From positions 3,141 through 67,140 of the forward strand of contig MHOA01000002.1 in NCBI GenBank assembly GCA_001821765.1: a stretch of 64,000 bases of DNA, in the 5' to 3' direction. Numbering within the stretch: position 1 is the first letter of the stretch; every line of letters starts with the position of its first letter. Of this stretch, positions 1 to 64,000 are shown one piece after another. Below the pieces are notes generated by a model. It worked only from the letters and a program-made list of their open reading frames with translations. It had not been told where the DNA came from and searched no databases. Position numbers and translations under genes: made by a program. This DNA comes from Candidatus Ryanbacteria bacterium RIFCSPLOWO2_12_FULL_44_26. GTDB taxonomy: Bacteria > Patescibacteriota > Minisyncoccia > Ryanbacterales > HO2-45-13.

Positions 1-10292: not shown

Positions 10293-12203
10293 TTATTCTT
10301 TCACTTCTCCCTGAGAAGCTTTTATGTTGGGGTCGTCCTTCATTAAGGTATCAATAATTTTAGTCGTTTTCTCAAGCCGCGTTCCCGTAAAAGCATCTTG
10401 CGCGGTCATCACCGCTCTTGAAACAATTTCAGGGAAATCCCTCACATGAGCAACGGAAGGCACAAAACCCACCTGAAAAGCAACCTCTCTTGTTGGGCTG
10501 ACAATTCCTGTGCCAGCTTCTATAATGCCGGGGTGCCATGTAACCAACCCTGTCTCGTTATCAAAAACAACCTGCTCATTACCGGGCACGACAACACCTT
10601 TCCATCGAACATATGTCGGGAGCGAGGCGTTTACCTCAACATTTCTTAAATCATTCGACTCATTCGTGATTGACCACACAATAAGATAGGTGGTCTCCTC
10701 TCCAACTTTCGGGGGAAGGGGGCCGTAGTTTTGCACCCGGTCATCAAAATAATAACCTCGCTGTGTGAATCCGGCATCCGTCGCAACTTTTAGTTTTAAG
10801 GTTGCGACACCTGACACATCAACTCCTTCAAACCCCTGCGGCGTTTTTCCGGTGCTGATGCGCGAGGAAAACTCAATTGCAAAGTCCTTGTCAAGAGCGG
10901 TTGTAACAGGAAGCGGCTGCTTAATTACGACCGTAAAGTTCACCCTGTCCGATGCGCCGGGCTGTAATAGCGCAAACTGCGGATAACGGCCCGCCAACCA
11001 GTGAATAGTATTCGTTGTCCCGTCAAACGTACCGCCATTTTTTGGTGAAACAGTTTTCAGATCCAGCGCTTTTCCATCCAAGTGTATTTCCAATGCCGCG
11101 TTGTTTACACTGACCGGAAGATTATTTTTCCAAAAGATAGAGACATCTACTTCCTGTCCGGGAAATACCACATTGCTTTTGTTTTTTGTCAACCCCACAG
11201 CAGTAAAGAGAAACGGCGTTCTCACTGCAACTGTTTTTTTTGAATCAGAAAAAACAATCCAAGAGCTGTCGGCGCTGTCATAAATCCCGAGACGCGCACG
11301 AAACGTCTGATTCTCATAAATGTTTTCCTTCACCTTTCCTTTTATCGATATCGTTCGTGCTTCCCCGGGGTTAATATCTCCTATTTTCCATATACTATCT
11401 CCTTCAAATGGCTGCGGTTGAGCACTAATGAATTCAAACGCCTCAGGATAATCAATCCCCACTGTGAGATTTTGAAATAAAATGTCCGAGGTAGAAACAA
11501 CATTAATAGCCAATTCAACCTCCTGCCCTTCCTGCAATTCGTTCGGTGCTTCAACGGAAACGCCGAGCTGTGAATGGGTAATCCGCACAGTATACTCAAT
11601 CTCTTTAGCAAATCTTGCCGATGAACCCTCGGGACGATATTCCAATACAACTTTACCTTTTAAAACATCGTCTATCTCCCCAAAAAGCACGCCTTTAAAC
11701 TCCTCTCTCCCTTCCGCGCCGGCCGCAATGTCGCCTAAGACGCGACGCACACGAAACAGCCCCCGCTTCCCTCCAGCTTCATACAGCACTTGTTGCGATC
11801 TGGGCGGAAATTCAAATACAATCTCCGCGCTGTTCAGCGCAACGGAATCAGCGTTTCTGTACACAACCTCCCAAGACGATGCCTCTCCCGAAGCCACCTC
11901 CTTAGGTCCAGCAAGGCTCAATCCCACAAGACGCGTCGAGTGGATACTACCTCCAAAAATAAAGAAAAAAATGACAGCCCCCGCAAAAACAACAACAGCT
12001 GCTATCATAGCGAGTAACAACCAAAAGCGCGTCTGGGGCGACATATTTCCTCTTCTTTTCGGCCGTATCGTTACCGGCTCCTTTTCACCCTCCCAAAAAG
12101 GTTCTACCTCAACATCGTGCTGGGAAAATCCTGACTTCGGCTGACGTTCCGGAAACGTCTCCCCTTGCTTGTACATCCGTTTTTTAAGATCGCTGATACC
12201 CAT
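10293..12203 (-). CDS. Large membrane-anchored repeat protein (DUF11-like conserved repeat domains)
   Basis: 636 aa. N-terminal cytoplasmic tail plus one TM (LLLAMIAAVVVFAGAVIFFFIF), then repeated ~100-aa beta-rich modules (e.g. LPPKVGEETTYLIVWSITNESNDLRNVEVNASLP) that resemble the 'conserved repeat domain' in surface proteins. Confidence 0.5.
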   Translation of the reverse strand: MGISDLKKRMYKQGETFPERQPKSGFSQHDVEVEPFWEGEKEPVTIRPKRRGNMSPQTRFWLLLAMIAAVVVFAGAVIFFFIFGGSIHSTRLVGLSLAGPKEVASGEASSWEVVYRNADSVALNSAEIVFEFPPRSQQVLYEAGGKRGLFRVRRVLGDIAAGAEGREEFKGVLFGEIDDVLKGKVVLEYRPEGSSARFAKEIEYTVRITHSQLGVSVEAPNELQEGQEVELAINVVSTSDILFQNLTVGIDYPEAFEFISAQPQPFEGDSIWKIGDINPGEARTISIKGKVKENIYENQTFRARLGIYDSADSSWIVFSDSKKTVAVRTPFLFTAVGLTKNKSNVVFPGQEVDVSIFWKNNLPVSVNNAALEIHLDGKALDLKTVSPKNGGTFDGTTNTIHWLAGRYPQFALLQPGASDRVNFTVVIKQPLPVTTALDKDFAIEFSSRISTGKTPQGFEGVDVSGVATLKLKVATDAGFTQRGYYFDDRVQNYGPLPPKVGEETTYLIVWSITNESNDLRNVEVNASLPTYVRWKGVVVPGNEQVVFDNETGLVTWHPGIIEAGTGIVSPTREVAFQVGFVPSVAHVRDFPEIVSRAVMTAQDAFTGTRLEKTTKIIDTLMKDDPNIKASQGEVKE

Positions 12204-12218
12204 GCTGTTGTATGTTTA

Positions 12219-12722
12219 TTATAACATATGATTAGCCGCGAGAACGGTACGAATATCGTTCTCCGTTCGTATTCCTTCTTCAGGGAGCATGCCGAAGATA
12301 TGCAGCGTTTCCGTTTTAAGTGAAAAAAGATGGACTGCATCTCGAGGCAAAAGTTTCCTTACAATAAAAACGTCGTTTAGAAAATTCCATAACAATTCGT
12401 CATGTTCTGTTCCTTTGAGCAGACGCAAAAGAAAATCCCTAAATGCGAGCATATTCGGAAAGGAGGCAATAATATCGTCATTGGGCGCTTTAAGCAGTTC
12501 TGCGCTAATAAGCCGGTAGCCGTCGCGTACACCAATGAATATAATATCAACATGCGCAAAGAGTATAGTGTGCCCTTTTAACTTAGACTTTTCAAGCCGT
12601 ATGCTTTTTGCAATTGTCTCAATTTTTCCAAATGCACGAGTGTAGAAAATGATGCCGCGATCGGATTCTCCAATATCATAACTGCCCAATACAATAGCCT
12701 CGGTTGTATGATACGTGGTCAT
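12219..12722 (-). CDS. recO: RecO-like DNA repair protein, short form (N-terminal OB-fold region only)
   Basis: TEAIVLGSYDIGESDRGIIFYTRAFGKIETIAKSIR resembles the RecO N-terminus (GIVL..DYGE.D.I…T…GKI…AKG). 167 aa with no C-terminal Cys-rich domain. The start overlaps the ileS stop (ATGA). Confidence 0.5.
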   Translation of the reverse strand: MTTYHTTEAIVLGSYDIGESDRGIIFYTRAFGKIETIAKSIRLEKSKLKGHTILFAHVDIIFIGVRDGYRLISAELLKAPNDDIIASFPNMLAFRDFLLRLLKGTEHDELLWNFLNDVFIVRKLLPRDAVHLFSLKTETLHIFGMLPEEGIRTENDIRTVLAANHML

Positions 12723-15700
12723 GGCAAGATTTCTAACTCGTCTTTCTCACTCCATAGAATACGTTTGGCGTTTGTTTTTTGTAAGATGGTTTTTTGATGT
12801 TTTTTAAATTTTTCTTCCGGTCCTATAAGCAACTTGATGGCATCTTGCGGCTTGAGGTTGGCTTCTTTTCGAAGTTGTTGAACGCGGCGAATGAGTTCTC
12901 TTGCGTCTCCCTCATCGCGCAACTCGTCCGTAAGCGCCGTATCAAGCAGTATCTCACTTTTTAATGCTGCATCAAACGTAACTTCCTTTACATTCACCTC
13001 TTCCTTTATAAGTTCAAGAAGGCCTTTTGCGTCTTTTGATTTCATCAAACGCTCATTTTTTATTGCAAGCGCCTTTAAGGGCTGCCGGATTTTGATATTG
13101 GCTTTAGCCCGTGCCTCCAGCGCTATATTTACTATCTTGCGCACCTGATCCATGTCCTTAAGTAAAACCGCGGCACGCACGCTCTTCTTTCCTTTTTTAT
13201 AACTTGGCCAATCCTCAAGATGCACGCTCTCTTTTGGACCCCCGACTTCCTTATATATATGCTCTGCCAGAAACGGAGTAAACGGGGCGGATATAACTGC
13301 TAGGCGTATCAATACATCCTTTAATAACACGCTCACTACCTTGCTTTCACTGTTTTTTATTCTCTCGCGGGAACGCCGAACATACCAGCGGGATACATCC
13401 GCTCCAACAAAATCCTGCAAGGCCCTTGCAGCGTGCACGATTTCATATGATTCAATATGCGTTGTCATATTCCTTATAACATGATCAAACCGCAAGAGCA
13501 CCCACCGGTCCAAAACATGCTTCGGGCGTGTTATGCGTCTGATGCGTTTGGGAACAAAACTTCTTTGAGCATATGTCTGATAAAAATGAAGAACGTTTAA
13601 AAGGATGTCAGAAAAATTGCGGCGTGCTTGCTTTACGTCCTCTTCTGTAAAATATTTCCGATCCCACGGCTGGTTTATGGTGTAGAAATACCATCGAACT
13701 GAATCCGCACCATATGTTTCAATAAGCGCCATCGGGTCCACAATATTGCCAAGAGATTTAGACATTTTTTTTCCTTCTTTATCAAGCACATGTCCAAGCG
13801 AAATAACCGCCCTAAAAGGCGCTTTCCTTCCAAGAAGCGTTGCAACGGCAAGGAGATTATAAAACCAGCCGCGCGTCTGATCCACCGCCTCGGTAATATA
13901 ATCAGCAGGATAATCAATTTTACTAAAATCCGGCTTTCCTTTTTGAGCAAACGGAAAGTGTGCTTGCGCATACGGCATGGATCCCGAGTCGAACCAAGCA
14001 TCAACGACTTCGGAAACGCGGCGCATGTCGTTTGAGCATTGCCTGCACGACAATAAAATCCCGTCAATATAAGGCTTGTGAAGATCTAATTCACCCTCCT
14101 CATTGTATGGCCAGTTGCGGAGATGCAGTTCTCTTATCTCGCTTGTTTTCGGATACCACCAAGCCGGATAATCCTCTTCACGAAGACCTTGCATGGCGGC
14201 GTCAAGAATCCATAAAGGATCGCCGTGTGATACGATAAGCATCGTTTTTCCCTCATGCTTTTTTAACAGATCAAACAGCGCATTCATCATACGCTTTCGT
14301 ACATCACGAATACTCTCTCCGCCCGGCGGACTCTCATGGAAATGCTTTTTAAATGGATAGAGTTTTTTAAATTCTTTAAGGTCTCTGCCCACAAAATCTC
14401 CTGAATTGATGTCGTATAGCCGTGCATCAACAATAACAGGCGCTTTAATGATACTGGAAACAATTTCAGCCGTATCTTTTGCCCGCTGCAGCGGAGAGGA
14501 GAGTATAACATCAATGTTATGCTTTAAACGCTTTGCTTGTGATTGAACTTGTCTTCGGCCGCGTGCAGTAAGCTGAAAACCCTCTGTGTCCTGATTTAAA
14601 AGGGACACTGATACGACATTGCGGACATTATGCGCCGCCTCGCCGTGACGCATCAAAAAAACTCTTCCTTTTTGGGGAAAACGCAGCGTATCCAAATCTT
14701 CCAACGACCCAACCGTCTCCAGCGCGCCGCACTTTTCACATTTCCACACCGGCAAGGGCGTTCCCCAATAGCGTTCCCGCGAAAACGCCCAGTCTTTTTC
14801 CTCTTTTAACCATCCGCCGAAGCGGCCGTGTTTTATGTAATGCGGATGCCAGTCAATCGTTTCATTGTTTTTAATAAGTTCTTTCCGCACTTTATTTACA
14901 GAAACCCACCATGTTTTTCGCGCTAAATACATAAGCGGGTTTCTGCATCTCCAGCAGAAAGGATAATCGTGCTCGTAACGTTCGCTCTTAAAAAGCAAGC
15001 CGCGACCATCCAAATGGTTCATAATAAGGGGATCTGCTTTTTTAAAAAACGTTTCATGCCATGGTTTTCCCGGTGTTTGCATGTTTCCTTGTTCATCTGT
15101 TGTAATAACTGTCGGTAAACCATGCTTTTTGCTTAAATGAAAATCGTCATCCCCGAATGCCGGAGCTATATGCACAATCCCCGTTCCTTCACCGGTGGAA
15201 ACAAAATCGGCAGCTATTATTTTTGGGTGGCGCTGCGAATCGTCAGGAAATAAAGCATGATATTCTCTACCAACCAGTTCGGCGCCCTTTATTTTTTTTA
15301 GAATATTATGTTCAGCGGGCAAAACCGCAAGCCGCGATTCCGCAAGAATAAACGTAGTACCGTTCGCCTCTGCATACACATAATCAACTGCCGGATGCAC
15401 TGCAAGCGCCACGTTCCCCGGCAAGGTCCACGGTGTCGTTGTCCATACCAAAAAATACTCCCCCTCCTTGTCTGTAGGAAACTTCACGTAGACGGATTCC
15501 TCTGTTATTTTTTCATATCCCTGCGCAAGTTCGTGCGAGGAAAGGGCTGTACCGCATCGGGTACACCACGGCACAACTTTGTAGTCTTCATACAGATACT
15601 TTTTCTTCGAAAACTCCCTGATAATCCACCACAGTGTTTCAATGTATGAACTTTCATGGGTGATGTAGGGATGATCCATATCAATCCATAAACCGATTTT

Positions 15701-16078
15701 CTCCGTCATCCGTTCCCAAAGCTCTTTATATCTCCACACAGACTCCCTGCATTTTTTGTTAAACTCCGTAACGCCATATTTTTCAATGTCTTTCTTGCTT
15801 GCAAGGCCGAGCGATTTTTCAACTTCAATCTCAACCGGAAGCCCGTGCGTGTCCCAACCGGCACGACGAGGGACATAATACCCGCGCATTGTTTTATAAC
15901 GGAGCACAATGTCTTTATAGGAGCGCGATGCTACATGGTGCACCCCCGGCACTCCGTTTGCCGTTGGAGGCCCTTCAAAAAACACAAAATGTTTTTTCCT
16001 GCGCCTTGCTCTAACGCTTTTCTCAAAAATGTTTCTTTCTTTCCAAAACCGCAGCGTTTTCTCTTCATGGTTTTCCAT
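12719..16078 (-). CDS. ileS: Isoleucyl-tRNA synthetase with an internal ~195-aa histidine-phosphatase-like insertion
   Basis: 1119 aa; WDTHGLPVE, KMSKSLGN, and WFDSGS after the insertion. Contiguous ORF with IleRS sequence on both sides of the insert. Confidence 0.9.
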   Translation of the reverse strand: MENHEEKTLRFWKERNIFEKSVRARRRKKHFVFFEGPPTANGVPGVHHVASRSYKDIVLRYKTMRGYYVPRRAGWDTHGLPVEIEVEKSLGLASKKDIEKYGVTEFNKKCRESVWRYKELWERMTEKIGLWIDMDHPYITHESSYIETLWWIIREFSKKKYLYEDYKVVPWCTRCGTALSSHELAQGYEKITEESVYVKFPTDKEGEYFLVWTTTPWTLPGNVALAVHPAVDYVYAEANGTTFILAESRLAVLPAEHNILKKIKGAELVGREYHALFPDDSQRHPKIIAADFVSTGEGTGIVHIAPAFGDDDFHLSKKHGLPTVITTDEQGNMQTPGKPWHETFFKKADPLIMNHLDGRGLLFKSERYEHDYPFCWRCRNPLMYLARKTWWVSVNKVRKELIKNNETIDWHPHYIKHGRFGGWLKEEKDWAFSRERYWGTPLPVWKCEKCGALETVGSLEDLDTLRFPQKGRVFLMRHGEAAHNVRNVVSVSLLNQDTEGFQLTARGRRQVQSQAKRLKHNIDVILSSPLQRAKDTAEIVSSIIKAPVIVDARLYDINSGDFVGRDLKEFKKLYPFKKHFHESPPGGESIRDVRKRMMNALFDLLKKHEGKTMLIVSHGDPLWILDAAMQGLREEDYPAWWYPKTSEIRELHLRNWPYNEEGELDLHKPYIDGILLSCRQCSNDMRRVSEVVDAWFDSGSMPYAQAHFPFAQKGKPDFSKIDYPADYITEAVDQTRGWFYNLLAVATLLGRKAPFRAVISLGHVLDKEGKKMSKSLGNIVDPMALIETYGADSVRWYFYTINQPWDRKYFTEEDVKQARRNFSDILLNVLHFYQTYAQRSFVPKRIRRITRPKHVLDRWVLLRFDHVIRNMTTHIESYEIVHAARALQDFVGADVSRWYVRRSRERIKNSESKVVSVLLKDVLIRLAVISAPFTPFLAEHIYKEVGGPKESVHLEDWPSYKKGKKSVRAAVLLKDMDQVRKIVNIALEARAKANIKIRQPLKALAIKNERLMKSKDAKGLLELIKEEVNVKEVTFDAALKSEILLDTALTDELRDEGDARELIRRVQQLRKEANLKPQDAIKLLIGPEEKFKKHQKTILQKTNAKRILWSEKDELEILP
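14099..14686 (-). other. Histidine phosphatase (PGAM-branch) domain embedded in IleRS (aa ~465-660)
   Basis: RVFLMRHGEAAHN (RHG catalytic His motif), ILSSPLQRAKDTAEIV (S.L.RA..TA motif) and MLIVSHGDPL (second His motif). Flanked by IleRS CEKCG… upstream and …LHKPYIDG…WFDSGS downstream. Confidence 0.6.
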
Positions 16079-16084
16079 ATGATG

Positions 16085-16627
16085 CTAATCCGCAATGGTT
16101 ATGGTGATAATAACATCACCTCTTTCAATATGTTGAACCACATCCATGCCCTTAGCTACTCTCCCGAATACCGTATGTCTTCCGTCTAAATGCGGCTGGG
16201 GACGGGTTGTTACAATAAAAAACTGACTGCCGTTGGTATTGGGTCCGGCATTCGCCATGGCAATAACTCCTTCAACAACCTTAAGATCATTAATTTCATC
16301 GTCAAACATATATCCCGGACCTCCTGTTCCAATGCGCGGATCGTCAATGGGAAGTGTTTTGGTAAACGGGTCGCCCCCCTGAATCATAAAATCTTTCACC
16401 ACTCGATGGAACCGCACTCCGTCATAAAACCTATCACGCGCCAATGCCGTGAAGTGCTCCACGGTTCTTGGAGCTTTTTTGGGGTATAACTCAAGTTCGA
16501 TATCGCCTTTCGTTGTTTGAATAACGGCGTTTACCGTCCCTCCGCTCCTGCCGCCGGCAAGCCATATCACAAAACCCAGCACTGCCGAAATAAGAAGGAG
16601 GTTTAAAATGGTTTTTTTAGGCGCCAT
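16085..16627 (-). CDS. Peptidyl-prolyl cis-trans isomerase, cyclophilin type, with N-terminal signal/anchor
   Basis: HRVVKDFMIQGGDP, MANAGPNTNGSQFFI, GRHTVFG. Start placed at MAPKKTILNLLLISAVLGF. Confidence 0.85.
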   Translation of the reverse strand: MAPKKTILNLLLISAVLGFVIWLAGGRSGGTVNAVIQTTKGDIELELYPKKAPRTVEHFTALARDRFYDGVRFHRVVKDFMIQGGDPFTKTLPIDDPRIGTGGPGYMFDDEINDLKVVEGVIAMANAGPNTNGSQFFIVTTRPQPHLDGRHTVFGRVAKGMDVVQHIERGDVIITITIAD

Positions 16628-16723
16628 GCAATAAGTATACGGATGCGAAACGGTATTGAAAAGAGTCAGGCGCAACAGAAAACGAAACCGCTATGAAGAT
16701 TGGTTTTGTGAAATAGATGTTCG

Positions 16724-17185
16724 CTACAATATCCGCGGAGATTTTTTTATCTTTGCATCCAGCCCGAACATCCTACCGGCACGAACCGCAGCAAAGAAAA
16801 TAAGCACCAGCGCATAAACAATATGATCATCAACGATATAGCTATGCGCTCCGACACGCGGAAACTCAAGCAGAGGTAAGTAATAGAGCATCATCAATGC
16901 CGCACCAAGCATTGAAGACACGCGAACTCCAAGGCCTAATAGCAGTGAGATGCCAAGCAACGTCAGTCCCCATTCGTTCGCCAAATTCACCCATCCGATG
17001 TTTGCAGGACTGGCAAGATACGCAAAAAAGTCCGAAAAAGTCTTAGCATTGGCAAGATACCCGGCAGCTGACCACTCCGGATCTAACACCTTGGTGATAC
17101 CGGCATAGAAAAACAGCCATCCCATCGCAACGCGCAGCAGGACAACAATATCTTTTGCTACCATATTCATAAATGATGCGTTCAT
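16724..17185 (-). CDS. DoxX-family membrane protein
   Basis: About 150 aa with 4 TM helices in a DoxX-like arrangement (LLRVAMGWLFFYAGITK…). The ORF track's N-terminal extension was trimmed. Confidence 0.55.
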   Translation of the reverse strand: MNASFMNMVAKDIVVLLRVAMGWLFFYAGITKVLDPEWSAAGYLANAKTFSDFFAYLASPANIGWVNLANEWGLTLLGISLLLGLGVRVSSMLGAALMMLYYLPLLEFPRVGAHSYIVDDHIVYALVLIFFAAVRAGRMFGLDAKIKKSPRIL

Positions 17186-17272
17186 AAAAATTGACTTTAC
17201 ATTAATTTGATAACTAAAAAAACGATGGGCTTGACGGATTGCACTGTGTGTATACACCACTAAAGCCCTTCC

Positions 17273-17992
17273 TTAGAAAGGCAATGGCGCTGAATAAAGC
17301 ATAATAGCGCCAAGCGCCATAAGAAAAAACCCGACACCAAGCCGCATAAGCCCCCGATGTTTCTTTCTCCAGCTCTCAAGCTGTTCTGAAGTGGCTCCAA
17401 AATAAGAAACGCCGACAATAAAGAGAAGAGGAACGATGAACACAAAGTTATACAACAAAAGAAGCGGAACAGCGACATCATACGAACCCCTCTGTAGTAA
17501 ACCGAGAATAGCGAAATACGGAGCGCCGGTACACGGAAGCTCTATAAGGACGACAAACACGCCCAGAGCCGCTGTCGTAAGCATCATGAGTGTGGGGCTT
17601 TGCCGCTCCATCATTTCAATTTTTCGCGTATAGAGCTTCATTCGTTCAGCGCCTCCCGGTATCATCTGCAGACTAAACCCCTTTCCGTACCAAAAATAAT
17701 CCTTTATCTCAAGAAGTCCGGCAAGAATGGCGATAACGGCAACAATAAAGTAAAACCATGCTGATATTCCAATACTTCTGGTGATATTTATTACTCCAAA
17801 ACCAAGCGTCAAATATGTTGCGTAGACCACTAAAGTATATAAAAGCCCCCCCAAAAGCATCATTTTCCTGCTTCGAAAGACTCTCGTCATAAAAGCAATA
17901 AGGAAAATGAGCGCGCCGAAGACACATGGATTAATGCTGTCAGCAAGAGCTGCCGTAATAACAATTCCTAATGTCAGTTCATCTCCAAACAT
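17273..17992 (-). CDS. ccdA: Cytochrome c-type biogenesis/disulfide-transfer membrane protein CcdA/DsbD-TM family
   Basis: 239 aa with 6 TM helices and two conserved Cys in TM segments (DSINPC … LPCTGAPY). Confidence 0.7.
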   Translation of the reverse strand: MFGDELTLGIVITAALADSINPCVFGALIFLIAFMTRVFRSRKMMLLGGLLYTLVVYATYLTLGFGVINITRSIGISAWFYFIVAVIAILAGLLEIKDYFWYGKGFSLQMIPGGAERMKLYTRKIEMMERQSPTLMMLTTAALGVFVVLIELPCTGAPYFAILGLLQRGSYDVAVPLLLLYNFVFIVPLLFIVGVSYFGATSEQLESWRKKHRGLMRLGVGFFLMALGAIMLYSAPLPF

Positions 17993-18045
17993 GTGTTGAT
18001 GCTGCTATAAAATGCCGTACCGGATCAATCCAGCGCTGCCGGAAT

Positions 18046-18852
18046 CTAATCCTCAATAAGCGGGCATCCGGATATTTCGCTTAACTCCTCAAACGATACA
18101 ACCCCGGGTTCAAACCGATAAAGTATGCCGCCCTCACTATCCTCAAAAATCCATGTCGGCGTACGCTCTACATTCTTTTCAATACAGCGCTGCGCCTCGT
18201 GGTTCGGATTTCTTGGATCACACTCAATTTCATTTACATATTGAAACGAGTCTCCGAACATCGCCCTTTGCTTCGCGCAAAAAGAGCATGAAATAGACCC
18301 ATACATATAAAGCCGTTTTTCAGTGAGGCATTGCGCAAACGTATCATATTTCCCCGAGGGCACCGCGCTTTTATGAACGACGAAGGTGGCGCCTCCAAGC
18401 AGCACTGCAAGAACAAGGGCTGTGATAACGTTTTTCGCAGCAATTTTTTCTGGCTTCAGAGCGACAAGCGATACAACAATAATGCCCAAGATGAATACTT
18501 TTGAAGTCTCACAAAATACGCATATGTTTTTGAGAACAAAAAGCTCTATTCCCGTTAAGTACAAGGAAGGTCCCAAAAATACAATTGATAAAAACGCCAG
18601 GATTTTGAGGGTTGAGGTATTGTATCGAAAAATCACTACTCCCAAAACGCCAAGGAAATAGAATAACCCAAGCACCGACATCGGTATGCCGAATATTGTT
18701 GAATAAATACTCTTGTTGACTATATCGCAGGAAAGCCCTTCGCCCAAATTACAAAACGATCCTTCTTCCTCGGAATAATGCAAGGAGACTAAATACCCCA
18801 TAACCACAACGCCGACAATCGCCAAAACGATAAGAAGTATTTTTGCTATCAT
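18046..18852 (-). CDS. VKOR (vitamin K epoxide reductase) homolog fused to a C-terminal thioredoxin-like domain
   Basis: N-terminal TM core with a loop Cys pair (FCNLGEGLSC) and a CVFC CXXC in a TM helix, followed by a soluble domain with SCSFC; 268 aa. Confidence 0.65.
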   Translation of the reverse strand: MIAKILLIVLAIVGVVVMGYLVSLHYSEEEGSFCNLGEGLSCDIVNKSIYSTIFGIPMSVLGLFYFLGVLGVVIFRYNTSTLKILAFLSIVFLGPSLYLTGIELFVLKNICVFCETSKVFILGIIVVSLVALKPEKIAAKNVITALVLAVLLGGATFVVHKSAVPSGKYDTFAQCLTEKRLYMYGSISCSFCAKQRAMFGDSFQYVNEIECDPRNPNHEAQRCIEKNVERTPTWIFEDSEGGILYRFEPGVVSFEELSEISGCPLIED

Positions 18853-19002
18853 GTTTTCTTTTTTATGATTTGCAATAAAGTGTATAAACTTACAACAGTC
18901 ATGCTGTTGCTATCATTATAGCATCATCCAACCGACACGAAACCAAGAAATCCACAGCGATCTCCCTCTCTACTGTGAATATACATGCTATGCTAGAACG
19001 TT

Positions 19003-19770
19003 TTACTGCTCCGCCTCCCCCTTAAACAGCGAGCGCACTATGTCTCTTAACTCATTATAACTTCTTGGATTTCGTATGTTATTTCCGTTTAAGAAAATAG
19101 TCGGTGTTCCTGAAACTCCCGATGCGATACCGCTTCTGTAATCGTCCTCTATTTTTTTCTTTATAGAGGATAGATCAATATCTCTTTTAAACCCCTCAAT
19201 ATCAAGATCAATCCTCTGCGCATACTGCATGAATATGTCCTCCGCATCTTTTCTATTTGACCATTCCTGTTGGTGTTCAAAAAGCATATCATGCATTTCC
19301 CAAAACTTTCCCTGCAGTCCCGCCGCCTCTGCCGCCTGCGCGGCAATGCCGGCATTGGCATGGATTTGCTGTAAAGGAAAATGCCTAAATACCACCTGAA
19401 TATCATCGCCGAATTCACGCTCAAGCTGTGCCATCATCGGATAAAATGCCGCGCATGCCGGGCACTGAAAATCGCCGTATTCTATAAGAACAATGTCGGC
19501 CGTTTTACTTCCCCGTGTCCAATCAGTAGCGGAAACCGCGCTTGCCAACGGAAGATTCTGCTTTGAACCTATACTGCTTCCCAGTTTTATAAGACCAAAC
19601 ACGGCTCCTCCGGAAACAACAACAATGATAGCCCACAAATAAACGCGCTTAAACAATCTGGTTTTTTGTATGGCCTTTCTTCCCTGTTCCTTTTCCGCTC
19701 TTTTTAGTTCTCGTCTCTCTTTTTTTGTTACAGGCTGCTCATCAGTATGTGGCATTCCCTGATCATACAA
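19003..19770 (-). CDS. DsbA-family thiol:disulfide oxidoreductase (membrane-anchored)
   Basis: Lys/Glu-rich N-terminus, one TM, then a thioredoxin fold with YGDFQCPACAAF (CPAC active site). Confidence 0.75.
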   Translation of the reverse strand: MYDQGMPHTDEQPVTKKERRELKRAEKEQGRKAIQKTRLFKRVYLWAIIVVVSGGAVFGLIKLGSSIGSKQNLPLASAVSATDWTRGSKTADIVLIEYGDFQCPACAAFYPMMAQLEREFGDDIQVVFRHFPLQQIHANAGIAAQAAEAAGLQGKFWEMHDMLFEHQQEWSNRKDAEDIFMQYAQRIDLDIEGFKRDIDLSSIKKKIEDDYRSGIASGVSGTPTIFLNGNNIRNPRSYNELRDIVRSLFKGEAEQ

Positions 19771-19792
19771 AACTGCATGACCGCGGTCAATG

Positions 19793-20482
19793 CTACCTTA
19801 CATCCACCTGCACACGAGGATATTTGGATCTTAACGTTGCTGCGATCTTAGAAACATTCAGCTCTTTTGTTTTGTCCAAATGTTTATTGAGATTTTTCCC
19901 ATATCGTATGTCCTGAATGTAATACTTTTCTCCCGGCAGTAAATATCCTGCGATCGTAAAAAAATCTTCTTCGGCATGCTCGGCGGGAAATACGGTTGTT
20001 CTGAATTCATGATCAACTCCAGATGACTGAATGAGATAAAAGGTTTTCTTGCAGTTCTCAAGAGCTGTCTCGTTGCCGGTATGCGCAACACAATCATACT
20101 TTTCCCAACGATGTTTAACGTCCATCGCAATATAATCTAAAAGATCTGCGGCGATCATTTTCTCCACCATATTGGGATTTATGCCGTTTGTGTCAAGCTT
20201 TACCAAAAGATTCATTGATTTTATTTTTTTAATAAAATCCGGAAGGTCATGGTGCAGTGTCGGTTCTCCTCCTGTTATGCACACGCCGTCTATAAAGTTT
20301 CTTTGTCCATTTAAAAACCGAAGCACATCGTCCTCGCTGATGTAAGAATCCTGCTTGAGAGGAACGAGCTCCGGATTATGGCAATAAGGACACCGAAACA
20401 AACATCCTTGAGTAAAAACTACCGCCGCGACTTTCGCGGGGTAGTCAATAAGACTCAGTTTCTGTAAACCTCCTATGACCAT
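19793..20482 (-). CDS. nrdG: Anaerobic ribonucleoside-triphosphate reductase activating protein (radical SAM)
   Basis: GCLFRCPYCHNPEL is a CxxxCxxC radical-SAM motif of the NrdG type; sits directly downstream of nrdD. Confidence 0.85.
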   Translation of the reverse strand: MVIGGLQKLSLIDYPAKVAAVVFTQGCLFRCPYCHNPELVPLKQDSYISEDDVLRFLNGQRNFIDGVCITGGEPTLHHDLPDFIKKIKSMNLLVKLDTNGINPNMVEKMIAADLLDYIAMDVKHRWEKYDCVAHTGNETALENCKKTFYLIQSSGVDHEFRTTVFPAEHAEEDFFTIAGYLLPGEKYYIQDIRYGKNLNKHLDKTKELNVSKIAATLRSKYPRVQVDVR

Positions 20483-20485
20483 ACG

Positions 20486-22651
20486 CTACATATCAGCGCT
20501 GGCCTCGGTTTTATTTCCGGCTGCAACAATCGCGTACTGTATTTCTTTTTTCTTGAAAGGATATTCTTTGAGTCCCTTTTCAAGGCTATATTCTTCTCTC
20601 TCATTGTATTCACTCTGTTTTCCTTTATTCCACTCGCTGACAGGTCTAAAGTATCCGACGATTCGTGACCACACTTCGCACCTTGCTCCGCATGTCGGAC
20701 ATTGCACACATTCACCATTAAGATATCCATGAGCGGGACAAATGCTGAAAGTCGGGGTAACAGTGATATATGGCAGGTGAAAGCGTTCCGTTACTTTTCT
20801 GACAAATGCACGGCAAGACTCCCAGTCCCTGACGCGCTCGCCGAGGAAAAGGTGTAACACCGTCCCTCCGGTATATTTTTTCTGAAGGTTGTCTTGATGT
20901 TCCAGCGCGAAAAGAGGGTCGTCAGTATAAGAAACCGGCAAATGCGTTGAATTTGTATAGTAAGGAGCCTCGGGCGAACCAGCCTGCTTCATATCGGGAA
21001 ATCTTTTTTTGTCTTCTTTTGCAAACCGATATGTTGTGCCCTCTGCAGGCGTTGCCTCAAGATTATACAGGTTGCCCGTTTCCTCCTGATAATCAGCAAG
21101 CCGCTCCCGTATAAAATCAAGAATTTCCAGAGCAAATGATTTCCCTTCCGGCGTCGCAATATCGCTCCCAAGAAAATTCACACATGCTTCATTCATCCCG
21201 TTTATGCCTATGGTGGAAAAGTGGTTATGCAAAGTCGGCAAATACCGTTTTGTGAAAGGTAAAAGTCCCTTTTCAATATTTTCTGCAACGACTTTCCGCT
21301 TCATCTCAAGGGATTCCTTGGCAATATCCATCATGCGGCCAAGCCGATTGTAAAATTCCTCTTTGGTTTGAGTTAGATAGCCGATACGCGCAAGATTAAC
21401 GGTTACAACGCCGATGCTTCCCGTCATCTCAGCAGATCCAAAAAGCCCGCCGCCTCTTGCGCGAAGCTCACGCAAATCAAGCTGCAGCCGGCAGCACATA
21501 CTCCGAACATCTCCGGGGTTCAAATCGGAGTTAATAAAGTTTTGAAAATAAGGAGTGCCAAACTTTGCAGTCATTTCAAAAAGCGCGCGGGTGTTTTCAT
21601 TGTCCCAGTCAAAATCCTTGGTAATGTTGTACGTCGGAATGGGAAAAGTAAAAATTCTCCCGTTGGCATCTCCTCCTGTCATCACTTCAATAAACGCTTT
21701 ATTTATCATGTCCATTTCTTTTTGGCACTCACCGTAGGTAAAATCCTGTGCATTGCCCCCAATGACTGGATTTCTTTCGCGCATATCATCGGGGCAGACC
21801 CAATCAAGCGTAATGTTCGTAAACGGCGTTTGTGTGCCCCAGCGCGATGGCACGTTTAAGTTAAAAACAAATTGCTGTATTGACTGTTTTACCTGCTCAT
21901 ATGTTAAGTTGTCTTTTCTTACAAATGGTGCGAGATACGTATCAAACGACGAAAACGCCTGCGCGCCCGCCCATTCGTTTTGAAGCGTTCCTAAAAAGTT
22001 CACCATCTGGGCGACGGCGGTTTCCAAATGTTTCGCTGGATATGATTCTACTTTTCCCGGCACGCCGTTAAATCCTTCCTCTAAAAGCTGTCGCAAACTC
22101 CACCCCGCGCAGTAACCGGAAAACATATCGAGATCATGTATATGAAAATCACCATTTACGTGCGCATCTTTTATGTCTTTTGAATAAACGGAGTTAAGCC
22201 AATAATTCGCGATTAGTTTTCCTGAAGTATTCAAAATAAGCCCGCCAAGAGAATATCCTTGGTTTGCGTTTGCATTCACTCTCCAGTCCGAACGATCAAG
22301 ATATTCACCTATTGTTTTTTCCACCTCAATAATAGTGCTTTTTGTCGCTCGCGCCTGTGAACGTTTCTCGCGATACACAATATAAGCCCGCGCCGTCTTA
22401 TAATGCCCGCCACTCATAAGCGCGCGCTCTACGAAGTCCTGAATTTCTTCTACCGAAATCGCTTCCTTGATATTTTCCGATTGTAAAATTTCATCTACAA
22501 CGTTTTCAGTGATGTTTCTCGCTTCATCTACACCAAATTCTCCTGTCGCTTCGGCGGCTTTTAAAATTGCATTAAAGATTCTCGCTTTATAAAAAGCGGA
22601 TTCCTTTCCGTTCCGTTTTATAACTTTCATTTCCTCCATAGCATCCATCAT
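20486..22651 (-). CDS. nrdD: Anaerobic ribonucleoside-triphosphate reductase (class III RNR)
   Basis: 721 aa; ATP-cone-like N-terminus (VIKRNGKESAF), C-terminal CVQCPTCG…C zinc ribbon and glycyl-radical motif SRIVGYFRPV. Confidence 0.9.
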   Translation of the reverse strand: MMDAMEEMKVIKRNGKESAFYKARIFNAILKAAEATGEFGVDEARNITENVVDEILQSENIKEAISVEEIQDFVERALMSGGHYKTARAYIVYREKRSQARATKSTIIEVEKTIGEYLDRSDWRVNANANQGYSLGGLILNTSGKLIANYWLNSVYSKDIKDAHVNGDFHIHDLDMFSGYCAGWSLRQLLEEGFNGVPGKVESYPAKHLETAVAQMVNFLGTLQNEWAGAQAFSSFDTYLAPFVRKDNLTYEQVKQSIQQFVFNLNVPSRWGTQTPFTNITLDWVCPDDMRERNPVIGGNAQDFTYGECQKEMDMINKAFIEVMTGGDANGRIFTFPIPTYNITKDFDWDNENTRALFEMTAKFGTPYFQNFINSDLNPGDVRSMCCRLQLDLRELRARGGGLFGSAEMTGSIGVVTVNLARIGYLTQTKEEFYNRLGRMMDIAKESLEMKRKVVAENIEKGLLPFTKRYLPTLHNHFSTIGINGMNEACVNFLGSDIATPEGKSFALEILDFIRERLADYQEETGNLYNLEATPAEGTTYRFAKEDKKRFPDMKQAGSPEAPYYTNSTHLPVSYTDDPLFALEHQDNLQKKYTGGTVLHLFLGERVRDWESCRAFVRKVTERFHLPYITVTPTFSICPAHGYLNGECVQCPTCGARCEVWSRIVGYFRPVSEWNKGKQSEYNEREEYSLEKGLKEYPFKKKEIQYAIVAAGNKTEASADM

Positions 22652-22756
22652 ACCACACCGGAAGACCTGTGGATAAAGTAAAAAAGTTTGGTATGCGGTA
22701 AAAACGCGAAAAAACTTCCTTTTGCAGGCATTACAACAAAAAGGTACGCGAAGTTA

Positions 22757-22827
22757 CGGGAAGTTTGAGCTCCAATTGCGAGCAGTTGCGGGAAGTCTGA
22801 CTTCCTAAAAGGGAAGTCCGACTTCCC
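22757..22827. promoter_or_regulatory. Three tandem palindromic repeats (GGGAAGTCYGACTTCC) between the argS stop and the nrdD start
   Basis: cgggaagtttgagctcc at 22757-22773, gcgggaagtctgacttcc at 22789-22806, and gggaagtccgacttccc at 22811-22827 (a perfect 8-1-8 palindrome). The last is followed on the minus strand by TTTT and so is also a candidate argS terminator. Confidence 0.3.
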
Positions 22828-22833
22828 AATAAG

Positions 22834-24462
22834 TTACATCCTTTTAGGAGCAGTGACTCCAAGAAGCGCCAGCGTGCGTGCAAGCGTCTTTTGGGTTAAT
22901 TTCACCAGAGCAAGGCGGGCAAGCTCCTCATTTTTGCTCCCACCAAGCACGCGGACGTTCTCATAGAAATCCGTAAAGGATCGTGCGAGCTCATACGCAT
23001 ATTTTGTAAACCGCTGTACTTCGAAATCACGCGCTGTATCTTCCAGCGCCTCATAAAACGACAATATTCTAAGGAGTAACCGGCGCTCATAAACATCCTG
23101 TAAAATTTCCCATGCAGCATTTTTAAGGTTCATGCCTTTTTTGGACTTCTGTAAGATTGCGCTTGCACGCGCATGAGCGTATTGAACATAATACACAGGG
23201 TTTTTCTTTGATTGCTCCTTTGCCAAATCAATATCAAAGCTGATTGCGGTGCGGGGACTGTATGCTAAAAGAAAAAAGCGAAATGCATCTTTCCCCACTT
23301 CGTCTAACACTTCCCTTGCCGTTACAAAATGTCCTTTTCTTTTAGACATTGATACGATGTTCCCCTCTTTGAGCAAATTAACCTGCCCGTGAACAATAAT
23401 TTTGAAATGTTCTTTGGGAAAACCGAACACTTCAGCAACCGCATACAGTTTTGGAATGTGCCCCTGATGTCCTTCTCCCAAAACATCAACAACAACGTCA
23501 TTTCTTTTGAACTTTTCTTTATGATACGCGATGTCGTTTGCAAAATATAAATACGTTCCGTCGTTTTTTACCAACACCGCCTCGCGTTCCTTCATATATT
23601 CCCCTCCGGGGCTAAACCAAACAGCCCCTTCTTTCCTTTTTAACACTCTTTTCTTCTCCAATTCATCCAGCACTTTTTTTGTTTTTAATTTTGCAAGCTT
23701 GCTCTCATGCGTTACTTTATCAAAATGAATTCCCATTGCTTTTATCGTTTCAAAGTTCTCTCTTAAAAGTTTATCAAAAACAAATTGGAGCAATCGTTCT
23801 TTTCCGTCTTTCTTTTTTATAAATTTATCCTTAAACCTGCCTTTCGCCTTGTCCGCAAATTCTTTTACATAATCTGACGCATACTGAATTTCTCCCATAT
23901 GAGATTCTTTCCCGCACGCAAGTAAGTACCAATGCCAAAGCGAATCACGAAAAGCCCCGACCTGTGCACCGGCGTCATTATGAAAATATTCCCGTATTAC
24001 CTTGTAACCCGTCTCCTCTAAAAGATGAGCAATAACATCTCCAATGGGCCCCCCTCGGGCATTTCCTATATGAAGCGGCCCTGTCGGATTTGCAGAAATA
24101 AACTCCACGCTTACTCTCCGAAGCTTGAGTGAAAAAGGACTTGTTTTTTTTCTTTCTTTTCTTTTTTCTTTAACAAATTCCTTTATCCGGTCGTAGATAT
24201 ATTCATCCTTAATAAAAAAATTTAAAAAACCCGGTCCCGCAACCGCAACCTCTTTAAAAACATCCTTCTGTTTAAGAAATATCGCTTCCGATATGTTTTT
24301 CGCAACTTCAAGGGGCGGCTTGCCTTGCTTTTGAGCAAGCGCCATAGCGGCATTTGAGGAATAGTCGCCTCGCTTAGGATTTTCCTGACATTCTATAGAA
24401 AAGGCGATATCGCTCCCGATTTCTTCTTTTATTGCTTTCATGACAACATCCCGAATGGTCAT
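22834..24462 (-). CDS. argS: Arginyl-tRNA synthetase
   Basis: 542 aa; FISANPTGPLHIGNARGG (HIGH), GDYSSNAAM, and the C-terminal DALR anticodon-binding region. Confidence 0.9.
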   Translation of the reverse strand: MTIRDVVMKAIKEEIGSDIAFSIECQENPKRGDYSSNAAMALAQKQGKPPLEVAKNISEAIFLKQKDVFKEVAVAGPGFLNFFIKDEYIYDRIKEFVKEKRKERKKTSPFSLKLRRVSVEFISANPTGPLHIGNARGGPIGDVIAHLLEETGYKVIREYFHNDAGAQVGAFRDSLWHWYLLACGKESHMGEIQYASDYVKEFADKAKGRFKDKFIKKKDGKERLLQFVFDKLLRENFETIKAMGIHFDKVTHESKLAKLKTKKVLDELEKKRVLKRKEGAVWFSPGGEYMKEREAVLVKNDGTYLYFANDIAYHKEKFKRNDVVVDVLGEGHQGHIPKLYAVAEVFGFPKEHFKIIVHGQVNLLKEGNIVSMSKRKGHFVTAREVLDEVGKDAFRFFLLAYSPRTAISFDIDLAKEQSKKNPVYYVQYAHARASAILQKSKKGMNLKNAAWEILQDVYERRLLLRILSFYEALEDTARDFEVQRFTKYAYELARSFTDFYENVRVLGGSKNEELARLALVKLTQKTLARTLALLGVTAPKRM

Positions 24463-24562
24463 AGCACCACTGTAACCTAAAATATATTTGAAAACAAAAA
24501 AAGGACGAAGTTATACATGCTCCGTCCCTTTCATTAAATTACCTCCTTTTTTGATCCTGATT

Positions 24563-25153
24563 TCACCCAACTGTCCAGTCCAGTGAAGCGCCTTGTGGCG
24601 TGGAAAGAACAAGTCGAATCTCAAACCACGCGGGTTTAATGACTCTTGGGTCATGGCAATCCTCGAAGGTGTCATGCTCGTCAGCTTTTGCTTGCCTGAC
24701 CCATTTCGTCTTACACGGGTGATAGTTTGCAACGAGATCATAGTTCAAGCCCATTTGTTTCAAAACCATGACCTGTAATATGATTTCGTCGAGAGAAATA
24801 GGACGGTTGAGAATGTCGAAGTAACACCTCCGCCAGTTTGTCTTAGGGCGAACCATTGTCGGCCAAAGTTTTGGCCCTCTGCTGCTGTCTTCGTATTTCA
24901 CTACGATCCCTTCTCGCTTTTCCCAATCCCAGTTGATATCTGGGTAAGCTGTAATCGGGAAATCGTCGCGCAGATGATTTCTTGTCGACAAAACCTTTTG
25001 TGGCTGCTTTACCAAAACTTGAATGCGTGCGCGTACCACGGTACGAGTGTTTACAAATCCCGGAAGCCGGCGTCGCCAGAACCACCTTGATGCCCATGAA
25101 ACCCGTAGGTCTTTTACACTCTTCACAATCTCCCGAACAGTAACGTCGTCCAT
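24563..25153 (-). CDS. Hypothetical Trp/Arg-rich protein of unknown function
   Basis: 196 aa, longest ORF in a region crowded with overlapping spurious frames. Seven W-containing motifs (WASRWFWRRR, INWDWEKR, NWRRCYF…). No recognised catalytic motif. Confidence 0.4.
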   Translation of the reverse strand: MDDVTVREIVKSVKDLRVSWASRWFWRRRLPGFVNTRTVVRARIQVLVKQPQKVLSTRNHLRDDFPITAYPDINWDWEKREGIVVKYEDSSRGPKLWPTMVRPKTNWRRCYFDILNRPISLDEIILQVMVLKQMGLNYDLVANYHPCKTKWVRQAKADEHDTFEDCHDPRVIKPAWFEIRLVLSTPQGASLDWTVG

Positions 25154-25333
25154 GCGCTTGTGCCTTCTATTTGGTTGTGAATGTACAATCTAAGCCCGAC
25201 AATTGAGCTTAGTACCAAAGTCATACTAGCTCAAATGTCAATAAAAATCAAGCCAAAACGGAAAAAGAAACTCGTGGAGTTTCTTTTCAATCCTTTACCG
25301 GTTTTTCTTTTTGTTGTCGGCGCGAATTTTTTC

Positions 25334-25542
25334 CAAGCGAAGGCGTGGCGGAAACTTGTCCTAAGCTTGCCGAAGGATCCCCCCACCTCTTCGAGTTCAT
25401 CGAATCTGATAATTCTCTGAATCAGAAAATCTAAAAACTCATCAGAAGCTCCTCGCTGAGGCCTTCGGCTCTGAGAGCCATCGGGCTCGAAGAGCTTGGA
25501 GCCGAAGCGGTCTGAACGACCCCCTTTCCGCCACGCCTTCGC
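25334..25542. repeat. Roughly 210-bp structured element bounded by 21-bp perfect terminal inverted repeats
   Basis: caagcgaaggcgtggcggaaa at 25334-25354 is the reverse complement of tttccgccacgccttcgcttca at 25521-25542. The interior holds nested complementary pairs: ctcttcgag/ctcgaagag, gccgaagg/ccttcggc, ctgat…atcag, cctcgctgagg. Confidence 0.4.
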
Positions 25543-25646
25543 TTCAAAACATTTTCTGAAATGCGCGCACCTTGAAAAAATCATAGCGAAATTTGCTCGT
25601 CAGAATAAGCTGCCCAAAAGAAAAAGCGTCCCAATCTCTGAAAAGA

Positions 25647-26927
25647 TTAGGACGCCGGTGCGAAAGCTTTCGCACCTATGTCGCGTCGGTATTGCATGCC
25701 CTCAAACTCAATCAGCCGTGCCGCTTCGTATGCGCGGTCGAGCGCATTGCGGAGCGTGTCGCCGATTGCTGTTACGCCGAGCACTCGTCCACCGGACGTT
25801 TTGAGTTCGCTGTCAAAACTTGTACCAGCATGGAACACAACGACGTTAGACACACGCTCCGCTTCGGCTACGCCGTGAAGCGGCACACCCTTCTTGTATT
25901 CATCAGGATAGCCGCCAGAGGCAATGATAACGCACGCTGCAAAGCCGGAGTGCCACTTGATCGCGAGTTCAGTAAGAGTACCATCAACGCACGCCTCCAA
26001 AATGTCAAGTAAATCGGTTTTGAGAAGGCGCATGTAGCTTTGCGTTTCGGGGTCGCCGAACCGCGCATTGAACTCCAGCACCTTTGGCCCGTTTGTCGTC
26101 ATCTTGAGTCCGGGGTAGAGTAAGCCGCTAAATGGCCGCCCGCGTTTTGCAAGTGTTTTAAGCGTTGGACGAACGATTTGCTCGCCGAGAGTTTGCAGTG
26201 TGTCCGCGCTTACCCACGAGAGAGGAGCGATTGTTCCCATGCCGCCGGTGTTTTTGCCCTCGTCGCCGTCGCGTATCGGTTTGTGATCTTGCGCGGGCGG
26301 CAGCAAAACGAAAGTTTTGCCATCGCAGAACGCATGGATGGAAATTTCTTGCCCGTCAAGAAATTCCTCAACAACCACTTCGTTGCCTGCGTTCTTGTGA
26401 ACACGGTCAAGCATGATTTCCGCGAGCGCAGCTTCTGCTTGAACGAGTGTCTTGCAAATGTACACGCCTTTGCCGAGCGCAAGTTCGCTTGCCTTTACGA
26501 CGATGGGTGCGCCGTGTTCACGAACATGCGCAAGGGCATTGTCGTATTCGCTAAAAATCTTGAAAGTTGCTGTTGGTATTCCAGCTTCACTCATCAGATT
26601 TTTAGCGAATGCCTTAGACGATTCGATTTCTGCGGCGGCACGCGTTGGGCCAAAAATCCGCAGTCCTCGCGCGCGAAAAGTGTCTACAACACCGAGCGCG
26701 AGCGAATCGTCCGGTCCGACAACGGCCAAACCGATTTCGTTCTTCTCGGCGAACTGAACCAACCCGTCAATGTCGGTAGCGTCAATCGCTATATTCTCCG
26801 CAATCTGACGCGTGCCGCCGTTTCCGGGCGCAACATACAGCTTGCCGATACAAGGCGATTGCGCGAGTTTCCACGCAAGTGCGTGTTCTCTCCCGCCACT
26901 GCCGACAATTAAGACGTTTGTGCTCAT
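25647..26927 (-). CDS. purD: Phosphoribosylamine--glycine ligase
   Basis: MSTNVLIVGSGGREHALAWKL at the N-terminus and an ATP-grasp body. Start taken at the internal Met; the upstream extension in the ORF track is hydrophobic junk. Confidence 0.85.
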   Translation of the reverse strand: MSTNVLIVGSGGREHALAWKLAQSPCIGKLYVAPGNGGTRQIAENIAIDATDIDGLVQFAEKNEIGLAVVGPDDSLALGVVDTFRARGLRIFGPTRAAAEIESSKAFAKNLMSEAGIPTATFKIFSEYDNALAHVREHGAPIVVKASELALGKGVYICKTLVQAEAALAEIMLDRVHKNAGNEVVVEEFLDGQEISIHAFCDGKTFVLLPPAQDHKPIRDGDEGKNTGGMGTIAPLSWVSADTLQTLGEQIVRPTLKTLAKRGRPFSGLLYPGLKMTTNGPKVLEFNARFGDPETQSYMRLLKTDLLDILEACVDGTLTELAIKWHSGFAACVIIASGGYPDEYKKGVPLHGVAEAERVSNVVVFHAGTSFDSELKTSGGRVLGVTAIGDTLRNALDRAYEAARLIEFEGMQYRRDIGAKAFAPAS

Positions 26928-27262
26928 TGTTTTCCTCTTTGTTGAATGTTTACTATGCCAATGTACTACATTAATTATAGCCAAAAAAATTAAAAAACTC
27001 GGAATCTGTTCCGAGAACTTTTCAGTATTCAAAATTTTCGTGCGCGCATTTCAGAAAAGTTTTTGAAGCGAGGGGGGGGCGGGCATTCCTCCCCCCATTC
27101 CCCTCCTGCCGCGCCGCCCGAGCGTTCCGCCGTAGCGACTTGTGGTGAGCTTGGTCGAACCAAGCGGAGGCGGGTCAGTTTTCTTCAAAATACTTTCGCG
27201 CTACGTTCAGAATATCCCACTGAAAACACAAAACCCACCATTAAGGTGGGCTGTGTTTTCAG

Positions 27263-27622
27263 TGGAAGTGGCGGGAATTGAACCCGCTTGGGGAAAGGTT
27301 GCCTACGAGCATCTACACAGATAGTCGGTTTGGATCACTACATGCTGTAAAACCAACAAAACGCATGCAGGTGTGTTTTCTTTTAAGTTTCCTATGCACC
27401 TAGAAAACGAACGATGCACAGTAGTTCGGAATTTGACACCGGAATCGTTACCTTACGAACATCAGTAACACCGATGGCTTACGCTAACTTAAGCGTAAAC
27501 AGGTTGAAGCTGATTGCTTCTAAATAAGTTTGCACTTATTGTTCAAACGGAGATTCAAAAGCGACGTTCACGCTTTCTGTGCGCCCATTAAGAATAACTT
27601 TCCCTCGAGGCCTAACACTCCC
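27263..27622 (-). ncRNA. ssrA: tmRNA (ssrA)
   Basis: Minus-strand 5' end GGGAGUGUUAGGCCUCGAGGG pairs with the 3' end GGUUCAAUUCCCGCCACUUCCA (T-arm plus acceptor; CCA not encoded). Resume context AAUAAGU-GCA AAC mirrors E. coli; predicted tag ANLFRSNQLQPVYA then UAA. Lies immediately downstream of smpB. Confidence 0.75.
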
Positions 27623-27700
27623 AGAACATAGCCCGGTAAAAATTTAAAAGTTTAAAAAATTTGGGGATATGTTTTGGAAGCGCCAGATGAGGTGATGAGG

Positions 27701-28144
27701 TTATATATATTTCAAGCTGCGTTCCACCTTTCTTTTTGCCTCGCGCTTTTTGATTACCTCACGCTTATCGTATTTTTTCTTTCCTCTCACCACCGCAAAC
27801 TCCAACTTTATCTTCCGGCCCTTATTATACAGCTTTAAGGGCACCATTGTCAAGCCTTTCTGTTTTTCTTTCCCGAGCAGATATTGTATTTCTTTCTTAT
27901 GCAAAAGCAGTTTTCTCGCGCGGTCGGGTTCGTACTCTTTTGGCGTATTTGCTTTCTGGTACGGCGGAATATGGACGCCCACCGAAAACGCCTCATTGTT
28001 TCTGATAATAACCCTTCCACCTTTTAAAGCGGCGCGTCCGAGAAGAATGGACTTTACCTCAAACCCGCGCAGACTTAACCCCGCCTCAAATTTCTCCAGG
28101 ATTTCATAGTCGTGGTATGCTTTTCTGTTTTCCGCAAGCGCCAT
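27701..28144 (-). CDS. smpB: SsrA-binding protein SmpB
   Basis: LAENRKAYHDYEILEKFEAGLSLRGFEVKS is the conserved SmpB N-terminus, followed by a Lys-rich C-terminal tail. Confidence 0.9.
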   Translation of the reverse strand: MALAENRKAYHDYEILEKFEAGLSLRGFEVKSILLGRAALKGGRVIIRNNEAFSVGVHIPPYQKANTPKEYEPDRARKLLLHKKEIQYLLGKEKQKGLTMVPLKLYNKGRKIKLEFAVVRGKKKYDKREVIKKREAKRKVERSLKYI

Positions 28145-28351
28145 ATAAATTATTAAAGCACTAAACCATTGCAATAAAAAGCATGTGTTCCGATACGCAC
28201 GAAGAGAAAGAAATGAAAAATTGCAAAGAGACGCGGTTTGGTTTAAAGGACACTCAACTACGCTGCTTGACGATATTTATACAGGATATAGAATGCTTTT
28301 TGGGTGGAACTTTGAACGTTTTGATACATTCATAGGTGAGAGGGCAAGCGA

Positions 28352-28591
28352 ATGGCAGCAAAACACCAATTACTCGCTGAGGAGATCTCAGCAAAGCACA
28401 AGCTGTCCAGCACCGAATATGCAGCATTCATAACCGGAGCAACCTCAATACTGTTGTTTCTGTCGTCTACTTTTGACGAAGAGCAATTACTGGAAACGGT
28501 TGATCGGCTTCTCATAAAACATCCGGGTATCACAAACGCTTTGGCGGAATTCACCGAAAGAGCAACAATGCCGCCAGTCCTGCTGCATTAG
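28352..28591 (+). CDS. Small hypothetical helical protein (79 aa)
   Basis: ATG preceded by GAGAGGG; the ORF ends immediately before a rho-independent terminator at 28597-28633. No family assignable. Confidence 0.35.
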   Translation: MAAKHQLLAEEISAKHKLSSTEYAAFITGATSILLFLSSTFDEEQLLETVDRLLIKHPGITNALAEFTERATMPPVLLH

Positions 28592-28596
28592 AAATG

Positions 28597-28633
28597 GAGC
28601 CCCGCGCTGATAAACACGCGGGGCTTTCTATTG
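28597..28633 (+). terminator. Rho-independent terminator
   Basis: gagccccgcgctgataaacacgcggggcttt followed by ctatt. Confidence 0.5.
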
Positions 28634-28746
28634 AAAGAACCAACAATAGCTATGCGGTGTTCCCTCTTGTGTCGCGTATTTGACCATATATAATGACCTC
28701 CAGATTGAGCTATTTGTCCATCCGACAATAGAAGGGAGGATTGCGA

Positions 28747-29985
28747 TTGCAACAAAAAACCTTCAAAAACGGACTGAAGGCAGTGTTAGTACCTTTTAAA
28801 AGTTCTGCGGCCGGCATTACATTTGGAGCTGACTGCCATATCGGGAAGGATTTCTTTAACACTATCCATGAAAGGCACATTCTCGAACATATCATGAGCC
28901 GCGCTACAAAGCGCCATCCAAGCTGGGAATCACTATGCCGGTATAGCGAAGGATTCTGTGAAGAATTCAATGCCGAAACAGACCGAAGCAGCATTATCTT
29001 TCACTGTAAGACGACAAAACAGCACTTGGCAAAAACAATAGGATTCATGTCGGAAATTGCCCTTTTGCCGCATATAACCGCTACTCATGTCAACTATGAA
29101 CGGAAACGCATAGCCGAAGAAGCGTGGGAGATCGATGTTGTTGAAAACGGACTTTTTGGACGCATGGACTGTTCCGTAGATAACGCGGCAATACACAACA
29201 TAAAAGACGCCGAACTTGCAAGAAAACTACGGGGGCTGCATCGCCGTCTGTTTACAGGACATCGCTCTGTCATTGCCATTGCTGGTGATTTTGACCAGAA
29301 AAAAGCAAATGAGGTTCTTGAGAAAAAGTTTCAATCACTAAAAACGGGAACAAAATCATACTGGGAGCCGTACGAATACACAGCGCTTCAGGGAAAGATG
29401 ATGTTGGATATCAAGAAAGAAGAAAAAATAGACCTCACGATCGCTTTCCCGACATTTGGGTTTACCGATCCTGACCGCTTCACCATGAGCGTTATTAGAA
29501 ATCATCTGGTATCCCGCTACAGTTCCCGCTTCGGAATCCGATTAGAGAGCGTCGGTGCGGGAAGTATCGGAGATACGCTGTGGTTTTGGAAAGATGCCGG
29601 TTACTTCGCTATGCACATTTCAATGTTGAGTGAGCATTTTTTCCGCATCCTTTCTGTAGTCTTTGAAGAAATAAACCTGCTGAAAGAAAAACTTATTGAA
29701 CCGGAGGACCTCGAACAGGCGGTAAACAACATTAACGTGCGCGGAAAAATACGATTCAGTGAGCCCCTTGAAACGAGTAAATTCTACGCCCGCCAAGTAA
29801 TCAATCACGGAAGAGCGGTTTCACTCAGAGCATATCAGCAGCAGATTCAGCAAGTTACGAGACCAGCGATCCGAAAAACTGCAAGAAACATTTTCGTGGA
29901 AAGCAGAATGGTGCTGCATGCCGACGGCCCGCTGCGCGGAGTGCGTAAGAACGACATAAGAAAGGCGCTATGGCCTGCTATCTAA
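28747..29985 (+). CDS. M16-family peptidase homolog (second copy, divergent)
   Basis: Begins QQKTFKNGLKAVLVP and carries ERHILEHIMSR (HxxEH). Start assigned to the TTG at 28747, 7 nt after AGGGAGGA. A TATAAT sits at 28690-28695. Confidence 0.65.
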   Translation: MQQKTFKNGLKAVLVPFKSSAAGITFGADCHIGKDFFNTIHERHILEHIMSRATKRHPSWESLCRYSEGFCEEFNAETDRSSIIFHCKTTKQHLAKTIGFMSEIALLPHITATHVNYERKRIAEEAWEIDVVENGLFGRMDCSVDNAAIHNIKDAELARKLRGLHRRLFTGHRSVIAIAGDFDQKKANEVLEKKFQSLKTGTKSYWEPYEYTALQGKMMLDIKKEEKIDLTIAFPTFGFTDPDRFTMSVIRNHLVSRYSSRFGIRLESVGAGSIGDTLWFWKDAGYFAMHISMLSEHFFRILSVVFEEINLLKEKLIEPEDLEQAVNNINVRGKIRFSEPLETSKFYARQVINHGRAVSLRAYQQQIQQVTRPAIRKTARNIFVESRMVLHADGPLRGVRKNDIRKALWPAI

Positions 29986-30117
29986 ACGGCCCGTCCATCG
30001 CATGAGCGGGTCGTTTTTATTCCATTGAAAACTGTCCGATATGTTCGGGTAAAAAACGCAAAGGAGACTCCTTGTATATATTATAAAAACTATTACCATG
30101 AAATAAGGAGGTGCACC

Positions 30118-30435
30118 TTGTCTATACGTAACGAAATACAAGACGCCCTTTTTATTATCGGGGAAATTAGGCGTAATGCGTTAAGCATCATTCGGCATCC
30201 TCCCACATTCGCCTCTTCGGATCTCTCGGAGTATAAGTACGGAGAGACAAACGAACAACTTTCCTGCTATAACGGAGAACGGTATTGCGCTCACTGCCAC
30301 CGCGATGTCAAAGTTCTTGCGATAAAGAATAACGACGGCTCCGGAAATTCGTTTCAGTGCAGAGAGTGTTTCAACCTTCTGCCGCCGTCGGGGGCAACGC
30401 GTGGAGGTATGCAGGAAAACCGAAAGCATGTTTAA
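30118..30435 (+). CDS. Small zinc-ribbon protein (CxxC-N20-CxxC), hypothetical
   Basis: A TTG start sits 5 nt after a perfect AAGGAGGTG SD; CAHCH…CRECF near the C-terminus; followed by terminator 30446-30488. Confidence 0.5.
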   Translation: MSIRNEIQDALFIIGEIRRNALSIIRHPPTFASSDLSEYKYGETNEQLSCYNGERYCAHCHRDVKVLAIKNNDGSGNSFQCRECFNLLPPSGATRGGMQENRKHV

Positions 30436-30445
30436 CGCCTACGAG

Positions 30446-30488
30446 AAGCCCCGCCTGACATTCCAAAAAGGCAGGGCTTCTTTATTGT
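30446..30488 (+). terminator. Rho-independent terminator
   Basis: gaagccccgcctgacattccaaaaaggcagggcttc then tttattgt. Confidence 0.5.
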
Positions 30489-30564
30489 AAAAAATCAAGA
30501 CGACCAGTAATAATAAGCGAGAATGAATGCCGACGGGTTTTGTTCTCTACATCAACCTTACAAT

Positions 30565-30939
30565 TCACTCTTTATTGTTTTTCCTCTCTCGAATAAAGGA
30601 AATAAAATAATCTTCCAGTATCTTTTCATCGTTGGGGCTTATCGTCCCTTGCAAATACCGTAACTCTAAGTCTAAAAGCTGTTTCTTTTCATCTTCAGGG
30701 ATGTCGCTCCTAGATGATACATGCTCAAAAAAACTCACGAGGTCCGGGTGGTCTTTGCTTAACCGAAGCATTTCTGATACGCCGAGCCGCTTTACATCCA
30801 AACGCCCGTCGGCATGACGTTCTCTTAGTTCTTGCTCGGCTAACTCAAATTCCTCACGCAACCTCTTTTCATGATCACCGCCTGTTTCCTCAAACGCTTC
30901 CCGGCTGCCGAAACCTCCTTCAACATTACTTATGGTCAT
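30565..30939 (-). CDS. Hypothetical acidic helical protein (124 aa)
   Basis: Clean ORF with a TATAAT 6 nt upstream of the ATG, so it may be leaderless. No family recognised. Confidence 0.45.
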   Translation of the reverse strand: MTISNVEGGFGSREAFEETGGDHEKRLREEFELAEQELRERHADGRLDVKRLGVSEMLRLSKDHPDLVSFFEHVSSRSDIPEDEKKQLLDLELRYLQGTISPNDEKILEDYFISFIRERKNNKE

Positions 30940-31062
30940 ATGCCCATTATACAGTGGCCCGGCATTCGTTAAAAATGCACACGAAACTTAAAAGCGAATT
31001 GAGCAAAAAGAGAAAGCCCGGAGAGTAAAACCTCTCCGGGCTCTTGTCCGATCTTAGTCGGA

Positions 31063-31347
31063 CTACGGGAGAACCGCCGGGTGCGGCGAATGTCCATTGC
31101 TCATCCAAAGAGGAGCAATGTGACGGATGGGAAGAGAAGAAGATTCGTATGCCTCTTTCCATTCGCCCACACACGGCACTTTTACTTCATGCCCTTGCCC
31201 GTCAACACCAATTACAATCCGGTAACAGCCAACATCGGCCGCCACCTCTGCAAAGGGGTAACGGGAAGGGATGTGACGCACCAAAAAGAAAAATAACAAG
31301 GTGGTAATCAGGATGCCGAAAAGCATCAATATCATACTATCTTTCAT
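31063..31347 (-). CDS. Small membrane-anchored hypothetical protein (94 aa)
   Basis: Strong SD GGAGGAG 7 nt upstream of the ATG at 31345-31347 (MKDSMILMLFGILITTLLFFFLV…). The longer 161-aa ORF in the track is an upstream extension. Confidence 0.5.
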   Translation of the reverse strand: MKDSMILMLFGILITTLLFFFLVRHIPSRYPFAEVAADVGCYRIVIGVDGQGHEVKVPCVGEWKEAYESSSLPIRHIAPLWMSNGHSPHPAVLP

Positions 31348-31511
31348 GAGACACTCCTCCAAATGAACATCTGTAAGAATAGTAACATATACAATTATAT
31401 ATGTCAATAGTTTGGGGCGGCTCGGCATTGCCGTAAAGCAGAAGGAATAAAAAACGCTTGCAACATTTATTGAAAGGGTTTTTCTCAAGATATTCCTACG
31501 GAAGTCTCTCG

Positions 31512-31540
31512 TTGACAACAATATCACAAACATATACACT
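31512..31540 (+). promoter_or_regulatory. Sigma70-like promoter upstream of infC
   Basis: TTGACA (31512-31517), 17-nt spacer, TACACT (31535-31540). Confidence 0.4.
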
Positions 31541-31593
31541 GTCTGCATTAATCAATATAAAACACAAAAACTTTAGCTATACAGCATCCTCGC

Positions 31594-32178
31594 ATTAACA
31601 ATCAGATACAAGCTCAGGAACTTCGGGTTATCACTGAAGAGGGAACAAATCTGGGGATTATAAAACTTGAAGAAGCCCTCAAACGCGCTCAAGCAAGCGG
31701 GCTGGATCTTATTGAAGTCGCCGCGAAAGCAAATCCTCCCGTCGCGCGTCTCATGGACTTCAGCAAATATAAATACCAGAAGGAAAAAGAAGAACGTGCC
31801 TCGCGGAAAAAGATCAAGGAGATAGGAATAAGGGGCATACGGGCACGCCTTACCATCTCGCAGCACGATATGGGGTTGAAAGCAAAAAAGGCGGAAGAAT
31901 TTTTGCAAAACGGCGACCGTGTCCGGTTTGAGCTCATTCTCAGAGGCCGCGAGAAGGGACTGAGAAAAGAATTTATCAACGAACGACTCCAGTTAATGCT
32001 CGCGGCCATCACCATACCATATGAAATTGCTGATGGCCCGAAGAGAGGACCGAGAGGATTGGTTGTAACTATATCACCACAACATCATGCCAAAAACAAA
32101 CAAGGCGGTGGCAAAACGAATCAAAGTGACACGGAGAGGGAAAATTCTAAAACGACCTCCTCGCCAAAACCACTTTAA
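31594..32178 (+). CDS. infC: Translation initiation factor IF-3, probable non-canonical AUU (or AUA) start
   Basis: In-frame translation upstream of the first ATG (31753) gives HPRINNQIQAQELRVITEEGTNLGIIKLEEALKRAQASGLDLIEVAAKANPPVARLMDFSKY, the conserved IF3 N-domain. The frame is closed by a TAA at 31558-31560, and no ATG/GTG/TTG lies between that stop and the conserved domain. Only ATA (31579), ATT (31594) or ATA (31606) can start it. Confidence 0.75.
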   Translation: MNNQIQAQELRVITEEGTNLGIIKLEEALKRAQASGLDLIEVAAKANPPVARLMDFSKYKYQKEKEERASRKKIKEIGIRGIRARLTISQHDMGLKAKKAEEFLQNGDRVRFELILRGREKGLRKEFINERLQLMLAAITIPYEIADGPKRGPRGLVVTISPQHHAKNKQGGGKTNQSDTERENSKTTSSPKPL

Positions 32179-32275
32179 CGCAAAAGAACGAGGAACGAAG
32201 CAACTCCAGAAAAAGGGTTGGGAAAGGTTTGATAATGGGGCAAAAGTCGTGCGGAAGTATATGCCCTACAATTAA
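32087..32275 (+). CDS. rpmI: Ribosomal protein L35
   Basis: MPKTNKAVAKRIKVTRRGKILKRPPRQNHFNAKE; overlaps the extended infC 3' end in another frame. Confidence 0.85.
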   Translation: MPKTNKAVAKRIKVTRRGKILKRPPRQNHFNAKERGTKQLQKKGWERFDNGAKVVRKYMPYN

Positions 32276-32406
32276 AGGGGTTTTTTGCGGTAAACGTACA
32301 TGTAACCAAGAACCATTTTCACAAGAATAAATATGATAACAAGTCAAATAATAATGAATAACAACAATATCCTTCTGCGCACGCTGGCAGATCAGCACAC
32401 TTTGGC

Positions 32407-32766
32407 ATGCCGCGAGTAAAACGAGGCACAACTTCATTAAAACGCCGACGAAATATCCTAAAACAAACGAAAGGATATCGTTGGGGTCGTAAATCAAAAG
32501 AGCGGGCAGCCCGTGAAGCTCTGCTGCACGCCTATACGCACTCTTTTCATGACAGGAGAAAAAAGAAAGGAGACTTTAGAAAACTTTGGAACATTAAAAT
32601 AAGCGCGGCAGCAAATGAGCGCAATATTTCCTACAGCCGCCTTATCAATCTTCTTAAAAAAACAAACATTCGGCTTAACCGCAAAATGCTTGCGGAGCTT
32701 GCTGAACATCATCCAAAAGCTTTTGATGCGGTTGTAAAAGAAACAACAAAAAAGCTCTCTTTATAA
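32407..32766 (+). CDS. rplT: Ribosomal protein L20
   Basis: MPRVKRGTTSLKRRRNILKQTKGYRWGRKS… is the canonical L20 N-terminus. Confidence 0.9.
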   Translation: MPRVKRGTTSLKRRRNILKQTKGYRWGRKSKERAAREALLHAYTHSFHDRRKKKGDFRKLWNIKISAAANERNISYSRLINLLKKTNIRLNRKMLAELAEHHPKAFDAVVKETTKKLSL

Positions 32767-32821
32767 GAGCTTTTTTGTTATGTGTTATTCTGCCCTATCT
32801 TTCAGAACGTTCTACTGCCAC

Positions 32822-33177
32822 AAAAAAACAGGGCTTTCTCTTGAAAGCCCTGTTAGAGCTATACCGTCTCCGCCGACGGTGTAGCTCTGTAAATTGACAC
32901 CTAGGAGGATCACTCCCCCTAGGTGCACTTCCGTGCCCAACGTATCCGCACCATAGGTACGGACTAACAACACCAGAAAGCCGGTACCCACCGTCGGGGT
33001 TAGGCACAGGAAGGTCCAACTCTGCTTTCAGGGTATGCGTCCCAAGGGATTTGTCAAGCGCAACTATACGCGAACGCTCACGTTTCCGATTCTTGACTCG
33101 CTTGGGTGTTTGGGCATCATCTCACTTACCAAAAGCGGTTGGCACACGCTTCCTCCAGACATTGCCAACCTACACCA
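32822..33177 (-). ncRNA. Unassigned structured RNA (~350 nt) with intrinsic terminator
   Basis: On the minus strand, ACAGGGCUUUCAAGAGAAAGCCCUGU is followed by UUUUUUU (32822-32853). The body has many stable local hairpins (CCUAGGGGG…CCUCCUAGG, AGAGCUA[CCGUC…GACGG]UAGCUCU, GGUGCGG…GCACC) and a possible end-closing helix UGGUGUAG/CUACACCG. An antisense 'ORF' in the track (32795-33019) covers the same ground. Confidence 0.35.
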
Positions 33178-33187
33178 AATCTACACA

Positions 33188-34912
33188 TCACTTCAGCGAT
33201 TTTAAAAAACTTCTTAGCGGCCTCGTATTTAAAACATCTTTCTTTTCCAAACCTCCCCGGCGCGCCTGACCGATCCCGTATTCTAAAAGTTGAAAATCTT
33301 TTTTTGAATGAGCATCGGTGCTGATAACAAATTTCGCGCCCATCTGTTTTGCTTTTCTGATATACTCGCCTTTTAAATCAAGCCGCATTGGATGGGCATT
33401 GATCTCAAGCGCTGTGCCCGTGCGGCGGGCGGCCTTGAAGATTTGTTCCATATCAAGTTCTACCGGTTCTCTTTTATTAATGAGACGCGCAGTTGGATGA
33501 AAGAGAATATCAACATGCGGATTTTCCATCGTTTTTATAACACGCTTCGTCTGATCTTTTCTAGATAATTGAAAATGCGAATGAATCCCCGCCCCGACAA
33601 CATCCAGTTTTTTAAGCACTGTATCTGCAATATCTAAAGACCCGTCTTTCATAATGTTTACTTCAGCGCCGCTAAGAATAGAGATGCCTCTTATTTTTTT
33701 ATTTACGCGCTTAATCTCCTTTATCTGTTTTAAAAGTCTTTTTTCATCAGATCCGCCGGTCATCGGAAGACCTTTTGTGTGATCAGTGATCGCAATATAT
33801 GCATGTCCCATCGCGCGGGCTTCCTTCGCCATTTCCTCAATGGTATCGGAGCCGTCCGTCCAAAACGTCTGCACCTGCAGGTCCCCCTTAAGGTCTCCGA
33901 TTGTAATAAGACGAGGGAGCTTTTTTCTTTTCGCAAGTTCAATCTCGCCAACATTCAGACGCATCTCGGGAGGAGGACACTGCATGCCAAGCGCTTTATA
34001 GATTTCCTCCTCCGTTTTACCGGCAATGCTCCTTTGACGCTTTCCCTTCCCTGTAAAGAGGCCGTACTCATTCAATTTATATCCTTTTTCAATAGCAATT
34101 TTTCTAAGCTTAATATTATGGCTCTTATTGCCCGTAAAATACTGAAGAGCCGCACCGAACGATTCACGGGGAACAATGCGCAAATCAACATCAATGCCGG
34201 GCCTGAACCGTACCATCGTTTTTGTGAGTCCTTTTGCATACACATGAGTTACTTCCGGCATGGAACTGAAAAAATCCATGACTTGTTTAGGAGCATTGGA
34301 AACAACAAGAATATCAATATCGCCTATCGTTTCCTCCCAACGCCTCATAGAACCGGCGGCTTCGGCAAGTAAGACTACGTCCATCTCCTGCAGTTTCCTT
34401 ACAATCGAGCGCGCAACGGGGAATGCCTCTCCTAAAGACATCCTCCCCCGGCTTTTTTTATAAAACGCGATGCCGTCAAGAATCTTTTTCTCCGACTTTA
34501 CGCCAAAGTGGGGAAGGGTTCGGATTTTACCCATTTGCGCTGCACGCTCAAGACTGTCAATATCCTTGATGTGGAGTTTATCGTACAGCATTTTCACCAT
34601 ATGAGGCCCCACCCCTTCAATAGAAGTAAGCGCTCGTAAATCCACCGGGAGTTTTTTCTTGAGTTTTTCATAGTCTCTCATATGGCCCGTTTTGATATAC
34701 TCCTCAATGCGTTCGGCAATTCCTCTTCCAACGCCCGCAATTTCTTCCAGCGCTTTTAAGCCGCCGGCTTTATAAAGATCGCTGATATCTTTGTCCAGCA
34801 TACTAATAGCCATTGCCGCTTTTTCGTACGCGCGTGGTTTAAAAGGAACGCGCTTCATCTCCAAAAGTTCAGAAAATTCTTTTAATATGTTTGCTATTTC
34901 CTGATTAAACAT
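33188..34912 (-). CDS. polX: Family X DNA polymerase with C-terminal PHP phosphoesterase domain (PolX)
   Basis: 574 aa; helix-hairpin-helix motifs (GVGRGIAERI, IEGVGPHMVKM), a nucleotidyltransferase core (GSMRRWEETIGDIDILV), and a PHP domain (HTKGLPMTGGSD…HSHF…STDAH). Confidence 0.85.
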   Translation of the reverse strand: MFNQEIANILKEFSELLEMKRVPFKPRAYEKAAMAISMLDKDISDLYKAGGLKALEEIAGVGRGIAERIEEYIKTGHMRDYEKLKKKLPVDLRALTSIEGVGPHMVKMLYDKLHIKDIDSLERAAQMGKIRTLPHFGVKSEKKILDGIAFYKKSRGRMSLGEAFPVARSIVRKLQEMDVVLLAEAAGSMRRWEETIGDIDILVVSNAPKQVMDFFSSMPEVTHVYAKGLTKTMVRFRPGIDVDLRIVPRESFGAALQYFTGNKSHNIKLRKIAIEKGYKLNEYGLFTGKGKRQRSIAGKTEEEIYKALGMQCPPPEMRLNVGEIELAKRKKLPRLITIGDLKGDLQVQTFWTDGSDTIEEMAKEARAMGHAYIAITDHTKGLPMTGGSDEKRLLKQIKEIKRVNKKIRGISILSGAEVNIMKDGSLDIADTVLKKLDVVGAGIHSHFQLSRKDQTKRVIKTMENPHVDILFHPTARLINKREPVELDMEQIFKAARRTGTALEINAHPMRLDLKGEYIRKAKQMGAKFVISTDAHSKKDFQLLEYGIGQARRGGLEKKDVLNTRPLRSFLKSLK

Positions 34913-35057
34913 ATAAAAATGCGCTTATGCGCTAATCCGTCTTTCATGTAATCCCCAACAATCGCGAATACGTTTTTCACTAATCAACTGTTCGCTCTGC
35001 CGCTCATATTCTCTTATACAATTTCGCGATGATTCGGGTTTTGGGCTTGAAAAAAGA

Positions 35058-35385
35058 TTGATAACCTAACCAATCCTTTTATTATATCACCAACCACTTT
35101 CCTCTCTTTTATTTTTAAATATCATGGCTTTTGCCGCAGTTATCCACAGCAGCGCCTTGAGAACTATTTTATGAGTACCGGAAAAATGATATTCTTATAT
35201 CAGAACATAGATCTGAAAAGTGTTGATAGCGCGCGGAGGTAATAATGGTCCGTACTAAAAAGACACGATACGTCATGTATCACTAAACCCTCCCACACGC
35301 CATCAACACTTCTCATACCGAACCCTTACAACTGCAAACCCAAGAAGGAGCCTCCGTGTGTTACATGGGGGCTTTCGTTTTTTAT
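35058..35385 (+). ncRNA. Candidate small RNA locus: sigma70-like promoter and intrinsic terminator with no ORF over 25 aa
   Basis: TTGATA (35058-35063), 17-nt spacer, ATTATA (35081-35086); then a terminator gagcctccgtgtgttacatgggggcttt + cgtttttt at 35347-35385. The longest ORFs between them are 16, 23 and 13 codons. Confidence 0.25.
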
Positions 35386-35430
35386 GCAATGCTTAAAAAA
35401 GGACGGCACTTGCTTTTTAGCAACCTTTCT

Positions 35431-36066
35431 TTAGAAAAGGTTTGTTTGACGTGTCGGTTGCGTTTGTTCTAAAGCAGCAGTGCTTTCAACTGCTGTCGGC
35501 TTCACTTTTCCATGAACAATATCCGGCAATTGCTTAAAACTTTCCTTAAACAGATTCATAACCCCCGTTCCCCGAAGCGCCGCTGCAGGATGGAACATAG
35601 GCACAATCATCCTTCCTCCGACATCAAACACCCGGCCCTGGTCTCTCGTTATTTTTGCCTGTGGCAGAAAATAATTCATGGCAAACCTTCCAAGCGTGAC
35701 AATAACCTTGGGGTTTATGATTTCTATCTGACGTTTTACATACGGCTTATATGCTTCAATCTCCTCCGGCAGCGGATCGCGATTATCGGGAGGTCTGCGT
35801 TTTAGGATGTTTGTTATGTACACATCCTCCCGTTTCCACCCTAAAGCCAGAATTTGCTCGGTTAAAAGCTGTCCGCCTCTTCCCACAAAAGGACGTTTTA
35901 AACGATCTTCGTGAAAGCCGGGGGCTTCCCCGATAAACATCAAAGCAGCATTAGGATTTCCCTCGCCGAAAACCACGTTCGCCTCCCTTAAAGGAAGAGC
36001 AGTGTTCTCAACCATTTCCCGCTCCAGCCCCGAAAGCAACTCTTTTTTACGACCGGCATCATTCAT
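35431..36066 (-). CDS. Uracil-DNA glycosylase, family 4
   Basis: FIGEAPGFHEDRLKRPFVGRGGQLL carries the family-4 GEAPG motif; HPAAALR near the C-terminus. Confidence 0.85.
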   Translation of the reverse strand: MNDAGRKKELLSGLEREMVENTALPLREANVVFGEGNPNAALMFIGEAPGFHEDRLKRPFVGRGGQLLTEQILALGWKREDVYITNILKRRPPDNRDPLPEEIEAYKPYVKRQIEIINPKVIVTLGRFAMNYFLPQAKITRDQGRVFDVGGRMIVPMFHPAAALRGTGVMNLFKESFKQLPDIVHGKVKPTAVESTAALEQTQPTRQTNLF

Positions 36067-36081
36067 GTTTCATCTTTAAAC

Positions 36082-37209
36082 TTAAAGGGCAGTAAAAATC
36101 TGCCAAACAATACCCAAGGCGAAAAGCGCCATCACAACTTGCGGAACAACTGTTCCAATGGGAATAAAGCCTTTCGGGTGTTTGTAATATTTTCGGATGT
36201 GGCGCGCTAAAGCCAATATCAAAATGCCGTTTATACCAATCATCACACCCCCAACAAGTCCGATCACGCGAATCAGGTTGCTTGCGCCAATGATAAAAAG
36301 CAAAAGCGGAACGATAAAAATCAAAAGCCATGATCGCGCTTTCCCGAATTTATAATCAATGGACAACGCATTTCTCAAATCCAAACCGAGCGCAAGATAC
36401 GACGTAAACACAGCAAGCAGCCCTATCAGGGCGCCAAGAAAAACAATGTTGCCGCCAAGAAAAGGTTTAAGCCCCGTAATCGCGTCGCTTGTTGTAGCGC
36501 CGCCGGAAACTCCCACAACAGCAAACATAAAAACAGCGTACACAACTGCCGGGATGATTGCTCCAAGAAAGACAATCTTTTCAAAAAGCCGTCCCTCTCT
36601 TTTTTTAAGCATTTCTGCAATTTCCGGTATTGCTGCCGCGCCGCTAAATGAAAAAAGAAACACTCCGTACGGCAAAAACCATTGAGCGCTGTTAATAAGC
36701 GGGACATCAGAGAAATCAATATGCGGCAGTGCAACCAAACCCAACAGGAAAACAAAAAGCAACAGAGGAATCGTGAGAATGAAGTTTATAAAGCCAACGC
36801 GCTCCAAGTCAAAAAGCAAGAAAAACGGCGCTGCAACAAAAAATAGAAGCGAGTTTATGGCAGCAGATCCAAAACCCATAAGTTGCTGGAGAAAAATACC
36901 CATCAGAAGGCCGTAAGCAAGCAAGGTGCCAAAAAACCCAAATACCATAGAAAAAGTGGCAAGTCCTCCCGCATAAGCTCCAAGACAAAGCCGCGCATAT
37001 CCGGGAAGTCTATGACGCTCCTTTATCACATAAACTACTTCGCCGTAGAGCGTATGCAGCACTGCGACAACAGAAACGCCAAGGAGAAGGTATATACTCC
37101 CCAACAAAAGCCCAGCGCGGCTGACCACATAAGGAATAGCAAACATTCCTGCTCCAACGATCATTCCCACGAGGAGCCCTAAGCTGTCAATGGCCCGGCC
37201 ATTAATCAT
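36082..37209 (-). CDS. Amino acid permease (HAAAP/Trp-Tyr permease-like)
   Basis: 375 aa with about 11 TM helices; N-terminal VGMIVGAGMFAIPYV resembles the aromatic amino acid permease signature. Confidence 0.5.
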   Translation of the reverse strand: MINGRAIDSLGLLVGMIVGAGMFAIPYVVSRAGLLLGSIYLLLGVSVVAVLHTLYGEVVYVIKERHRLPGYARLCLGAYAGGLATFSMVFGFFGTLLAYGLLMGIFLQQLMGFGSAAINSLLFFVAAPFFLLFDLERVGFINFILTIPLLLFVFLLGLVALPHIDFSDVPLINSAQWFLPYGVFLFSFSGAAAIPEIAEMLKKREGRLFEKIVFLGAIIPAVVYAVFMFAVVGVSGGATTSDAITGLKPFLGGNIVFLGALIGLLAVFTSYLALGLDLRNALSIDYKFGKARSWLLIFIVPLLLFIIGASNLIRVIGLVGGVMIGINGILILALARHIRKYYKHPKGFIPIGTVVPQVVMALFALGIVWQIFTAL

Positions 37210-37787
37210 ATCTTCACCACTTTTTCCTCCTTTACAAAATCGATCAGTTGATCCAACAGTTTTTTGGGATCACTTTCAAAAACCACCTTTGGATTATCCT
37301 TTTCACGGTGAGAAGCTTTCAGAATGTCTTTTATCATAGATGTCGTGCCCCCGGAATCCAGTAAAACCCCGATGGGCTTTCCGTTCTCAAATGCCACGGT
37401 AAATTCATTAAGGGTTCCTATGCGCCCGCACCCTATGATGACTGCGTCACTGGCCCGAGTTAACAGCATATTTCTTCCTGAATAACCGTACCCTGAGTAA
37501 ATAATTGCATCCAAGTAATCAATCGGGAGCTTATATTTCTCCACGTGTTCCTTTTCTGTTTCAGCAGGAGAAATGCCCACAGTAAAACCGCCGGCGTCTT
37601 TAGCGCCAATAGCGGCCCAATATGGGAATCCGGTAGTCGCTCCGTTGAGCAATATAGCGCCTCGTAAAGCGATTTCCCTGCCCACCCGCTTTGCCTGATC
37701 AAGCGCTTTTTTGTTGCAATGCCCTGTTTCGGCGGCGCCGGAAACACAAATTTGGTACTTTAAATGTTGATGCGGTGTTGATTTCAT
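37206..37787 (-). CDS. LOG-family/TIGR00725-like Rossmann-fold protein
   Basis: ICVSGAAETG…GAILLNGATTG…GISP…GCGRIGTLNEF resembles the LOG/SLOG PGGxGTxxE pattern; 193 aa. Confidence 0.6.
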   Translation of the reverse strand: MKSTPHQHLKYQICVSGAAETGHCNKKALDQAKRVGREIALRGAILLNGATTGFPYWAAIGAKDAGGFTVGISPAETEKEHVEKYKLPIDYLDAIIYSGYGYSGRNMLLTRASDAVIIGCGRIGTLNEFTVAFENGKPIGVLLDSGGTTSMIKDILKASHREKDNPKVVFESDPKKLLDQLIDFVKEEKVVKI

Positions 37788-37915
37788 GTGCTCAAGCGTA
37801 CTGAACGCAACGAAGATTAAACTTTATAAGAGATAAATTGCCGTTTGATCTGTCGCCGCGAGGCGATAACGACAACTGCTCAATATGACCCATGCTTTAA
37901 TTTATTTATAATATA

Positions 37916-39262
37916 TCATAACTCAAACCCATCTCCTATATTAGGAGCTCTGCTTTCAATTCCGAGGTAATCTTGAATACGCTGTGAAAGAAAAAGCGCC
38001 GCATGCGGCTCTCCCTGGACAACAAATACTGTCTGAAGCGAATCCCGTGTTGCGTTTGTAAACTCCATCAGAGCATCGTGGTCCGCATGCGCGGAATAGG
38101 CTCCTATCGCACGCACATCAAGCCGTACGGGAATACGTTCACCAAAAATCTCCACCTGTTTTGCGCCGTCAAAAATCCTTCTTCCGAGAGAATTGGCGGC
38201 AAGGTAACCGACAAAAAGAATGGTATTGTTGGGGTCGGGAAGATACCGCATAGCATGATGCACAATTCTCCCGCCCTGCATCATTCCGGCCCCCGCAATA
38301 ATAATTTTAGGGGGCGGCACGTTGTTGATTGCTTTTGACTCTTCCGTCTTCAGCGTGAAATGTAAATTCGGGAAGCGAAACAAATCATCTCCTTCTTTTA
38401 TTAACTTTTTAGCGTCGTTGTTGAAATAACCGGCATATTTCTTATAAATACTTGTCGCCTTGATGGCTAAGGGACTATCCATAAAAACCGGCATGGAAGG
38501 AACTCTTCCATGTTCAACCAATTCATTTAATTCAAACAGCAGTTCTTGCGTCCTTTCCAGCGCAAACGCCGGGATCATGATCGTACCCCCGCGGTGTACC
38601 GTATCTTCTATGGCGCGCTCAAGTTTCAGCTTCCTCTGTGTTGAGCTTTCATGTAAACGGTCTCCGTAAACGGACTCAATGACAAGGTGCGTCACGCCGC
38701 GCGGCATTGCATATGACCGAAGCAGCGGACTGGGTATATTTCCAAGATCTCCCGTAAAAAGCAATTTTTTATCTCCGTACGCTATCTCCACAAGAGCAGA
38801 ACCGAGTATGTGGCCCGCTTCAGTGAACATGACATTCAACTCGCCAACACTGAATTGTTTTCCATATTCAATAACCTCCCACCTTGATATGGCCTTTTTA
38901 ATTTCATCTTCGCTGTAAAACATCTCCACTCCATGCCTGTCTGCTTCCTTTTGGAGAAGTCCCAGACTGTCTTCCAGCATTAAGACAGAAAACTCTTTGG
39001 TCGGAGCCGTGGAATAGATTTTCCCACGAAAACCTTCACGCATGAGCTTTGGAATGCGGCCAATATGATCGACATGCGCGTGTGTAATAAAAAGCGCGTC
39101 AACAGACGCTACATCATACTGAAATGCATCATAATTTTGAAGCGAACAAAACTGGGGGCATTGAAAAAGGCCGCAATCAATAAGCACATTCGTTTTCGGC
39201 GTCTCAAGAAGATAATTTGCCCCTGTTACTTCTTGAGCGCCCCCATGGAAAGAAAGTTTCAT
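37916..39262 (-). CDS. Metallo-beta-lactamase / beta-CASP family ribonuclease (RNase J/CPSF-like)
   Basis: ITHAHVDHIG (HxHxDH), a downstream His/Asp beta-CASP pattern, and a C-terminal H…H; 448 aa. Confidence 0.75.
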   Translation of the reverse strand: MKLSFHGGAQEVTGANYLLETPKTNVLIDCGLFQCPQFCSLQNYDAFQYDVASVDALFITHAHVDHIGRIPKLMREGFRGKIYSTAPTKEFSVLMLEDSLGLLQKEADRHGVEMFYSEDEIKKAISRWEVIEYGKQFSVGELNVMFTEAGHILGSALVEIAYGDKKLLFTGDLGNIPSPLLRSYAMPRGVTHLVIESVYGDRLHESSTQRKLKLERAIEDTVHRGGTIMIPAFALERTQELLFELNELVEHGRVPSMPVFMDSPLAIKATSIYKKYAGYFNNDAKKLIKEGDDLFRFPNLHFTLKTEESKAINNVPPPKIIIAGAGMMQGGRIVHHAMRYLPDPNNTILFVGYLAANSLGRRIFDGAKQVEIFGERIPVRLDVRAIGAYSAHADHDALMEFTNATRDSLQTVFVVQGEPHAALFLSQRIQDYLGIESRAPNIGDGFEL

Positions 39263-39265
39263 ACG

Positions 39266-39748
39266 CTACGGGGATCGGTCTTCTTCACCATACACGTGTT
39301 CAAAATCAATTCTGATGTATTCAAACAGTTCTTCGGATTTAAAAAACCGCTTGATCTCCTCATCAGCTGTTTTTTTTGAGTCGGACGCATGTACCAGATT
39401 TGCTTGTATGCTCATTGAAAAATCTCCGCGAATACTTCCCGCGCCCGCTTCAACTCCATATGTCGGCCCCACAATGACACGGCAAGCTTGTACTGCATTA
39501 ATTCCGGACAGGACAGCGACAATCACGGGAGAGGATTTCATGGATTTTTTAAGTGATTCAAAAAAAGTCTTATCCTTATGATGGGCATAATGCTCATCAA
39601 GTATTTGATCATCCAAACGCGTCATCTTTAATCCTTCTATCTTAAGTCCTTTCCGTTCAAACCGGTGGACAATTTCTCCAAGCAAATTCCTCTGAACGGC
39701 ATCGGGCTTTATGATAATCAGCGTTCTTTCCATTTGTGGCCCGGTCAT
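39266..39748 (-). CDS. ndk: Nucleoside diphosphate kinase
   Basis: ERTLIIIKPDAVQRNLLGEIV…NLVHASDS is the NDK signature. Confidence 0.9.
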   Translation of the reverse strand: MTGPQMERTLIIIKPDAVQRNLLGEIVHRFERKGLKIEGLKMTRLDDQILDEHYAHHKDKTFFESLKKSMKSSPVIVAVLSGINAVQACRVIVGPTYGVEAGAGSIRGDFSMSIQANLVHASDSKKTADEEIKRFFKSEELFEYIRIDFEHVYGEEDRSP

Positions 39749-39771
39749 ATGAAAAAAGTATAAACATTTTT

Positions 39772-40620
39772 TTACTGCCTGACAACCAAAAACGCATTTC
39801 CATCGCTCACGAGGGTAATGGTTCCTTCTTGATCCGTACGCCGTACCTCCGCGCCTGCCGCTCTCAGCCGCTCTATCGCATCCGCGTGAGGATGGCCGTA
39901 ACGATTAACCCCAGATGAGATAATAGCAAGCTGGGGACTTACCCTTTCAAGAAAAAGCGCGGTTGAGGAGTTCTTCGATCCATGATGAGAAACTTTTAAC
40001 ACGTCGCTTTCGAGATCCGCATTGCTTGAAGCCAAATTAATCTCATCTATTTTTTCTGCGTCTCCCGTAAGTATAAGAGATGCATCGCGGAAATGGAGTT
40101 TTCCTATTAGCATAATTTCATTTAAGTTGTCGGATTCACGACCTTTCTCGTAGGGGGCGTAGATGTCCATATACACTTCGTCATCTAAATGGATACGCAT
40201 ACCGGCTGCTGCTTCAACGTTTTTCATGTCCAAACCGCCCATAACCCTCTCCAGCTCCCTATACGAAGCGGATGTTCCAACTGCTCCCGGATGAATAAAC
40301 ATCTCAACATCATACTTTTTCAAAACCGGGATGAGGCCGGTTAAATGGTCATCCTGTGGGTGCGTCAGCGCTACTATGTCAATGGATGTATCATAATATG
40401 GCATCACATCACCGAGGCGCGATAAAATCATATCAGTCGGCCCGCCGTCAATAAGCATCTGGTTTCCGGACGGAGTTTCAATAAAAATCGCATCCCCCTG
40501 TCCCACATCCAAAAAATACACCTTCAGCAAACCATCGCGTTGCCCCTCAAGCGCCACTGACCAGATAAAAACCGCAGCGGTGCCGAGGAGAACGAGCATA
40601 GCTTTTTTCCAAAAGGGCAT
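39772..40620 (-). CDS. ComEC/Rec2-related metallo-beta-lactamase domain protein (stand-alone, membrane-anchored)
   Basis: N-terminal TM, then YFLDVGQGDA, THPQDDH, and SHHGS motifs of the ComEC MBL domain. Confidence 0.7.
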   Translation of the reverse strand: MPFWKKAMLVLLGTAAVFIWSVALEGQRDGLLKVYFLDVGQGDAIFIETPSGNQMLIDGGPTDMILSRLGDVMPYYDTSIDIVALTHPQDDHLTGLIPVLKKYDVEMFIHPGAVGTSASYRELERVMGGLDMKNVEAAAGMRIHLDDEVYMDIYAPYEKGRESDNLNEIMLIGKLHFRDASLILTGDAEKIDEINLASSNADLESDVLKVSHHGSKNSSTALFLERVSPQLAIISSGVNRYGHPHADAIERLRAAGAEVRRTDQEGTITLVSDGNAFLVVRQ

Positions 40621-40703
40621 GATGTATTATGAGCGTATTTGTCGGGAAAATAAAGCCCGCCGCGCTGAAAGCATGACGGGCATTATTGACTGATGGATGG
40701 TTC

Positions 40704-41234
40704 TTAGTAAAACCGCGGTTCTGCATACTCGTTCGCTTGGCGATGGGCATCGCTAATGTGAAACAAATGCTGAAACATCGTAAGGTGCGTCGGGTCTCCC
40801 CGTTTCACGCGAGCCCATTTGATAAGTTTTTCGCCTCTTTTCCAGCATTTCCATATTGCAGACCAGTAAAGGGCTAAGATTGGATCGGGATCAAGGTATT
40901 CTTGCCACAGTAGATATCCAACGATGTCAAAGGCGACCAATGCTCTCGCACAAGCCTCCAAGTGCTGCTTCACTTTTTCATCTGGTAGGCCAGCAATATC
41001 CTCCGGCACCGTTTCGTAGAGATATCGCCGCGCAATTCGTACTTCCTCATTTTCCAATTCGTTGAATATGGCAAATGAGATTTGGACCGTTCTGCCCTCA
41101 GCCGCTTCCTTAACTTGTTTGCGAACGTAGAGAAGGGTAACAAAGATTAACAGCGTATAGATGGTTGTTATAATCGCAAGCACTGCTTCCCAATTAATGG
41201 GCAACCATTCCCAATTCATTTTTTCGCCATCCAT
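40704..41234 (-). CDS. Hypothetical membrane-anchored protein (176 aa)
   Basis: N-terminal TM (AVLAIITTIYTLLIFVTLLYV) plus a soluble domain; part of the uncharacterised cluster. Its start overlaps the stop of the upstream paralog. Confidence 0.5.
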   Translation of the reverse strand: MDGEKMNWEWLPINWEAVLAIITTIYTLLIFVTLLYVRKQVKEAAEGRTVQISFAIFNELENEEVRIARRYLYETVPEDIAGLPDEKVKQHLEACARALVAFDIVGYLLWQEYLDPDPILALYWSAIWKCWKRGEKLIKWARVKRGDPTHLTMFQHLFHISDAHRQANEYAEPRFY

Positions 41235-41479
41235 TTTTCAAAGAACAATGGATGGTCTCTATCGCCGTGGCGGGCTTCGTCTTCCAACTTTAGAGAAATG
41301 TAGAACGATACAAATCCGATTATTACGATGCCAGCGCCCGATACAACAAACGAGAGCTTCGACATCGAAAGTCCTATTGCAGTAACAGGAACGCCGGATG
41401 CAAAAAGCAGGATACACAACACCCAGAATATATTGGAGAACTTCATTCTCTCGTTGAAATTTAACCTTTCCTTCTTCAT
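41216..41479 (-). CDS. Small 2-TM protein, paralog A (87 aa) with C-terminal HGDRDHPLFFEKW motif
   Basis: AAGGAG SD 8 nt upstream of the ATG for MKKERL…. Aligns along its full length with paralog B; both are 87 aa. Confidence 0.55.
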   Translation of the reverse strand: MKKERLNFNERMKFSNIFWVLCILLFASGVPVTAIGLSMSKLSFVVSGAGIVIIGFVSFYISLKLEDEARHGDRDHPLFFEKWMAKK

Positions 41480-41493
41480 TTTATCATCTCCTT

Positions 41494-41757
41494 TCAGTTG
41501 TGTTTTTTCACCACCCACCTTTCAAAGAAAAGTGGGTGCCCACTGTCACCGTGCTTTACTTCATACCCCAACTGTAGCGAAATAGTGAGAGCAATAAAGG
41601 CAAGCGGCACACAGATAATGCCAAGAACCATAGAAGTAGTGTTCTGTGCTGCAAATCCTATCACCGCGAGTACTGCGCCAAGGAAAGGAAGGGCTACGCA
41701 AGCTACGAAGAATTTCATAGCAAGATCCGTTCTTTGACCAAACATCAGTCTTTTCAT
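41494..41757 (-). CDS. Small 2-TM protein, paralog B (87 aa) with C-terminal HGDSGHPLFFERW motif
   Basis: GGAG SD upstream; MKRLMFGQRTDLAMKFFVAC… ends …EVKHGDSGHPLFFERWVVKKHN. Confidence 0.55.
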   Translation of the reverse strand: MKRLMFGQRTDLAMKFFVACVALPFLGAVLAVIGFAAQNTTSMVLGIICVPLAFIALTISLQLGYEVKHGDSGHPLFFERWVVKKHN

Positions 41758-41862
41758 CTCTTTTCTCCTTTAAAAGAAAATCCATCTCAATAATGGCATA
41801 ACATAACACAGAAGTCAAGGTTTTCGTTAGTAGGTTCAATGCTTTTCCAGCATTACAAAAAC

Positions 41863-41891
41863 TTGACATTTTTTTATAACAGTGATATGAA
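41863..41891 (+). promoter_or_regulatory. Sigma70-like promoter for the + strand pair; a divergent minus-strand promoter shares the same intergenic region
   Basis: TTGACA (41863-41868), 17-nt spacer, TATGAA; AGAGGAG SD then GTG at 41951. On the minus strand, TTGACT–N17–CATTAT precedes paralog B. Confidence 0.35.
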
Positions 41892-41950
41892 AAAAGCAGA
41901 GCTGTAATGGTATAAGCTCTTTGATAACTCAAAAAAGAGGAGATACTCCA

Positions 41951-42148
41951 GTGGGACTTACCTACCTCTTGCTCCTGGACATCCTCGTTGGGGTGGTCTG
42001 CGGAGTAGTGGCGAAACGGAAAGGGATGAATCCTCTGTTCTGGTTCATCTCGGGACTGCTGTTTAACCTCTTCGTCCTTGCTTTTCTGGTTGCGATGGAC
42101 CATCCGCCAGTGAAAGTATGGGATGCGAAAGGAAAGGAACGAAAATGA
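41951..42148 (+). CDS. Small 2-TM membrane protein (~65 aa), GTG start
   Basis: SD AGAGGAG 8 nt upstream of the GTG; VGLTYLLLLDILVGVVCGVV…FISGLLFNLFVLAFLV. Its stop overlaps the next gene's start (ATGA). Confidence 0.5.
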   Translation: MGLTYLLLLDILVGVVCGVVAKRKGMNPLFWFISGLLFNLFVLAFLVAMDHPPVKVWDAKGKERK

Positions 42149-43665
42149 AGTGGTCAGACGTTGTTGTAAAGTTGCGTCGGTTGATAAAAAACTTCCTTAG
42201 ATTTTCCGTGGCATTTCTTCTTTTCGTTCTCGGTCTTGCATTTGTTGTTTTTTCCGTCAAACTGATCATCGGCTTTGTGCTTTTTGACTGGTACGTTGAA
42301 CGTCTGGTTTCAACGTTCGCGCTGGATACCACGCTTGCCAGATGGATTGCCGCCTATGCAACGCTTACAACAATACTATTTTCCCCCATGTTTCTTTGGT
42401 GGTGGCTTGCTCGTAAAAAGGCAGAGATATTCACTACAGCATCAGTTATCTTTCTGCTCGGCGGACTCTGGCTTGTATACGGATCTCGGACAATCGTATA
42501 TCGCAGTGATACTGGAGAGCCAATGAAGTGCTATCTAAAGACCCTTGACGGGTTTAAGCTGGCAAGCAGAACTGTTGATGGAACATGCCCGTATGATCAA
42601 GAAACCGGCGTCAGGTTTAAGGAATTTGAGGGAAATAAGTCAGCGGCAATAGAATACAAGCTTTGGAGAAAAACCAGAAAGCTTGGCATTCCTGATGTTG
42701 AGTGTAACAACTACTTCGACATGCTCACTGGGAAAGGAATTGTGTGGTATGGTTTCCGGGATCCGGGCACGATCGCACTATTTTCTCTCCCCGGCTTTGA
42801 TCCGAGCACTGGAAGTGTCCTAAAAACCATCACTCCTGAAATGCTGACGTCTCTTACGTCCGGCGAATATCTCGTTATAAACGGGATTTCCGGAAAAGCT
42901 GTTTGTCCAACTGAACAAAAAGTTGAACAGAAAGCACTCGAGGAGGATCTTGAAAAAGCAACACAGTCCGTCATCGCTTTGGAATCAGAACTGCAAGAGA
43001 CAAGAAACCAACTTCAAAAAGCCCGGTCGGAAATCACTCAATTGCGGAAAGAAACTGATCAAGCCAGAAGTCAGGCTGCGGAAGCTCAAAAACAAACAGG
43101 GAAGAAAATGGACGAAGCAATGCAAAAGGCGGCTCGTGCGGATAAAATCGTCCGCGAATCGGAAAATGAAAAAACGCTTGAGAGTGAACTGCGCAAAAAC
43201 TACCTTGTCAGCGGCAATAAGCTCACCGGTTCTAAAGGTGGCGGCGGAAGATACGCATCGTTAACAATGCGGGCGCATAAGGCATTCCTTGCGCCGCCTT
43301 ACCTTGTAGTGAGCGTACTGGTAAAGTCCAATAATGATGATCCAATTCGTTTTATGCCAAAATCAGCTGAGCTCTCTACCGGCGACGATTCGATCATGAC
43401 TACAGACCATCACTTTGTACTCACTGAACTTGAACAAGACTGGAGCAATCACTACACCATTTATAAGGATCAAACGCGCATCCTTTTCTTTGTGTTTGAT
43501 CATCCCTCGGTACAAATACCGGAAAATGGGAGCATAAAAGTGAGCTTTGACGCCGAAACCGAAGTCATGAAGTTTCATATTCCTCCATTTAAGGAACAGG
43601 TTGACGATTATTTCTCAAGCGAGAGCAAATTTGTCCTCGCAAGTTCTGGCAGTGAAAACCAATGA
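42145..43665 (+). CDS. Hypothetical membrane protein with central coiled-coil and C-terminal globular domain (~507 aa)
   Basis: N-terminal TM helices, a long Glu/Gln/Lys-rich coiled-coil (ALEEDLEKATQSVIALESELQETRNQLQKARSEITQLRKE…), and a C-terminal domain of unknown family. Terminator at 43805-43836. Confidence 0.55.
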   Translation: MKWSDVVVKLRRLIKNFLRFSVAFLLFVLGLAFVVFSVKLIIGFVLFDWYVERLVSTFALDTTLARWIAAYATLTTILFSPMFLWWWLARKKAEIFTTASVIFLLGGLWLVYGSRTIVYRSDTGEPMKCYLKTLDGFKLASRTVDGTCPYDQETGVRFKEFEGNKSAAIEYKLWRKTRKLGIPDVECNNYFDMLTGKGIVWYGFRDPGTIALFSLPGFDPSTGSVLKTITPEMLTSLTSGEYLVINGISGKAVCPTEQKVEQKALEEDLEKATQSVIALESELQETRNQLQKARSEITQLRKETDQARSQAAEAQKQTGKKMDEAMQKAARADKIVRESENEKTLESELRKNYLVSGNKLTGSKGGGGRYASLTMRAHKAFLAPPYLVVSVLVKSNNDDPIRFMPKSAELSTGDDSIMTTDHHFVLTELEQDWSNHYTIYKDQTRILFFVFDHPSVQIPENGSIKVSFDAETEVMKFHIPPFKEQVDDYFSSESKFVLASSGSENQ

Positions 43666-43804
43666 TGGGAAGAATGTCACATGTTCCTGTCAAAGTGAGT
43701 AACATCCTCTTTTTAGAAAAGTTTTTCTCCCGATGCCATACCGCAAATGTTGTGCTATTTCTAGCCAAATCATTGTGCGGCAAGGTTCATTGAGAGTTAG
43801 TCAC

Positions 43805-43836
43805 AGGTCCCCTCTGCAATGCATGGGACCTTTTAC
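43805..43836 (+). terminator. Rho-independent terminator
   Basis: aggtcccctctgcaatgcatgggacct then tttact. Confidence 0.45.
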
Positions 43837-43890
43837 TTAGAAATAAAACCCAATACGATCATACAAGACCTCACCTTGTACAAGTAATGA

Positions 43891-44304
43891 TCAAGCTTGC
43901 GTTACCTTTTTTCTCCCAAGTGTTGCTTTCCAATAAAGCACAGCGCCGGCTAGCCCCGCAATAATATCTCCAACAAGGTCACCAACCCAAAGATCAGGGC
44001 GGTTGTAGAAAAAATCTATAACTTCTCCATCAAATAAGAACTCCAGCACCTCAAAGAAAACAGCGAACACAAGCACTAAAAGAAGCGTTTGCAGCAATTG
44101 CAGGTTCCTTGAAAGTAAAAGAAAAACCCCCGCAAGAAACGCCCCTCCTATAACATGAAAGAATTTATCAAGCTGAAATGTGACGATAAGGTGCAGTATG
44201 GGAATAGAAGCAAAGAACTTTACAAAAACCTCCCAAGCCACAAGCATAACAAGCGCAACAACGACAAAGAGTTTTTCTTGATTCCGTTCCTTTATAAGAC
44301 TCAT
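43891..44304 (-). CDS. Small polytopic membrane protein (possibly VanZ-like)
   Basis: 137 aa with 4 TM helices and an acidic motif FDGEVIDFFYN. The family call is tentative. Confidence 0.4.
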   Translation of the reverse strand: MSLIKERNQEKLFVVVALVMLVAWEVFVKFFASIPILHLIVTFQLDKFFHVIGGAFLAGVFLLLSRNLQLLQTLLLVLVFAVFFEVLEFLFDGEVIDFFYNRPDLWVGDLVGDIIAGLAGAVLYWKATLGRKKVTQA

Positions 44305-44747
44305 AAAAGCGAGCGCTGTTTCTTTCCGTCAAGCGCCTCATTTAAAAGCCGATCGGCTTCTTTATTTTCAGAGCGCGGAACATGCATAAAAACCAGATTT
44401 TCAAAATCCATTCTTACGTTCCATATTTTAATAAACGGTTCGTGGAGATTTTTGTTTTCTACCTTGTACTTTCCTGAAAGCTGCGAGGCGACCAATTCGC
44501 TATCCATGCGCATTTCAACGCTCATCTGTCTGGTTTTCGTTTTACCAAAAAGATGTTTAAGCTTCTTAAGGGCAAAAAGGACAGCGGCGTATTCAGCCTC
44601 ATTGTTTGTTCCTTCCCCAATTACTTCAGCATACTTTTTCAGCGTTTCTCCTTTCTCATTTTGAATCACCACGCCAATGGCGCTTGGCCCGGGATTTCCC
44701 CGAGCGCCTCCGTCAGTATAAACAATGAGTTTTTCCATCTTTTTCAT
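44301..44747 (-). CDS. rnhA: Ribonuclease HI
   Basis: LIVYTDGGARGNPGPSAIGVV and AEYAAVLFAL are the RNase H catalytic-core motifs. Confidence 0.85.
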   Translation of the reverse strand: MKKMEKLIVYTDGGARGNPGPSAIGVVIQNEKGETLKKYAEVIGEGTNNEAEYAAVLFALKKLKHLFGKTKTRQMSVEMRMDSELVASQLSGKYKVENKNLHEPFIKIWNVRMDFENLVFMHVPRSENKEADRLLNEALDGKKQRSLL

Positions 44748-44804
44748 ATTTATTTAAAACCAAAAATCAAAAGCAAATGTTGAAATACTGTAAACCTTGC
44801 CTTT

Positions 44805-46532
44805 TCATTTTGCATTTTGATATCTGAAACTTGTATCTACAGCTATAGGCATTCTTTCATCAGACCATCTGACATCCTCAATGCGCAGCCGAAGCTCTCT
44901 TTTCCCGTTCCAATAATTCTCTCCAAATGATGCGGCGACATCCATCTTAACGCCCGGCTTTATTTTTTTAATCAAAATATCTCCAAGAGAAAAACCGACA
45001 GCCGTCACGGTTTTGCCGTTTTCTCCTTTAAACCGCAATTTCACGTGCCCATGACCGCTACTCCCAAGTTCCCAGACATCAAGCGGCTCTATCTGTTCAA
45101 AAAGAAAGACCGGTTTAGGATTCTCAACGCCAAAGGGTTCAAGCTGTGAAATGATGCTAAACGTTTGCTCTGTAACTTGGGAAACCGTCAGTTTCGCATC
45201 CAGTACCAGCGGCTCAAAAGATAACTGCGACGCTGTCTGTCTTAGAAATGATGCCAAGTTTTCCTTAAAACGAAAAAGATGTTCTGCTTTTAAAGTAAAT
45301 CCACCGGCAGAAACGTGCCCCCCAAAGTCAAGAAGAAACTCTTTACCCGCCTCTCTCATAAGATCCACAACATTAACGCCAAAAGGCGCTCTGCATGAAC
45401 CTTTATAATAATCTCCGCCACTACCCCAAACAAAGCAGGGTTTATGAAATTCTTCCATGAGCCTGTTTGCAACAATACCAAGCACTCCTGCGGGCCACGA
45501 TGCATCTCCTATGAAAATAAGTTCCGGCAATGCCGATCTGTCTGCTATCATACGCTGTGCTTCATTTAAAATGTCTCTGACTTTTTGCTTTCGTTCCAAA
45601 TTAATTTCCTCCAAGTGCGCCGCAAACCGCTCCGCTTGAGTTTGATCATCCGTTGTTAAAAGCTCATACGAAATAGTGGCGTGCGCCATTCTGCTTGCGG
45701 CATTAATTCGGGGAGCAATAAGATACCCTATGTCTTCTGCCGTTATACGCCTTGGATCTATTCCGGCTTTTTTGAAAAGCTCCAAAAGCCCCTTGCGGCG
45801 CGTTTTTCTTAGCACCGCCAAACCATACCTTAGTAGCACCCTGTTTTCACCGGTTAAAGGAACCATATCAGCAACCGTAGAAATGGCAACAACGTCCAAC
45901 AACCATTTCTGCCATCCTTCTACCACGTTCCATTTGTATTTTTTCATCATCGCATCGACCAACTTAAACGCCAAGGCAGTTCCGCAGATGTACTTATAAG
46001 GATATTGTTCGTCTTCTCTTTTGGGATTTAATACAGCATGCGCCGGTGGCCACGCGGGAGGAATAATATGATGATCAAGAATAATGACATCTACTCCATT
46101 TGCTTGGGCATACTCAATCTCTTTGAAGTTCGTTACACCGCAATCAATAGTAATAATTAACCCGGCTCCATCGGCTGTAAAATCCCTTACATGCTGCATT
46201 TTAAGCCCGTACCCTTCTTTATGGCGGTCTGGTATATACACCTCAAAATTCAAAAAACCAATCTGTCTTAAAAAATCCGAAAGAATAACTGCTCCGCCGG
46301 TTCCATCGGCGTCGTAGTCGCCGAATAGTATCACTCTTTCATTCCCATCAATCGCTTTTTTAAACCGTTCGGTTGCCTTTTCCATATCACGAAACAGAAA
46401 CGGATTATGGGTGTCCTGTTCATAATCAGGACGCAGGAAAGATTCCGATTCGCCCGCATTGATATTGCGTGCTTTCAGCAACAGCTCCAAAAGGCCATAT
46501 TCACTTTGCTCGCGTAAAACCCACTCTCTCAT
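44805..46532 (-). CDS. recJ: Single-stranded-DNA-specific exonuclease RecJ
   Basis: ILFGDYDADGTGGAVIL (DHH motif I), IITIDCG, DHH, plus the DHHA1 region; 575 aa. Confidence 0.85.
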   Translation of the reverse strand: MREWVLREQSEYGLLELLLKARNINAGESESFLRPDYEQDTHNPFLFRDMEKATERFKKAIDGNERVILFGDYDADGTGGAVILSDFLRQIGFLNFEVYIPDRHKEGYGLKMQHVRDFTADGAGLIITIDCGVTNFKEIEYAQANGVDVIILDHHIIPPAWPPAHAVLNPKREDEQYPYKYICGTALAFKLVDAMMKKYKWNVVEGWQKWLLDVVAISTVADMVPLTGENRVLLRYGLAVLRKTRRKGLLELFKKAGIDPRRITAEDIGYLIAPRINAASRMAHATISYELLTTDDQTQAERFAAHLEEINLERKQKVRDILNEAQRMIADRSALPELIFIGDASWPAGVLGIVANRLMEEFHKPCFVWGSGGDYYKGSCRAPFGVNVVDLMREAGKEFLLDFGGHVSAGGFTLKAEHLFRFKENLASFLRQTASQLSFEPLVLDAKLTVSQVTEQTFSIISQLEPFGVENPKPVFLFEQIEPLDVWELGSSGHGHVKLRFKGENGKTVTAVGFSLGDILIKKIKPGVKMDVAASFGENYWNGKRELRLRIEDVRWSDERMPIAVDTSFRYQNAK

Positions 46533-47599
46533 CTTTTTGATTTTAACAGCGCGTCAATACCCGGCATCCTGCCATCTTCAAGAAATTCCAGCATAGCTCC
46601 CCCGCCGGTTGAAATATGATAAAATTGGTGTTCCTTTTTCATCCTCTTAATCACTGCATGCGTATCTCCCCCGCCCACAACCACCCGCGCCTTCGATGCA
46701 CCTAAAACGCGGATCAGATCTTCCGTGCCCTTAACATATCCTTTTTCTATAAGACCTAAAGGCCCGTTCCATAACACCAGTTTTGATTTTTTCGCATACA
46801 AGGCAATCAGTTGTATGGTCCTGGGACCTGCGTCAAAAATCATATCATTCTTTTTTATACTGTTTGCTTCACGAACGACATGCTTTGTTACAACAACATC
46901 AATGGGCAATTGAATCTTTTTCTTTTTCAGATAGCGCTGCTGTATCGTAGAGATCATGTTTTTTTCCACTTTGGTTTTCCCCACTAAATACCCTTTTGCA
47001 TGCAGAAATGTGTTTGCAATAGCGCCGACAATGACAATATGATCCGCTTTTTTTAAAAACCGCTCAAGAACACTAAGCTTCGTTTCCAGTTTCATGCCCC
47101 CAAGAATACACAAAAAGGGACGGGGGGGATAAAGCGCTTCTTCAAGAATCTTAATTTCTTTCAGAAATAAAAATCCGGCATAGGAAGGAAGTAATTGAGG
47201 AATTCCGATAATAGAAGCGTGCGGACGATGAGAAGCGCTAAAGGCATCGTTAACATACATATCTCCAAACGAGGCAAGATATGCGGCAAACCGCCTGGAA
47301 TTCGTTTTCTCTCCTTTATGGAAACGCACATTTTCAAGAAACTGAACGGGACGTTTGAGCAATTGTTCCAACCTTGCCCTTACCGGCTTTACCGAACGGA
47401 TTGGGTCAAGGTGCGTGATAAGAACTGGATGCGCCTTGTGCTTAAAAAGCCATATGAGAGTGGGTAAAGAAGCGCGTATCCTGAAATCATCCGCTACCCT
47501 GCCGTTTGTTATCGGCACATTAAAATCGCATCTTACAAGCACACGCTTTCCTCTCACGCGCGCGTTTTTTATGGAAGGCAGTTTATGATACAACTTCAT
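46529..47599 (-). CDS. pgk: Phosphoglycerate kinase
   Basis: VLVRCDFNVP at the N-terminus and VVGGGDTHA / STGGGAMLEFLEG near the C-terminus. The protein is unusually short (356 aa). Confidence 0.85.
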   Translation of the reverse strand: MKLYHKLPSIKNARVRGKRVLVRCDFNVPITNGRVADDFRIRASLPTLIWLFKHKAHPVLITHLDPIRSVKPVRARLEQLLKRPVQFLENVRFHKGEKTNSRRFAAYLASFGDMYVNDAFSASHRPHASIIGIPQLLPSYAGFLFLKEIKILEEALYPPRPFLCILGGMKLETKLSVLERFLKKADHIVIVGAIANTFLHAKGYLVGKTKVEKNMISTIQQRYLKKKKIQLPIDVVVTKHVVREANSIKKNDMIFDAGPRTIQLIALYAKKSKLVLWNGPLGLIEKGYVKGTEDLIRVLGASKARVVVGGGDTHAVIKRMKKEHQFYHISTGGGAMLEFLEDGRMPGIDALLKSKR

Positions 47600-48350
47600 C
47601 GCTTGCGTGCACTATTGCTAAGAAACGCTCGGCGTGCAAACTCTGACCCCCAACTAAAAATCCGGCCACCCGTCCTTTTACGAGAAATTCCGGAGCATTT
47701 GCTGAATCAACGGAACCGCCGTATAAAATCCGAATCTTCGCGGCTATTTTTCTTGAAAACATTGTGCTCAGCGTTTTCTCAATAAAAAGTGCCATCTCAA
47801 GCACATCATCCGGCGTTGCCGGCTTTCCCGTTCCAATAGCCCACACCGGTTCGTATGCAACTGCGAGCGACGAAAGACAGCTTCTAGGAACGCCCTTAAG
47901 AGCGGAGGCAAGCTGCTTTTGTATAAACCTAAAATATTTCCCTTCGCCATCCCGCTTCACTTCTCCAACACAAAGGACGGGCTTTAATCTTGCATCAAAC
48001 GATGCTTTCAGTTTTTTTCTTACCATTTCATCCGTTTCTGCCAGATGCGCTCTTCGCTCAGAATGTCCGACGATGACATACTCGCCGCCAACACCGCGTA
48101 TCATCGCGCCTGATATCTCTCCGGTATACGCCCCTGCCCCTTCCCAAAAGAGATTCTGACTACCAAGTGAAATGCCTCCGGAATTATCGGTAAGCTTTTT
48201 AAAGAGAGGCAAAAAAACGAACGGGGGGCAGATTACTATATGAACACGCTGAAATCTCCGCGCACCTTTTCGTATTTCGTAAAAAAGCTTCCGGGCGGCG
48301 TCTGGACTATTCGGATTCATCTTTAAGTTTGCAACGATAAGTTTCTTCAT
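47583..48350 (-). CDS. tpiA: Triosephosphate isomerase
   Basis: IVANLKMN, VIVGHSERR, and AYEPVWAIGTG. Confidence 0.9.
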   Translation of the reverse strand: MKKLIVANLKMNPNSPDAARKLFYEIRKGARRFQRVHIVICPPFVFLPLFKKLTDNSGGISLGSQNLFWEGAGAYTGEISGAMIRGVGGEYVIVGHSERRAHLAETDEMVRKKLKASFDARLKPVLCVGEVKRDGEGKYFRFIQKQLASALKGVPRSCLSSLAVAYEPVWAIGTGKPATPDDVLEMALFIEKTLSTMFSRKIAAKIRILYGGSVDSANAPEFLVKGRVAGFLVGGQSLHAERFLAIVHASDEVVS

Positions 48351-48456
48351 AAAACCACTTGGTCTTAAAAATATTCTGGACGGTTTTCAGTTTTCATCTC
48401 TCATCAAACAGAAACGGCAGTATACTCATATAACATAAAATCAGTATATCATCTGA

Positions 48457-49068
48457 TCATTTAATGAAGAACTTTAACACCAAAAAGCCGCCGATCAGGA
48501 GCACGACGAACAGCACTGCAAGGGTATCAAAATGGCGGTGTATAAATATTTTCATGCGCTCGCCATAGATCCGCAAAAGCCCTGCAACAAGAAAAAAGCG
48601 AAGACCCCGTCCCAGCAAAGAAGCGAAAAGGAATGTCAGTGGCTGAATCTTAAAAAATCCCGCAGAAAGTGTAATCACTTTATAAGGAATCGGGGTAAAT
48701 GCCGCGGAAAACACCGCTAAAAACGCATAGGCGCTATATCGGTTTCCAATCTCCTTTACGAGGGATTCAGCGTGATAAAAATCAATAATAGCAACTCCGA
48801 CGGTCCCGTAAAGGAAATATCCAATAAGGTATCCTGCAATACCGCCGAGCAAAGAACCAACAACGGCAATCGTTGCATAGCGAAACCATTTCAGCGGAAC
48901 GGCAACAACCATCGCTATGAGAAGCACATCCGGCGGAATAGGAAAAACAGAGCTTTCAAAAAAAGCTAAGAGAAAAAGGGCCAATGCGGCGTAGGGATGC
49001 GAAGCCCATGCAAGCGTCCAATGATAAAGCGCGTGGAGCGCTCCCATTGTCTTTGTGAATAGTTTCAT
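48457..49068 (-). CDS. DedA/SNARE-associated family membrane protein
   Basis: 203 aa with the DedA-type motif (FFESSVFPIPPDVLLIAM…) and multiple TM helices. Confidence 0.7.
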   Translation of the reverse strand: MKLFTKTMGALHALYHWTLAWASHPYAALALFLLAFFESSVFPIPPDVLLIAMVVAVPLKWFRYATIAVVGSLLGGIAGYLIGYFLYGTVGVAIIDFYHAESLVKEIGNRYSAYAFLAVFSAAFTPIPYKVITLSAGFFKIQPLTFLFASLLGRGLRFFLVAGLLRIYGERMKIFIHRHFDTLAVLFVVLLIGGFLVLKFFIK

Positions 49069-50105
49069 TTACTGACAAATCTTCTTAGATACTGAGCGGC
49101 GTCTTCCGGCGAAACGGTAACAATCTCAAGACCCGTTCCTAGTTCAACGCCGCCGAAGGTTGCAGTCTTAGGCAATATCTCTAAGTGCCAATGATAATGA
49201 TCAAAATGACCTCTGCCAAACGGAGTGGTGTGAATGAAGTAATTATATGCTATGTCATTTAAACCGCGATAAATGCTGCGCAGCGCGGCAATAAGGACGT
49301 CGGCCAGCAACGGGCGATCTTTCGTGGCAATGCTTTCAAAACGTGATTGATGCTTCAGCGGATAAATGCGCATCTCAAACGCGGCTTTGGAAACATGAGG
49401 AGCCAGCAAAATAAACGACTTATTTTTATAAAGCACCCGTTCTTTCTTTCGTCGTTCCCACCGAATGATATCACAATGTACGCAGCGTCTTTTGCGATGA
49501 TAATATCTGCGTGAACCCTGAATAGAAACATGCACATCTGCAGGCACGATCGGGAGCGCAATGAGCTGCGAATGGGGATGATAGATGGAAGCGCCGGCTT
49601 CCCGCCCGTGATTATGAAAGACCAAAACATACTCAAGACATTTTTCCGCGGAAAGATCATGGATGCGTTCCTGGTAAGCCCGAATAATCAATTCCACCTC
49701 CTCAACGCTCATATGAGCAATGCTTCTGGAGTGAGGGCTTGTCACAACAACTTCATGAAAACCAACGCCTTGCATATACGCGCCGACGCCGTCACGGATC
49801 AGCGTTGGGCATGTTTTATAATGATGAGACAAAGCGGGATATTTGTTCCGAATGACCTGTAAAAACCAGTCGCGGAGCACAACAACATCCCCCTTCTTGC
49901 GTTTTTGAGGATGCACGAACCATAAAAGAGGAGAGCCGTTTCCTGACTTTTGCGGATCTTCAAAAGGACATGCGGCTCGCGGCGGGGATTTTTCTTTTTT
50001 GCTCCTTGCAAATTGGTTCGGCCTCCTCGCGCGCACGGTGCTTAAAAGCACCCACTCACCGCTTACCGGATCCTGACGCAATTCCGTTTTAGGGTGTTCC
50101 ATCAT
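49065..50105 (-). CDS. galT: Galactose-1-phosphate uridylyltransferase (HIT-family GalT)
   Basis: Zn-binding CPFE…, FHNHGREAGASIYHPHSQ (the HxHxQ catalytic motif), CVHCD. Confidence 0.8.
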   Translation of the reverse strand: MMEHPKTELRQDPVSGEWVLLSTVRARRPNQFARSKKEKSPPRAACPFEDPQKSGNGSPLLWFVHPQKRKKGDVVVLRDWFLQVIRNKYPALSHHYKTCPTLIRDGVGAYMQGVGFHEVVVTSPHSRSIAHMSVEEVELIIRAYQERIHDLSAEKCLEYVLVFHNHGREAGASIYHPHSQLIALPIVPADVHVSIQGSRRYYHRKRRCVHCDIIRWERRKKERVLYKNKSFILLAPHVSKAAFEMRIYPLKHQSRFESIATKDRPLLADVLIAALRSIYRGLNDIAYNYFIHTTPFGRGHFDHYHWHLEILPKTATFGGVELGTGLEIVTVSPEDAAQYLRRFVSK

Positions 50106-50117
50106 TATAACTGCCGC

Positions 50118-50873
50118 TTAACGGTCATCAGACATGTGATACCTATTTCTGCGTATCCACCAACCTATCTTTGTTGTTTCCCATAAAGTGTAAAGATAAC
50201 CTGACAACTTCACTTTGCTGCGGGGGTCGTTTACCCAGTAAGCCGCAACAATGCCGATTTGCATCTTCATCGCACGGGCAAGCGCAAGCACCTCAACATC
50301 AAAACCCCACCTGTTTATACGAGTAATTGAAAATATCCTCTTTGCAGCATCAGCTCTAAATGCTTTAAATCCACATTGTGTGTCCCAAATGCCGCGCACC
50401 GCAAGAAGCTGGATGTACAGGTTTCCAATGTTACCAATGAGGCGCTTATGCCATTGCTGTGATACCTCCTGCCGAGCGCCGGCGGCGTCTTTCGGATCTC
50501 GCGAACAAATAACCACATCATACCCTTTATCAAAAAGCGGGCGCATTTTATCAAAATGCGAAATATCTGTTGAGTTGTCAGCATCCGCAAAAAGGCGAAG
50601 GCGTCCGTTGGCTTTCAACATCCCCTCCCTGACGGTATAGCCCTTGCCGCGATTTTCTTTCCGATCAATCCACCAAACGTTGGGAATCTTCTTTGCAAGC
50701 TGAGAAACCTTCTGTATGGTAAGGTCTTTCGAGCCATCTGAAACAACAATTATTTCCCACGTATATGGTACTCGTGCAAGATACTTATATACCTGATGTA
50801 TTGTTATTTCTATTCGCTCATCCTCGTTATATGCCGGAATGATAACCGAGAGATATATATCCTTCTGTTCCAT
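50118..50873 (-). CDS. Family 2 glycosyltransferase (polyprenol-phosphate glycosyltransferase-like)
   Basis: LSVIIPAYNE, DGSKD, FADADNS, and QCGFKAF are GT2 DxD/QxxRW-region motifs. Confidence 0.8.
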   Translation of the reverse strand: MEQKDIYLSVIIPAYNEDERIEITIHQVYKYLARVPYTWEIIVVSDGSKDLTIQKVSQLAKKIPNVWWIDRKENRGKGYTVREGMLKANGRLRLFADADNSTDISHFDKMRPLFDKGYDVVICSRDPKDAAGARQEVSQQWHKRLIGNIGNLYIQLLAVRGIWDTQCGFKAFRADAAKRIFSITRINRWGFDVEVLALARAMKMQIGIVAAYWVNDPRSKVKLSGYLYTLWETTKIGWWIRRNRYHMSDDR

Positions 50874-50935
50874 AAAGTCATTGTATCATACCTTTGAGTT
50901 TCTTTTAAAACCGCGAGGGATCGGAGCAGCGTCCT

Positions 50936-50964
50936 TTGACATAAAAACGCAAATATATTACAAT
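50936..50964 (+). promoter_or_regulatory. Near-consensus sigma70-like promoter for the large surface protein gene
   Basis: TTGACA (50936-50941), 17-nt spacer, TACAAT (50959-50964), about 110 nt upstream of the ATG at 51073. Confidence 0.45.
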
Positions 50965-51072
50965 GCCATCCGTTACCAATACATCATGCTCCTTTAAAAC
51001 TGAATAGGTAATTGAGATGCCTCGCCAGCGCGTATTATAAGGTCTTATACATTAGGTAATTACTGGGATGGT

Positions 51073-53622
51073 ATGAAAAGAATATTATACATATTCTTTT
51101 CTCTTGCCTTTACTGCCGCGCCGCTTCAGGTATTTGGAGCTGAAATCGTATGGACACAAACCGACTGGTCTGGAGGCGCAGGAACATCGTCAATAAACCA
51201 GTATGAATCAGCGGACGATATCAACACAACAATACCTGGAGAGCTTCGCCTTAAAACACAAACACACACCGTAGACACCCACACGCTGACCGTGACTGCG
51301 GGGGATGAAATTCCCCATCATCGCGCCCGAAACGTCGCGGACGCCGATGACTCAACTTATTGGGAAAGCCATGTGATCCCGGCGTGGGTTCAGCTTGAGC
51401 TCGACGAAGCAAGACTGCTCTCGCGAATTGACCTTGTCATCTCCAAAGGGAAAGTAAGTGAACATATAATATCTGAACTGCCCGTTGATTTCCGCATTGA
51501 TATTTCCCAAACCGGGGCATTTGCCGGAGAAGAAGTACGAATCGCAGAGGTTACCGGCAACACAGAAGCGGGAACAAAGCAGTTTCTGTTTGATCCAACG
51601 CCGGTGCGGTTCGTAAAACTGACCATAACTCGCGTGCCGGAAGATGGCACAGGACACGTGGAAATAAGAGAGCTTGTTCTCTATACAGAGGAAAGTCCTG
51701 GTTTAGGAACGCTTGTTTCATCCGTGTTTGACGCAGGAACAACCACAAATTGGACAACGCTTTCATTCGACGGAAATACCACTTCTACATCAGCTGTTAC
51801 GTTTATGACGCGAACAGGTGCAAACACCGATGCGTTAGGATCCTTCCAGCCATTGAACGAAAGTGCGATTCAAAGTCCAAACGGGCAATTTATTCAGTAC
51901 AAAGTGGAAATGTCCGGGGATACGGCATTGGCGGTAACAGAAATCCGCATCCATGGAGAACATGAAAAAGACAGAACCGATGAAACTCCCGAGTGCAGTA
52001 TAAAGGGCCTATATGGATTGTACTATAATCTGCCGAATAACCACCCCGATGTTGAAAAAAGAATCACGGGGATTATAGCGGGAACGGCGCCGTCTGACTA
52101 CGACTGGTTTGACGAATCGTTCTTGAGCTTTAAGCGAAACGACGCAATAGATTCGTTCAACAATCCGGACAATTACTTTCCGGTAGATAATGGTTTAGAC
52201 GGCGACCCGTATCATTTCGCTGTGCACTGGACAGGATCGGTCTATGCCGCAAATACCGGAAGGTACCCCGTCATAATCGGTTCTGATGATGATTCGTGGG
52301 TGTTCATAAATGACAAGGAGGTCTTAAACCTCGGGGGAACTCATGCGTTCGTCGCGACAACAACAACCCTTGAGCTTAGCGCGGGAACTTCAACAGTTGA
52401 TATATACTTTGCAGAACGGCACACCAGAGCATCGGGCTTTCAGTTTATTCCGGATGAGCAACTGATATTTTCTCCCTGTATTGAACGTGCAGAAGAAAAC
52501 CGCCTTCCCGTCTTCACTGGCCCCCAACAAGCAACGACAACCGTTGCAACATTGCTTGAATTTACCGTAACGGCGGGGGATCCCGATGGGGATGCCCTCG
52601 TTATCACCGCAAATCTTCCTCACAAGGCAACATATGCAACAAGCACAGGGCTTTTTGCTTGGATTCCCGAACAAACGGGTACTTCGACTGCAACATTCTT
52701 TGCATTTGACGGAACCGGTACCAGTACGCATGAAACGTTTATCACCGTCATGGCAACGTCAACAGAGATAAATCTGCCTCCCCTGTTTATTGATTTTGCT
52801 CCCCCAACAACCGCAACAGTCCATGAGCTTTATTCGTATGATGCAGAGGCCGTGGATCCGGAAGGTGATCCTATATCTTTCAGTCTTTTGGAAGAACCTG
52901 CCGGCATGACCATTGCAACCTCAACCGGCATCATCGAATGGATTCCGGATGAAAGTCAGGCTTCCTCAACACCGTACGAGATACTTATTGAAGCAAAGGA
53001 TTTGTTCGGTAAAGCGACTTCTTCGTTTAGCATCACGGTTTTGCGCCCAAGTGATGGCGCAAACGATGATAGCGGAACGGGCGGCAACGGCGGCGGAACA
53101 CCTCCGTCACCTCCGGCAGGTCATGGAATTATTCTTGCAAGTCAGGCTCCAGGAGCTGGAGGCGGAGGCCCGAGAAAAACGGAACTGCCCAAGCCCTCTC
53201 AACCTGCACAGAAAGAGAAAGAAGAAAAGGAAGAAAAAACAAGTACTTCCGCAAGTGATTCAGCACCTTTAAAAACAACTCCGAAGAAAGAAACACCAAT
53301 AAAACCACCGGCTGAAATTCAGCCAAAAGACATCTCAATTACTGAAACACCCGAAGTGAAAGCGCAAACAACGACCCCGGCTGGCGGTCGAAGTTTTGCA
53401 GCTCTATTGTTTGCGGGATTACTTAAAAACTTCCTTCGCTGGCTTCGGGCTCATTGCTGTTTGCTGTTGTTTATATTGTGGTTACTGACGCTTCTGGCGT
53501 TCATCCTGTATATCTTGCGCGAGCGAAAAAAGCGCAAAAGTATTGAAGGAATGAGCGATACCACAACTCCGTCAACGGGAGAAGAGTTGAAAGAATCAAT
53601 ATCCAGCTTTCCCCGACCATAA
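51073..53622 (+). CDS. Large secreted/surface protein: signal peptide, discoidin (F5/8 C)-like, PA14-like and Ig-like (cadherin-like) domains, Gly/Pro/Lys/Glu linker, C-terminal TM anchor
   Basis: 849 aa; signal peptide MKRILYIFFSLAFTAAPLQVFGAE; DDSTYWESH…VQLELD (galactose-binding-like); PA14-like GLYGLYYNLP…HFAVHWTGSVYAANTGRYPVIIGSDDDSWVFINDKEVLNLGG; two LP..F…ATV.ELYSYDA.A.DPEGD repeats; GTGGNGGGTPPSPP low-complexity; C-terminal TM LLLFILWLLTLLAFILYIL plus RERKKRK. Confidence 0.7.
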   Translation: MKRILYIFFSLAFTAAPLQVFGAEIVWTQTDWSGGAGTSSINQYESADDINTTIPGELRLKTQTHTVDTHTLTVTAGDEIPHHRARNVADADDSTYWESHVIPAWVQLELDEARLLSRIDLVISKGKVSEHIISELPVDFRIDISQTGAFAGEEVRIAEVTGNTEAGTKQFLFDPTPVRFVKLTITRVPEDGTGHVEIRELVLYTEESPGLGTLVSSVFDAGTTTNWTTLSFDGNTTSTSAVTFMTRTGANTDALGSFQPLNESAIQSPNGQFIQYKVEMSGDTALAVTEIRIHGEHEKDRTDETPECSIKGLYGLYYNLPNNHPDVEKRITGIIAGTAPSDYDWFDESFLSFKRNDAIDSFNNPDNYFPVDNGLDGDPYHFAVHWTGSVYAANTGRYPVIIGSDDDSWVFINDKEVLNLGGTHAFVATTTTLELSAGTSTVDIYFAERHTRASGFQFIPDEQLIFSPCIERAEENRLPVFTGPQQATTTVATLLEFTVTAGDPDGDALVITANLPHKATYATSTGLFAWIPEQTGTSTATFFAFDGTGTSTHETFITVMATSTEINLPPLFIDFAPPTTATVHELYSYDAEAVDPEGDPISFSLLEEPAGMTIATSTGIIEWIPDESQASSTPYEILIEAKDLFGKATSSFSITVLRPSDGANDDSGTGGNGGGTPPSPPAGHGIILASQAPGAGGGGPRKTELPKPSQPAQKEKEEKEEKTSTSASDSAPLKTTPKKETPIKPPAEIQPKDISITETPEVKAQTTTPAGGRSFAALLFAGLLKNFLRWLRAHCCLLLFILWLLTLLAFILYILRERKKRKSIEGMSDTTTPSTGEELKESISSFPRP

Positions 53623-53669
53623 TTGAACACGGCAACACTCATAAGCCCAAACAAAGCAAGAGAAAGGAT

Positions 53670-53708
53670 AAAACCCAAAAGCCGCCCCTAAGGGCGGCTT
53701 TTGGGTTT
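53670..53708. terminator. Bidirectional rho-independent terminator between convergent genes
   Basis: Perfect 18-bp palindrome AAAACCCAAAAGCCGCCC-TAA-GGGCGGCTTTTGGGTTTT, with U-runs on both strands. Confidence 0.6.
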
Positions 53709-53728
53709 TAAATTCCATGAAAAACACA

Positions 53729-54121
53729 TTACACAACATTTACCTTATCAAGATATCCCTGCAAGATTAACGCCGCAGAAGATGCGTCAATCATTTCCTT
53801 TGTGGTGGTATTCGGTCTTACTGCTTTGGTGCTTAAAACTTCTTTTTCAAATACTACCGGGGGGTGGAATTCGTTTTTAAGCTTGAGCGCAAATGCACGC
53901 GCCTTAGCCGTCATGGCCGTTTCAGTGCCGTCCAAACCGAGCGGCAAACCGACAACAATAGTACAGACTCGTTCTTTTTCAACAAGTTCTGATAGATATT
54001 GCGCAACTGTATCCCAATTGTTCTCAATCACAACCTTCGGAAAAGCAATACGCCCACCCTCATCAGAAAGGGCTATGCCGATCTTTTTTGTCCCGTAATC
54101 AATTCCCAGATATCTTGCCAT
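53729..54121 (-). CDS. ruvX: Holliday-junction resolvase-like RuvX/YqgF (putative pre-16S rRNA nuclease)
   Basis: YLGIDYGTKKIGIALSD at the N-terminus and an RNase H-fold pattern; 130 aa. Confidence 0.85.
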   Translation of the reverse strand: MARYLGIDYGTKKIGIALSDEGGRIAFPKVVIENNWDTVAQYLSELVEKERVCTIVVGLPLGLDGTETAMTAKARAFALKLKNEFHPPVVFEKEVLSTKAVRPNTTTKEMIDASSAALILQGYLDKVNVV

Positions 54122-54171
54122 ATCATCAAACCATCACCCACGCTGGTGCCACCAGCGTGGTAGTGTCGCGG

Positions 54172-54930
54172 TTATGTTGTAAGGACTTCCGCGCCGTTTT
54201 TGGTTACGAGAATGGTGTGTTCAAAGTGCGCCGACGGTTTTCCATCTTCGGTAACCCACGCCCATCCATCTTCCGCGAGTTTCAACGCCGGAGCTCCTAA
54301 CGTCACCATCGGTTCAATGGCAAGCACCATCCCTTCAAGCAACTTCGGCCCGCTACCGCGCTTTCCGTGGTTGGGAACTTGCGGCTCCTCATGCGCCGCT
54401 TGACCGACACCATGCCCGACAAGCTCGCGCACAATTCCGTAACCATATTTTTGAACATACGATTCAATGGCATGTCCTATATCTCCAACATGCCCTCCGA
54501 TACACGCTGCTTTTATTCCGCGCTCCAAAGCTGTTTTTGTTACCTGGAGCAATTGCCTCAATTCATCGCTTATATTACCAACGCCAATCGTGACTGCCAT
54601 ATCAGTAAAAAGTCCCTTATACTGCATCCCCACATCAAGGCCGATAATATCACCCGATCGCAAAATCCGCTCACTGGGTATTGCATGAACCAACTCTTCA
54701 TTCACCGACGTGCAAAGCGTCGCGGGATACGGTCCTTTTGCGCCCTTGGGGATATAACCATTAAAGGAGGGGGTTGCGCCGGATTCAAAAATTAACTGTT
54801 CTGCAAGAGCATCAAGCTCTTTTGTAGTTACTCCGGCACGTACTATTTCACAAACACAAGACAAAATGCCGGAAAGGATTTTCCCCCCTTCTTTGAGAAT
54901 CCGCACTTCTTTTTCCAAACGAGCTATCAA
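54172..54930 (-). CDS. map: Methionine aminopeptidase, type I
   Basis: Pita-bread-fold metal ligands in conserved context (GDIIGLDVG, GHGVG, AIEPM, FEHT). Confidence 0.9.
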   Translation of the reverse strand: MIARLEKEVRILKEGGKILSGILSCVCEIVRAGVTTKELDALAEQLIFESGATPSFNGYIPKGAKGPYPATLCTSVNEELVHAIPSERILRSGDIIGLDVGMQYKGLFTDMAVTIGVGNISDELRQLLQVTKTALERGIKAACIGGHVGDIGHAIESYVQKYGYGIVRELVGHGVGQAAHEEPQVPNHGKRGSGPKLLEGMVLAIEPMVTLGAPALKLAEDGWAWVTEDGKPSAHFEHTILVTKNGAEVLTT

Positions 54931-55520
54931 ATGACTGCCGATGTTATTCGTTCAAATACCTTTTTTTCCGAACCGACCCCGTCAACGGCAATCACGAAGA
55001 AAGAAGTTTTTTTCTTAAAATATGAAATGATCGGGGGAATATTTTTATCAAACCAACGAAGACGCTCCATGATTGCTTCTTTTTTATCATCATGTCTGCC
55101 GCGGAGCTGTAAGCGTCTGAATACTTCCTGCTGGGGAATATCTAAAATAACAACAAACACGTTTTTTTCACGCCCGTAAAACACAAGCGCTTCAGCGAAC
55201 GCCTGCGCTTCCATTAATGTACGCGGTGATCCGTCAATCACCAGATGATAATGCGGAGAAAACTCTCTAATAAGCGTATCTCCCCAAGCCCATATCGCAA
55301 GAAAGCGCGGGGCAAGCCCACCGGCATCAAGAACGTTTTCTTTTAAGAGTCGGGTTGTGTGTGTTTTTGTTTCCTTCACCAGCGAGCGGAATTTTCCTCC
55401 GCTGTATACATATAGTGTCTTGTTCGATCCGAGATGTTCCACAAGCAGTCTTGCTTGCACTCCCTTTCCCGACCCCGCTTTCCCGATGAAAATAACAGTG
55501 CGGGGGTCTTTTTTATTCAT
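54927..55520 (-). CDS. adk: Adenylate kinase
   Basis: VIFIGKAGSGKGVQA P-loop and the expected position after secY; start taken at MNKKDPRTVIFIG. Confidence 0.8.
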   Translation of the reverse strand: MNKKDPRTVIFIGKAGSGKGVQARLLVEHLGSNKTLYVYSGGKFRSLVKETKTHTTRLLKENVLDAGGLAPRFLAIWAWGDTLIREFSPHYHLVIDGSPRTLMEAQAFAEALVFYGREKNVFVVILDIPQQEVFRRLQLRGRHDDKKEAIMERLRWFDKNIPPIISYFKKKTSFFVIAVDGVGSEKKVFERITSAVI

Positions 55521-56775
55521 ATTCCCGGATAGTGAGCTGTGCTTCAATTTTTTTCACCAGTTCAAGCACCACTGAAACCACAATAAGCAGTGCTGTTCCT
55601 CCTATAGTAAGAAACGCCGCACCTGTGATGCCCTGCATAACAAACGGGAGAACGGCGATAAAACCTAAAAAAAGCGCTCCGACAAGAGTAATGCGGTTTA
55701 TGACATACGAGAGATACTGGGCTGTCGGACGGCCCGGACGCATGCCGGGAATAAAACCACCGCTTTTTTGCAGGTTATTTGAAATGGCATCCGGATCGAA
55801 CGTAACAGCCGTGTAAAAATAGGTAAACAAAAATACAAAAATAAAGTAGAGCGCCCCATAGATCCACAACTTCTGAAGAAAGCTCAAAAGCGCGGAAGAG
55901 ATCGCCTGCAGTATCGGATTGGTTGACCCCTCAAAAAAACCTATAAGCATCTGTGGAAAAAGCAGTATTGAAAGAGCAAAGATGATAGGGATGACCCCTG
56001 CTTGATTTACCCTCAATGGAAGATAGGTTGAAATGCCACCGTACATTCGAGCGCCTCGAACACGCTTTGCGTATGAAATAGGAATCGGGCGCTCTCCCTG
56101 CGTCACAATAACTACGCCGGCTACGATCAACACCGACGCGACGAGAAAGCCGATAAATGTTGGAATTTGGGATGGATCATAAGCGATCAATGCCTGTCTC
56201 ATTGCGCTTGGAATGCCCGCCACTATACCGGCAAAAATGATTATTGAAACTCCATTGCCGATGCCATATTCGCTGATGAGTTCCCCGATCCACATGAGCA
56301 ATATTGATCCGGCAGTAACAATAACCACATTCATCAATGTGGCACCAAACGGCAACGGGTCTATAACGCCCTGCCTTGTAAGAAGCGTGAGAAAACCGTA
56401 TCCCTGAAGCATTGCAAGCGGAACAGTAAGCAGCCGCGAATACTGCATAAATTTTTTCCTTCCGGCCTCTCCCTCCTCATGATAAAGAGCTTTGAGAGCG
56501 GGGAACATCATGGTAAGAAGCTGCATGATAATGGTCGCGGTGATATAAGGACCAACTCCAAGCATCACGATAGAAAGATTATCCATGGCGCCTCCTGTAA
56601 ACACATTTAAAAGTCCGAAGAGCTGATTCCCTTCAAAAAATACACGAAGGCGCTCTGCATCAATGCCGGGAGTTGGAATAGCGGCTGCGACGCGAAATAC
56701 AACTAAAAAACCGAGAAGAATGAGAATCTTTTTTCTCAACAGTTTGTCCTTCAAGATGCGAAGAAGTATTTCCAT
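55513..56775 (-). CDS. secY: Preprotein translocase subunit SecY
   Basis: 420 aa with 10 TM helices, SecY motifs (GIDAERL…, QAGVIPIIFA), and its position between rplO and adk. Confidence 0.9.
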   Translation of the reverse strand: MEILLRILKDKLLRKKILILLGFLVVFRVAAAIPTPGIDAERLRVFFEGNQLFGLLNVFTGGAMDNLSIVMLGVGPYITATIIMQLLTMMFPALKALYHEEGEAGRKKFMQYSRLLTVPLAMLQGYGFLTLLTRQGVIDPLPFGATLMNVVIVTAGSILLMWIGELISEYGIGNGVSIIIFAGIVAGIPSAMRQALIAYDPSQIPTFIGFLVASVLIVAGVVIVTQGERPIPISYAKRVRGARMYGGISTYLPLRVNQAGVIPIIFALSILLFPQMLIGFFEGSTNPILQAISSALLSFLQKLWIYGALYFIFVFLFTYFYTAVTFDPDAISNNLQKSGGFIPGMRPGRPTAQYLSYVINRITLVGALFLGFIAVLPFVMQGITGAAFLTIGGTALLIVVSVVLELVKKIEAQLTIREYE

Positions 56776-57209
56776 TATTGTTCTAAAACGCTTCCACCCG
56801 CTTTTTTCACCTTGCTATCGGCAGATTTGGAGAGCTGACAATGCTCAACAAGAAGTTTCTTAGTCAGCTTTCCTGAACCGAGGAGTTTTATGGTAACTGA
56901 TTTTTTAAGATTTCCACGAATAAGGCCTTTTGCCCGAAGCGTCAGTGGAGTAACTTTCTCTCCGTTATCATATTTTGCCTCAAGCGCTCCGACATTCACT
57001 ACAGCGGCTTTTGCTTTAAACCGTTTCATCCGATAACCTTTTTTTTTCGGAATCCGTTTTATTACATCACGGACGGCCGGGCGAATACGTCTTCCTGCGC
57101 GGGATTTTTGACCCTTTATGCCCCGTCCGGAATATGTTCCCCGCTTTCCCCCACGCCCTACACGGACTTTTCTGCTTTTTTTACTTGGTTGAAGGTTGTG
57201 CAATTGCAT
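56775..57209 (-). CDS. rplO: Ribosomal protein L15
   Basis: MQLHNLQPSKKSRKVRVGRGGKRGTYSGRGIKGQKSR. Confidence 0.9.
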   Translation of the reverse strand: MQLHNLQPSKKSRKVRVGRGGKRGTYSGRGIKGQKSRAGRRIRPAVRDVIKRIPKKKGYRMKRFKAKAAVVNVGALEAKYDNGEKVTPLTLRAKGLIRGNLKKSVTIKLLGSGKLTKKLLVEHCQLSKSADSKVKKAGGSVLEQ

Positions 57210-57312
57210 ACAAAGTAAAGAAATTTCAACTACTTACAATCAATAATATATGCTTCACTTACATCTGCTTTGCGCTGGACGCCATTTGTTGTACAAGCAT
57301 GTAGTCGACACA

Positions 57313-57795
57313 TCACTTGGAGGGATGGTTTTTCAGCGGCTGTAATCTTTTCAGGGCCTCTAACACAGCTCTGGCATTGTTTAACCTGTTTGTTGATCGC
57401 GAAGTAATCTTTGCCGTAGCATCTTCAACGCCCGCAAGTTCCAACACCACCCTTACGGCGCTTCCGGCAACAAGGCCTCTGCCGAACCTCCCGGGCTTCA
57501 GTATGAGGGCGCTGGAACCGTATTTAGCAGAAACATCATGCGGAATGCTTTTGTTTGAAGTGAGTGGCACTGAAATAAACGATTTTCTTGCCAGTCGCAG
57601 TGCTTTGTCAATAGCAAGTGAGGTGTCTTTGCCTTTTCCAATTCCAACACCGACTTTTCCTTTTCTGTCACCTGCAACAACGGTTGCGCGGAAACTGAAC
57701 CGTCTCCCGCCCGAAACAACTCTTGCAACCCTTCGCATATCCACTACCTTGTATTCAACGTCGCTTGTTTCTTTTTTTGCTCTTGTTCTTCTCAT
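57313..57795 (-). CDS. rpsE: Ribosomal protein S5
   Basis: VVSGGRRFSFRATVVAGDRKGKVGVGIGKGKD; start at the internal MRRTRAKKE. The ORF track's N-terminal extension overlaps rplR. Confidence 0.85.
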   Translation of the reverse strand: MRRTRAKKETSDVEYKVVDMRRVARVVSGGRRFSFRATVVAGDRKGKVGVGIGKGKDTSLAIDKALRLARKSFISVPLTSNKSIPHDVSAKYGSSALILKPGRFGRGLVAGSAVRVVLELAGVEDATAKITSRSTNRLNNARAVLEALKRLQPLKNHPSK

Positions 57796-57799
57796 AATA

Positions 57800-58171
57800 T
57801 TAAAACTGAAGTCCCGTTTCTCGTGCGCCTTCTGCAACCGCTTTGACACGACCATGATAAGCGTAAGCGCCTCTATCAAAAATAACACTCTTAATCCCAA
57901 GATGCAGAGCTTTTTTTGCAATTTGTTCTCCAATAAGACGCGCTTGATCAGTTTTTGTTTTTATTTTCTCTCTGCCTTTTGCTGTCAACACGCTTCCCGC
58001 TGAAGCTAGCGTATAACCTTTCTCGTCATCAATAAGCTGGGCTGTGATATATCGCAAAGAGCGATGCACTGAAAGGCGCGGCCGCCTCGCGGTGCCATGG
58101 ATTTTTGAACGCACCCTTTTCTTGCGTAAGAAGATCTGGTTGTGGTTTTTTCCTTTGATATGTCTCCTCAT
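57800..58171 (-). CDS. rplR: Ribosomal protein L18
   Basis: MRRHIKGKNHNQIFLRKKRVRSKIHGTARRPRLSVHRSLRYITAQLIDDEKG aligns with the L18 N-terminus; the upstream extension in the track was trimmed. Confidence 0.85.
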   Translation of the reverse strand: MRRHIKGKNHNQIFLRKKRVRSKIHGTARRPRLSVHRSLRYITAQLIDDEKGYTLASAGSVLTAKGREKIKTKTDQARLIGEQIAKKALHLGIKSVIFDRGAYAYHGRVKAVAEGARETGLQF

Positions 58172-58184
58172 GGTGGTTATTCTG

Positions 58185-58730
58185 CTACATTGTCGTCCCA
58201 GCCGCTCTTTTTCCGACTTTACGCCTGATAACCTCATTTTCATATTTGATTCCTTTTCCTTTATACGGTTCCGGTTTTTTAAGAGAACGGATGGAGGCTG
58301 CAACATTACCGACAAGCTCCTTGGAAATTCCAGATACAATAATAGTGTTTTTCTCCACCTTGAAGTCAACTCCACTGCGTGCCTTCACCACTATTGGATG
58401 TGAAAACCCGAGCTTGAGCTCCAGATCAGTGCCTTTGAGATTTGCACGGTATCCAACCCCTTCAATAACCAATCTTTTTTCATATCCTTTTGTGGCCCCT
58501 TTTATCATATTCTGAAGATGTGAACGGTAGGTTCCCCATAACGACACGATAAACTCATCGGTGTTTTGCGGAACTAACGTTACAGATTCATCCTTTATGA
58601 TAAAACGAATATCCGGTCGGACAGCTAGTTCAAGAACCCCTTTTGGTCCTTTGACCGTGATAACCCCTCCTTTAAAAGAAACATGAACGTCCTTGGGAAT
58701 TATGACAGGTTGTTTGCCAATCCGGCTCAT
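58185..58730 (-). CDS. rplF: Ribosomal protein L6
   Basis: MSRIGKQPVIIPKDVHVSFKGGVITVKGPKG. Confidence 0.9.
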   Translation of the reverse strand: MSRIGKQPVIIPKDVHVSFKGGVITVKGPKGVLELAVRPDIRFIIKDESVTLVPQNTDEFIVSLWGTYRSHLQNMIKGATKGYEKRLVIEGVGYRANLKGTDLELKLGFSHPIVVKARSGVDFKVEKNTIIVSGISKELVGNVAASIRSLKKPEPYKGKGIKYENEVIRRKVGKRAAGTTM

Positions 58731-58905
58731 GCTCAAAGCGTGCTGATCCGCCAGCGGGCGGGCAAGAATAATGTTATGTTATTGGGAATGATTGTGCTGT
58801 TTGTTGTCATATGTACTCTTGTAAAAAGTGTCATGATGTTCGTTTTTAACTTCGGTTTTCTATTTGGCGTTTTGTTATTTGATATTTATATCTGGCATTT
58901 GTCCG

Positions 58906-59298
58906 TTACCATATCTCGAACATCACTTCTCCGCCGAGTCCTTCACGAACGGCCTTCCTGTTGGTCATAAGTCCTTTGGAAGTAGAAAGAACAGAGATGC
59001 CGATGTCACTTTTTACGGGGCGCAATAGTCGCGTTTTTTGGTACATGCGCCTCCCGGGTCTGGAAACTCTCTTTATGCCGTGAATTGCTGGTTTTTTATG
59101 CTCATCATATAAAACGTCAAATTCAACGAAACGTTTGTCTTTCCTCCCGCGCTTCGTCACCTTTTTTACATATCCTTCTTCCTGTAAAAGCTTTGCTATA
59201 TTCCAAAGCAGCGCGGAATACGGAACAACGACGCTTGCCTTTCCAACGAGCTGCGCGTTTCTGATGCGTGTTAACATGTCACTTATTGGGTCAGTCAT
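58906..59298 (-). CDS. rpsH: Ribosomal protein S8
   Basis: MTDPISDMLTRIRNAQLVGK. Confidence 0.9.
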   Translation of the reverse strand: MTDPISDMLTRIRNAQLVGKASVVVPYSALLWNIAKLLQEEGYVKKVTKRGRKDKRFVEFDVLYDEHKKPAIHGIKRVSRPGRRMYQKTRLLRPVKSDIGISVLSTSKGLMTNRKAVREGLGGEVMFEIW

Positions 59299-59409
59299 AA
59301 GACATCATTAAAATTAAAAATGAAAAGTCAAAAATCCAAAGCTCATGCAACGTGCAAAAAGCACTATCGTTTCATTTTCATTGAGGTTTGTCATGTCGCA
59401 TGTACTACC

Positions 59410-59595
59410 TTACCAGCTCGATTTCTTTATGCCGGGCACATACCCTTCGTGTGCAAGCTCACGAAAACAAATCCTGCAAAGGTCAAAATCTCCCATATAA
59501 CCACGCTTACGGCCGCATCGAAAACAACGCCGCACTATGCGGGTTGTAAACTTCGGCTTCTTCTTTGCTCTCGCTATAACAGAAACCTTCGCCAT
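59410..59595 (-). CDS. rpsZ: Ribosomal protein S14, type Z (zinc-binding)
   Basis: 61 aa; CFRCGRKRG…CRICFRE is a C4 zinc ribbon. Confidence 0.85.
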   Translation of the reverse strand: MAKVSVIARAKKKPKFTTRIVRRCFRCGRKRGYMGDFDLCRICFRELAHEGYVPGIKKSSW

Positions 59596-59673
59596 GGTGT
59601 TGGTACAGTATACCTTCTTCTAAGATGCGAAGTCAAGCCGAAGACGTGGAGCAGCCTAAAATTTCCGGCACAT

Positions 59674-60225
59674 TTACTTTTCCTGACCCTCTTTCTGCAA
59701 AGGAAAACCAAACTGGCGGAAAAGTTCTATTGCTTCTTCCCTCGTTTTAGCGTTTGTAACAACAGTTATTTGGAGGCTAAAAATTTTGGAAATATCCTCA
59801 CCAATCGTCTCGGGAAAAATAATGTGTTCCCGTATGCCAAGGTTTAAATTACCGCTTTCATCAATATTGGAAAGAGGAATGCCTCGAAAATCACGCGTGC
59901 GTGGAATGGAAGCAAAAATCAGTTTTGAAAGAAATTCATACATACGCCTTCCGCGAAGCATGATCCGATACCCAACAATAGCGCCCGCTCTTATTTTAAA
60001 AGATGCGATAGACTTGTTTGTCGGTCGTTCCTGTGGCATTTGACCCGTGATAAGAGAAAGCATGTGTTTTATGCTCTCCCGCTCCTTGCGATCCTGTACC
60101 CGCCCTATACCGACATTGATAACAGCTTTTTCAAAGCGAGGAACCTCCATGACATTACCATAATGAAAATGTTCCTTCATGGCAGGAATGACTTTTTTCT
60201 TATAGTGGTCTAATAGTGTAAGCAT
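59674..60225 (-). CDS. rplE: Ribosomal protein L5
   Basis: EVPRFEKAVINVGIGR…GYRIMLRGRRMYEFL. Confidence 0.9.
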   Translation of the reverse strand: MLTLLDHYKKKVIPAMKEHFHYGNVMEVPRFEKAVINVGIGRVQDRKERESIKHMLSLITGQMPQERPTNKSIASFKIRAGAIVGYRIMLRGRRMYEFLSKLIFASIPRTRDFRGIPLSNIDESGNLNLGIREHIIFPETIGEDISKIFSLQITVVTNAKTREEAIELFRQFGFPLQKEGQEK

Positions 60226-60345
60226 GGTTATAATTTCTTATTACTCTAACTATTTTAAAATTATTCTCATTGGCAGCATGCGTGCGATCCGGATAAACAC
60301 CTCTTGCTTAAAACAATAAACAACAAAGCGGTGAAGGAGAAAATA

Positions 60346-60651
60346 CTATACAACACTCCCACATCTCTTGCAAATCCGTGACCTTCCATGTTCATGAACC
60401 TGGTAGGATAAACGTGCCGATTTTTTGCAGTTGGGACAGAGCAAACTCACGTTTGAGGCCGAAATTCGTCCCGGAATTTCAACAACCTGCCCCTTTTCGC
60501 CTGAACGGCGAGGACGAACATGCCGTTTTTTTATGTTTATCCCTTCAACAATAATGTTGCCCGTTTTCGGAAAGATGGAAATAATTTTCCCGGTTCGCCC
60601 CCTGTCCTTTCCTTTAGCGATATATACCATGTCACCTTTTTTTACTTTCAT
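60346..60651 (-). CDS. rplX: Ribosomal protein L24 with C-terminal zinc-ribbon extension
   Basis: MKVKKGDMVYIAKGKDRGRTGKI (KOW) followed by CPNCKK…CKRCG. Confidence 0.85.
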   Translation of the reverse strand: MKVKKGDMVYIAKGKDRGRTGKIISIFPKTGNIIVEGINIKKRHVRPRRSGEKGQVVEIPGRISASNVSLLCPNCKKSARLSYQVHEHGRSRICKRCGSVV

Positions 60652-60786
60652 GCCAAAAGTTCACTGCTCCGCCAGTGGGTAGAGAAAGATACCGTTGTTA
60701 TCAATAATGGTTCTCATTGCTGTTATATGTACTATGGTAAAAAAATAAACTGTAGTTACACACATACCTTTGTAAACAGATTTTCT

Positions 60787-61152
60787 CTATACAACTTCTT
60801 CCGCAAGCGATATAATCTTTCCAAAACCCTTTTCACGAAGCTCTATTGGTATTGGGCCAAAAATACGCCCACCGCGGGGATTAAATCCATCAACTACCAC
60901 CGCCGCATTTTCGTCAAACCGAACATAAGATCCGTCAGATCTGCGAACAGGAGCTTTTGTTCTGACAATAACAGCGCGCACCTTATCCTTTTTCTTAATC
61001 TGCTTGCGGGGTTCCGCTGTTTGCACAGAAGCAACAACAACATCCCCGAGATGGGCATACCGTCTCCGTGTTCCTCCTAAAATTTTAAATACCCGGATGA
61101 CTTTCGCTCCGGAATTATCTGCTACTTTTAACAGTGTCCGCGGCTGAATCAT
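60787..61152 (-). CDS. rplN: Ribosomal protein L14
   Basis: [17 protein letters not shown]. Confidence 0.9.
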
Positions 61153-61253
61153 AATAAGCAAAAATCAAAAACCAAATCTCGGAATGCAAAACGTTGGAAT
61201 TGTCCCTCAACGCGGGATACCTTTATACCGATATGTATACTTTGCATATTGTG

Positions 61254-61496
61254 CTATATCTTACTAACTACTTTCCACCGCTTATCTCTTGAGATCGGTT
61301 TTGACGCTTCAATAATCACCCTATCTCCAATATGATACTCATTTCGCTCGTCGTGCGCTTTATAACGCTTGCTCCGTTTCATAAACTTTTTATATAAAGG
61401 GTGTTTGCGAAGACGCGTTACCTTTACAACAACAGTTTTTTCCATTTTATCCGAAACGACAAGTCCTCGTAATCGTTGTTTATGTTTTTGTTCCAT
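61254..61496 (-). CDS. rpsQ: Ribosomal protein S17
   Basis: [19 protein letters not shown]…[27 protein letters not shown]. Confidence 0.85.
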
Positions 61497-61680
61497 AATT
61501 GCTTTCTTTTAAAATGGTAAGGATACGCGCAATGGTGCGGCGAGAGTTTCTTGCGGACTTGACATTTTTGCTTTTCCCCTTCGCACTTTGGAAACGAAAA
61601 GCAGCAAGAGCTGTTTGTTCCTTTCGCAGTTGCTCATTAAGTTCTTTTGCTGATTTAGATCGAAGTTCTTTTGTTTTCAT
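61480..61680 (-). CDS. rpmC: Ribosomal protein L29
   Basis: [31 protein letters not shown]. Confidence 0.85.
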
Positions 61681-61833
61681 AATCCGCTCATCAACCTCTT
61701 ATGCTGCCGCGAATGATCCTTAACACTGTTCCCTCGCTAACCTAGCTTATCTTGTTGCTAATAATCTTTCATATCATTCGATAATGATTCGGGTTTTTAA
61801 TTCGGAAACAGATTAGAGATTTGGTAAATTCCT

Positions 61834-62247
61834 TTATGTTCGCGAAACGATTTTCGTTTTAACCGATAATTTTGAGCCGGCTCTTCTTAACGCTTCTTTT
61901 GCAATCGTTTCATCCACCCCATCAATCTCAAACAGTATCCGACCGGGCTTCACTGGAAACACAAACCCTTCCGGACTTCCCTTTCCTCCACCCATGGTTA
62001 CTTCAGGCGGACGTCTTGTAATGGGCTTATCCGGGAAGACACGAATCCATATTTTCCCTCCACGCTGCACATATCTCGACATCGCACGACGCGCCGCTTC
62101 AATTTGGCGACTGGTCAGCCATGTTGCTCCATCGCTCTTTAAACCGTACGATCCAAACGCAAGGCGCAATCCTCTTGTTTCCACCATACGCTTTCTGGAA
62201 CGGCCTTTTTGCCATTTTCTATGTTTAACTTTTTTTGGAAAAAGCAT
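61834..62247 (-). CDS. rplP: Ribosomal protein L16
   Basis: [26 protein letters not shown]. Confidence 0.9.
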
Positions 62248-62289
62248 ACCAATATAGACGATGAATAACTGATGCTGTATTGTAATCGA

Positions 62290-62976
62290 TTATTTGCTAT
62301 TCGTAGGTTTTTGGTTCTCGCCAAAAATCTCTCCTTTATAAATCCACACCTTAACGCCAATGGTGCCGTATGGTAAATGCGCCGTATCCCTTGCAAAATC
62401 TATGTTCGCCCGTAGCGTCTGGAGTGGAATTTTCCCTTCTCTGATCCATTCTCTTCTCCCCATTTCAGAGCCGTCAAGACGCCCCTTAAGTAAAATACGC
62501 GCACCTTCAACGCTGCGTGCACTCATCATCTTAGCTACATGCTGTTTTAATATCCGCCGAAACCTGATACGTCTTTCCAGATCCTGCACAATAAGCCGTG
62601 CAACCACACTTGCATTTGCTTCTGGGTTGCGCACTTCCTCAACAGCTATCTTGAAAGAAAAATTCGGGGAACCCAAAGACGCAGAAAGTTCCCGTGCTTT
62701 TTTTAAGATTTCTTTTTTAAGTCTTTCAATGCCTTCTCCTCCGCGCCCGATAAGCAAGCCGGGTCGGGGAGTACGAATAGTCAAACGAAACTCTCTGGCA
62801 GAGCGCTCAATCTCAATGGACTCCACCATATAATTCTTGAGCTTTTTCATCAACCACTCACGAAGTAGTGTATCTTCCTTCAAAAACTGTGCGTAGGAAG
62901 TACGATGAAACCACCGGGACCTCCAGTCACGATTGATGCCCAATCTAAAAACGTATGGATGAACATTATGCGTCAT
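62290..62976 (-). CDS. rpsC: Ribosomal protein S3
   Basis: MTHNVHPYVFRLGINRDWRSRWF…LLIGRGGEGIERL (KH domain). The track's 61-aa N-terminal extension was trimmed; the start overlaps the rplV 3' end. Confidence 0.85.
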   Translation of the reverse strand: MTHNVHPYVFRLGINRDWRSRWFHRTSYAQFLKEDTLLREWLMKKLKNYMVESIEIERSAREFRLTIRTPRPGLLIGRGGEGIERLKKEILKKARELSASLGSPNFSFKIAVEEVRNPEANASVVARLIVQDLERRIRFRRILKQHVAKMMSARSVEGARILLKGRLDGSEMGRREWIREGKIPLQTLRANIDFARDTAHLPYGTIGVKVWIYKGEIFGENQKPTNSK

Positions 62977-63313
62977 AAGAATCCAAAACCACCGTGATAT
63001 GGCTGGTCCGTTTTTTATACATTGTGGCGCGACCGTGGGCTCTGGGCATATATCGTTTAAAGGGCCTTCCCTCATCAACAGTGATTGTTTTGATGAACAT
63101 TTCTTCTTCCGGATTTTTAACCCCCGCGTTGTGCTTAGCATTCGCAACAGCACAGGCAACTAGTTTTTGAAGCGGTTTCGAAGAACGCTTGGCACGAAAG
63201 TGGAATTCTTGTTGAGCTTCAATAACCTTCATGCCTCGAACGCGGTCAGCAAGAAGACGCACTTTCCTTGGTGCTATATGAAGCGATTTTAACTGCGCCT
63301 TAACTTCCGTCAT
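62966..63313 (-). CDS. rplV: Ribosomal protein L22
   Basis: KAQLKSLHIAPRKVRLLADRVRGMKVIEAQ…. Confidence 0.85.
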   Translation of the reverse strand: MTEVKAQLKSLHIAPRKVRLLADRVRGMKVIEAQQEFHFRAKRSSKPLQKLVACAVANAKHNAGVKNPEEEMFIKTITVDEGRPFKRYMPRAHGRATMYKKRTSHITVVLDSYDA

Positions 63314-63478
63314 GCGATCTTTTTAAATGTTATGTGCCAAGTATGCGACACACGTATTGAAACGATACTACCATGTTTCGTACAGCGTTGCAATGTTTTA
63401 AGATCAGGTCAGCAACGGTAGCGTTCAAAACCGACCGACTATAAAAACCCGGCAACACCCGTGCATAAGGAAAAATCT

Positions 63479-63790
63479 TTATTGTTTCTGTGGTTTGGCT
63501 GCCTCGGTTTGTTTTTGTTCAATCTTCTTTTGCATTTTCCCGCCATGTCTTATAAACTTTCTTGTTGCGCTGAACTCTCCAAACCTGTGACCAACCATAT
63601 TTTCACTCACCTTTACTTCGATAAAATCCCTTCCGTTGTGCACGCCAAACGTATACCCGACCATTTCCGGCGAAATCATAGAAGCGCGCGACCATGTTTT
63701 TATAACCTTTTTCGTGTTAGATCCTGCCTGCTTTACCTTTTGAAGCAGTCTCGGATCCACATACGGCCCTTTTTTTGCTGAACGTGTCAT
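63479..63790 (-). CDS. rpsS: Ribosomal protein S19
   Basis: [19 protein letters not shown]…[13 protein letters not shown]. Confidence 0.9.
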
Positions 63791-63800
63791 AGTGCTTCGC

Positions 63801-64000
63801 TTATTTTTTCCTCTTTACTTTCGGGCGTCTGCTTACAATATACATATTAGAATACTTCTTTTTTCCTCTCGTTTTTACTCCTCTTACGCCCTTTCCCCAT
63901 TTGTTCTTGGGCCGCCTTGTACCTTGTGGAGCTTTTCCTTCTCCTCCTCCATAGGGATGATCTACCGGGTTCATGGCTGATCCTCTGACGGTGGGGCGTA
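63801..64000 (-). CDS. rplB: Ribosomal protein L2, C-terminal fragment running off the window
   Basis: Reverse-strand translation …[36 protein letters not shown]…KRKK* matches the conserved L2 C-terminus. The + strand ORF in the track here is antisense. Confidence 0.8.

Follow-up and report, generated by a model that had tools for sequence, protein, structure and literature searches.

A histidine-phosphatase module nested in the CP3 subdomain of a type-2 isoleucyl-tRNA synthetase from the Candidate Phyla Radiation

Few enzymes are as strongly conserved as the aminoacyl-tRNA synthetases. Bacterial ones rarely carry extra catalytic domains, and a complete enzyme housed within the connective peptide of the catalytic domain has, to our knowledge, not been described. 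The ileS gene on contig MHOA01000002.1 raises the question whether an isoleucyl-tRNA synthetase (IleRS) houses just such a second enzyme and, if so, where it came from and what it does there. An earlier note on the 64-kb stretch of DNA analysed here (the window) had claimed that a complete, apparently active histidine phosphatase, encoded at 14099-14686, is spliced into the catalytic core of an otherwise ordinary IleRS, and that this architecture is undescribed.

Two enzymes in one reading frame

The IleRS half of the protein is complete, i.e. the GXHH signature, the KMSKS loop and the editing, anticodon-binding and type-2 C-terminal domains are all intact (Table 1). That ordinary IleRS flanks the insert is borne out by the ileS model TIGR00392 (848.9 bits, cutoff 621.4) and by the alignment to the solved IleRS2 8c8w, which covers both sides (query residues 4-455 and 648-1035 correspond to 13-467 and 471-849). 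Residues 1-464 comprise the first half of the Rossmann fold, the CP core, the CP1 editing domain, CP2 and the start of CP3, and residues 661-1119 the end of CP3, the second half of the Rossmann fold, the stem-contact fold and the anticodon-binding domain. The editing domain is matched by 1wk8 (residues 187-373, E=8.5e-39) and contains the CP1 editing motif TTTPW (residues 213-217). In the alignment the non-canonical class I signature has the same letters as the GVHH mutant 8c8w, and a GXHH variant has been described for IleRS2 (PMC10485003). The C-terminus carries the type-2 domain (PF19302, DUF5915; residues 1043-1114) and lacks the C-terminal zinc-binding domain found in IleRS1. Equivalog score, signature motifs, CP1 editing domain and type-2 C-terminus together place the protein in IleRS2, in line with the match to 8c8w (E=7.8e-244) as compared to IleRS1 8c9f (E=2.9e-107). 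Assignment to the mupirocin-resistance enzymes MupA and MupB was rejected (820 and 782 bits; cutoff of the NCBIfam exception models 1900). The AF2 model of the full protein (pLDDT 90.3, pTM 0.84; pLDDT of the module alone 88.8) has IleRS2 8c8v as its top Foldseek match (TM 0.78 on the target). No second ileS was found within the window.

Nested in CP3 of this IleRS is a whole histidine phosphatase of ~180 aa with a substrate cap. The claimed coordinates correspond exactly to residues 465-660, and the match to Pfam PF00300 (His_Phos_1), the check proposed in the earlier note, is strong (residues 473-645, E=3.6e-35, 121.9 bits, cutoff 21.7, profile positions 1-174 of 194), cutting the PF00133 match of the synthetase into two stretches. 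About 190 residues stand where the ordinary IleRS2 8c8w has only a few, and the distance from WGxPLP to WFDSG, 61-70 residues in ordinary type-2 IleRS, is 237-270 residues in insert-bearing enzymes. Nor is the segment the ordinary CP or zinc region, since an insert-less relative (locus L088) has ~16 residues at this position. The module separates the two CxxC motifs that form the zinc knuckle of CP3, a subdomain that binds zinc in Thermus thermophilus IleRS and is variable, tolerating different topologies (PMC7191050). Thus, the claim of an insertion into the catalytic core holds as regards the nesting in IleRS, but the site is the peripheral, variable CP3 and not the Rossmann core.

All three hallmark motifs, RVFLMRHGEAAHN (R477/H478), ILSSPLQRAKDTAEIV (R532) and MLIVSHGDPL (H618), are present, and GGES (E588) adds a fourth catalytic element. 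The distances, given earlier as ~50 and ~90 aa, measure 54 aa from H478 to R532 and 86 aa from R532 to H618. Profile score, catalytic residues and α/β fold make the module a branch-1 histidine phosphatase, although it stays below every NCBIfam phosphatase equivalog cutoff, the highest-scoring model being NF005567 (82.9-87.7 bits, cutoff 326). Several narrower assignments were tried and rejected: dPGM (dPGM_arch 78.9-83.3 bits versus 225; pgm_1 30.4 versus 81.7; GpmB 59.8-65.3 versus 261), the α-ribazole phosphatase CobC (TIGR03162, 75.5-80.9 bits versus 162.9) and SixA, which requires a score above the TIGR00249 cutoff and a minimal fold lacking the cap. Phosphoglycerate mutases have HGN at the second-His motif, where the module has SHGD and many of its homologs SHE; this difference, together with scores far below the dPGM cutoffs, also speaks against the module being the phosphoglycerate mutase of the cell.

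Table 1. Features of the ileS locus (positions in the window; residue numbers refer to the ileS product)
Feature	Positions	Strand	Basis or remark
recO (RecO_N)	12219..12722	(-)	overlaps the ileS stop by 4 nt
ileS ORF, 1119 aa, type-2 IleRS with nested histidine phosphatase	12719..16078	(-)	
IleRS C-terminal part, aa 661-1119	12719..14098	(-)	PF08264 at 857-1003; PF19302 at 1043-1114; alignment to 8c8w
KMSKS loop, aa 771-775	13754..13768	(-)	K771, M772, S773 and K774 invariant
WFDSG strand, aa 695-699; Rossmann fold resumes	13982..13996	(-)	invariant
CP3 zinc knuckle, second CxxC (C678, C681)	14036..14047	(-)	invariant
Histidine-phosphatase module, ~aa 471-652	14123..14668	(-)	extent as in free-standing P0250
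H618 in SHG, second catalytic histidine (predicted)	14225..14227	(-)	invariant
E588 in GGES, proton donor (predicted)	14315..14317	(-)	invariant in A1; E in 217/223 large-host copies
R532, phosphate-binding arginine (predicted)	14483..14485	(-)	invariant
R477-H478, RHG motif; H478 predicted phospho-histidine nucleophile	14645..14650	(-)	invariant
IleRS N-terminal part, aa 1-464	14687..16078	(-)	PF00133 at 8-470; 1wk8; invariant columns
CP3 zinc knuckle, first CxxC (C447, C450)	14729..14740	(-)	invariant in 54 homologs
Class I signature, non-canonical GXHH (G45-V-H-H48)	15935..15946	(-)	sequence; alignment to 8c8w
argS, plain ArgRS, 542 aa, without phosphatase	22834..24462	(-)	

Conservation and origin of the nested module

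A phosphatase gene joined chimerically into ileS, be it by assembly or by gene calling, might produce the same picture, and the source organism is uncultured, so that its sequence presumably stems from a metagenome assembly; moreover, a related locus (L016) appears to be split at the module. This split, however, is a 13-N scaffold gap and not an IleRS divided at the module boundary. The reading frame runs on through both edges of the insert, whose GC content (0.451) equals that of the rest of the gene (0.451). The PF00133-PF00300 architecture recurs in each of the 120 best database homologs (47-57% identical), which come from many independent assemblies (NCBI, JGI, ENA, Logan) and include the closed Niyogibacteria genome CP066691.1. 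Because of this conservation across independent assemblies we regard a chimera as excluded, an artefact of any kind being barely conceivable. The nested module is present at 23 GTDB species loci, and the nested architecture is a conserved trait of a large bacterial lineage in the Candidate Phyla Radiation (CPR).

R477, H478, R532, E588 and H618 are invariant across 54 homologs of ~50% identity, and all five are retained in 217 of the 223 copies found in large hosts, four of the six exceptions being truncated sequences. The module thus looks complete and active, as the earlier note had proposed, and, judged from the sequences, its catalytic residues appear to be under purifying selection. With a mean identity of 39%, as compared to 58% for the synthetase body, the insert evolves faster; the two identities co-vary (r=0.62), which fits vertical co-inheritance. 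Some lineages (P0037, P0060, P0075, P0081) lack most of the cap.

A search of related genomes for IleRS with or without the insert, as suggested earlier, revealed both states. Where ileS has no insert, a free-standing gene for the module (hp, 191-195 aa) may lie immediately upstream, in the order argS-hp-ileS-recO. Four such copies (P0250, P0259, P0172, P0152), with argS upstream where the flank is visible, are among the 150 closest 50%-cluster representatives, share 35-39% identity with the query insert and have the same start, end and catalytic residues as the nested module. In other related genomes the phosphatase is fused to the C-terminus of ArgRS (P0243, P0279, P0280). The module borne by ArgRS in P0280 shares 50-52% identity with P0250 and P0259 and 45-49% with particular inserts of IleRS; for the one in P0279 the identity to P0172 is 49%. 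Among the representative clusters with a module embedded in a class I synthetase IleRS is the host in 94 of 96, and the module occupies four different insertion sites (A, A', B, C), which in the linear sequence flank both the WFDSG strand and the KMSKS loop. Some IleRS carry two copies, as do those of Peribacteria and Peregrinibacteria, and ValRS hosts (P0171, P0208) carry up to four. Rare fusions join the module to TsaC/Sua5 (P0178, P0398-P0400) or ATP sulfurylase (P0195 cluster), whereas the contexts of a free-standing two-domain phosphatase (P0177) and of P0135 and P0150 lay away from synthetase loci or were uninformative. At the locus level, with 8-64 kb covered per genome, the free state and the fused or nested states are distributed in a complementary manner. 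In a crude NJ tree built from the IleRS bodies two insert-bearing groups emerge, each of them monophyletic, a topology that fits a single as well as a multiple origin of the insert.

The gene neighbourhoods revealed only housekeeping synteny, ileS-recO-DUF11-class II aaRS, with recO downstream of ileS in related CPR loci as in the query, and no kinase, RNA-repair or nucleotide-metabolism partner among the conserved neighbours. The nested phosphatase is probably a neighbouring gene that was captured and then repeatedly retained on class I synthetases. As capture was repeated by three class I synthetases and at several sites, more than neutral co-expression seems to be involved, and regarding the module simply as an independent lobe may understate its functional coupling.

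Possible roles of the phosphatase

We consider it reasonably likely (about 60%) that the ileS product is a genuine two-enzyme polypeptide in which the module is an independent lobe acting on a small phosphorylated substrate. The module would fold autonomously and follow the standard mechanism of its family, i.e. H478 would attack the phosphorus, with the phosphate kept in place by R477, R532 and H618; E588 would protonate the leaving group, and water would free the phosphate from the phospho-histidine intermediate. Charging of tRNA-Ile by IleRS would proceed normally meanwhile, and the covalent linkage may mainly secure co-expression and co-localisation with class I synthetases. A small substrate is favoured by the cap, which is typical of small-molecule phosphatases, and the closest solved relatives are phosphomonoesterases. 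Our leading candidate, at somewhat less than even odds, is an unrelated phosphorylated small metabolite; something that adenylate-forming reactions yield as product or by-product (PPi or a nucleotide) is a more tentative choice, a protein or tRNA phosphate is unlikely, and a module without any catalysis very unlikely at best.

The tethered module might also be mechanistically coupled to its host, which we hold to be possible but rather doubtful: it would clear a product of ATP α-β cleavage, be it PPi or a nucleotide such as AMP, PAP or ApnA, and thereby pull or de-inhibit aminoacyl-adenylate formation. All heterologous partners among the closest relatives of the module (IleRS, ValRS, ArgRS, TsaC/Sua5, ATP sulfurylase) are ATP-consuming, PPi-releasing adenylyl-transfer enzymes, the free-standing gene immediately precedes ileS, with argS on its other side where the flank is visible, and the presence of two copies in IleRS and up to four in ValRS, catalytically intact and at four sites, suggests selection for local activity. 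We may even speculate, with still less confidence, that the subfamily is specialised as a partner of adenylate-forming enzymes, a product-clearing (pyro)phosphohydrolase driving ATP α-β cleavage, which CPR bacteria have placed beside or inside IleRS, ValRS, ArgRS, TsaC and ATP sulfurylase. The PPi-releasing partners are, however, a weak hint at adenylate chemistry, as CPR genes fuse promiscuously and Peribacteria possess a normal pyrophosphatase. TsaC of CPR bacteria is also fused to an Ogt-type DNA-binding domain, TruB, a 2H phosphoesterase, a DNA glycosylase, GNAT and NUDIX, and with so many unrelated partners a fusion in these genomes says little about function; the ArgRS fusion is explicable by simple read-through between adjacent genes. 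Phosphomonoesterases as closest solved relatives fit poorly with such coupling, and several insertion sites argue against a precise channelling geometry. The module can hardly replace a missing pyrophosphatase, since an ordinary inorganic one is reported from complete genomes of Peribacteria (PMC4736985), whose IleRS nevertheless has two modules. No pyrophosphatase motif was found within the window, which at 64 kb is too small to inform on this point, and no branch-1 histidine phosphatase acting as pyrophosphatase is documented in the literature we found. The histidine-phosphatase domain of MutT1, considered as a nucleoside-diphosphate-cleaving precedent, was discarded as such, being SixA-like and directed at sensor kinases (PMC12407098).

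This very domain, which dephosphorylates sensor kinases (PMC12407098), lends some support to a macromolecular target. Branch 1 includes protein phosphatases, and SixA, PGAM5, Sts-2 and the tau55 histidine phosphatase domain are among the structural matches of the module. The module would then dephosphorylate a protein, e.g. a phospho-histidine signalling protein or a KMSKS-loop serine phosphorylated by a HipA/HipT-like toxin kinase, or heal a phosphorylated tRNA end. For HipA and HipT the target is the KMSKS-type motif of GltX and TrpS, and the four insertion sites flank WFDSG and KMSKS in sequence; the loss of most of the cap in some lineages would leave the pocket more open, and a macromolecule as substrate would fit with this as well. 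We regard this reading as improbable; as to the tRNA-end and signalling substrates that the earlier note suggests, the cap favours a small substrate instead. Appended synthetase domains often serve binding roles, and the module might accordingly be a catalytically silent appendage, i.e. a structural, tRNA-binding or ligand-sensing (allosteric) domain of IleRS. The variability of CP3 and its tolerance of different topologies (PMC7191050) would permit this; however, the five catalytic residues are (near-)invariant in more than 200 copies in spite of 39% module identity and the same protein also occurs free-standing, so that a silent domain is highly improbable. An independent phosphatase lobe with a small substrate thus remains our preferred reading.

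CPR bacteria are minimal, mostly symbiotic organisms whose translation apparatus is known to be unusual. For a large part of this radiation the nested architecture is the norm, and it is apparently unstudied: neither the literature searched nor recent papers on IleRS evolution and structure mention a nested phosphatase. In this sense the earlier claim of an undescribed architecture stands, although hundreds of such sequences are already deposited under generic names. Current annotation reads 'class I tRNA ligase family protein' or 'hypothetical protein' only and could thus be improved. The locus keeps evolutionary intermediates together, i.e. free gene, end-to-end fusion, nesting at four sites and multi-copy forms, and so provides a clean natural example of the origin of a domain-in-domain protein. 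If the phosphatase services aminoacylation, it would constitute a new layer of tRNA-charging control; if not, it remains instructive as an instance of gene capture, neutral or driven by co-expression, in compact genomes. A role as partner of adenylate-forming enzymes, if true, would extend the catalytic repertoire of branch-1 histidine phosphatases and give minimal cells a novel means of tuning aminoacylation.

Comparison with known systems

With IleRS2 from Priestia megaterium (8c8v/8c8w) and Thermus thermophilus (1ile) the query has all IleRS domains and motifs in common, the zinc-binding CP3 included, but in comparison to 8c8w its ~190 additional residues amount to a complete second enzyme in CP3. 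This module is PhoE/iPSP1/CobC-like. PhoE (YhfR) from Geobacillus stearothermophilus (1h2e/1ebb) is a broad-specificity, free-standing phosphatase, and its relatives comprise the phosphoserine phosphatase iPSP1 (4ij5), GpgP (6s2q), the riboflavin-pathway HFP (9mmh) and CobC (6e4b); members of this group are free-standing proteins of ~200 aa with known small substrates, whereas the query module is nested in a synthetase and scores below the NCBIfam equivalog cutoffs. The free-standing CPR phosphatases (P0250, P0259, P0172, P0152) belong to the same subfamily as separate polypeptides, and the IleRS encoded beside them has an ordinary short CP3, in contrast to the module-bearing CP3 of the query. 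An IleRS with an extra enzyme domain is also represented by the curated family NF040702 (ileS_w_GNAT), which carries GNAT; the query is not a member (290 bits, cutoff 1999), the match resulting from the common IleRS body. A branch-1 domain is likewise joined to a nucleic-acid or nucleotide enzyme in the bifunctional RNase H/acid phosphatase proteins (NF005567, PRK07238), which we take to be of the Rv2228c type, and in mycobacterial MutT1 (Nudix plus RHG domain), whose SixA-like domain acts on sensor kinases (PMC12407098). Both, however, are end-to-end fusions, whereas the query is a domain-in-domain insertion.

Identity and placement of the nested phosphatase

The 1119-aa product of ileS (Table) is identified as isoleucyl-tRNA synthetase (IleRS) by the NCBIfam model TIGR00392 (isoleucine--tRNA ligase; 848.9 bits vs. 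a cutoff of 621.4), the next-best models being the type-2 enzymes MupA and MupB. In Pfam, the class I synthetase domain PF00133 (E=3e-110) is split into two stretches, Anticodon_1 and DUF5915 are further domains, and the search of the insert against PF00300 (His_Phos_1), proposed in an earlier note, gave a strong match at aa 473-645 (E=3.6e-35; 121.9 bits vs. a cutoff of 21.7). Judged by these profiles, the synthetase part belongs to IleRS2 and the insert to the branch-1 histidine phosphatase superfamily. The coordinates of that note correspond exactly to aa 465-660, and its three phosphatase motifs are all present, i.e. RHG (R477/H478), SPLQRAKDTA (R532), and SHG (H618); a fourth catalytic element, absent from its list, is GGES with E588 as predicted proton donor. 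The insert lies below every NCBIfam equivalog cutoff (dPGM, CobC, PspA, SixA, GpmB), so homology does not point to a specific substrate; membership in dPGM, SixA, CobC or MupA/B was rejected on curated cutoffs.

In the alignment to the solved type-2 IleRS 8c8w, residues 4-455 of the query correspond to residues 13-467 of 8c8w and query residues 648-1035 to 471-849, i.e. about 190 residues stand where the ordinary enzyme has just a few, confirming the insertion point and distinguishing the segment from an ordinary CP3, the zinc-knuckle connective-peptide subdomain. The insert is flanked by the halves of the zinc knuckle (C447-x-x-C450 ahead, LHKPYID...C678-x-x-C681 behind), all four cysteines being invariant in the homolog alignment, and thus occupies a peripheral, permissive subdomain. 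The notion of a phosphatase spliced into the catalytic core therefore holds for the catalytic domain, but the Rossmann core is spared. KMSKS (771-775), WFDSG (695-699), and the TTTPW motif of the editing domain are invariant across homologs, and the remainder of IleRS looks intact. The full-length AlphaFold model is of high confidence (pLDDT 90.3, pTM 0.84) and superposes on IleRS2 8c8v with a TM of 0.78 on target.

The five residues R477, H478, R532, E588, and H618 are invariant in a 54-sequence alignment (48% mean column identity) and kept in 217/223 copies within large host proteins; the exceptions are four truncated sequences and two with Glu replaced by Lys or Gln. This agrees with the earlier description of a complete phosphatase, whose activity is predicted from sequence. 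In a few lineages most of the cap is deleted. Evolution of the module is faster than that of the synthetase body (mean pairwise identity 39% vs. 58%), and their pairwise distances are correlated (Pearson r=0.62, 1431 pairs), a pattern expected if both parts are inherited vertically together under purifying selection. The polypeptide carries two complete enzyme modules, the phosphatase having a strongly conserved catalytic set and a small-molecule-type fold. The module would be a lobe of its own that works by the standard phospho-histidine mechanism, alongside which the IleRS part would charge tRNA normally.

The class I signature reads GVHH instead of HXGH; G/AXHH is a non-canonical IleRS2 variant linked to mupirocin hyper-resistance (Brkic et al. 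2023, PMC10485003). The consensus of homologs from the Candidate Phyla Radiation (CPR) is PGIHH, and GVHH also occurs in insert-less CPR IleRSs adjoining free-standing phosphatase genes. Peregrinibacteria-type IleRSs (P0139, P0188, P0182, P0223) are ~72 aa longer in their C-terminal region than the window's enzyme and the insert-less IleRS of a relative's locus, L088. This segment may correspond to the INS subdomain of ARD2 (2026 bioRxiv preprint), in which case the window's enzyme would be without INS.

Features of the window
Feature	Position	Strand	Remarks
LeuRS	1033-3540	minus
MetRS	4417-6000	minus
Class II HGTP-type aaRS	8996-10288	minus
ileS ORF	12719..16078	minus	1119 aa
Phosphatase segment of the earlier note	14099-14686	minus	aa 465-660
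Class I signature	15935-15946	minus	aa 45-48
argS-ileS interval	16085-22651	minus	cyclophilin, DoxX, unassigned membrane-like ORF, VKOR, DsbA-like thioredoxin, NrdG, NrdD
ArgRS (argS)	22834-24462	minus	plain
PurD (phosphoribosylglycinamide synthetase)	25647-27032	minus	complete; de novo purine synthesis enzyme
tmRNA gene	27260-27622	minus	Rfam RF00023, 92.8 bits; ARAGORN tag peptide ANLFRSNQLQPVYA
515-aa ORF	42118-43665	plus	without Pfam match at E<=1e-5

Spread, insertion sites, and copy number

Both PF00133 and PF00300 are present in all of the best 120 matches from a 5.8-billion-protein database, which share 47-57% identity with the query across 89-100% of its length, except for one partial copy with 100% identity. 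They were drawn from NCBI, JGI, ENA, and Logan assemblies, their source names including Giovannonibacteria, Niyogibacteria, Ryanbacteria, Nealsonbacteria, Harrisonbacteria, Sungbacteria, Paceibacterota, and Parcubacteria, and insert-bearing homologs are usually labelled 'class I tRNA ligase family protein'. One of the 120, P0030, sits in the closed 836,981-bp genome CP066691.1 in the gene order of the window (ileS, recO, DUF11/CLIPPER protein, class II aaRS). The GC content is 0.451 in both the insert and the rest of the gene. Given its recurrence in independent assemblies and a closed genome, the architecture is not an assembly chimera, and insert-bearing IleRS is real, robust, and lineage-wide. 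GTDB species genomes comprise both kinds of IleRS, with the insert at at least 23 loci and without it at at least 57, the distance from WGxPLP to WFDSG at the loci listed being 237-270 and 61-70 residues, respectively. A split synthetase in Yanofskybacteria (L016) was rejected, as a 13-N scaffold gap (L016:4177-4189) inside the module mimics two ORFs.

There are at least four distinct insertion sites: A, the CP3 hairpin, used in the window's enzyme; A', behind the DLHK..VD motif, where the second zinc knuckle would be; B, the loop behind WF(D/E)SGSMPYA; and C, between the stem-contact helix and the anticodon-binding domain. Some IleRSs carry two modules, at A and A' (Peregrinibacteria-type L018, L020, L022, P0223, P0196), at A and B (L012), or at B and C with an uninterrupted CP3 (P0188, P0182). 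Both copies are catalytically intact, and as copies from different proteins match by position while those of the same protein share only 30-37% identity, the duplications are old. In a crude NJ tree built from the IleRS bodies, insert-bearing enzymes form two monophyletic clades, one Paceibacteria-type with mainly a single insert, including the query, and one Peregrinibacteria-type with mainly two copies; the tree does not resolve how the two are related.

A search with the insert only (1.84 billion 50%-identity representatives, E<=1e-3) gave 16,256 matches. Among those listed, 149 were new relative to the first homolog search: 96 with class I synthetase flanks, 44 free-standing (<=260 aa), and 9 other. 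In two representative clusters the host is ValRS rather than IleRS: P0208, a full-length ValRS (948 bits vs. a cutoff of 704), has one module at the equivalent of site B, after the WFSSG strand, and P0171, a truncated ValRS, has at least four catalytically intact modules.

Gene neighbourhood and origin of the module

Five aaRS genes lie within ~24 kb on the minus strand (1033-24462), and much of their order is common to a closed Niyogibacteria genome (L082). In the window argS is 6.7 kb upstream of ileS, in other CPR loci adjacent or near, and the interval resembles a rearrangement or insertion specific to the lineage. Apart from the tmRNA gene, the 64-kb window gave no Rfam match and no tRNA genes. 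The group to which the genome belongs is usually described as lacking nucleotide biosynthesis; PurD is nonetheless encoded here.

In four (P0250, P0259, P0172, P0152) of six free-standing near relatives with readable contigs the phosphatase gene (hp) is directly upstream of ileS, and argS precedes hp wherever the contig shows the upstream flank. The L088 locus runs from argS through hp (195 aa) and ileS (984 aa) to recO, with 54 nt between argS and hp and 1 nt between hp and ileS. The L088 IleRS is without PF00300 and has an ordinary CP3; residues 5-462 and 667-1117 of the query align to its residues 9-487 and 504-961, ~16 residues corresponding to the query's ~204. The free L088 protein begins (NNKYYILRHGEA) and ends (GEVRELN*) at the same bounds as the nested module. 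In three clusters (P0243, P0279, P0280) the module forms the C-terminus of ArgRS, being 45-54% identical to particular IleRS inserts and, in P0280, sharing 50-52% identity with free-standing P0250 and P0259; the remaining 117 ArgRS matches listed have no module. No free copy was found near the nested-module loci compared, and hp adjoins ileS at none of the 57 insert-less loci listed, nearly all of which belong to other phyla.

The genetic linkage of the module to class I synthetases is persistent, and the evolutionary intermediates are unusually complete. Most simply read, the phosphatase gene was resident in an argS-hp-ileS operon and its neighbours captured it, the change probably running from free to captured. 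In L082 a GNAT acetyltransferase gene (L082:9225-9944) is directly upstream of ileS, the place of hp elsewhere. Together with the NCBIfam family 'IleRS with GNAT domain', this suggests that another neighbour may have been captured in the same way.

Possible function and known systems

The sole clue to the substrate comes from the fusion partners. Near relatives of the module also occur as fusions with TsaC/Sua5 (four clusters, one of them named Patescibacteria) and with ATP sulfurylase (one cluster with members from three sources, adjoining a sulfotransferase). All five partners, i.e. IleRS, ValRS, ArgRS, TsaC/Sua5, and ATP sulfurylase, cleave ATP between the α- and β-phosphates and release pyrophosphate, suggesting, at a probability of roughly 0.3, that the module clears a product of the partner reaction, PPi or a nucleotide. 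We keep this reading tentative since several points oppose it. CPR TsaC/Sua5 (threonylcarbamoyl-AMP synthase; P0401-P0513), strikingly promiscuous in its fusions for a protein of compact genomes, is mostly joined to an Ogt-type DNA-binding domain (PF01035) and more rarely to TruB, 2H phosphoesterase, a DNA glycosylase (3-methyladenine glycosylase) domain, GNAT, or NUDIX. Moreover, an ordinary inorganic pyrophosphatase is reported from complete Peribacteria genomes (PMC4736985), and Peribacteria IleRSs nonetheless carry two modules; a literature search found no documented branch-1 pyrophosphatase, and the closest solved relatives of the module are monoesterases. MutT1 was rejected as precedent for such a role, which PMC12407098 does not support. 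Alternatively, the phosphatase might act on protein or tRNA, e.g. undoing phosphorylation of the KMSKS loop by a toxin kinase, which is possible, but less favoured in view of the capped fold.

A full-text literature search, with most subscription journals outside its scope, found no histidine phosphatase described as part of IleRS or of any other aaRS, and recent papers on IleRS evolution and structure are silent on it. The architecture is thus apparently undescribed, as the earlier note had it, although the sequences are already public under generic names, and the finding offers a testable functional hypothesis for the nested phosphatase. Among the nearest analogies are NF005567 (RNase H/acid phosphatase) and MutT1, in both of which an RHG phosphatase is joined end-to-end to a nucleic-acid enzyme, while 'IleRS with GNAT domain' is an analogous curated family to which the window's enzyme does not belong.

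Follow-up and report, generated by a model that had tools for sequence, protein, structure and literature searches.

Gene Content of the Locus

The window, that is, the whole stretch of 64,000 nucleotides that was analyzed, comes from Candidatus Ryanbacteria (CPR/Patescibacteria), an uncultivated groundwater bacterium. Five ORFs were confirmed at positions 40704-43665, three on the minus strand (gA, gB, and gC) and two on the plus strand (gD and gE). Their description in the initial annotation as uncharacterized, non-catalytic membrane-protein genes amid housekeeping genes is borne out: the genes are real, and their neighbors in the window encode NDK, a β-CASP nuclease, RNase H, RecJ, PGK, and TIM. 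The features of the locus are the following.

40704-41219, minus strand: gA, 171 aa (ORF list); the alternative ATG at 41234 gives 40704-41234 and 176 aa
41216-41479, minus strand: gB, 87 aa, two-TM hairpin protein (paralog 2), with gA immediately downstream
41231-41269, minus strand: C-terminal motif of gB, HGDRDHPLFFEKW
41494-41757, minus strand: gC, 87 aa, two-TM hairpin protein (paralog 1), which opens the minus-strand unit
41515-41553, minus strand: C-terminal motif of gC, HGDSGHPLFFERW
41758-41950, between the two strands' genes: divergent intergenic region, 193 bp
41758-41950, both strands: candidate promoters from sequence, TTGACT-N17-CATTAT on the minus strand (the only one reported by the scan) and TTGACA-N17-TATGAA on the plus strand
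41951-42148, plus strand: gD, 65 aa, two-TM, with a GTG start at 41951
42145-43665, plus strand: gE, 506 aa
43805-43838, plus strand: hairpin GGTCCC…GGGACC followed by TTTTACTT, possible intrinsic terminator of gD-gE

By hydropathy, gB, gC, and gD have two TM segments each and gA has one; all topologies given here are based on hydropathy and the positive-inside rule only. Strong Shine-Dalgarno sites (AAAGGAG, AAGGAG, and GAGGAG) lie upstream of gC, gB, and gD; that of gB, AAAGGAG, stands 8 nt ahead of the ATG, and the GTG of gD is downstream of GAGGAG. The ATGA overlap reported for gD and gE is real, and a second one joins gB to the 171-aa start of gA. This start is favored because of the overlap with the gB stop and because gA homologs are 167-191 aa long. 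The earlier description of all minus-strand genes as Shine-Dalgarno-coupled with stop/start overlaps is correct for these sites and for gB/gA but not for gC/gB, which are separated by a gap of 14 nt.

The signals at the edges of the transcription units proved weaker than initially proposed. In the 193-bp region, the minus-strand candidate was recovered by the scan, whereas the plus-strand one fails the -10 criterion; the number of promoter-like sites, 5 versus 5.0 ± 1.9 in shuffled sequences, is not enriched. The hairpin (43805-43830) followed by UUUU is present, but it was not flagged by the terminator scan and folds with an unremarkable energy (z -0.95).

Homolog Searches

Elsewhere in the window, no extra copies of these gene families were found, and a RecJ-based scan for syntenic Ryanbacteria relatives found none. 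The gE-bearing population contigs are identical to the window (100% over 21.5 kb) and therefore give no polymorphism information. Word-indexed searches recovered nothing beyond the query's own population, whether gC or gE was the query; the gE search was probably swamped by coiled-coil words. An HMMER search, exhaustive over 1.84 billion representatives, gave 442 matches; those listed include ~30 of the gA type and ~114 of the gE N-terminal type, and gB, gC, and the gE C-terminus had self matches only. Sequence-profile searches of the PDB were negative, and PDB fold searches with the gA and gE models returned nothing at E ≤ 0.001.

Direct scans of all five proteins against Pfam, NCBIfam, PHROGs, and PADLOC yielded only coiled-coil noise for gE. 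Among the anti-phage defense models of PADLOC-DB v2, none matched gA, gB, gC, or gD, and the LmuB and JetC matches of gE are due to the coiled coil only. The initial annotation held that none of the five could be assigned to a family. This is only partly right: gA has no direct match but is assigned below to DUF4760 as a divergent member, and the N-terminal 240 aa of gE fall into a large uncurated family.

Two Separately Conserved Gene Pairs

In other genomes the five genes resolve into two pairs. A hairpin gene precedes gA in 8/8 distinct CPR arrangements examined; this order is seen in L009/L010, L012 (= L023/L024), L013, L014, L015 (= L011), L016, and L017 (= L025/L026). For instance, gC is similar to the 73-aa hairpin protein of L009 (BLASTP, E 2e-6) and to the hairpin ORF upstream of the gA homolog in L013 (tblastn, E 3e-6), and hairpin similarities reach E 2e-6, 3e-6, and 4e-17. 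The hairpin profile search found exclusively 70-105-aa proteins, and the named ones are all from CPR. The order gD-gE is likewise kept in 7/7 loci (the window, L004, and L018-L022), mostly with an overlap of 4 nt. The gD homologs, 58-65 aa long, are directly upstream of every gE homolog examined and share the core A(K/R)K(K/S)G…WF..G..F; the one in L022 was called as 108 aa, of which the C-terminal part is alignable.

Short hydrophobic ORFs such as these might be spurious calls. Indeed, gB and gC lack relatives in the word-indexed search, and in L011/L015 one annotation called an opposite-strand ORF in place of the hairpin ORF. On the other hand, these ORFs have canonical Shine-Dalgarno sites and coupling, the hairpin ORF keeps its position in eight arrangements and gD in seven, the hairpin ORF is backed by an independent gene call (P0159), and the substitutions between gB and gC follow the pattern of genes under selection. 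The paralogs are 55/63/39% identical by codon position, with pN of 0.39 versus a saturated pS of 0.75. Saturation of synonymous but not of replacement sites implies that gB and gC are real, old, and selected genes. We regard the chance that the small ORFs, or a part of them, are artifacts as negligible.

The initial annotation treated the five genes as one operon-like module, and a single envelope, stress, or host-interaction system, co-regulated from the divergent region and with products acting together, would be in line with the membrane location of all five proteins, the 193-bp intergenic region common to all, and the lack of a direct match to a curated family for any of them. However, the two pairs were never found adjacent in relatives: by tblastn, none of the foreign loci examined with one pair contains the other. 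The two small-protein families, hairpin and gD, are unrelated (hhalign probability 1.5%), and promoter-like matches occur at chance level. We thus consider a single five-gene system quite improbable. With slightly better than even confidence we favor two bicistronic membrane modules that are unrelated, lie back to back here, and are conserved independently of each other across Patescibacteria. The common divergent region is a juxtaposition and not evidence for one system.

The Hairpin Paralogs and Their C-Terminal Tail

As had been proposed, gB and gC are clear paralogs, with 38% identity over 84 aa in a gapless alignment (BLASTP, E 9e-21, far beyond chance). Both end in HGDxxHPLFFE(K/R)W, and the tail belongs to no recognizable family, again in agreement with the initial annotation. 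Scans with the back-translated motif HPLFFE(K/R)W in 185,579 species genomes, JGI metagenome contigs, and viral contigs revealed no relative. Absence of the paralog motif from related genomes had been named beforehand as grounds for doubting the calls; it is in fact absent from every other searched sequence, and the hairpin family without the tail is present elsewhere. Within what was examined, both the hairpin duplication and the HGD…FFE(K/R)W tail are peculiar to the present locus.

The small two-TM proteins match no T4SS-component model above threshold. The match of gC to the PrgI/VirB3-like family PF12666 (E 0.09, 13.8 bits) is far under the 27-bit gathering score, as are those of gD homologs, two of seven of which match this model (best E 0.006). 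The VirB2/TrbC/T4SS_pilin models (PF04956, PF18895) match neither gB, gC, and gD nor the gD homologs.

gA and the DUF4760 Family

The gA protein of 171 aa has a TM segment at residues 8-34, and its AF2 model is all-helical (pLDDT 95.3; helices H10-55, 58-69, 80-105, 111-140, and 147-162). It is probably anchored by the N-terminal TM helix with the five-helix domain in the cytoplasm. About 30 homologs were found, with 26-43% identity, and residues of gA are strongly conserved between lineages. The gA sequence itself has no Pfam match at E ≤ 1, PF15956 included (gathering score of 25 bits). However, P0006, which is 43% identical to gA (E 5.5e-40), matches PF15956 at 36.9 bits (E 5e-9, cut-off 25), and 15/30 aligned family members match it at E ≤ 0.01 (best 6e-10). 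By this transitive homology, gA is assigned to DUF4760 (PF15956) as a divergent member. DUF4760 is an uncharacterized family, so membership gives no mechanism. Gene reality, paralogy, the relationship to DUF4760, and the hairpin-gA order we regard as established for this first module.

Two other ideas on gA were dismissed as insignificant: the top PDB fold matches, to the EDS1/PAD4 helical domain (E about 1), and a HEPN-like domain. The Rx4-6H motif is absent from gA.

Possible Role of the Hairpin-gA Module

In module 1, a hairpin protein whose two ends probably both face the cytoplasm would be co-translated with the single-pass gA, which carries a helical DUF4760 domain of ~130 aa. In the present lineage the hairpin gene was duplicated long ago, and both copies gained the probably cytoplasmic HGDxxHPLFFE(K/R)W tail. 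We infer that the hairpins and gA could form a non-enzymatic membrane hetero-oligomer, with the hairpin tail docked on the DUF4760 domain.

The likeliest role of this module, which we propose tentatively, is an accessory one of the conflict type, for instance, exclusion of phages or mobile elements. Four observations were counted for an accessory flavor of DUF4760: 3/30 gA family members match PHROG 2284; one phage protein shares the gA fold (BFVD, E 2.2e-3, prob 1.00); a DUF4760 gene sits in a Serratia genomic island (PMC9964261); and L017/L025 carry a disrupted gA homolog. Viral sequences scanned with gA gave nothing, and no match came up when phage and plasmid collections were searched by tblastn with a gA relative that is DUF4760-positive. 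PADLOC yielded three scattered single-member matches in the gA family. Since no PADLOC model is matched consistently and no phage or plasmid match was obtained by tblastn, the conflict reading rests on circumstantial distribution.

The next option, somewhat less probable, is a membrane-stress role, in which module 1 would be a housekeeping unit tied to protein quality control. Genes for ClpB and an HtrA-like Trypsin-PDZ protease flank or adjoin hairpin-gA in several CPR genomes (L009/L010, L016, L017, and L025/L026), and in Staskawiczbacteria-type genomes the position beside them is stable. This position also fits a housekeeping or stress role, as do the strong conservation of gA residues across lineages and the lack of a defense-family match. 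However, these loci apparently come from related lineages (the two named genomes are Staskawiczbacteria), so that the synteny may be inherited rather than functional. The neighbors are different in the window, L012, L013, and L015, namely, a ComEC-like gene, a T2SS-type ATPase, a Fic-like gene, and a C39 peptidase, and the disruption of the gene in one lineage also speaks against this reading.

The gE Protein and Its Repeat

The initial description of gE, which combines TM helices with a coiled coil and a globular domain at the C-terminus, agrees with the AlphaFold model (pLDDT 78.4 for the whole protein), in which three TM helices are followed by a beta-rich ectodomain, a single long helix, and a beta-sandwich. 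The parts of gE, all on the plus strand, are the following.

42145-42495, plus strand: gE residues 1-117, three TM helices (H3-58, H62-88, H92-116)
42508-42621, plus strand: residues 122-159, repeat copy 1, KCY variant (repeat HMM domain E 1.1e-6)
42712-42843, plus strand: residues 190-233, repeat copy 2, YFDMLTGKGIVWY…LPGFDPSTGSVLKTIT (repeat HMM domain E 1.2e-17)
42949-43158, plus strand: residues 269-338, single ~70-residue helix, coiled-coil stalk (AF2 model)
43261-43584, plus strand: residues 373-480, C-terminal beta-sandwich, lineage-specific (AF2 model)

The conserved ectodomain, absent from the earlier description, was added by this model. In the family alignment, the anchor shows a conserved FGLD…AR loop and a basic RKK loop; its pLDDT is 73-95 over most residues and 57 at residues 111-120. 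The block-mean pLDDT of repeat copy 2 is 92-97, and the beta-sandwich has a pLDDT of mostly 70-88, although the latter has no homologs (HMMER recovered a self fragment only). Matches of gE to SMC, tape-measure, and LmuB proteins are spurious and all come from the ~70-residue helix.

The two copies in gE belong to an uncurated ~44-aa repeat, FDPxTG…WY…PGFDPxTG, which was found in 117 proteins with 2-9 copies each. Anchor and repeats form the conserved core of the gE family, and the C-terminal parts vary. The repeat is also used three to nine times in signal-peptide-bearing, presumably secreted, proteins without the CPR-type anchor. In a plasmid tblastn with the multi-repeat gE relative P0045, only its Sel1-like C-terminus was matched.

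Possible Role of the gD-gE Module

In module 2, the 65-aa two-helix gD is translationally coupled to gE, which is anchored by three helices. From the membrane, gE would project the two FDPxTG/WY repeats, the helical stalk, and a variable beta-sandwich head. We suggest that gE could be a surface-displayed scaffold or adhesin-like protein reaching out through the wall, with gD as its membrane partner.

VirB2-like pilin (T4SS_pilin) genes were found within about 3 kb of gD-gE in 4/6 foreign loci, namely, L004, L018 (5 genes), L019 (7 genes), and L021. Such arrays are rare: just 383 Patescibacteria assemblies out of about 3,035 have them (PMC12102498). It is therefore conceivable, though doubtful, that gD-gE is a dedicated accessory of the VirB2-like pilus/T4SS-like apparatus, serving as its anchor, assembly platform, or pilus-base adhesin. 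The weak PrgI (VirB3-like) matches of gD homologs point the same way, but they are typical TM-composition noise. Further, pilin genes are missing near the pair in L020, L022, and the window (within 10 kb), no conserved set of genes lies between gE and the pilins, and VirB4 and VirB6 were not seen in these loci. That the pair acts with the pilus apparatus in some lineages is a possibility we hold tentatively.

Implications

A speculative five-gene system is thus replaced by two testable units. Solved structural relatives, curated functions, and defense-system matches are lacking for both pairs; the putative functions are a non-catalytic membrane complex for module 1 and a surface-displayed stalk protein for gE. 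The placement of gA in DUF4760, with a small hairpin partner always accompanying the domain in the CPR arrangements examined, is a concrete start for an uncharacterized family. The repeat-containing family delineated here is uncurated and has at least about 115 cluster representatives, and its CPR members are often beside VirB2-like pilin arrays. In Ca. Southlakia epibionticum, the sole genetically studied Patescibacterium, epibiotic growth requires a pilin series of this kind located in a T4SS gene cluster (PMC10633639). If the pilus link is true, gE-type proteins would be candidates for the adhesin or anchor that the apparatus is missing; if it is false, the locus amounts to membrane dark matter of an ordinary, lineage-specific kind.

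The most far-reaching interpretation, which we consider rather unlikely, is that gD-gE is an uncurated phylum-wide Patescibacteria surface module (anchor, new repeat, variable stalk and head) working with the essential VirB2-like pilins in host cell-cell contact, and, separately, that the hairpin and DUF4760 proteins make up a conserved membrane module of two components, which would give DUF4760 its first functional handle. At present the locus is best seen as CPR dark matter of a moderately ordinary sort that offers one useful lead.

Comparison with Known Systems

The gE protein resembles TolA in joining a membrane anchor to a long charged helical stalk and a small globular domain at the C-terminus, and an envelope-spanning tether is plausible. 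Unlike TolA, it has three TM helices instead of one and a repeat ectodomain between anchor and stalk. The gE homolog P0035 is named TolA in the NCBI annotation, but neither gE (NCBIfam, Pfam) nor P0035 matches a TolA model, and the tolQ-tolR-tolB-pal context of TolA is absent, the neighboring genes being unrelated. Patescibacteria are considered monoderm and would be without an outer membrane, to which TolA connects. The most likely source of the name is the Lys/Glu-rich helix.

The C-terminus of gE, a predicted beta-sandwich, has membrane-anchored DUF4352-type/Ig-like sandwich proteins among its best fold matches, those of Listeria 4eae (Foldseek E 0.076) and B. subtilis YjhA 3cfu (E 0.11; prob 0.66-0.77). 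With E of 0.08-0.4 overall, low TM-scores, and no sequence or Pfam match, this is a generic resemblance. To the VirB2-like pilin arrays/T4SS-like system of Patescibacteria, gE homologs are alike in genomic neighborhood only; none of the five proteins is above threshold for T4SS_pilin, TrbC, or other T4SS component models.

The likeness of gA to DUF4760, an uncharacterized family of ~150-190 aa, lies in size and in layout, with an all-helical domain placed after an N-terminal TM helix. Relatives, including those of gA, are found in phages (PHROG 2284 and the BFVD match) and in genomic islands (PMC9964261). The gA sequence itself falls short of the family model, and in the arrangements examined its CPR subfamily always follows a small two-TM hairpin gene.

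Gene layout and family searches

The genes gA-gE, proposed in the initial annotation to be a single five-gene envelope, stress or host-interaction system, are best read as two putative independent modules that happen to be juxtaposed in Ryanbacteria, since the modules occur independently in the foreign loci examined and their small-protein families are unrelated. Module 1 comprises two small two-TM ("hairpin") proteins, gC and gB, followed by the single-pass protein gA; module 2 is the divergent gD-gE pair:

40704-41219 (alternative start 41234), minus strand: gA, 171 or 176 aa
41216-41479, minus strand: gB, 87 aa
41494-41757, minus strand: gC, 87 aa
41951-42148, plus strand: gD, 65 aa
42145-43665, plus strand: gE, 506 aa

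ORF calling places all five genes where they had been annotated, and AAGGAG-type Shine-Dalgarno sites lie 5' of gC, gB and gD. The description as uncharacterised membrane genes also holds: hydropathy predicts a single TM segment for gA and two for each of gB, gC and gD. Among the reported stop/start overlaps, gB/gA and gD/gE are present (both ATGA), whereas gC and gB are 14 nt apart. Promoter-like hexamers and a terminator-like hairpin are present, but none of them stands out statistically. The gE product has an identical counterpart, labelled a hypothetical protein, in Candidatus Ryanbacteria bacterium RIFCSPHIGHO2_02_FULL_4x (GCA_001819935.1, MHNU01000006.1), a CPR (Patescibacteria) genome of groundwater origin, and every contig that contains gE matches the window at 100% identity.

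None of the five proteins matched a model in Pfam, NCBIfam, PHROG or PADLOC, gE giving coiled-coil noise only. A joined HMMER query (gA, gB, gC, gD and two non-coiled-coil parts of gE) produced 442 matches at E <= 1e-3 against 1.84 billion cluster representatives. The 150 listed include about 30 full-length matches to gA (26-43% identity; full-length proteins of 167-213 aa), about 114 to the first ~240 residues of gE, and one to gD besides gD itself (P0119, 55% identity), while gB, gC and the C-terminal domain of gE matched only themselves. When gC and gE were used in word-indexed searches, they recovered the same population only. The protein gE is a member of a sizeable family outside all curated libraries used here.

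In tblastn searches with all five proteins, the two pairs were never found together: no hairpin-gA locus examined contains a gD or gE relative, and no gD-gE locus examined contains a relative of gA, gB or gC. That the hairpin family might be related to the gD family was considered and rejected. The window holds no further copies of these families.

Several other features of the window were recorded:

43891-44304, minus strand: 137-aa polytopic membrane protein without a family match, last gene of the RecJ-RNase H operon and convergent to gE; a 4-nt overlap joins its start to the stop of the RNase H gene
27260-27622 and 27701-28174, both minus strand: tmRNA gene directly 3' of smpB (Rfam 92.8 bits; tag peptide ANLFRSNQLQPVYA)
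51073-53622, plus strand: 849-aa protein that combines F5/8 type C, PA14, Big_9 and He_PIG domains and lies at a distance of 7 kb from the cluster; probably a large surface or carbohydrate-binding protein

The hairpin-gA pair

The annotation had described all five proteins as uncharacterised. This stands for direct curated matches, but gA can be placed, on sequence relationships, as a new, divergent member of the uncharacterised DUF4760 family (PF15956): its closest relative among the matches listed, P0006, scores 36.9 bits (threshold 25), and 15 of 30 aligned gA-family members match the model, although gA itself does not. The AlphaFold model of gA, built from the family alignment, is of very high confidence (pLDDT 95.3) and has five helices, the first of them long and containing the TM segment. 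The conserved surface of gA carries the motifs WxxIW(R/K)CWKK and ARRYIY. No significant relative was found in the PDB by fold or sequence. One phage protein has a gA-like fold (E 2.2e-3, prob 1.00) and three gA-family members match PHROG 2284; no defence-system model was matched consistently by the family. A Staskawiczbacteria-type lineage carries a split gA homolog (L017:5001-5699; also L025/L026:3290-3712), with two in-frame matching segments separated by ~180 nt with stops; it has the appearance of a gene in decay or one hit by an insertion.

Wherever the DNA upstream of a gA homolog was readable, its immediate upstream neighbour on the same strand is an ORF of 70-105 aa that has two hydrophobic segments. 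The loci read were L009/L010 (Ca. Staskawiczbacteria), L012 (=L023/L024), L013, L014, L015 (=L011), L016 and L017 (=L025/L026). Similarity to gC or to one another is detectable for several of them (E 2e-6, 3e-6 and 4e-17). Features common to these ORFs are the basic N-terminal motif MKRL..Q(R/K) and a Cys near the start of helix 2. A hairpin profile search retrieved only seven small proteins of 70-105 aa, those named being from CPR genomes. The hairpin is a conserved partner of gA, and we found no description of it.

Two loci deserve comment. At L015:4585-4848 (plus strand; 4557-4841 on the minus strand; = L011:5620-5880), one annotation has an 86-aa ORF antisense to the conserved hairpin ORF; the hairpin strand is backed by the JGI call P0159, and the opposite ORF is probably a mis-annotation. 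Upstream of the Staskawiczbacteria pair, L009:1166-3526 encodes a 304-aa protein as well as several small ORFs that are Cys-rich and zinc-ribbon-like, and looks variable because of indels between L009 and L010.

The paralogy of gB and gC was confirmed by a gapless alignment (38% identity, E 9e-21). Since pS is saturated (0.75) at a pN of 0.39 and conservation is lowest at third codon positions, the pair is an old duplication under purifying selection. Both proteins indeed end in HGDxxHPLFFE(K/R)W. Back-translated scans for HPLFFE(K/R)W, run on species genomes and on metagenome and viral contigs, detected no relative, and both the HGD…FFE(K/R)W tail and the duplication are absent from all hairpin homologs compared. 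A database gB variant, P0007 (112 aa), is identical through HGDRDH and then continues into an unrelated hydrophobic C-terminus; it is probably the product of a chimeric or broken metagenome contig. By the positive-inside rule, both ends of the hairpin and the helical domain of gA would lie on the cytoplasmic side, and the lineage-specific tail would therefore be well placed to contact gA.

Wider neighbourhoods differ between loci, and include a ComEC-like gene (in the window), ClpB with an HtrA-like protease, a T2SS-type ATPase, a Fic-like gene and a C39 peptidase; thus the conserved unit is the pair itself. We infer that the hairpin(s) and the DUF4760 domain probably form a non-enzymatic membrane complex. 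We lean, tentatively, to an accessory conflict-type role because of the relatives in phages and islands, the duplication and tail specific to this lineage, and the gene decay in one lineage. A stress or quality-control role, suggested by the ClpB and HtrA-like neighbours, is only slightly less likely.

The gD-gE pair

A gD homolog of 58-65 aa is found directly 5' of a gE homolog in six independent foreign loci (L004, L018-L022), the called gene in L022 being longer (108 aa), and the 4-nt overlap is kept in most pairs. The annotated gE architecture of TM helices, a long coiled-coil and a C-terminal globular domain is seen in the structural model (pLDDT 78.4). The model contains three TM helices, an ectodomain rich in beta structure and confidently predicted (residues ~125-250, pLDDT about 90-97), a single helix of ~70 residues and a beta-sandwich (residues 373-480).

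An HMM iterated from gE residues 186-240 defined a ~44-aa repeat with the consensus FFDPLTGEPIVWYVKTRDGEIEFFDLPGFDPETGEELKPVTPEV. It is present twice in gE (residues 122-159 and 190-233) and in 2-9 copies in 117 retrieved proteins. Neither Pfam nor NCBIfam has a model for the repeat, the gE anchor or gD, and the PDB yielded no relative. Signal peptides are present in the many-copy proteins, which lack the CPR-type anchor and in some cases have a Sel1-like C-terminus. For instance, P0039, P0045, P0064, P0067, P0075, P0083 and P0088 carry 5-9 tandem copies of the ~44-aa FDPxTG/WY repeat, in which a Cys-containing variant alternates with a WY variant; in the first three the Sel1-like part follows the repeats. 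In CPR homologs of gE, the anchor and repeats are conserved and the C-terminal parts are completely different. Judging by how charges are distributed around the helices, the repeats, stalk and head are predicted to be extracellular.

The closest gE homolog among the matches listed, P0004 in L004, has as flanking neighbours a Band_7/SPFH protein and two SPFH-like proteins of 396 and 386 aa that are paralogs of each other (1141-2094, 4328-5518 and 5722-6882). Over its last ~90 aa, P0004 shares 59% identity with the C-terminal end of a 181-aa protein encoded two genes upstream (L004:2104-2649), which suggests a shuffled head domain.

VirB2-like T4SS_pilin genes lie at most about 3 kb from gD-gE in four of the six foreign loci:

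L018:10124-12138: tandem pilin array, 5 genes
L019:8711-11890: tandem pilin array, 7 genes
L021:9611-10030: T4SS_pilin gene
L004:232-729: T4SS_pilin gene

In a fifth, a sortase and a CAP-domain protein adjoin the pair. The genes between gE homologs and pilins are not conserved in the foreign loci, and the window has no pilin gene within 10 kb of gD-gE. VirB2-like pilin arrays have been reported in only 383 of about 3,035 Patescibacteria assemblies, about 13% (PMC12102498); by a rough estimate, two array-adjacent cases in six loci would be very unlikely by chance.

We infer that gE is probably a surface-displayed stalk-and-head protein, with gD as its small membrane partner. One gE homolog was named TolA by NCBI, but no TolA feature is present. 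In Ca. Southlakia epibionticum, a pilin series inside a T4SS gene cluster is essential (PMC10633639). The gD-gE module might, as a guarded possibility, cooperate with a VirB2-like pilus.
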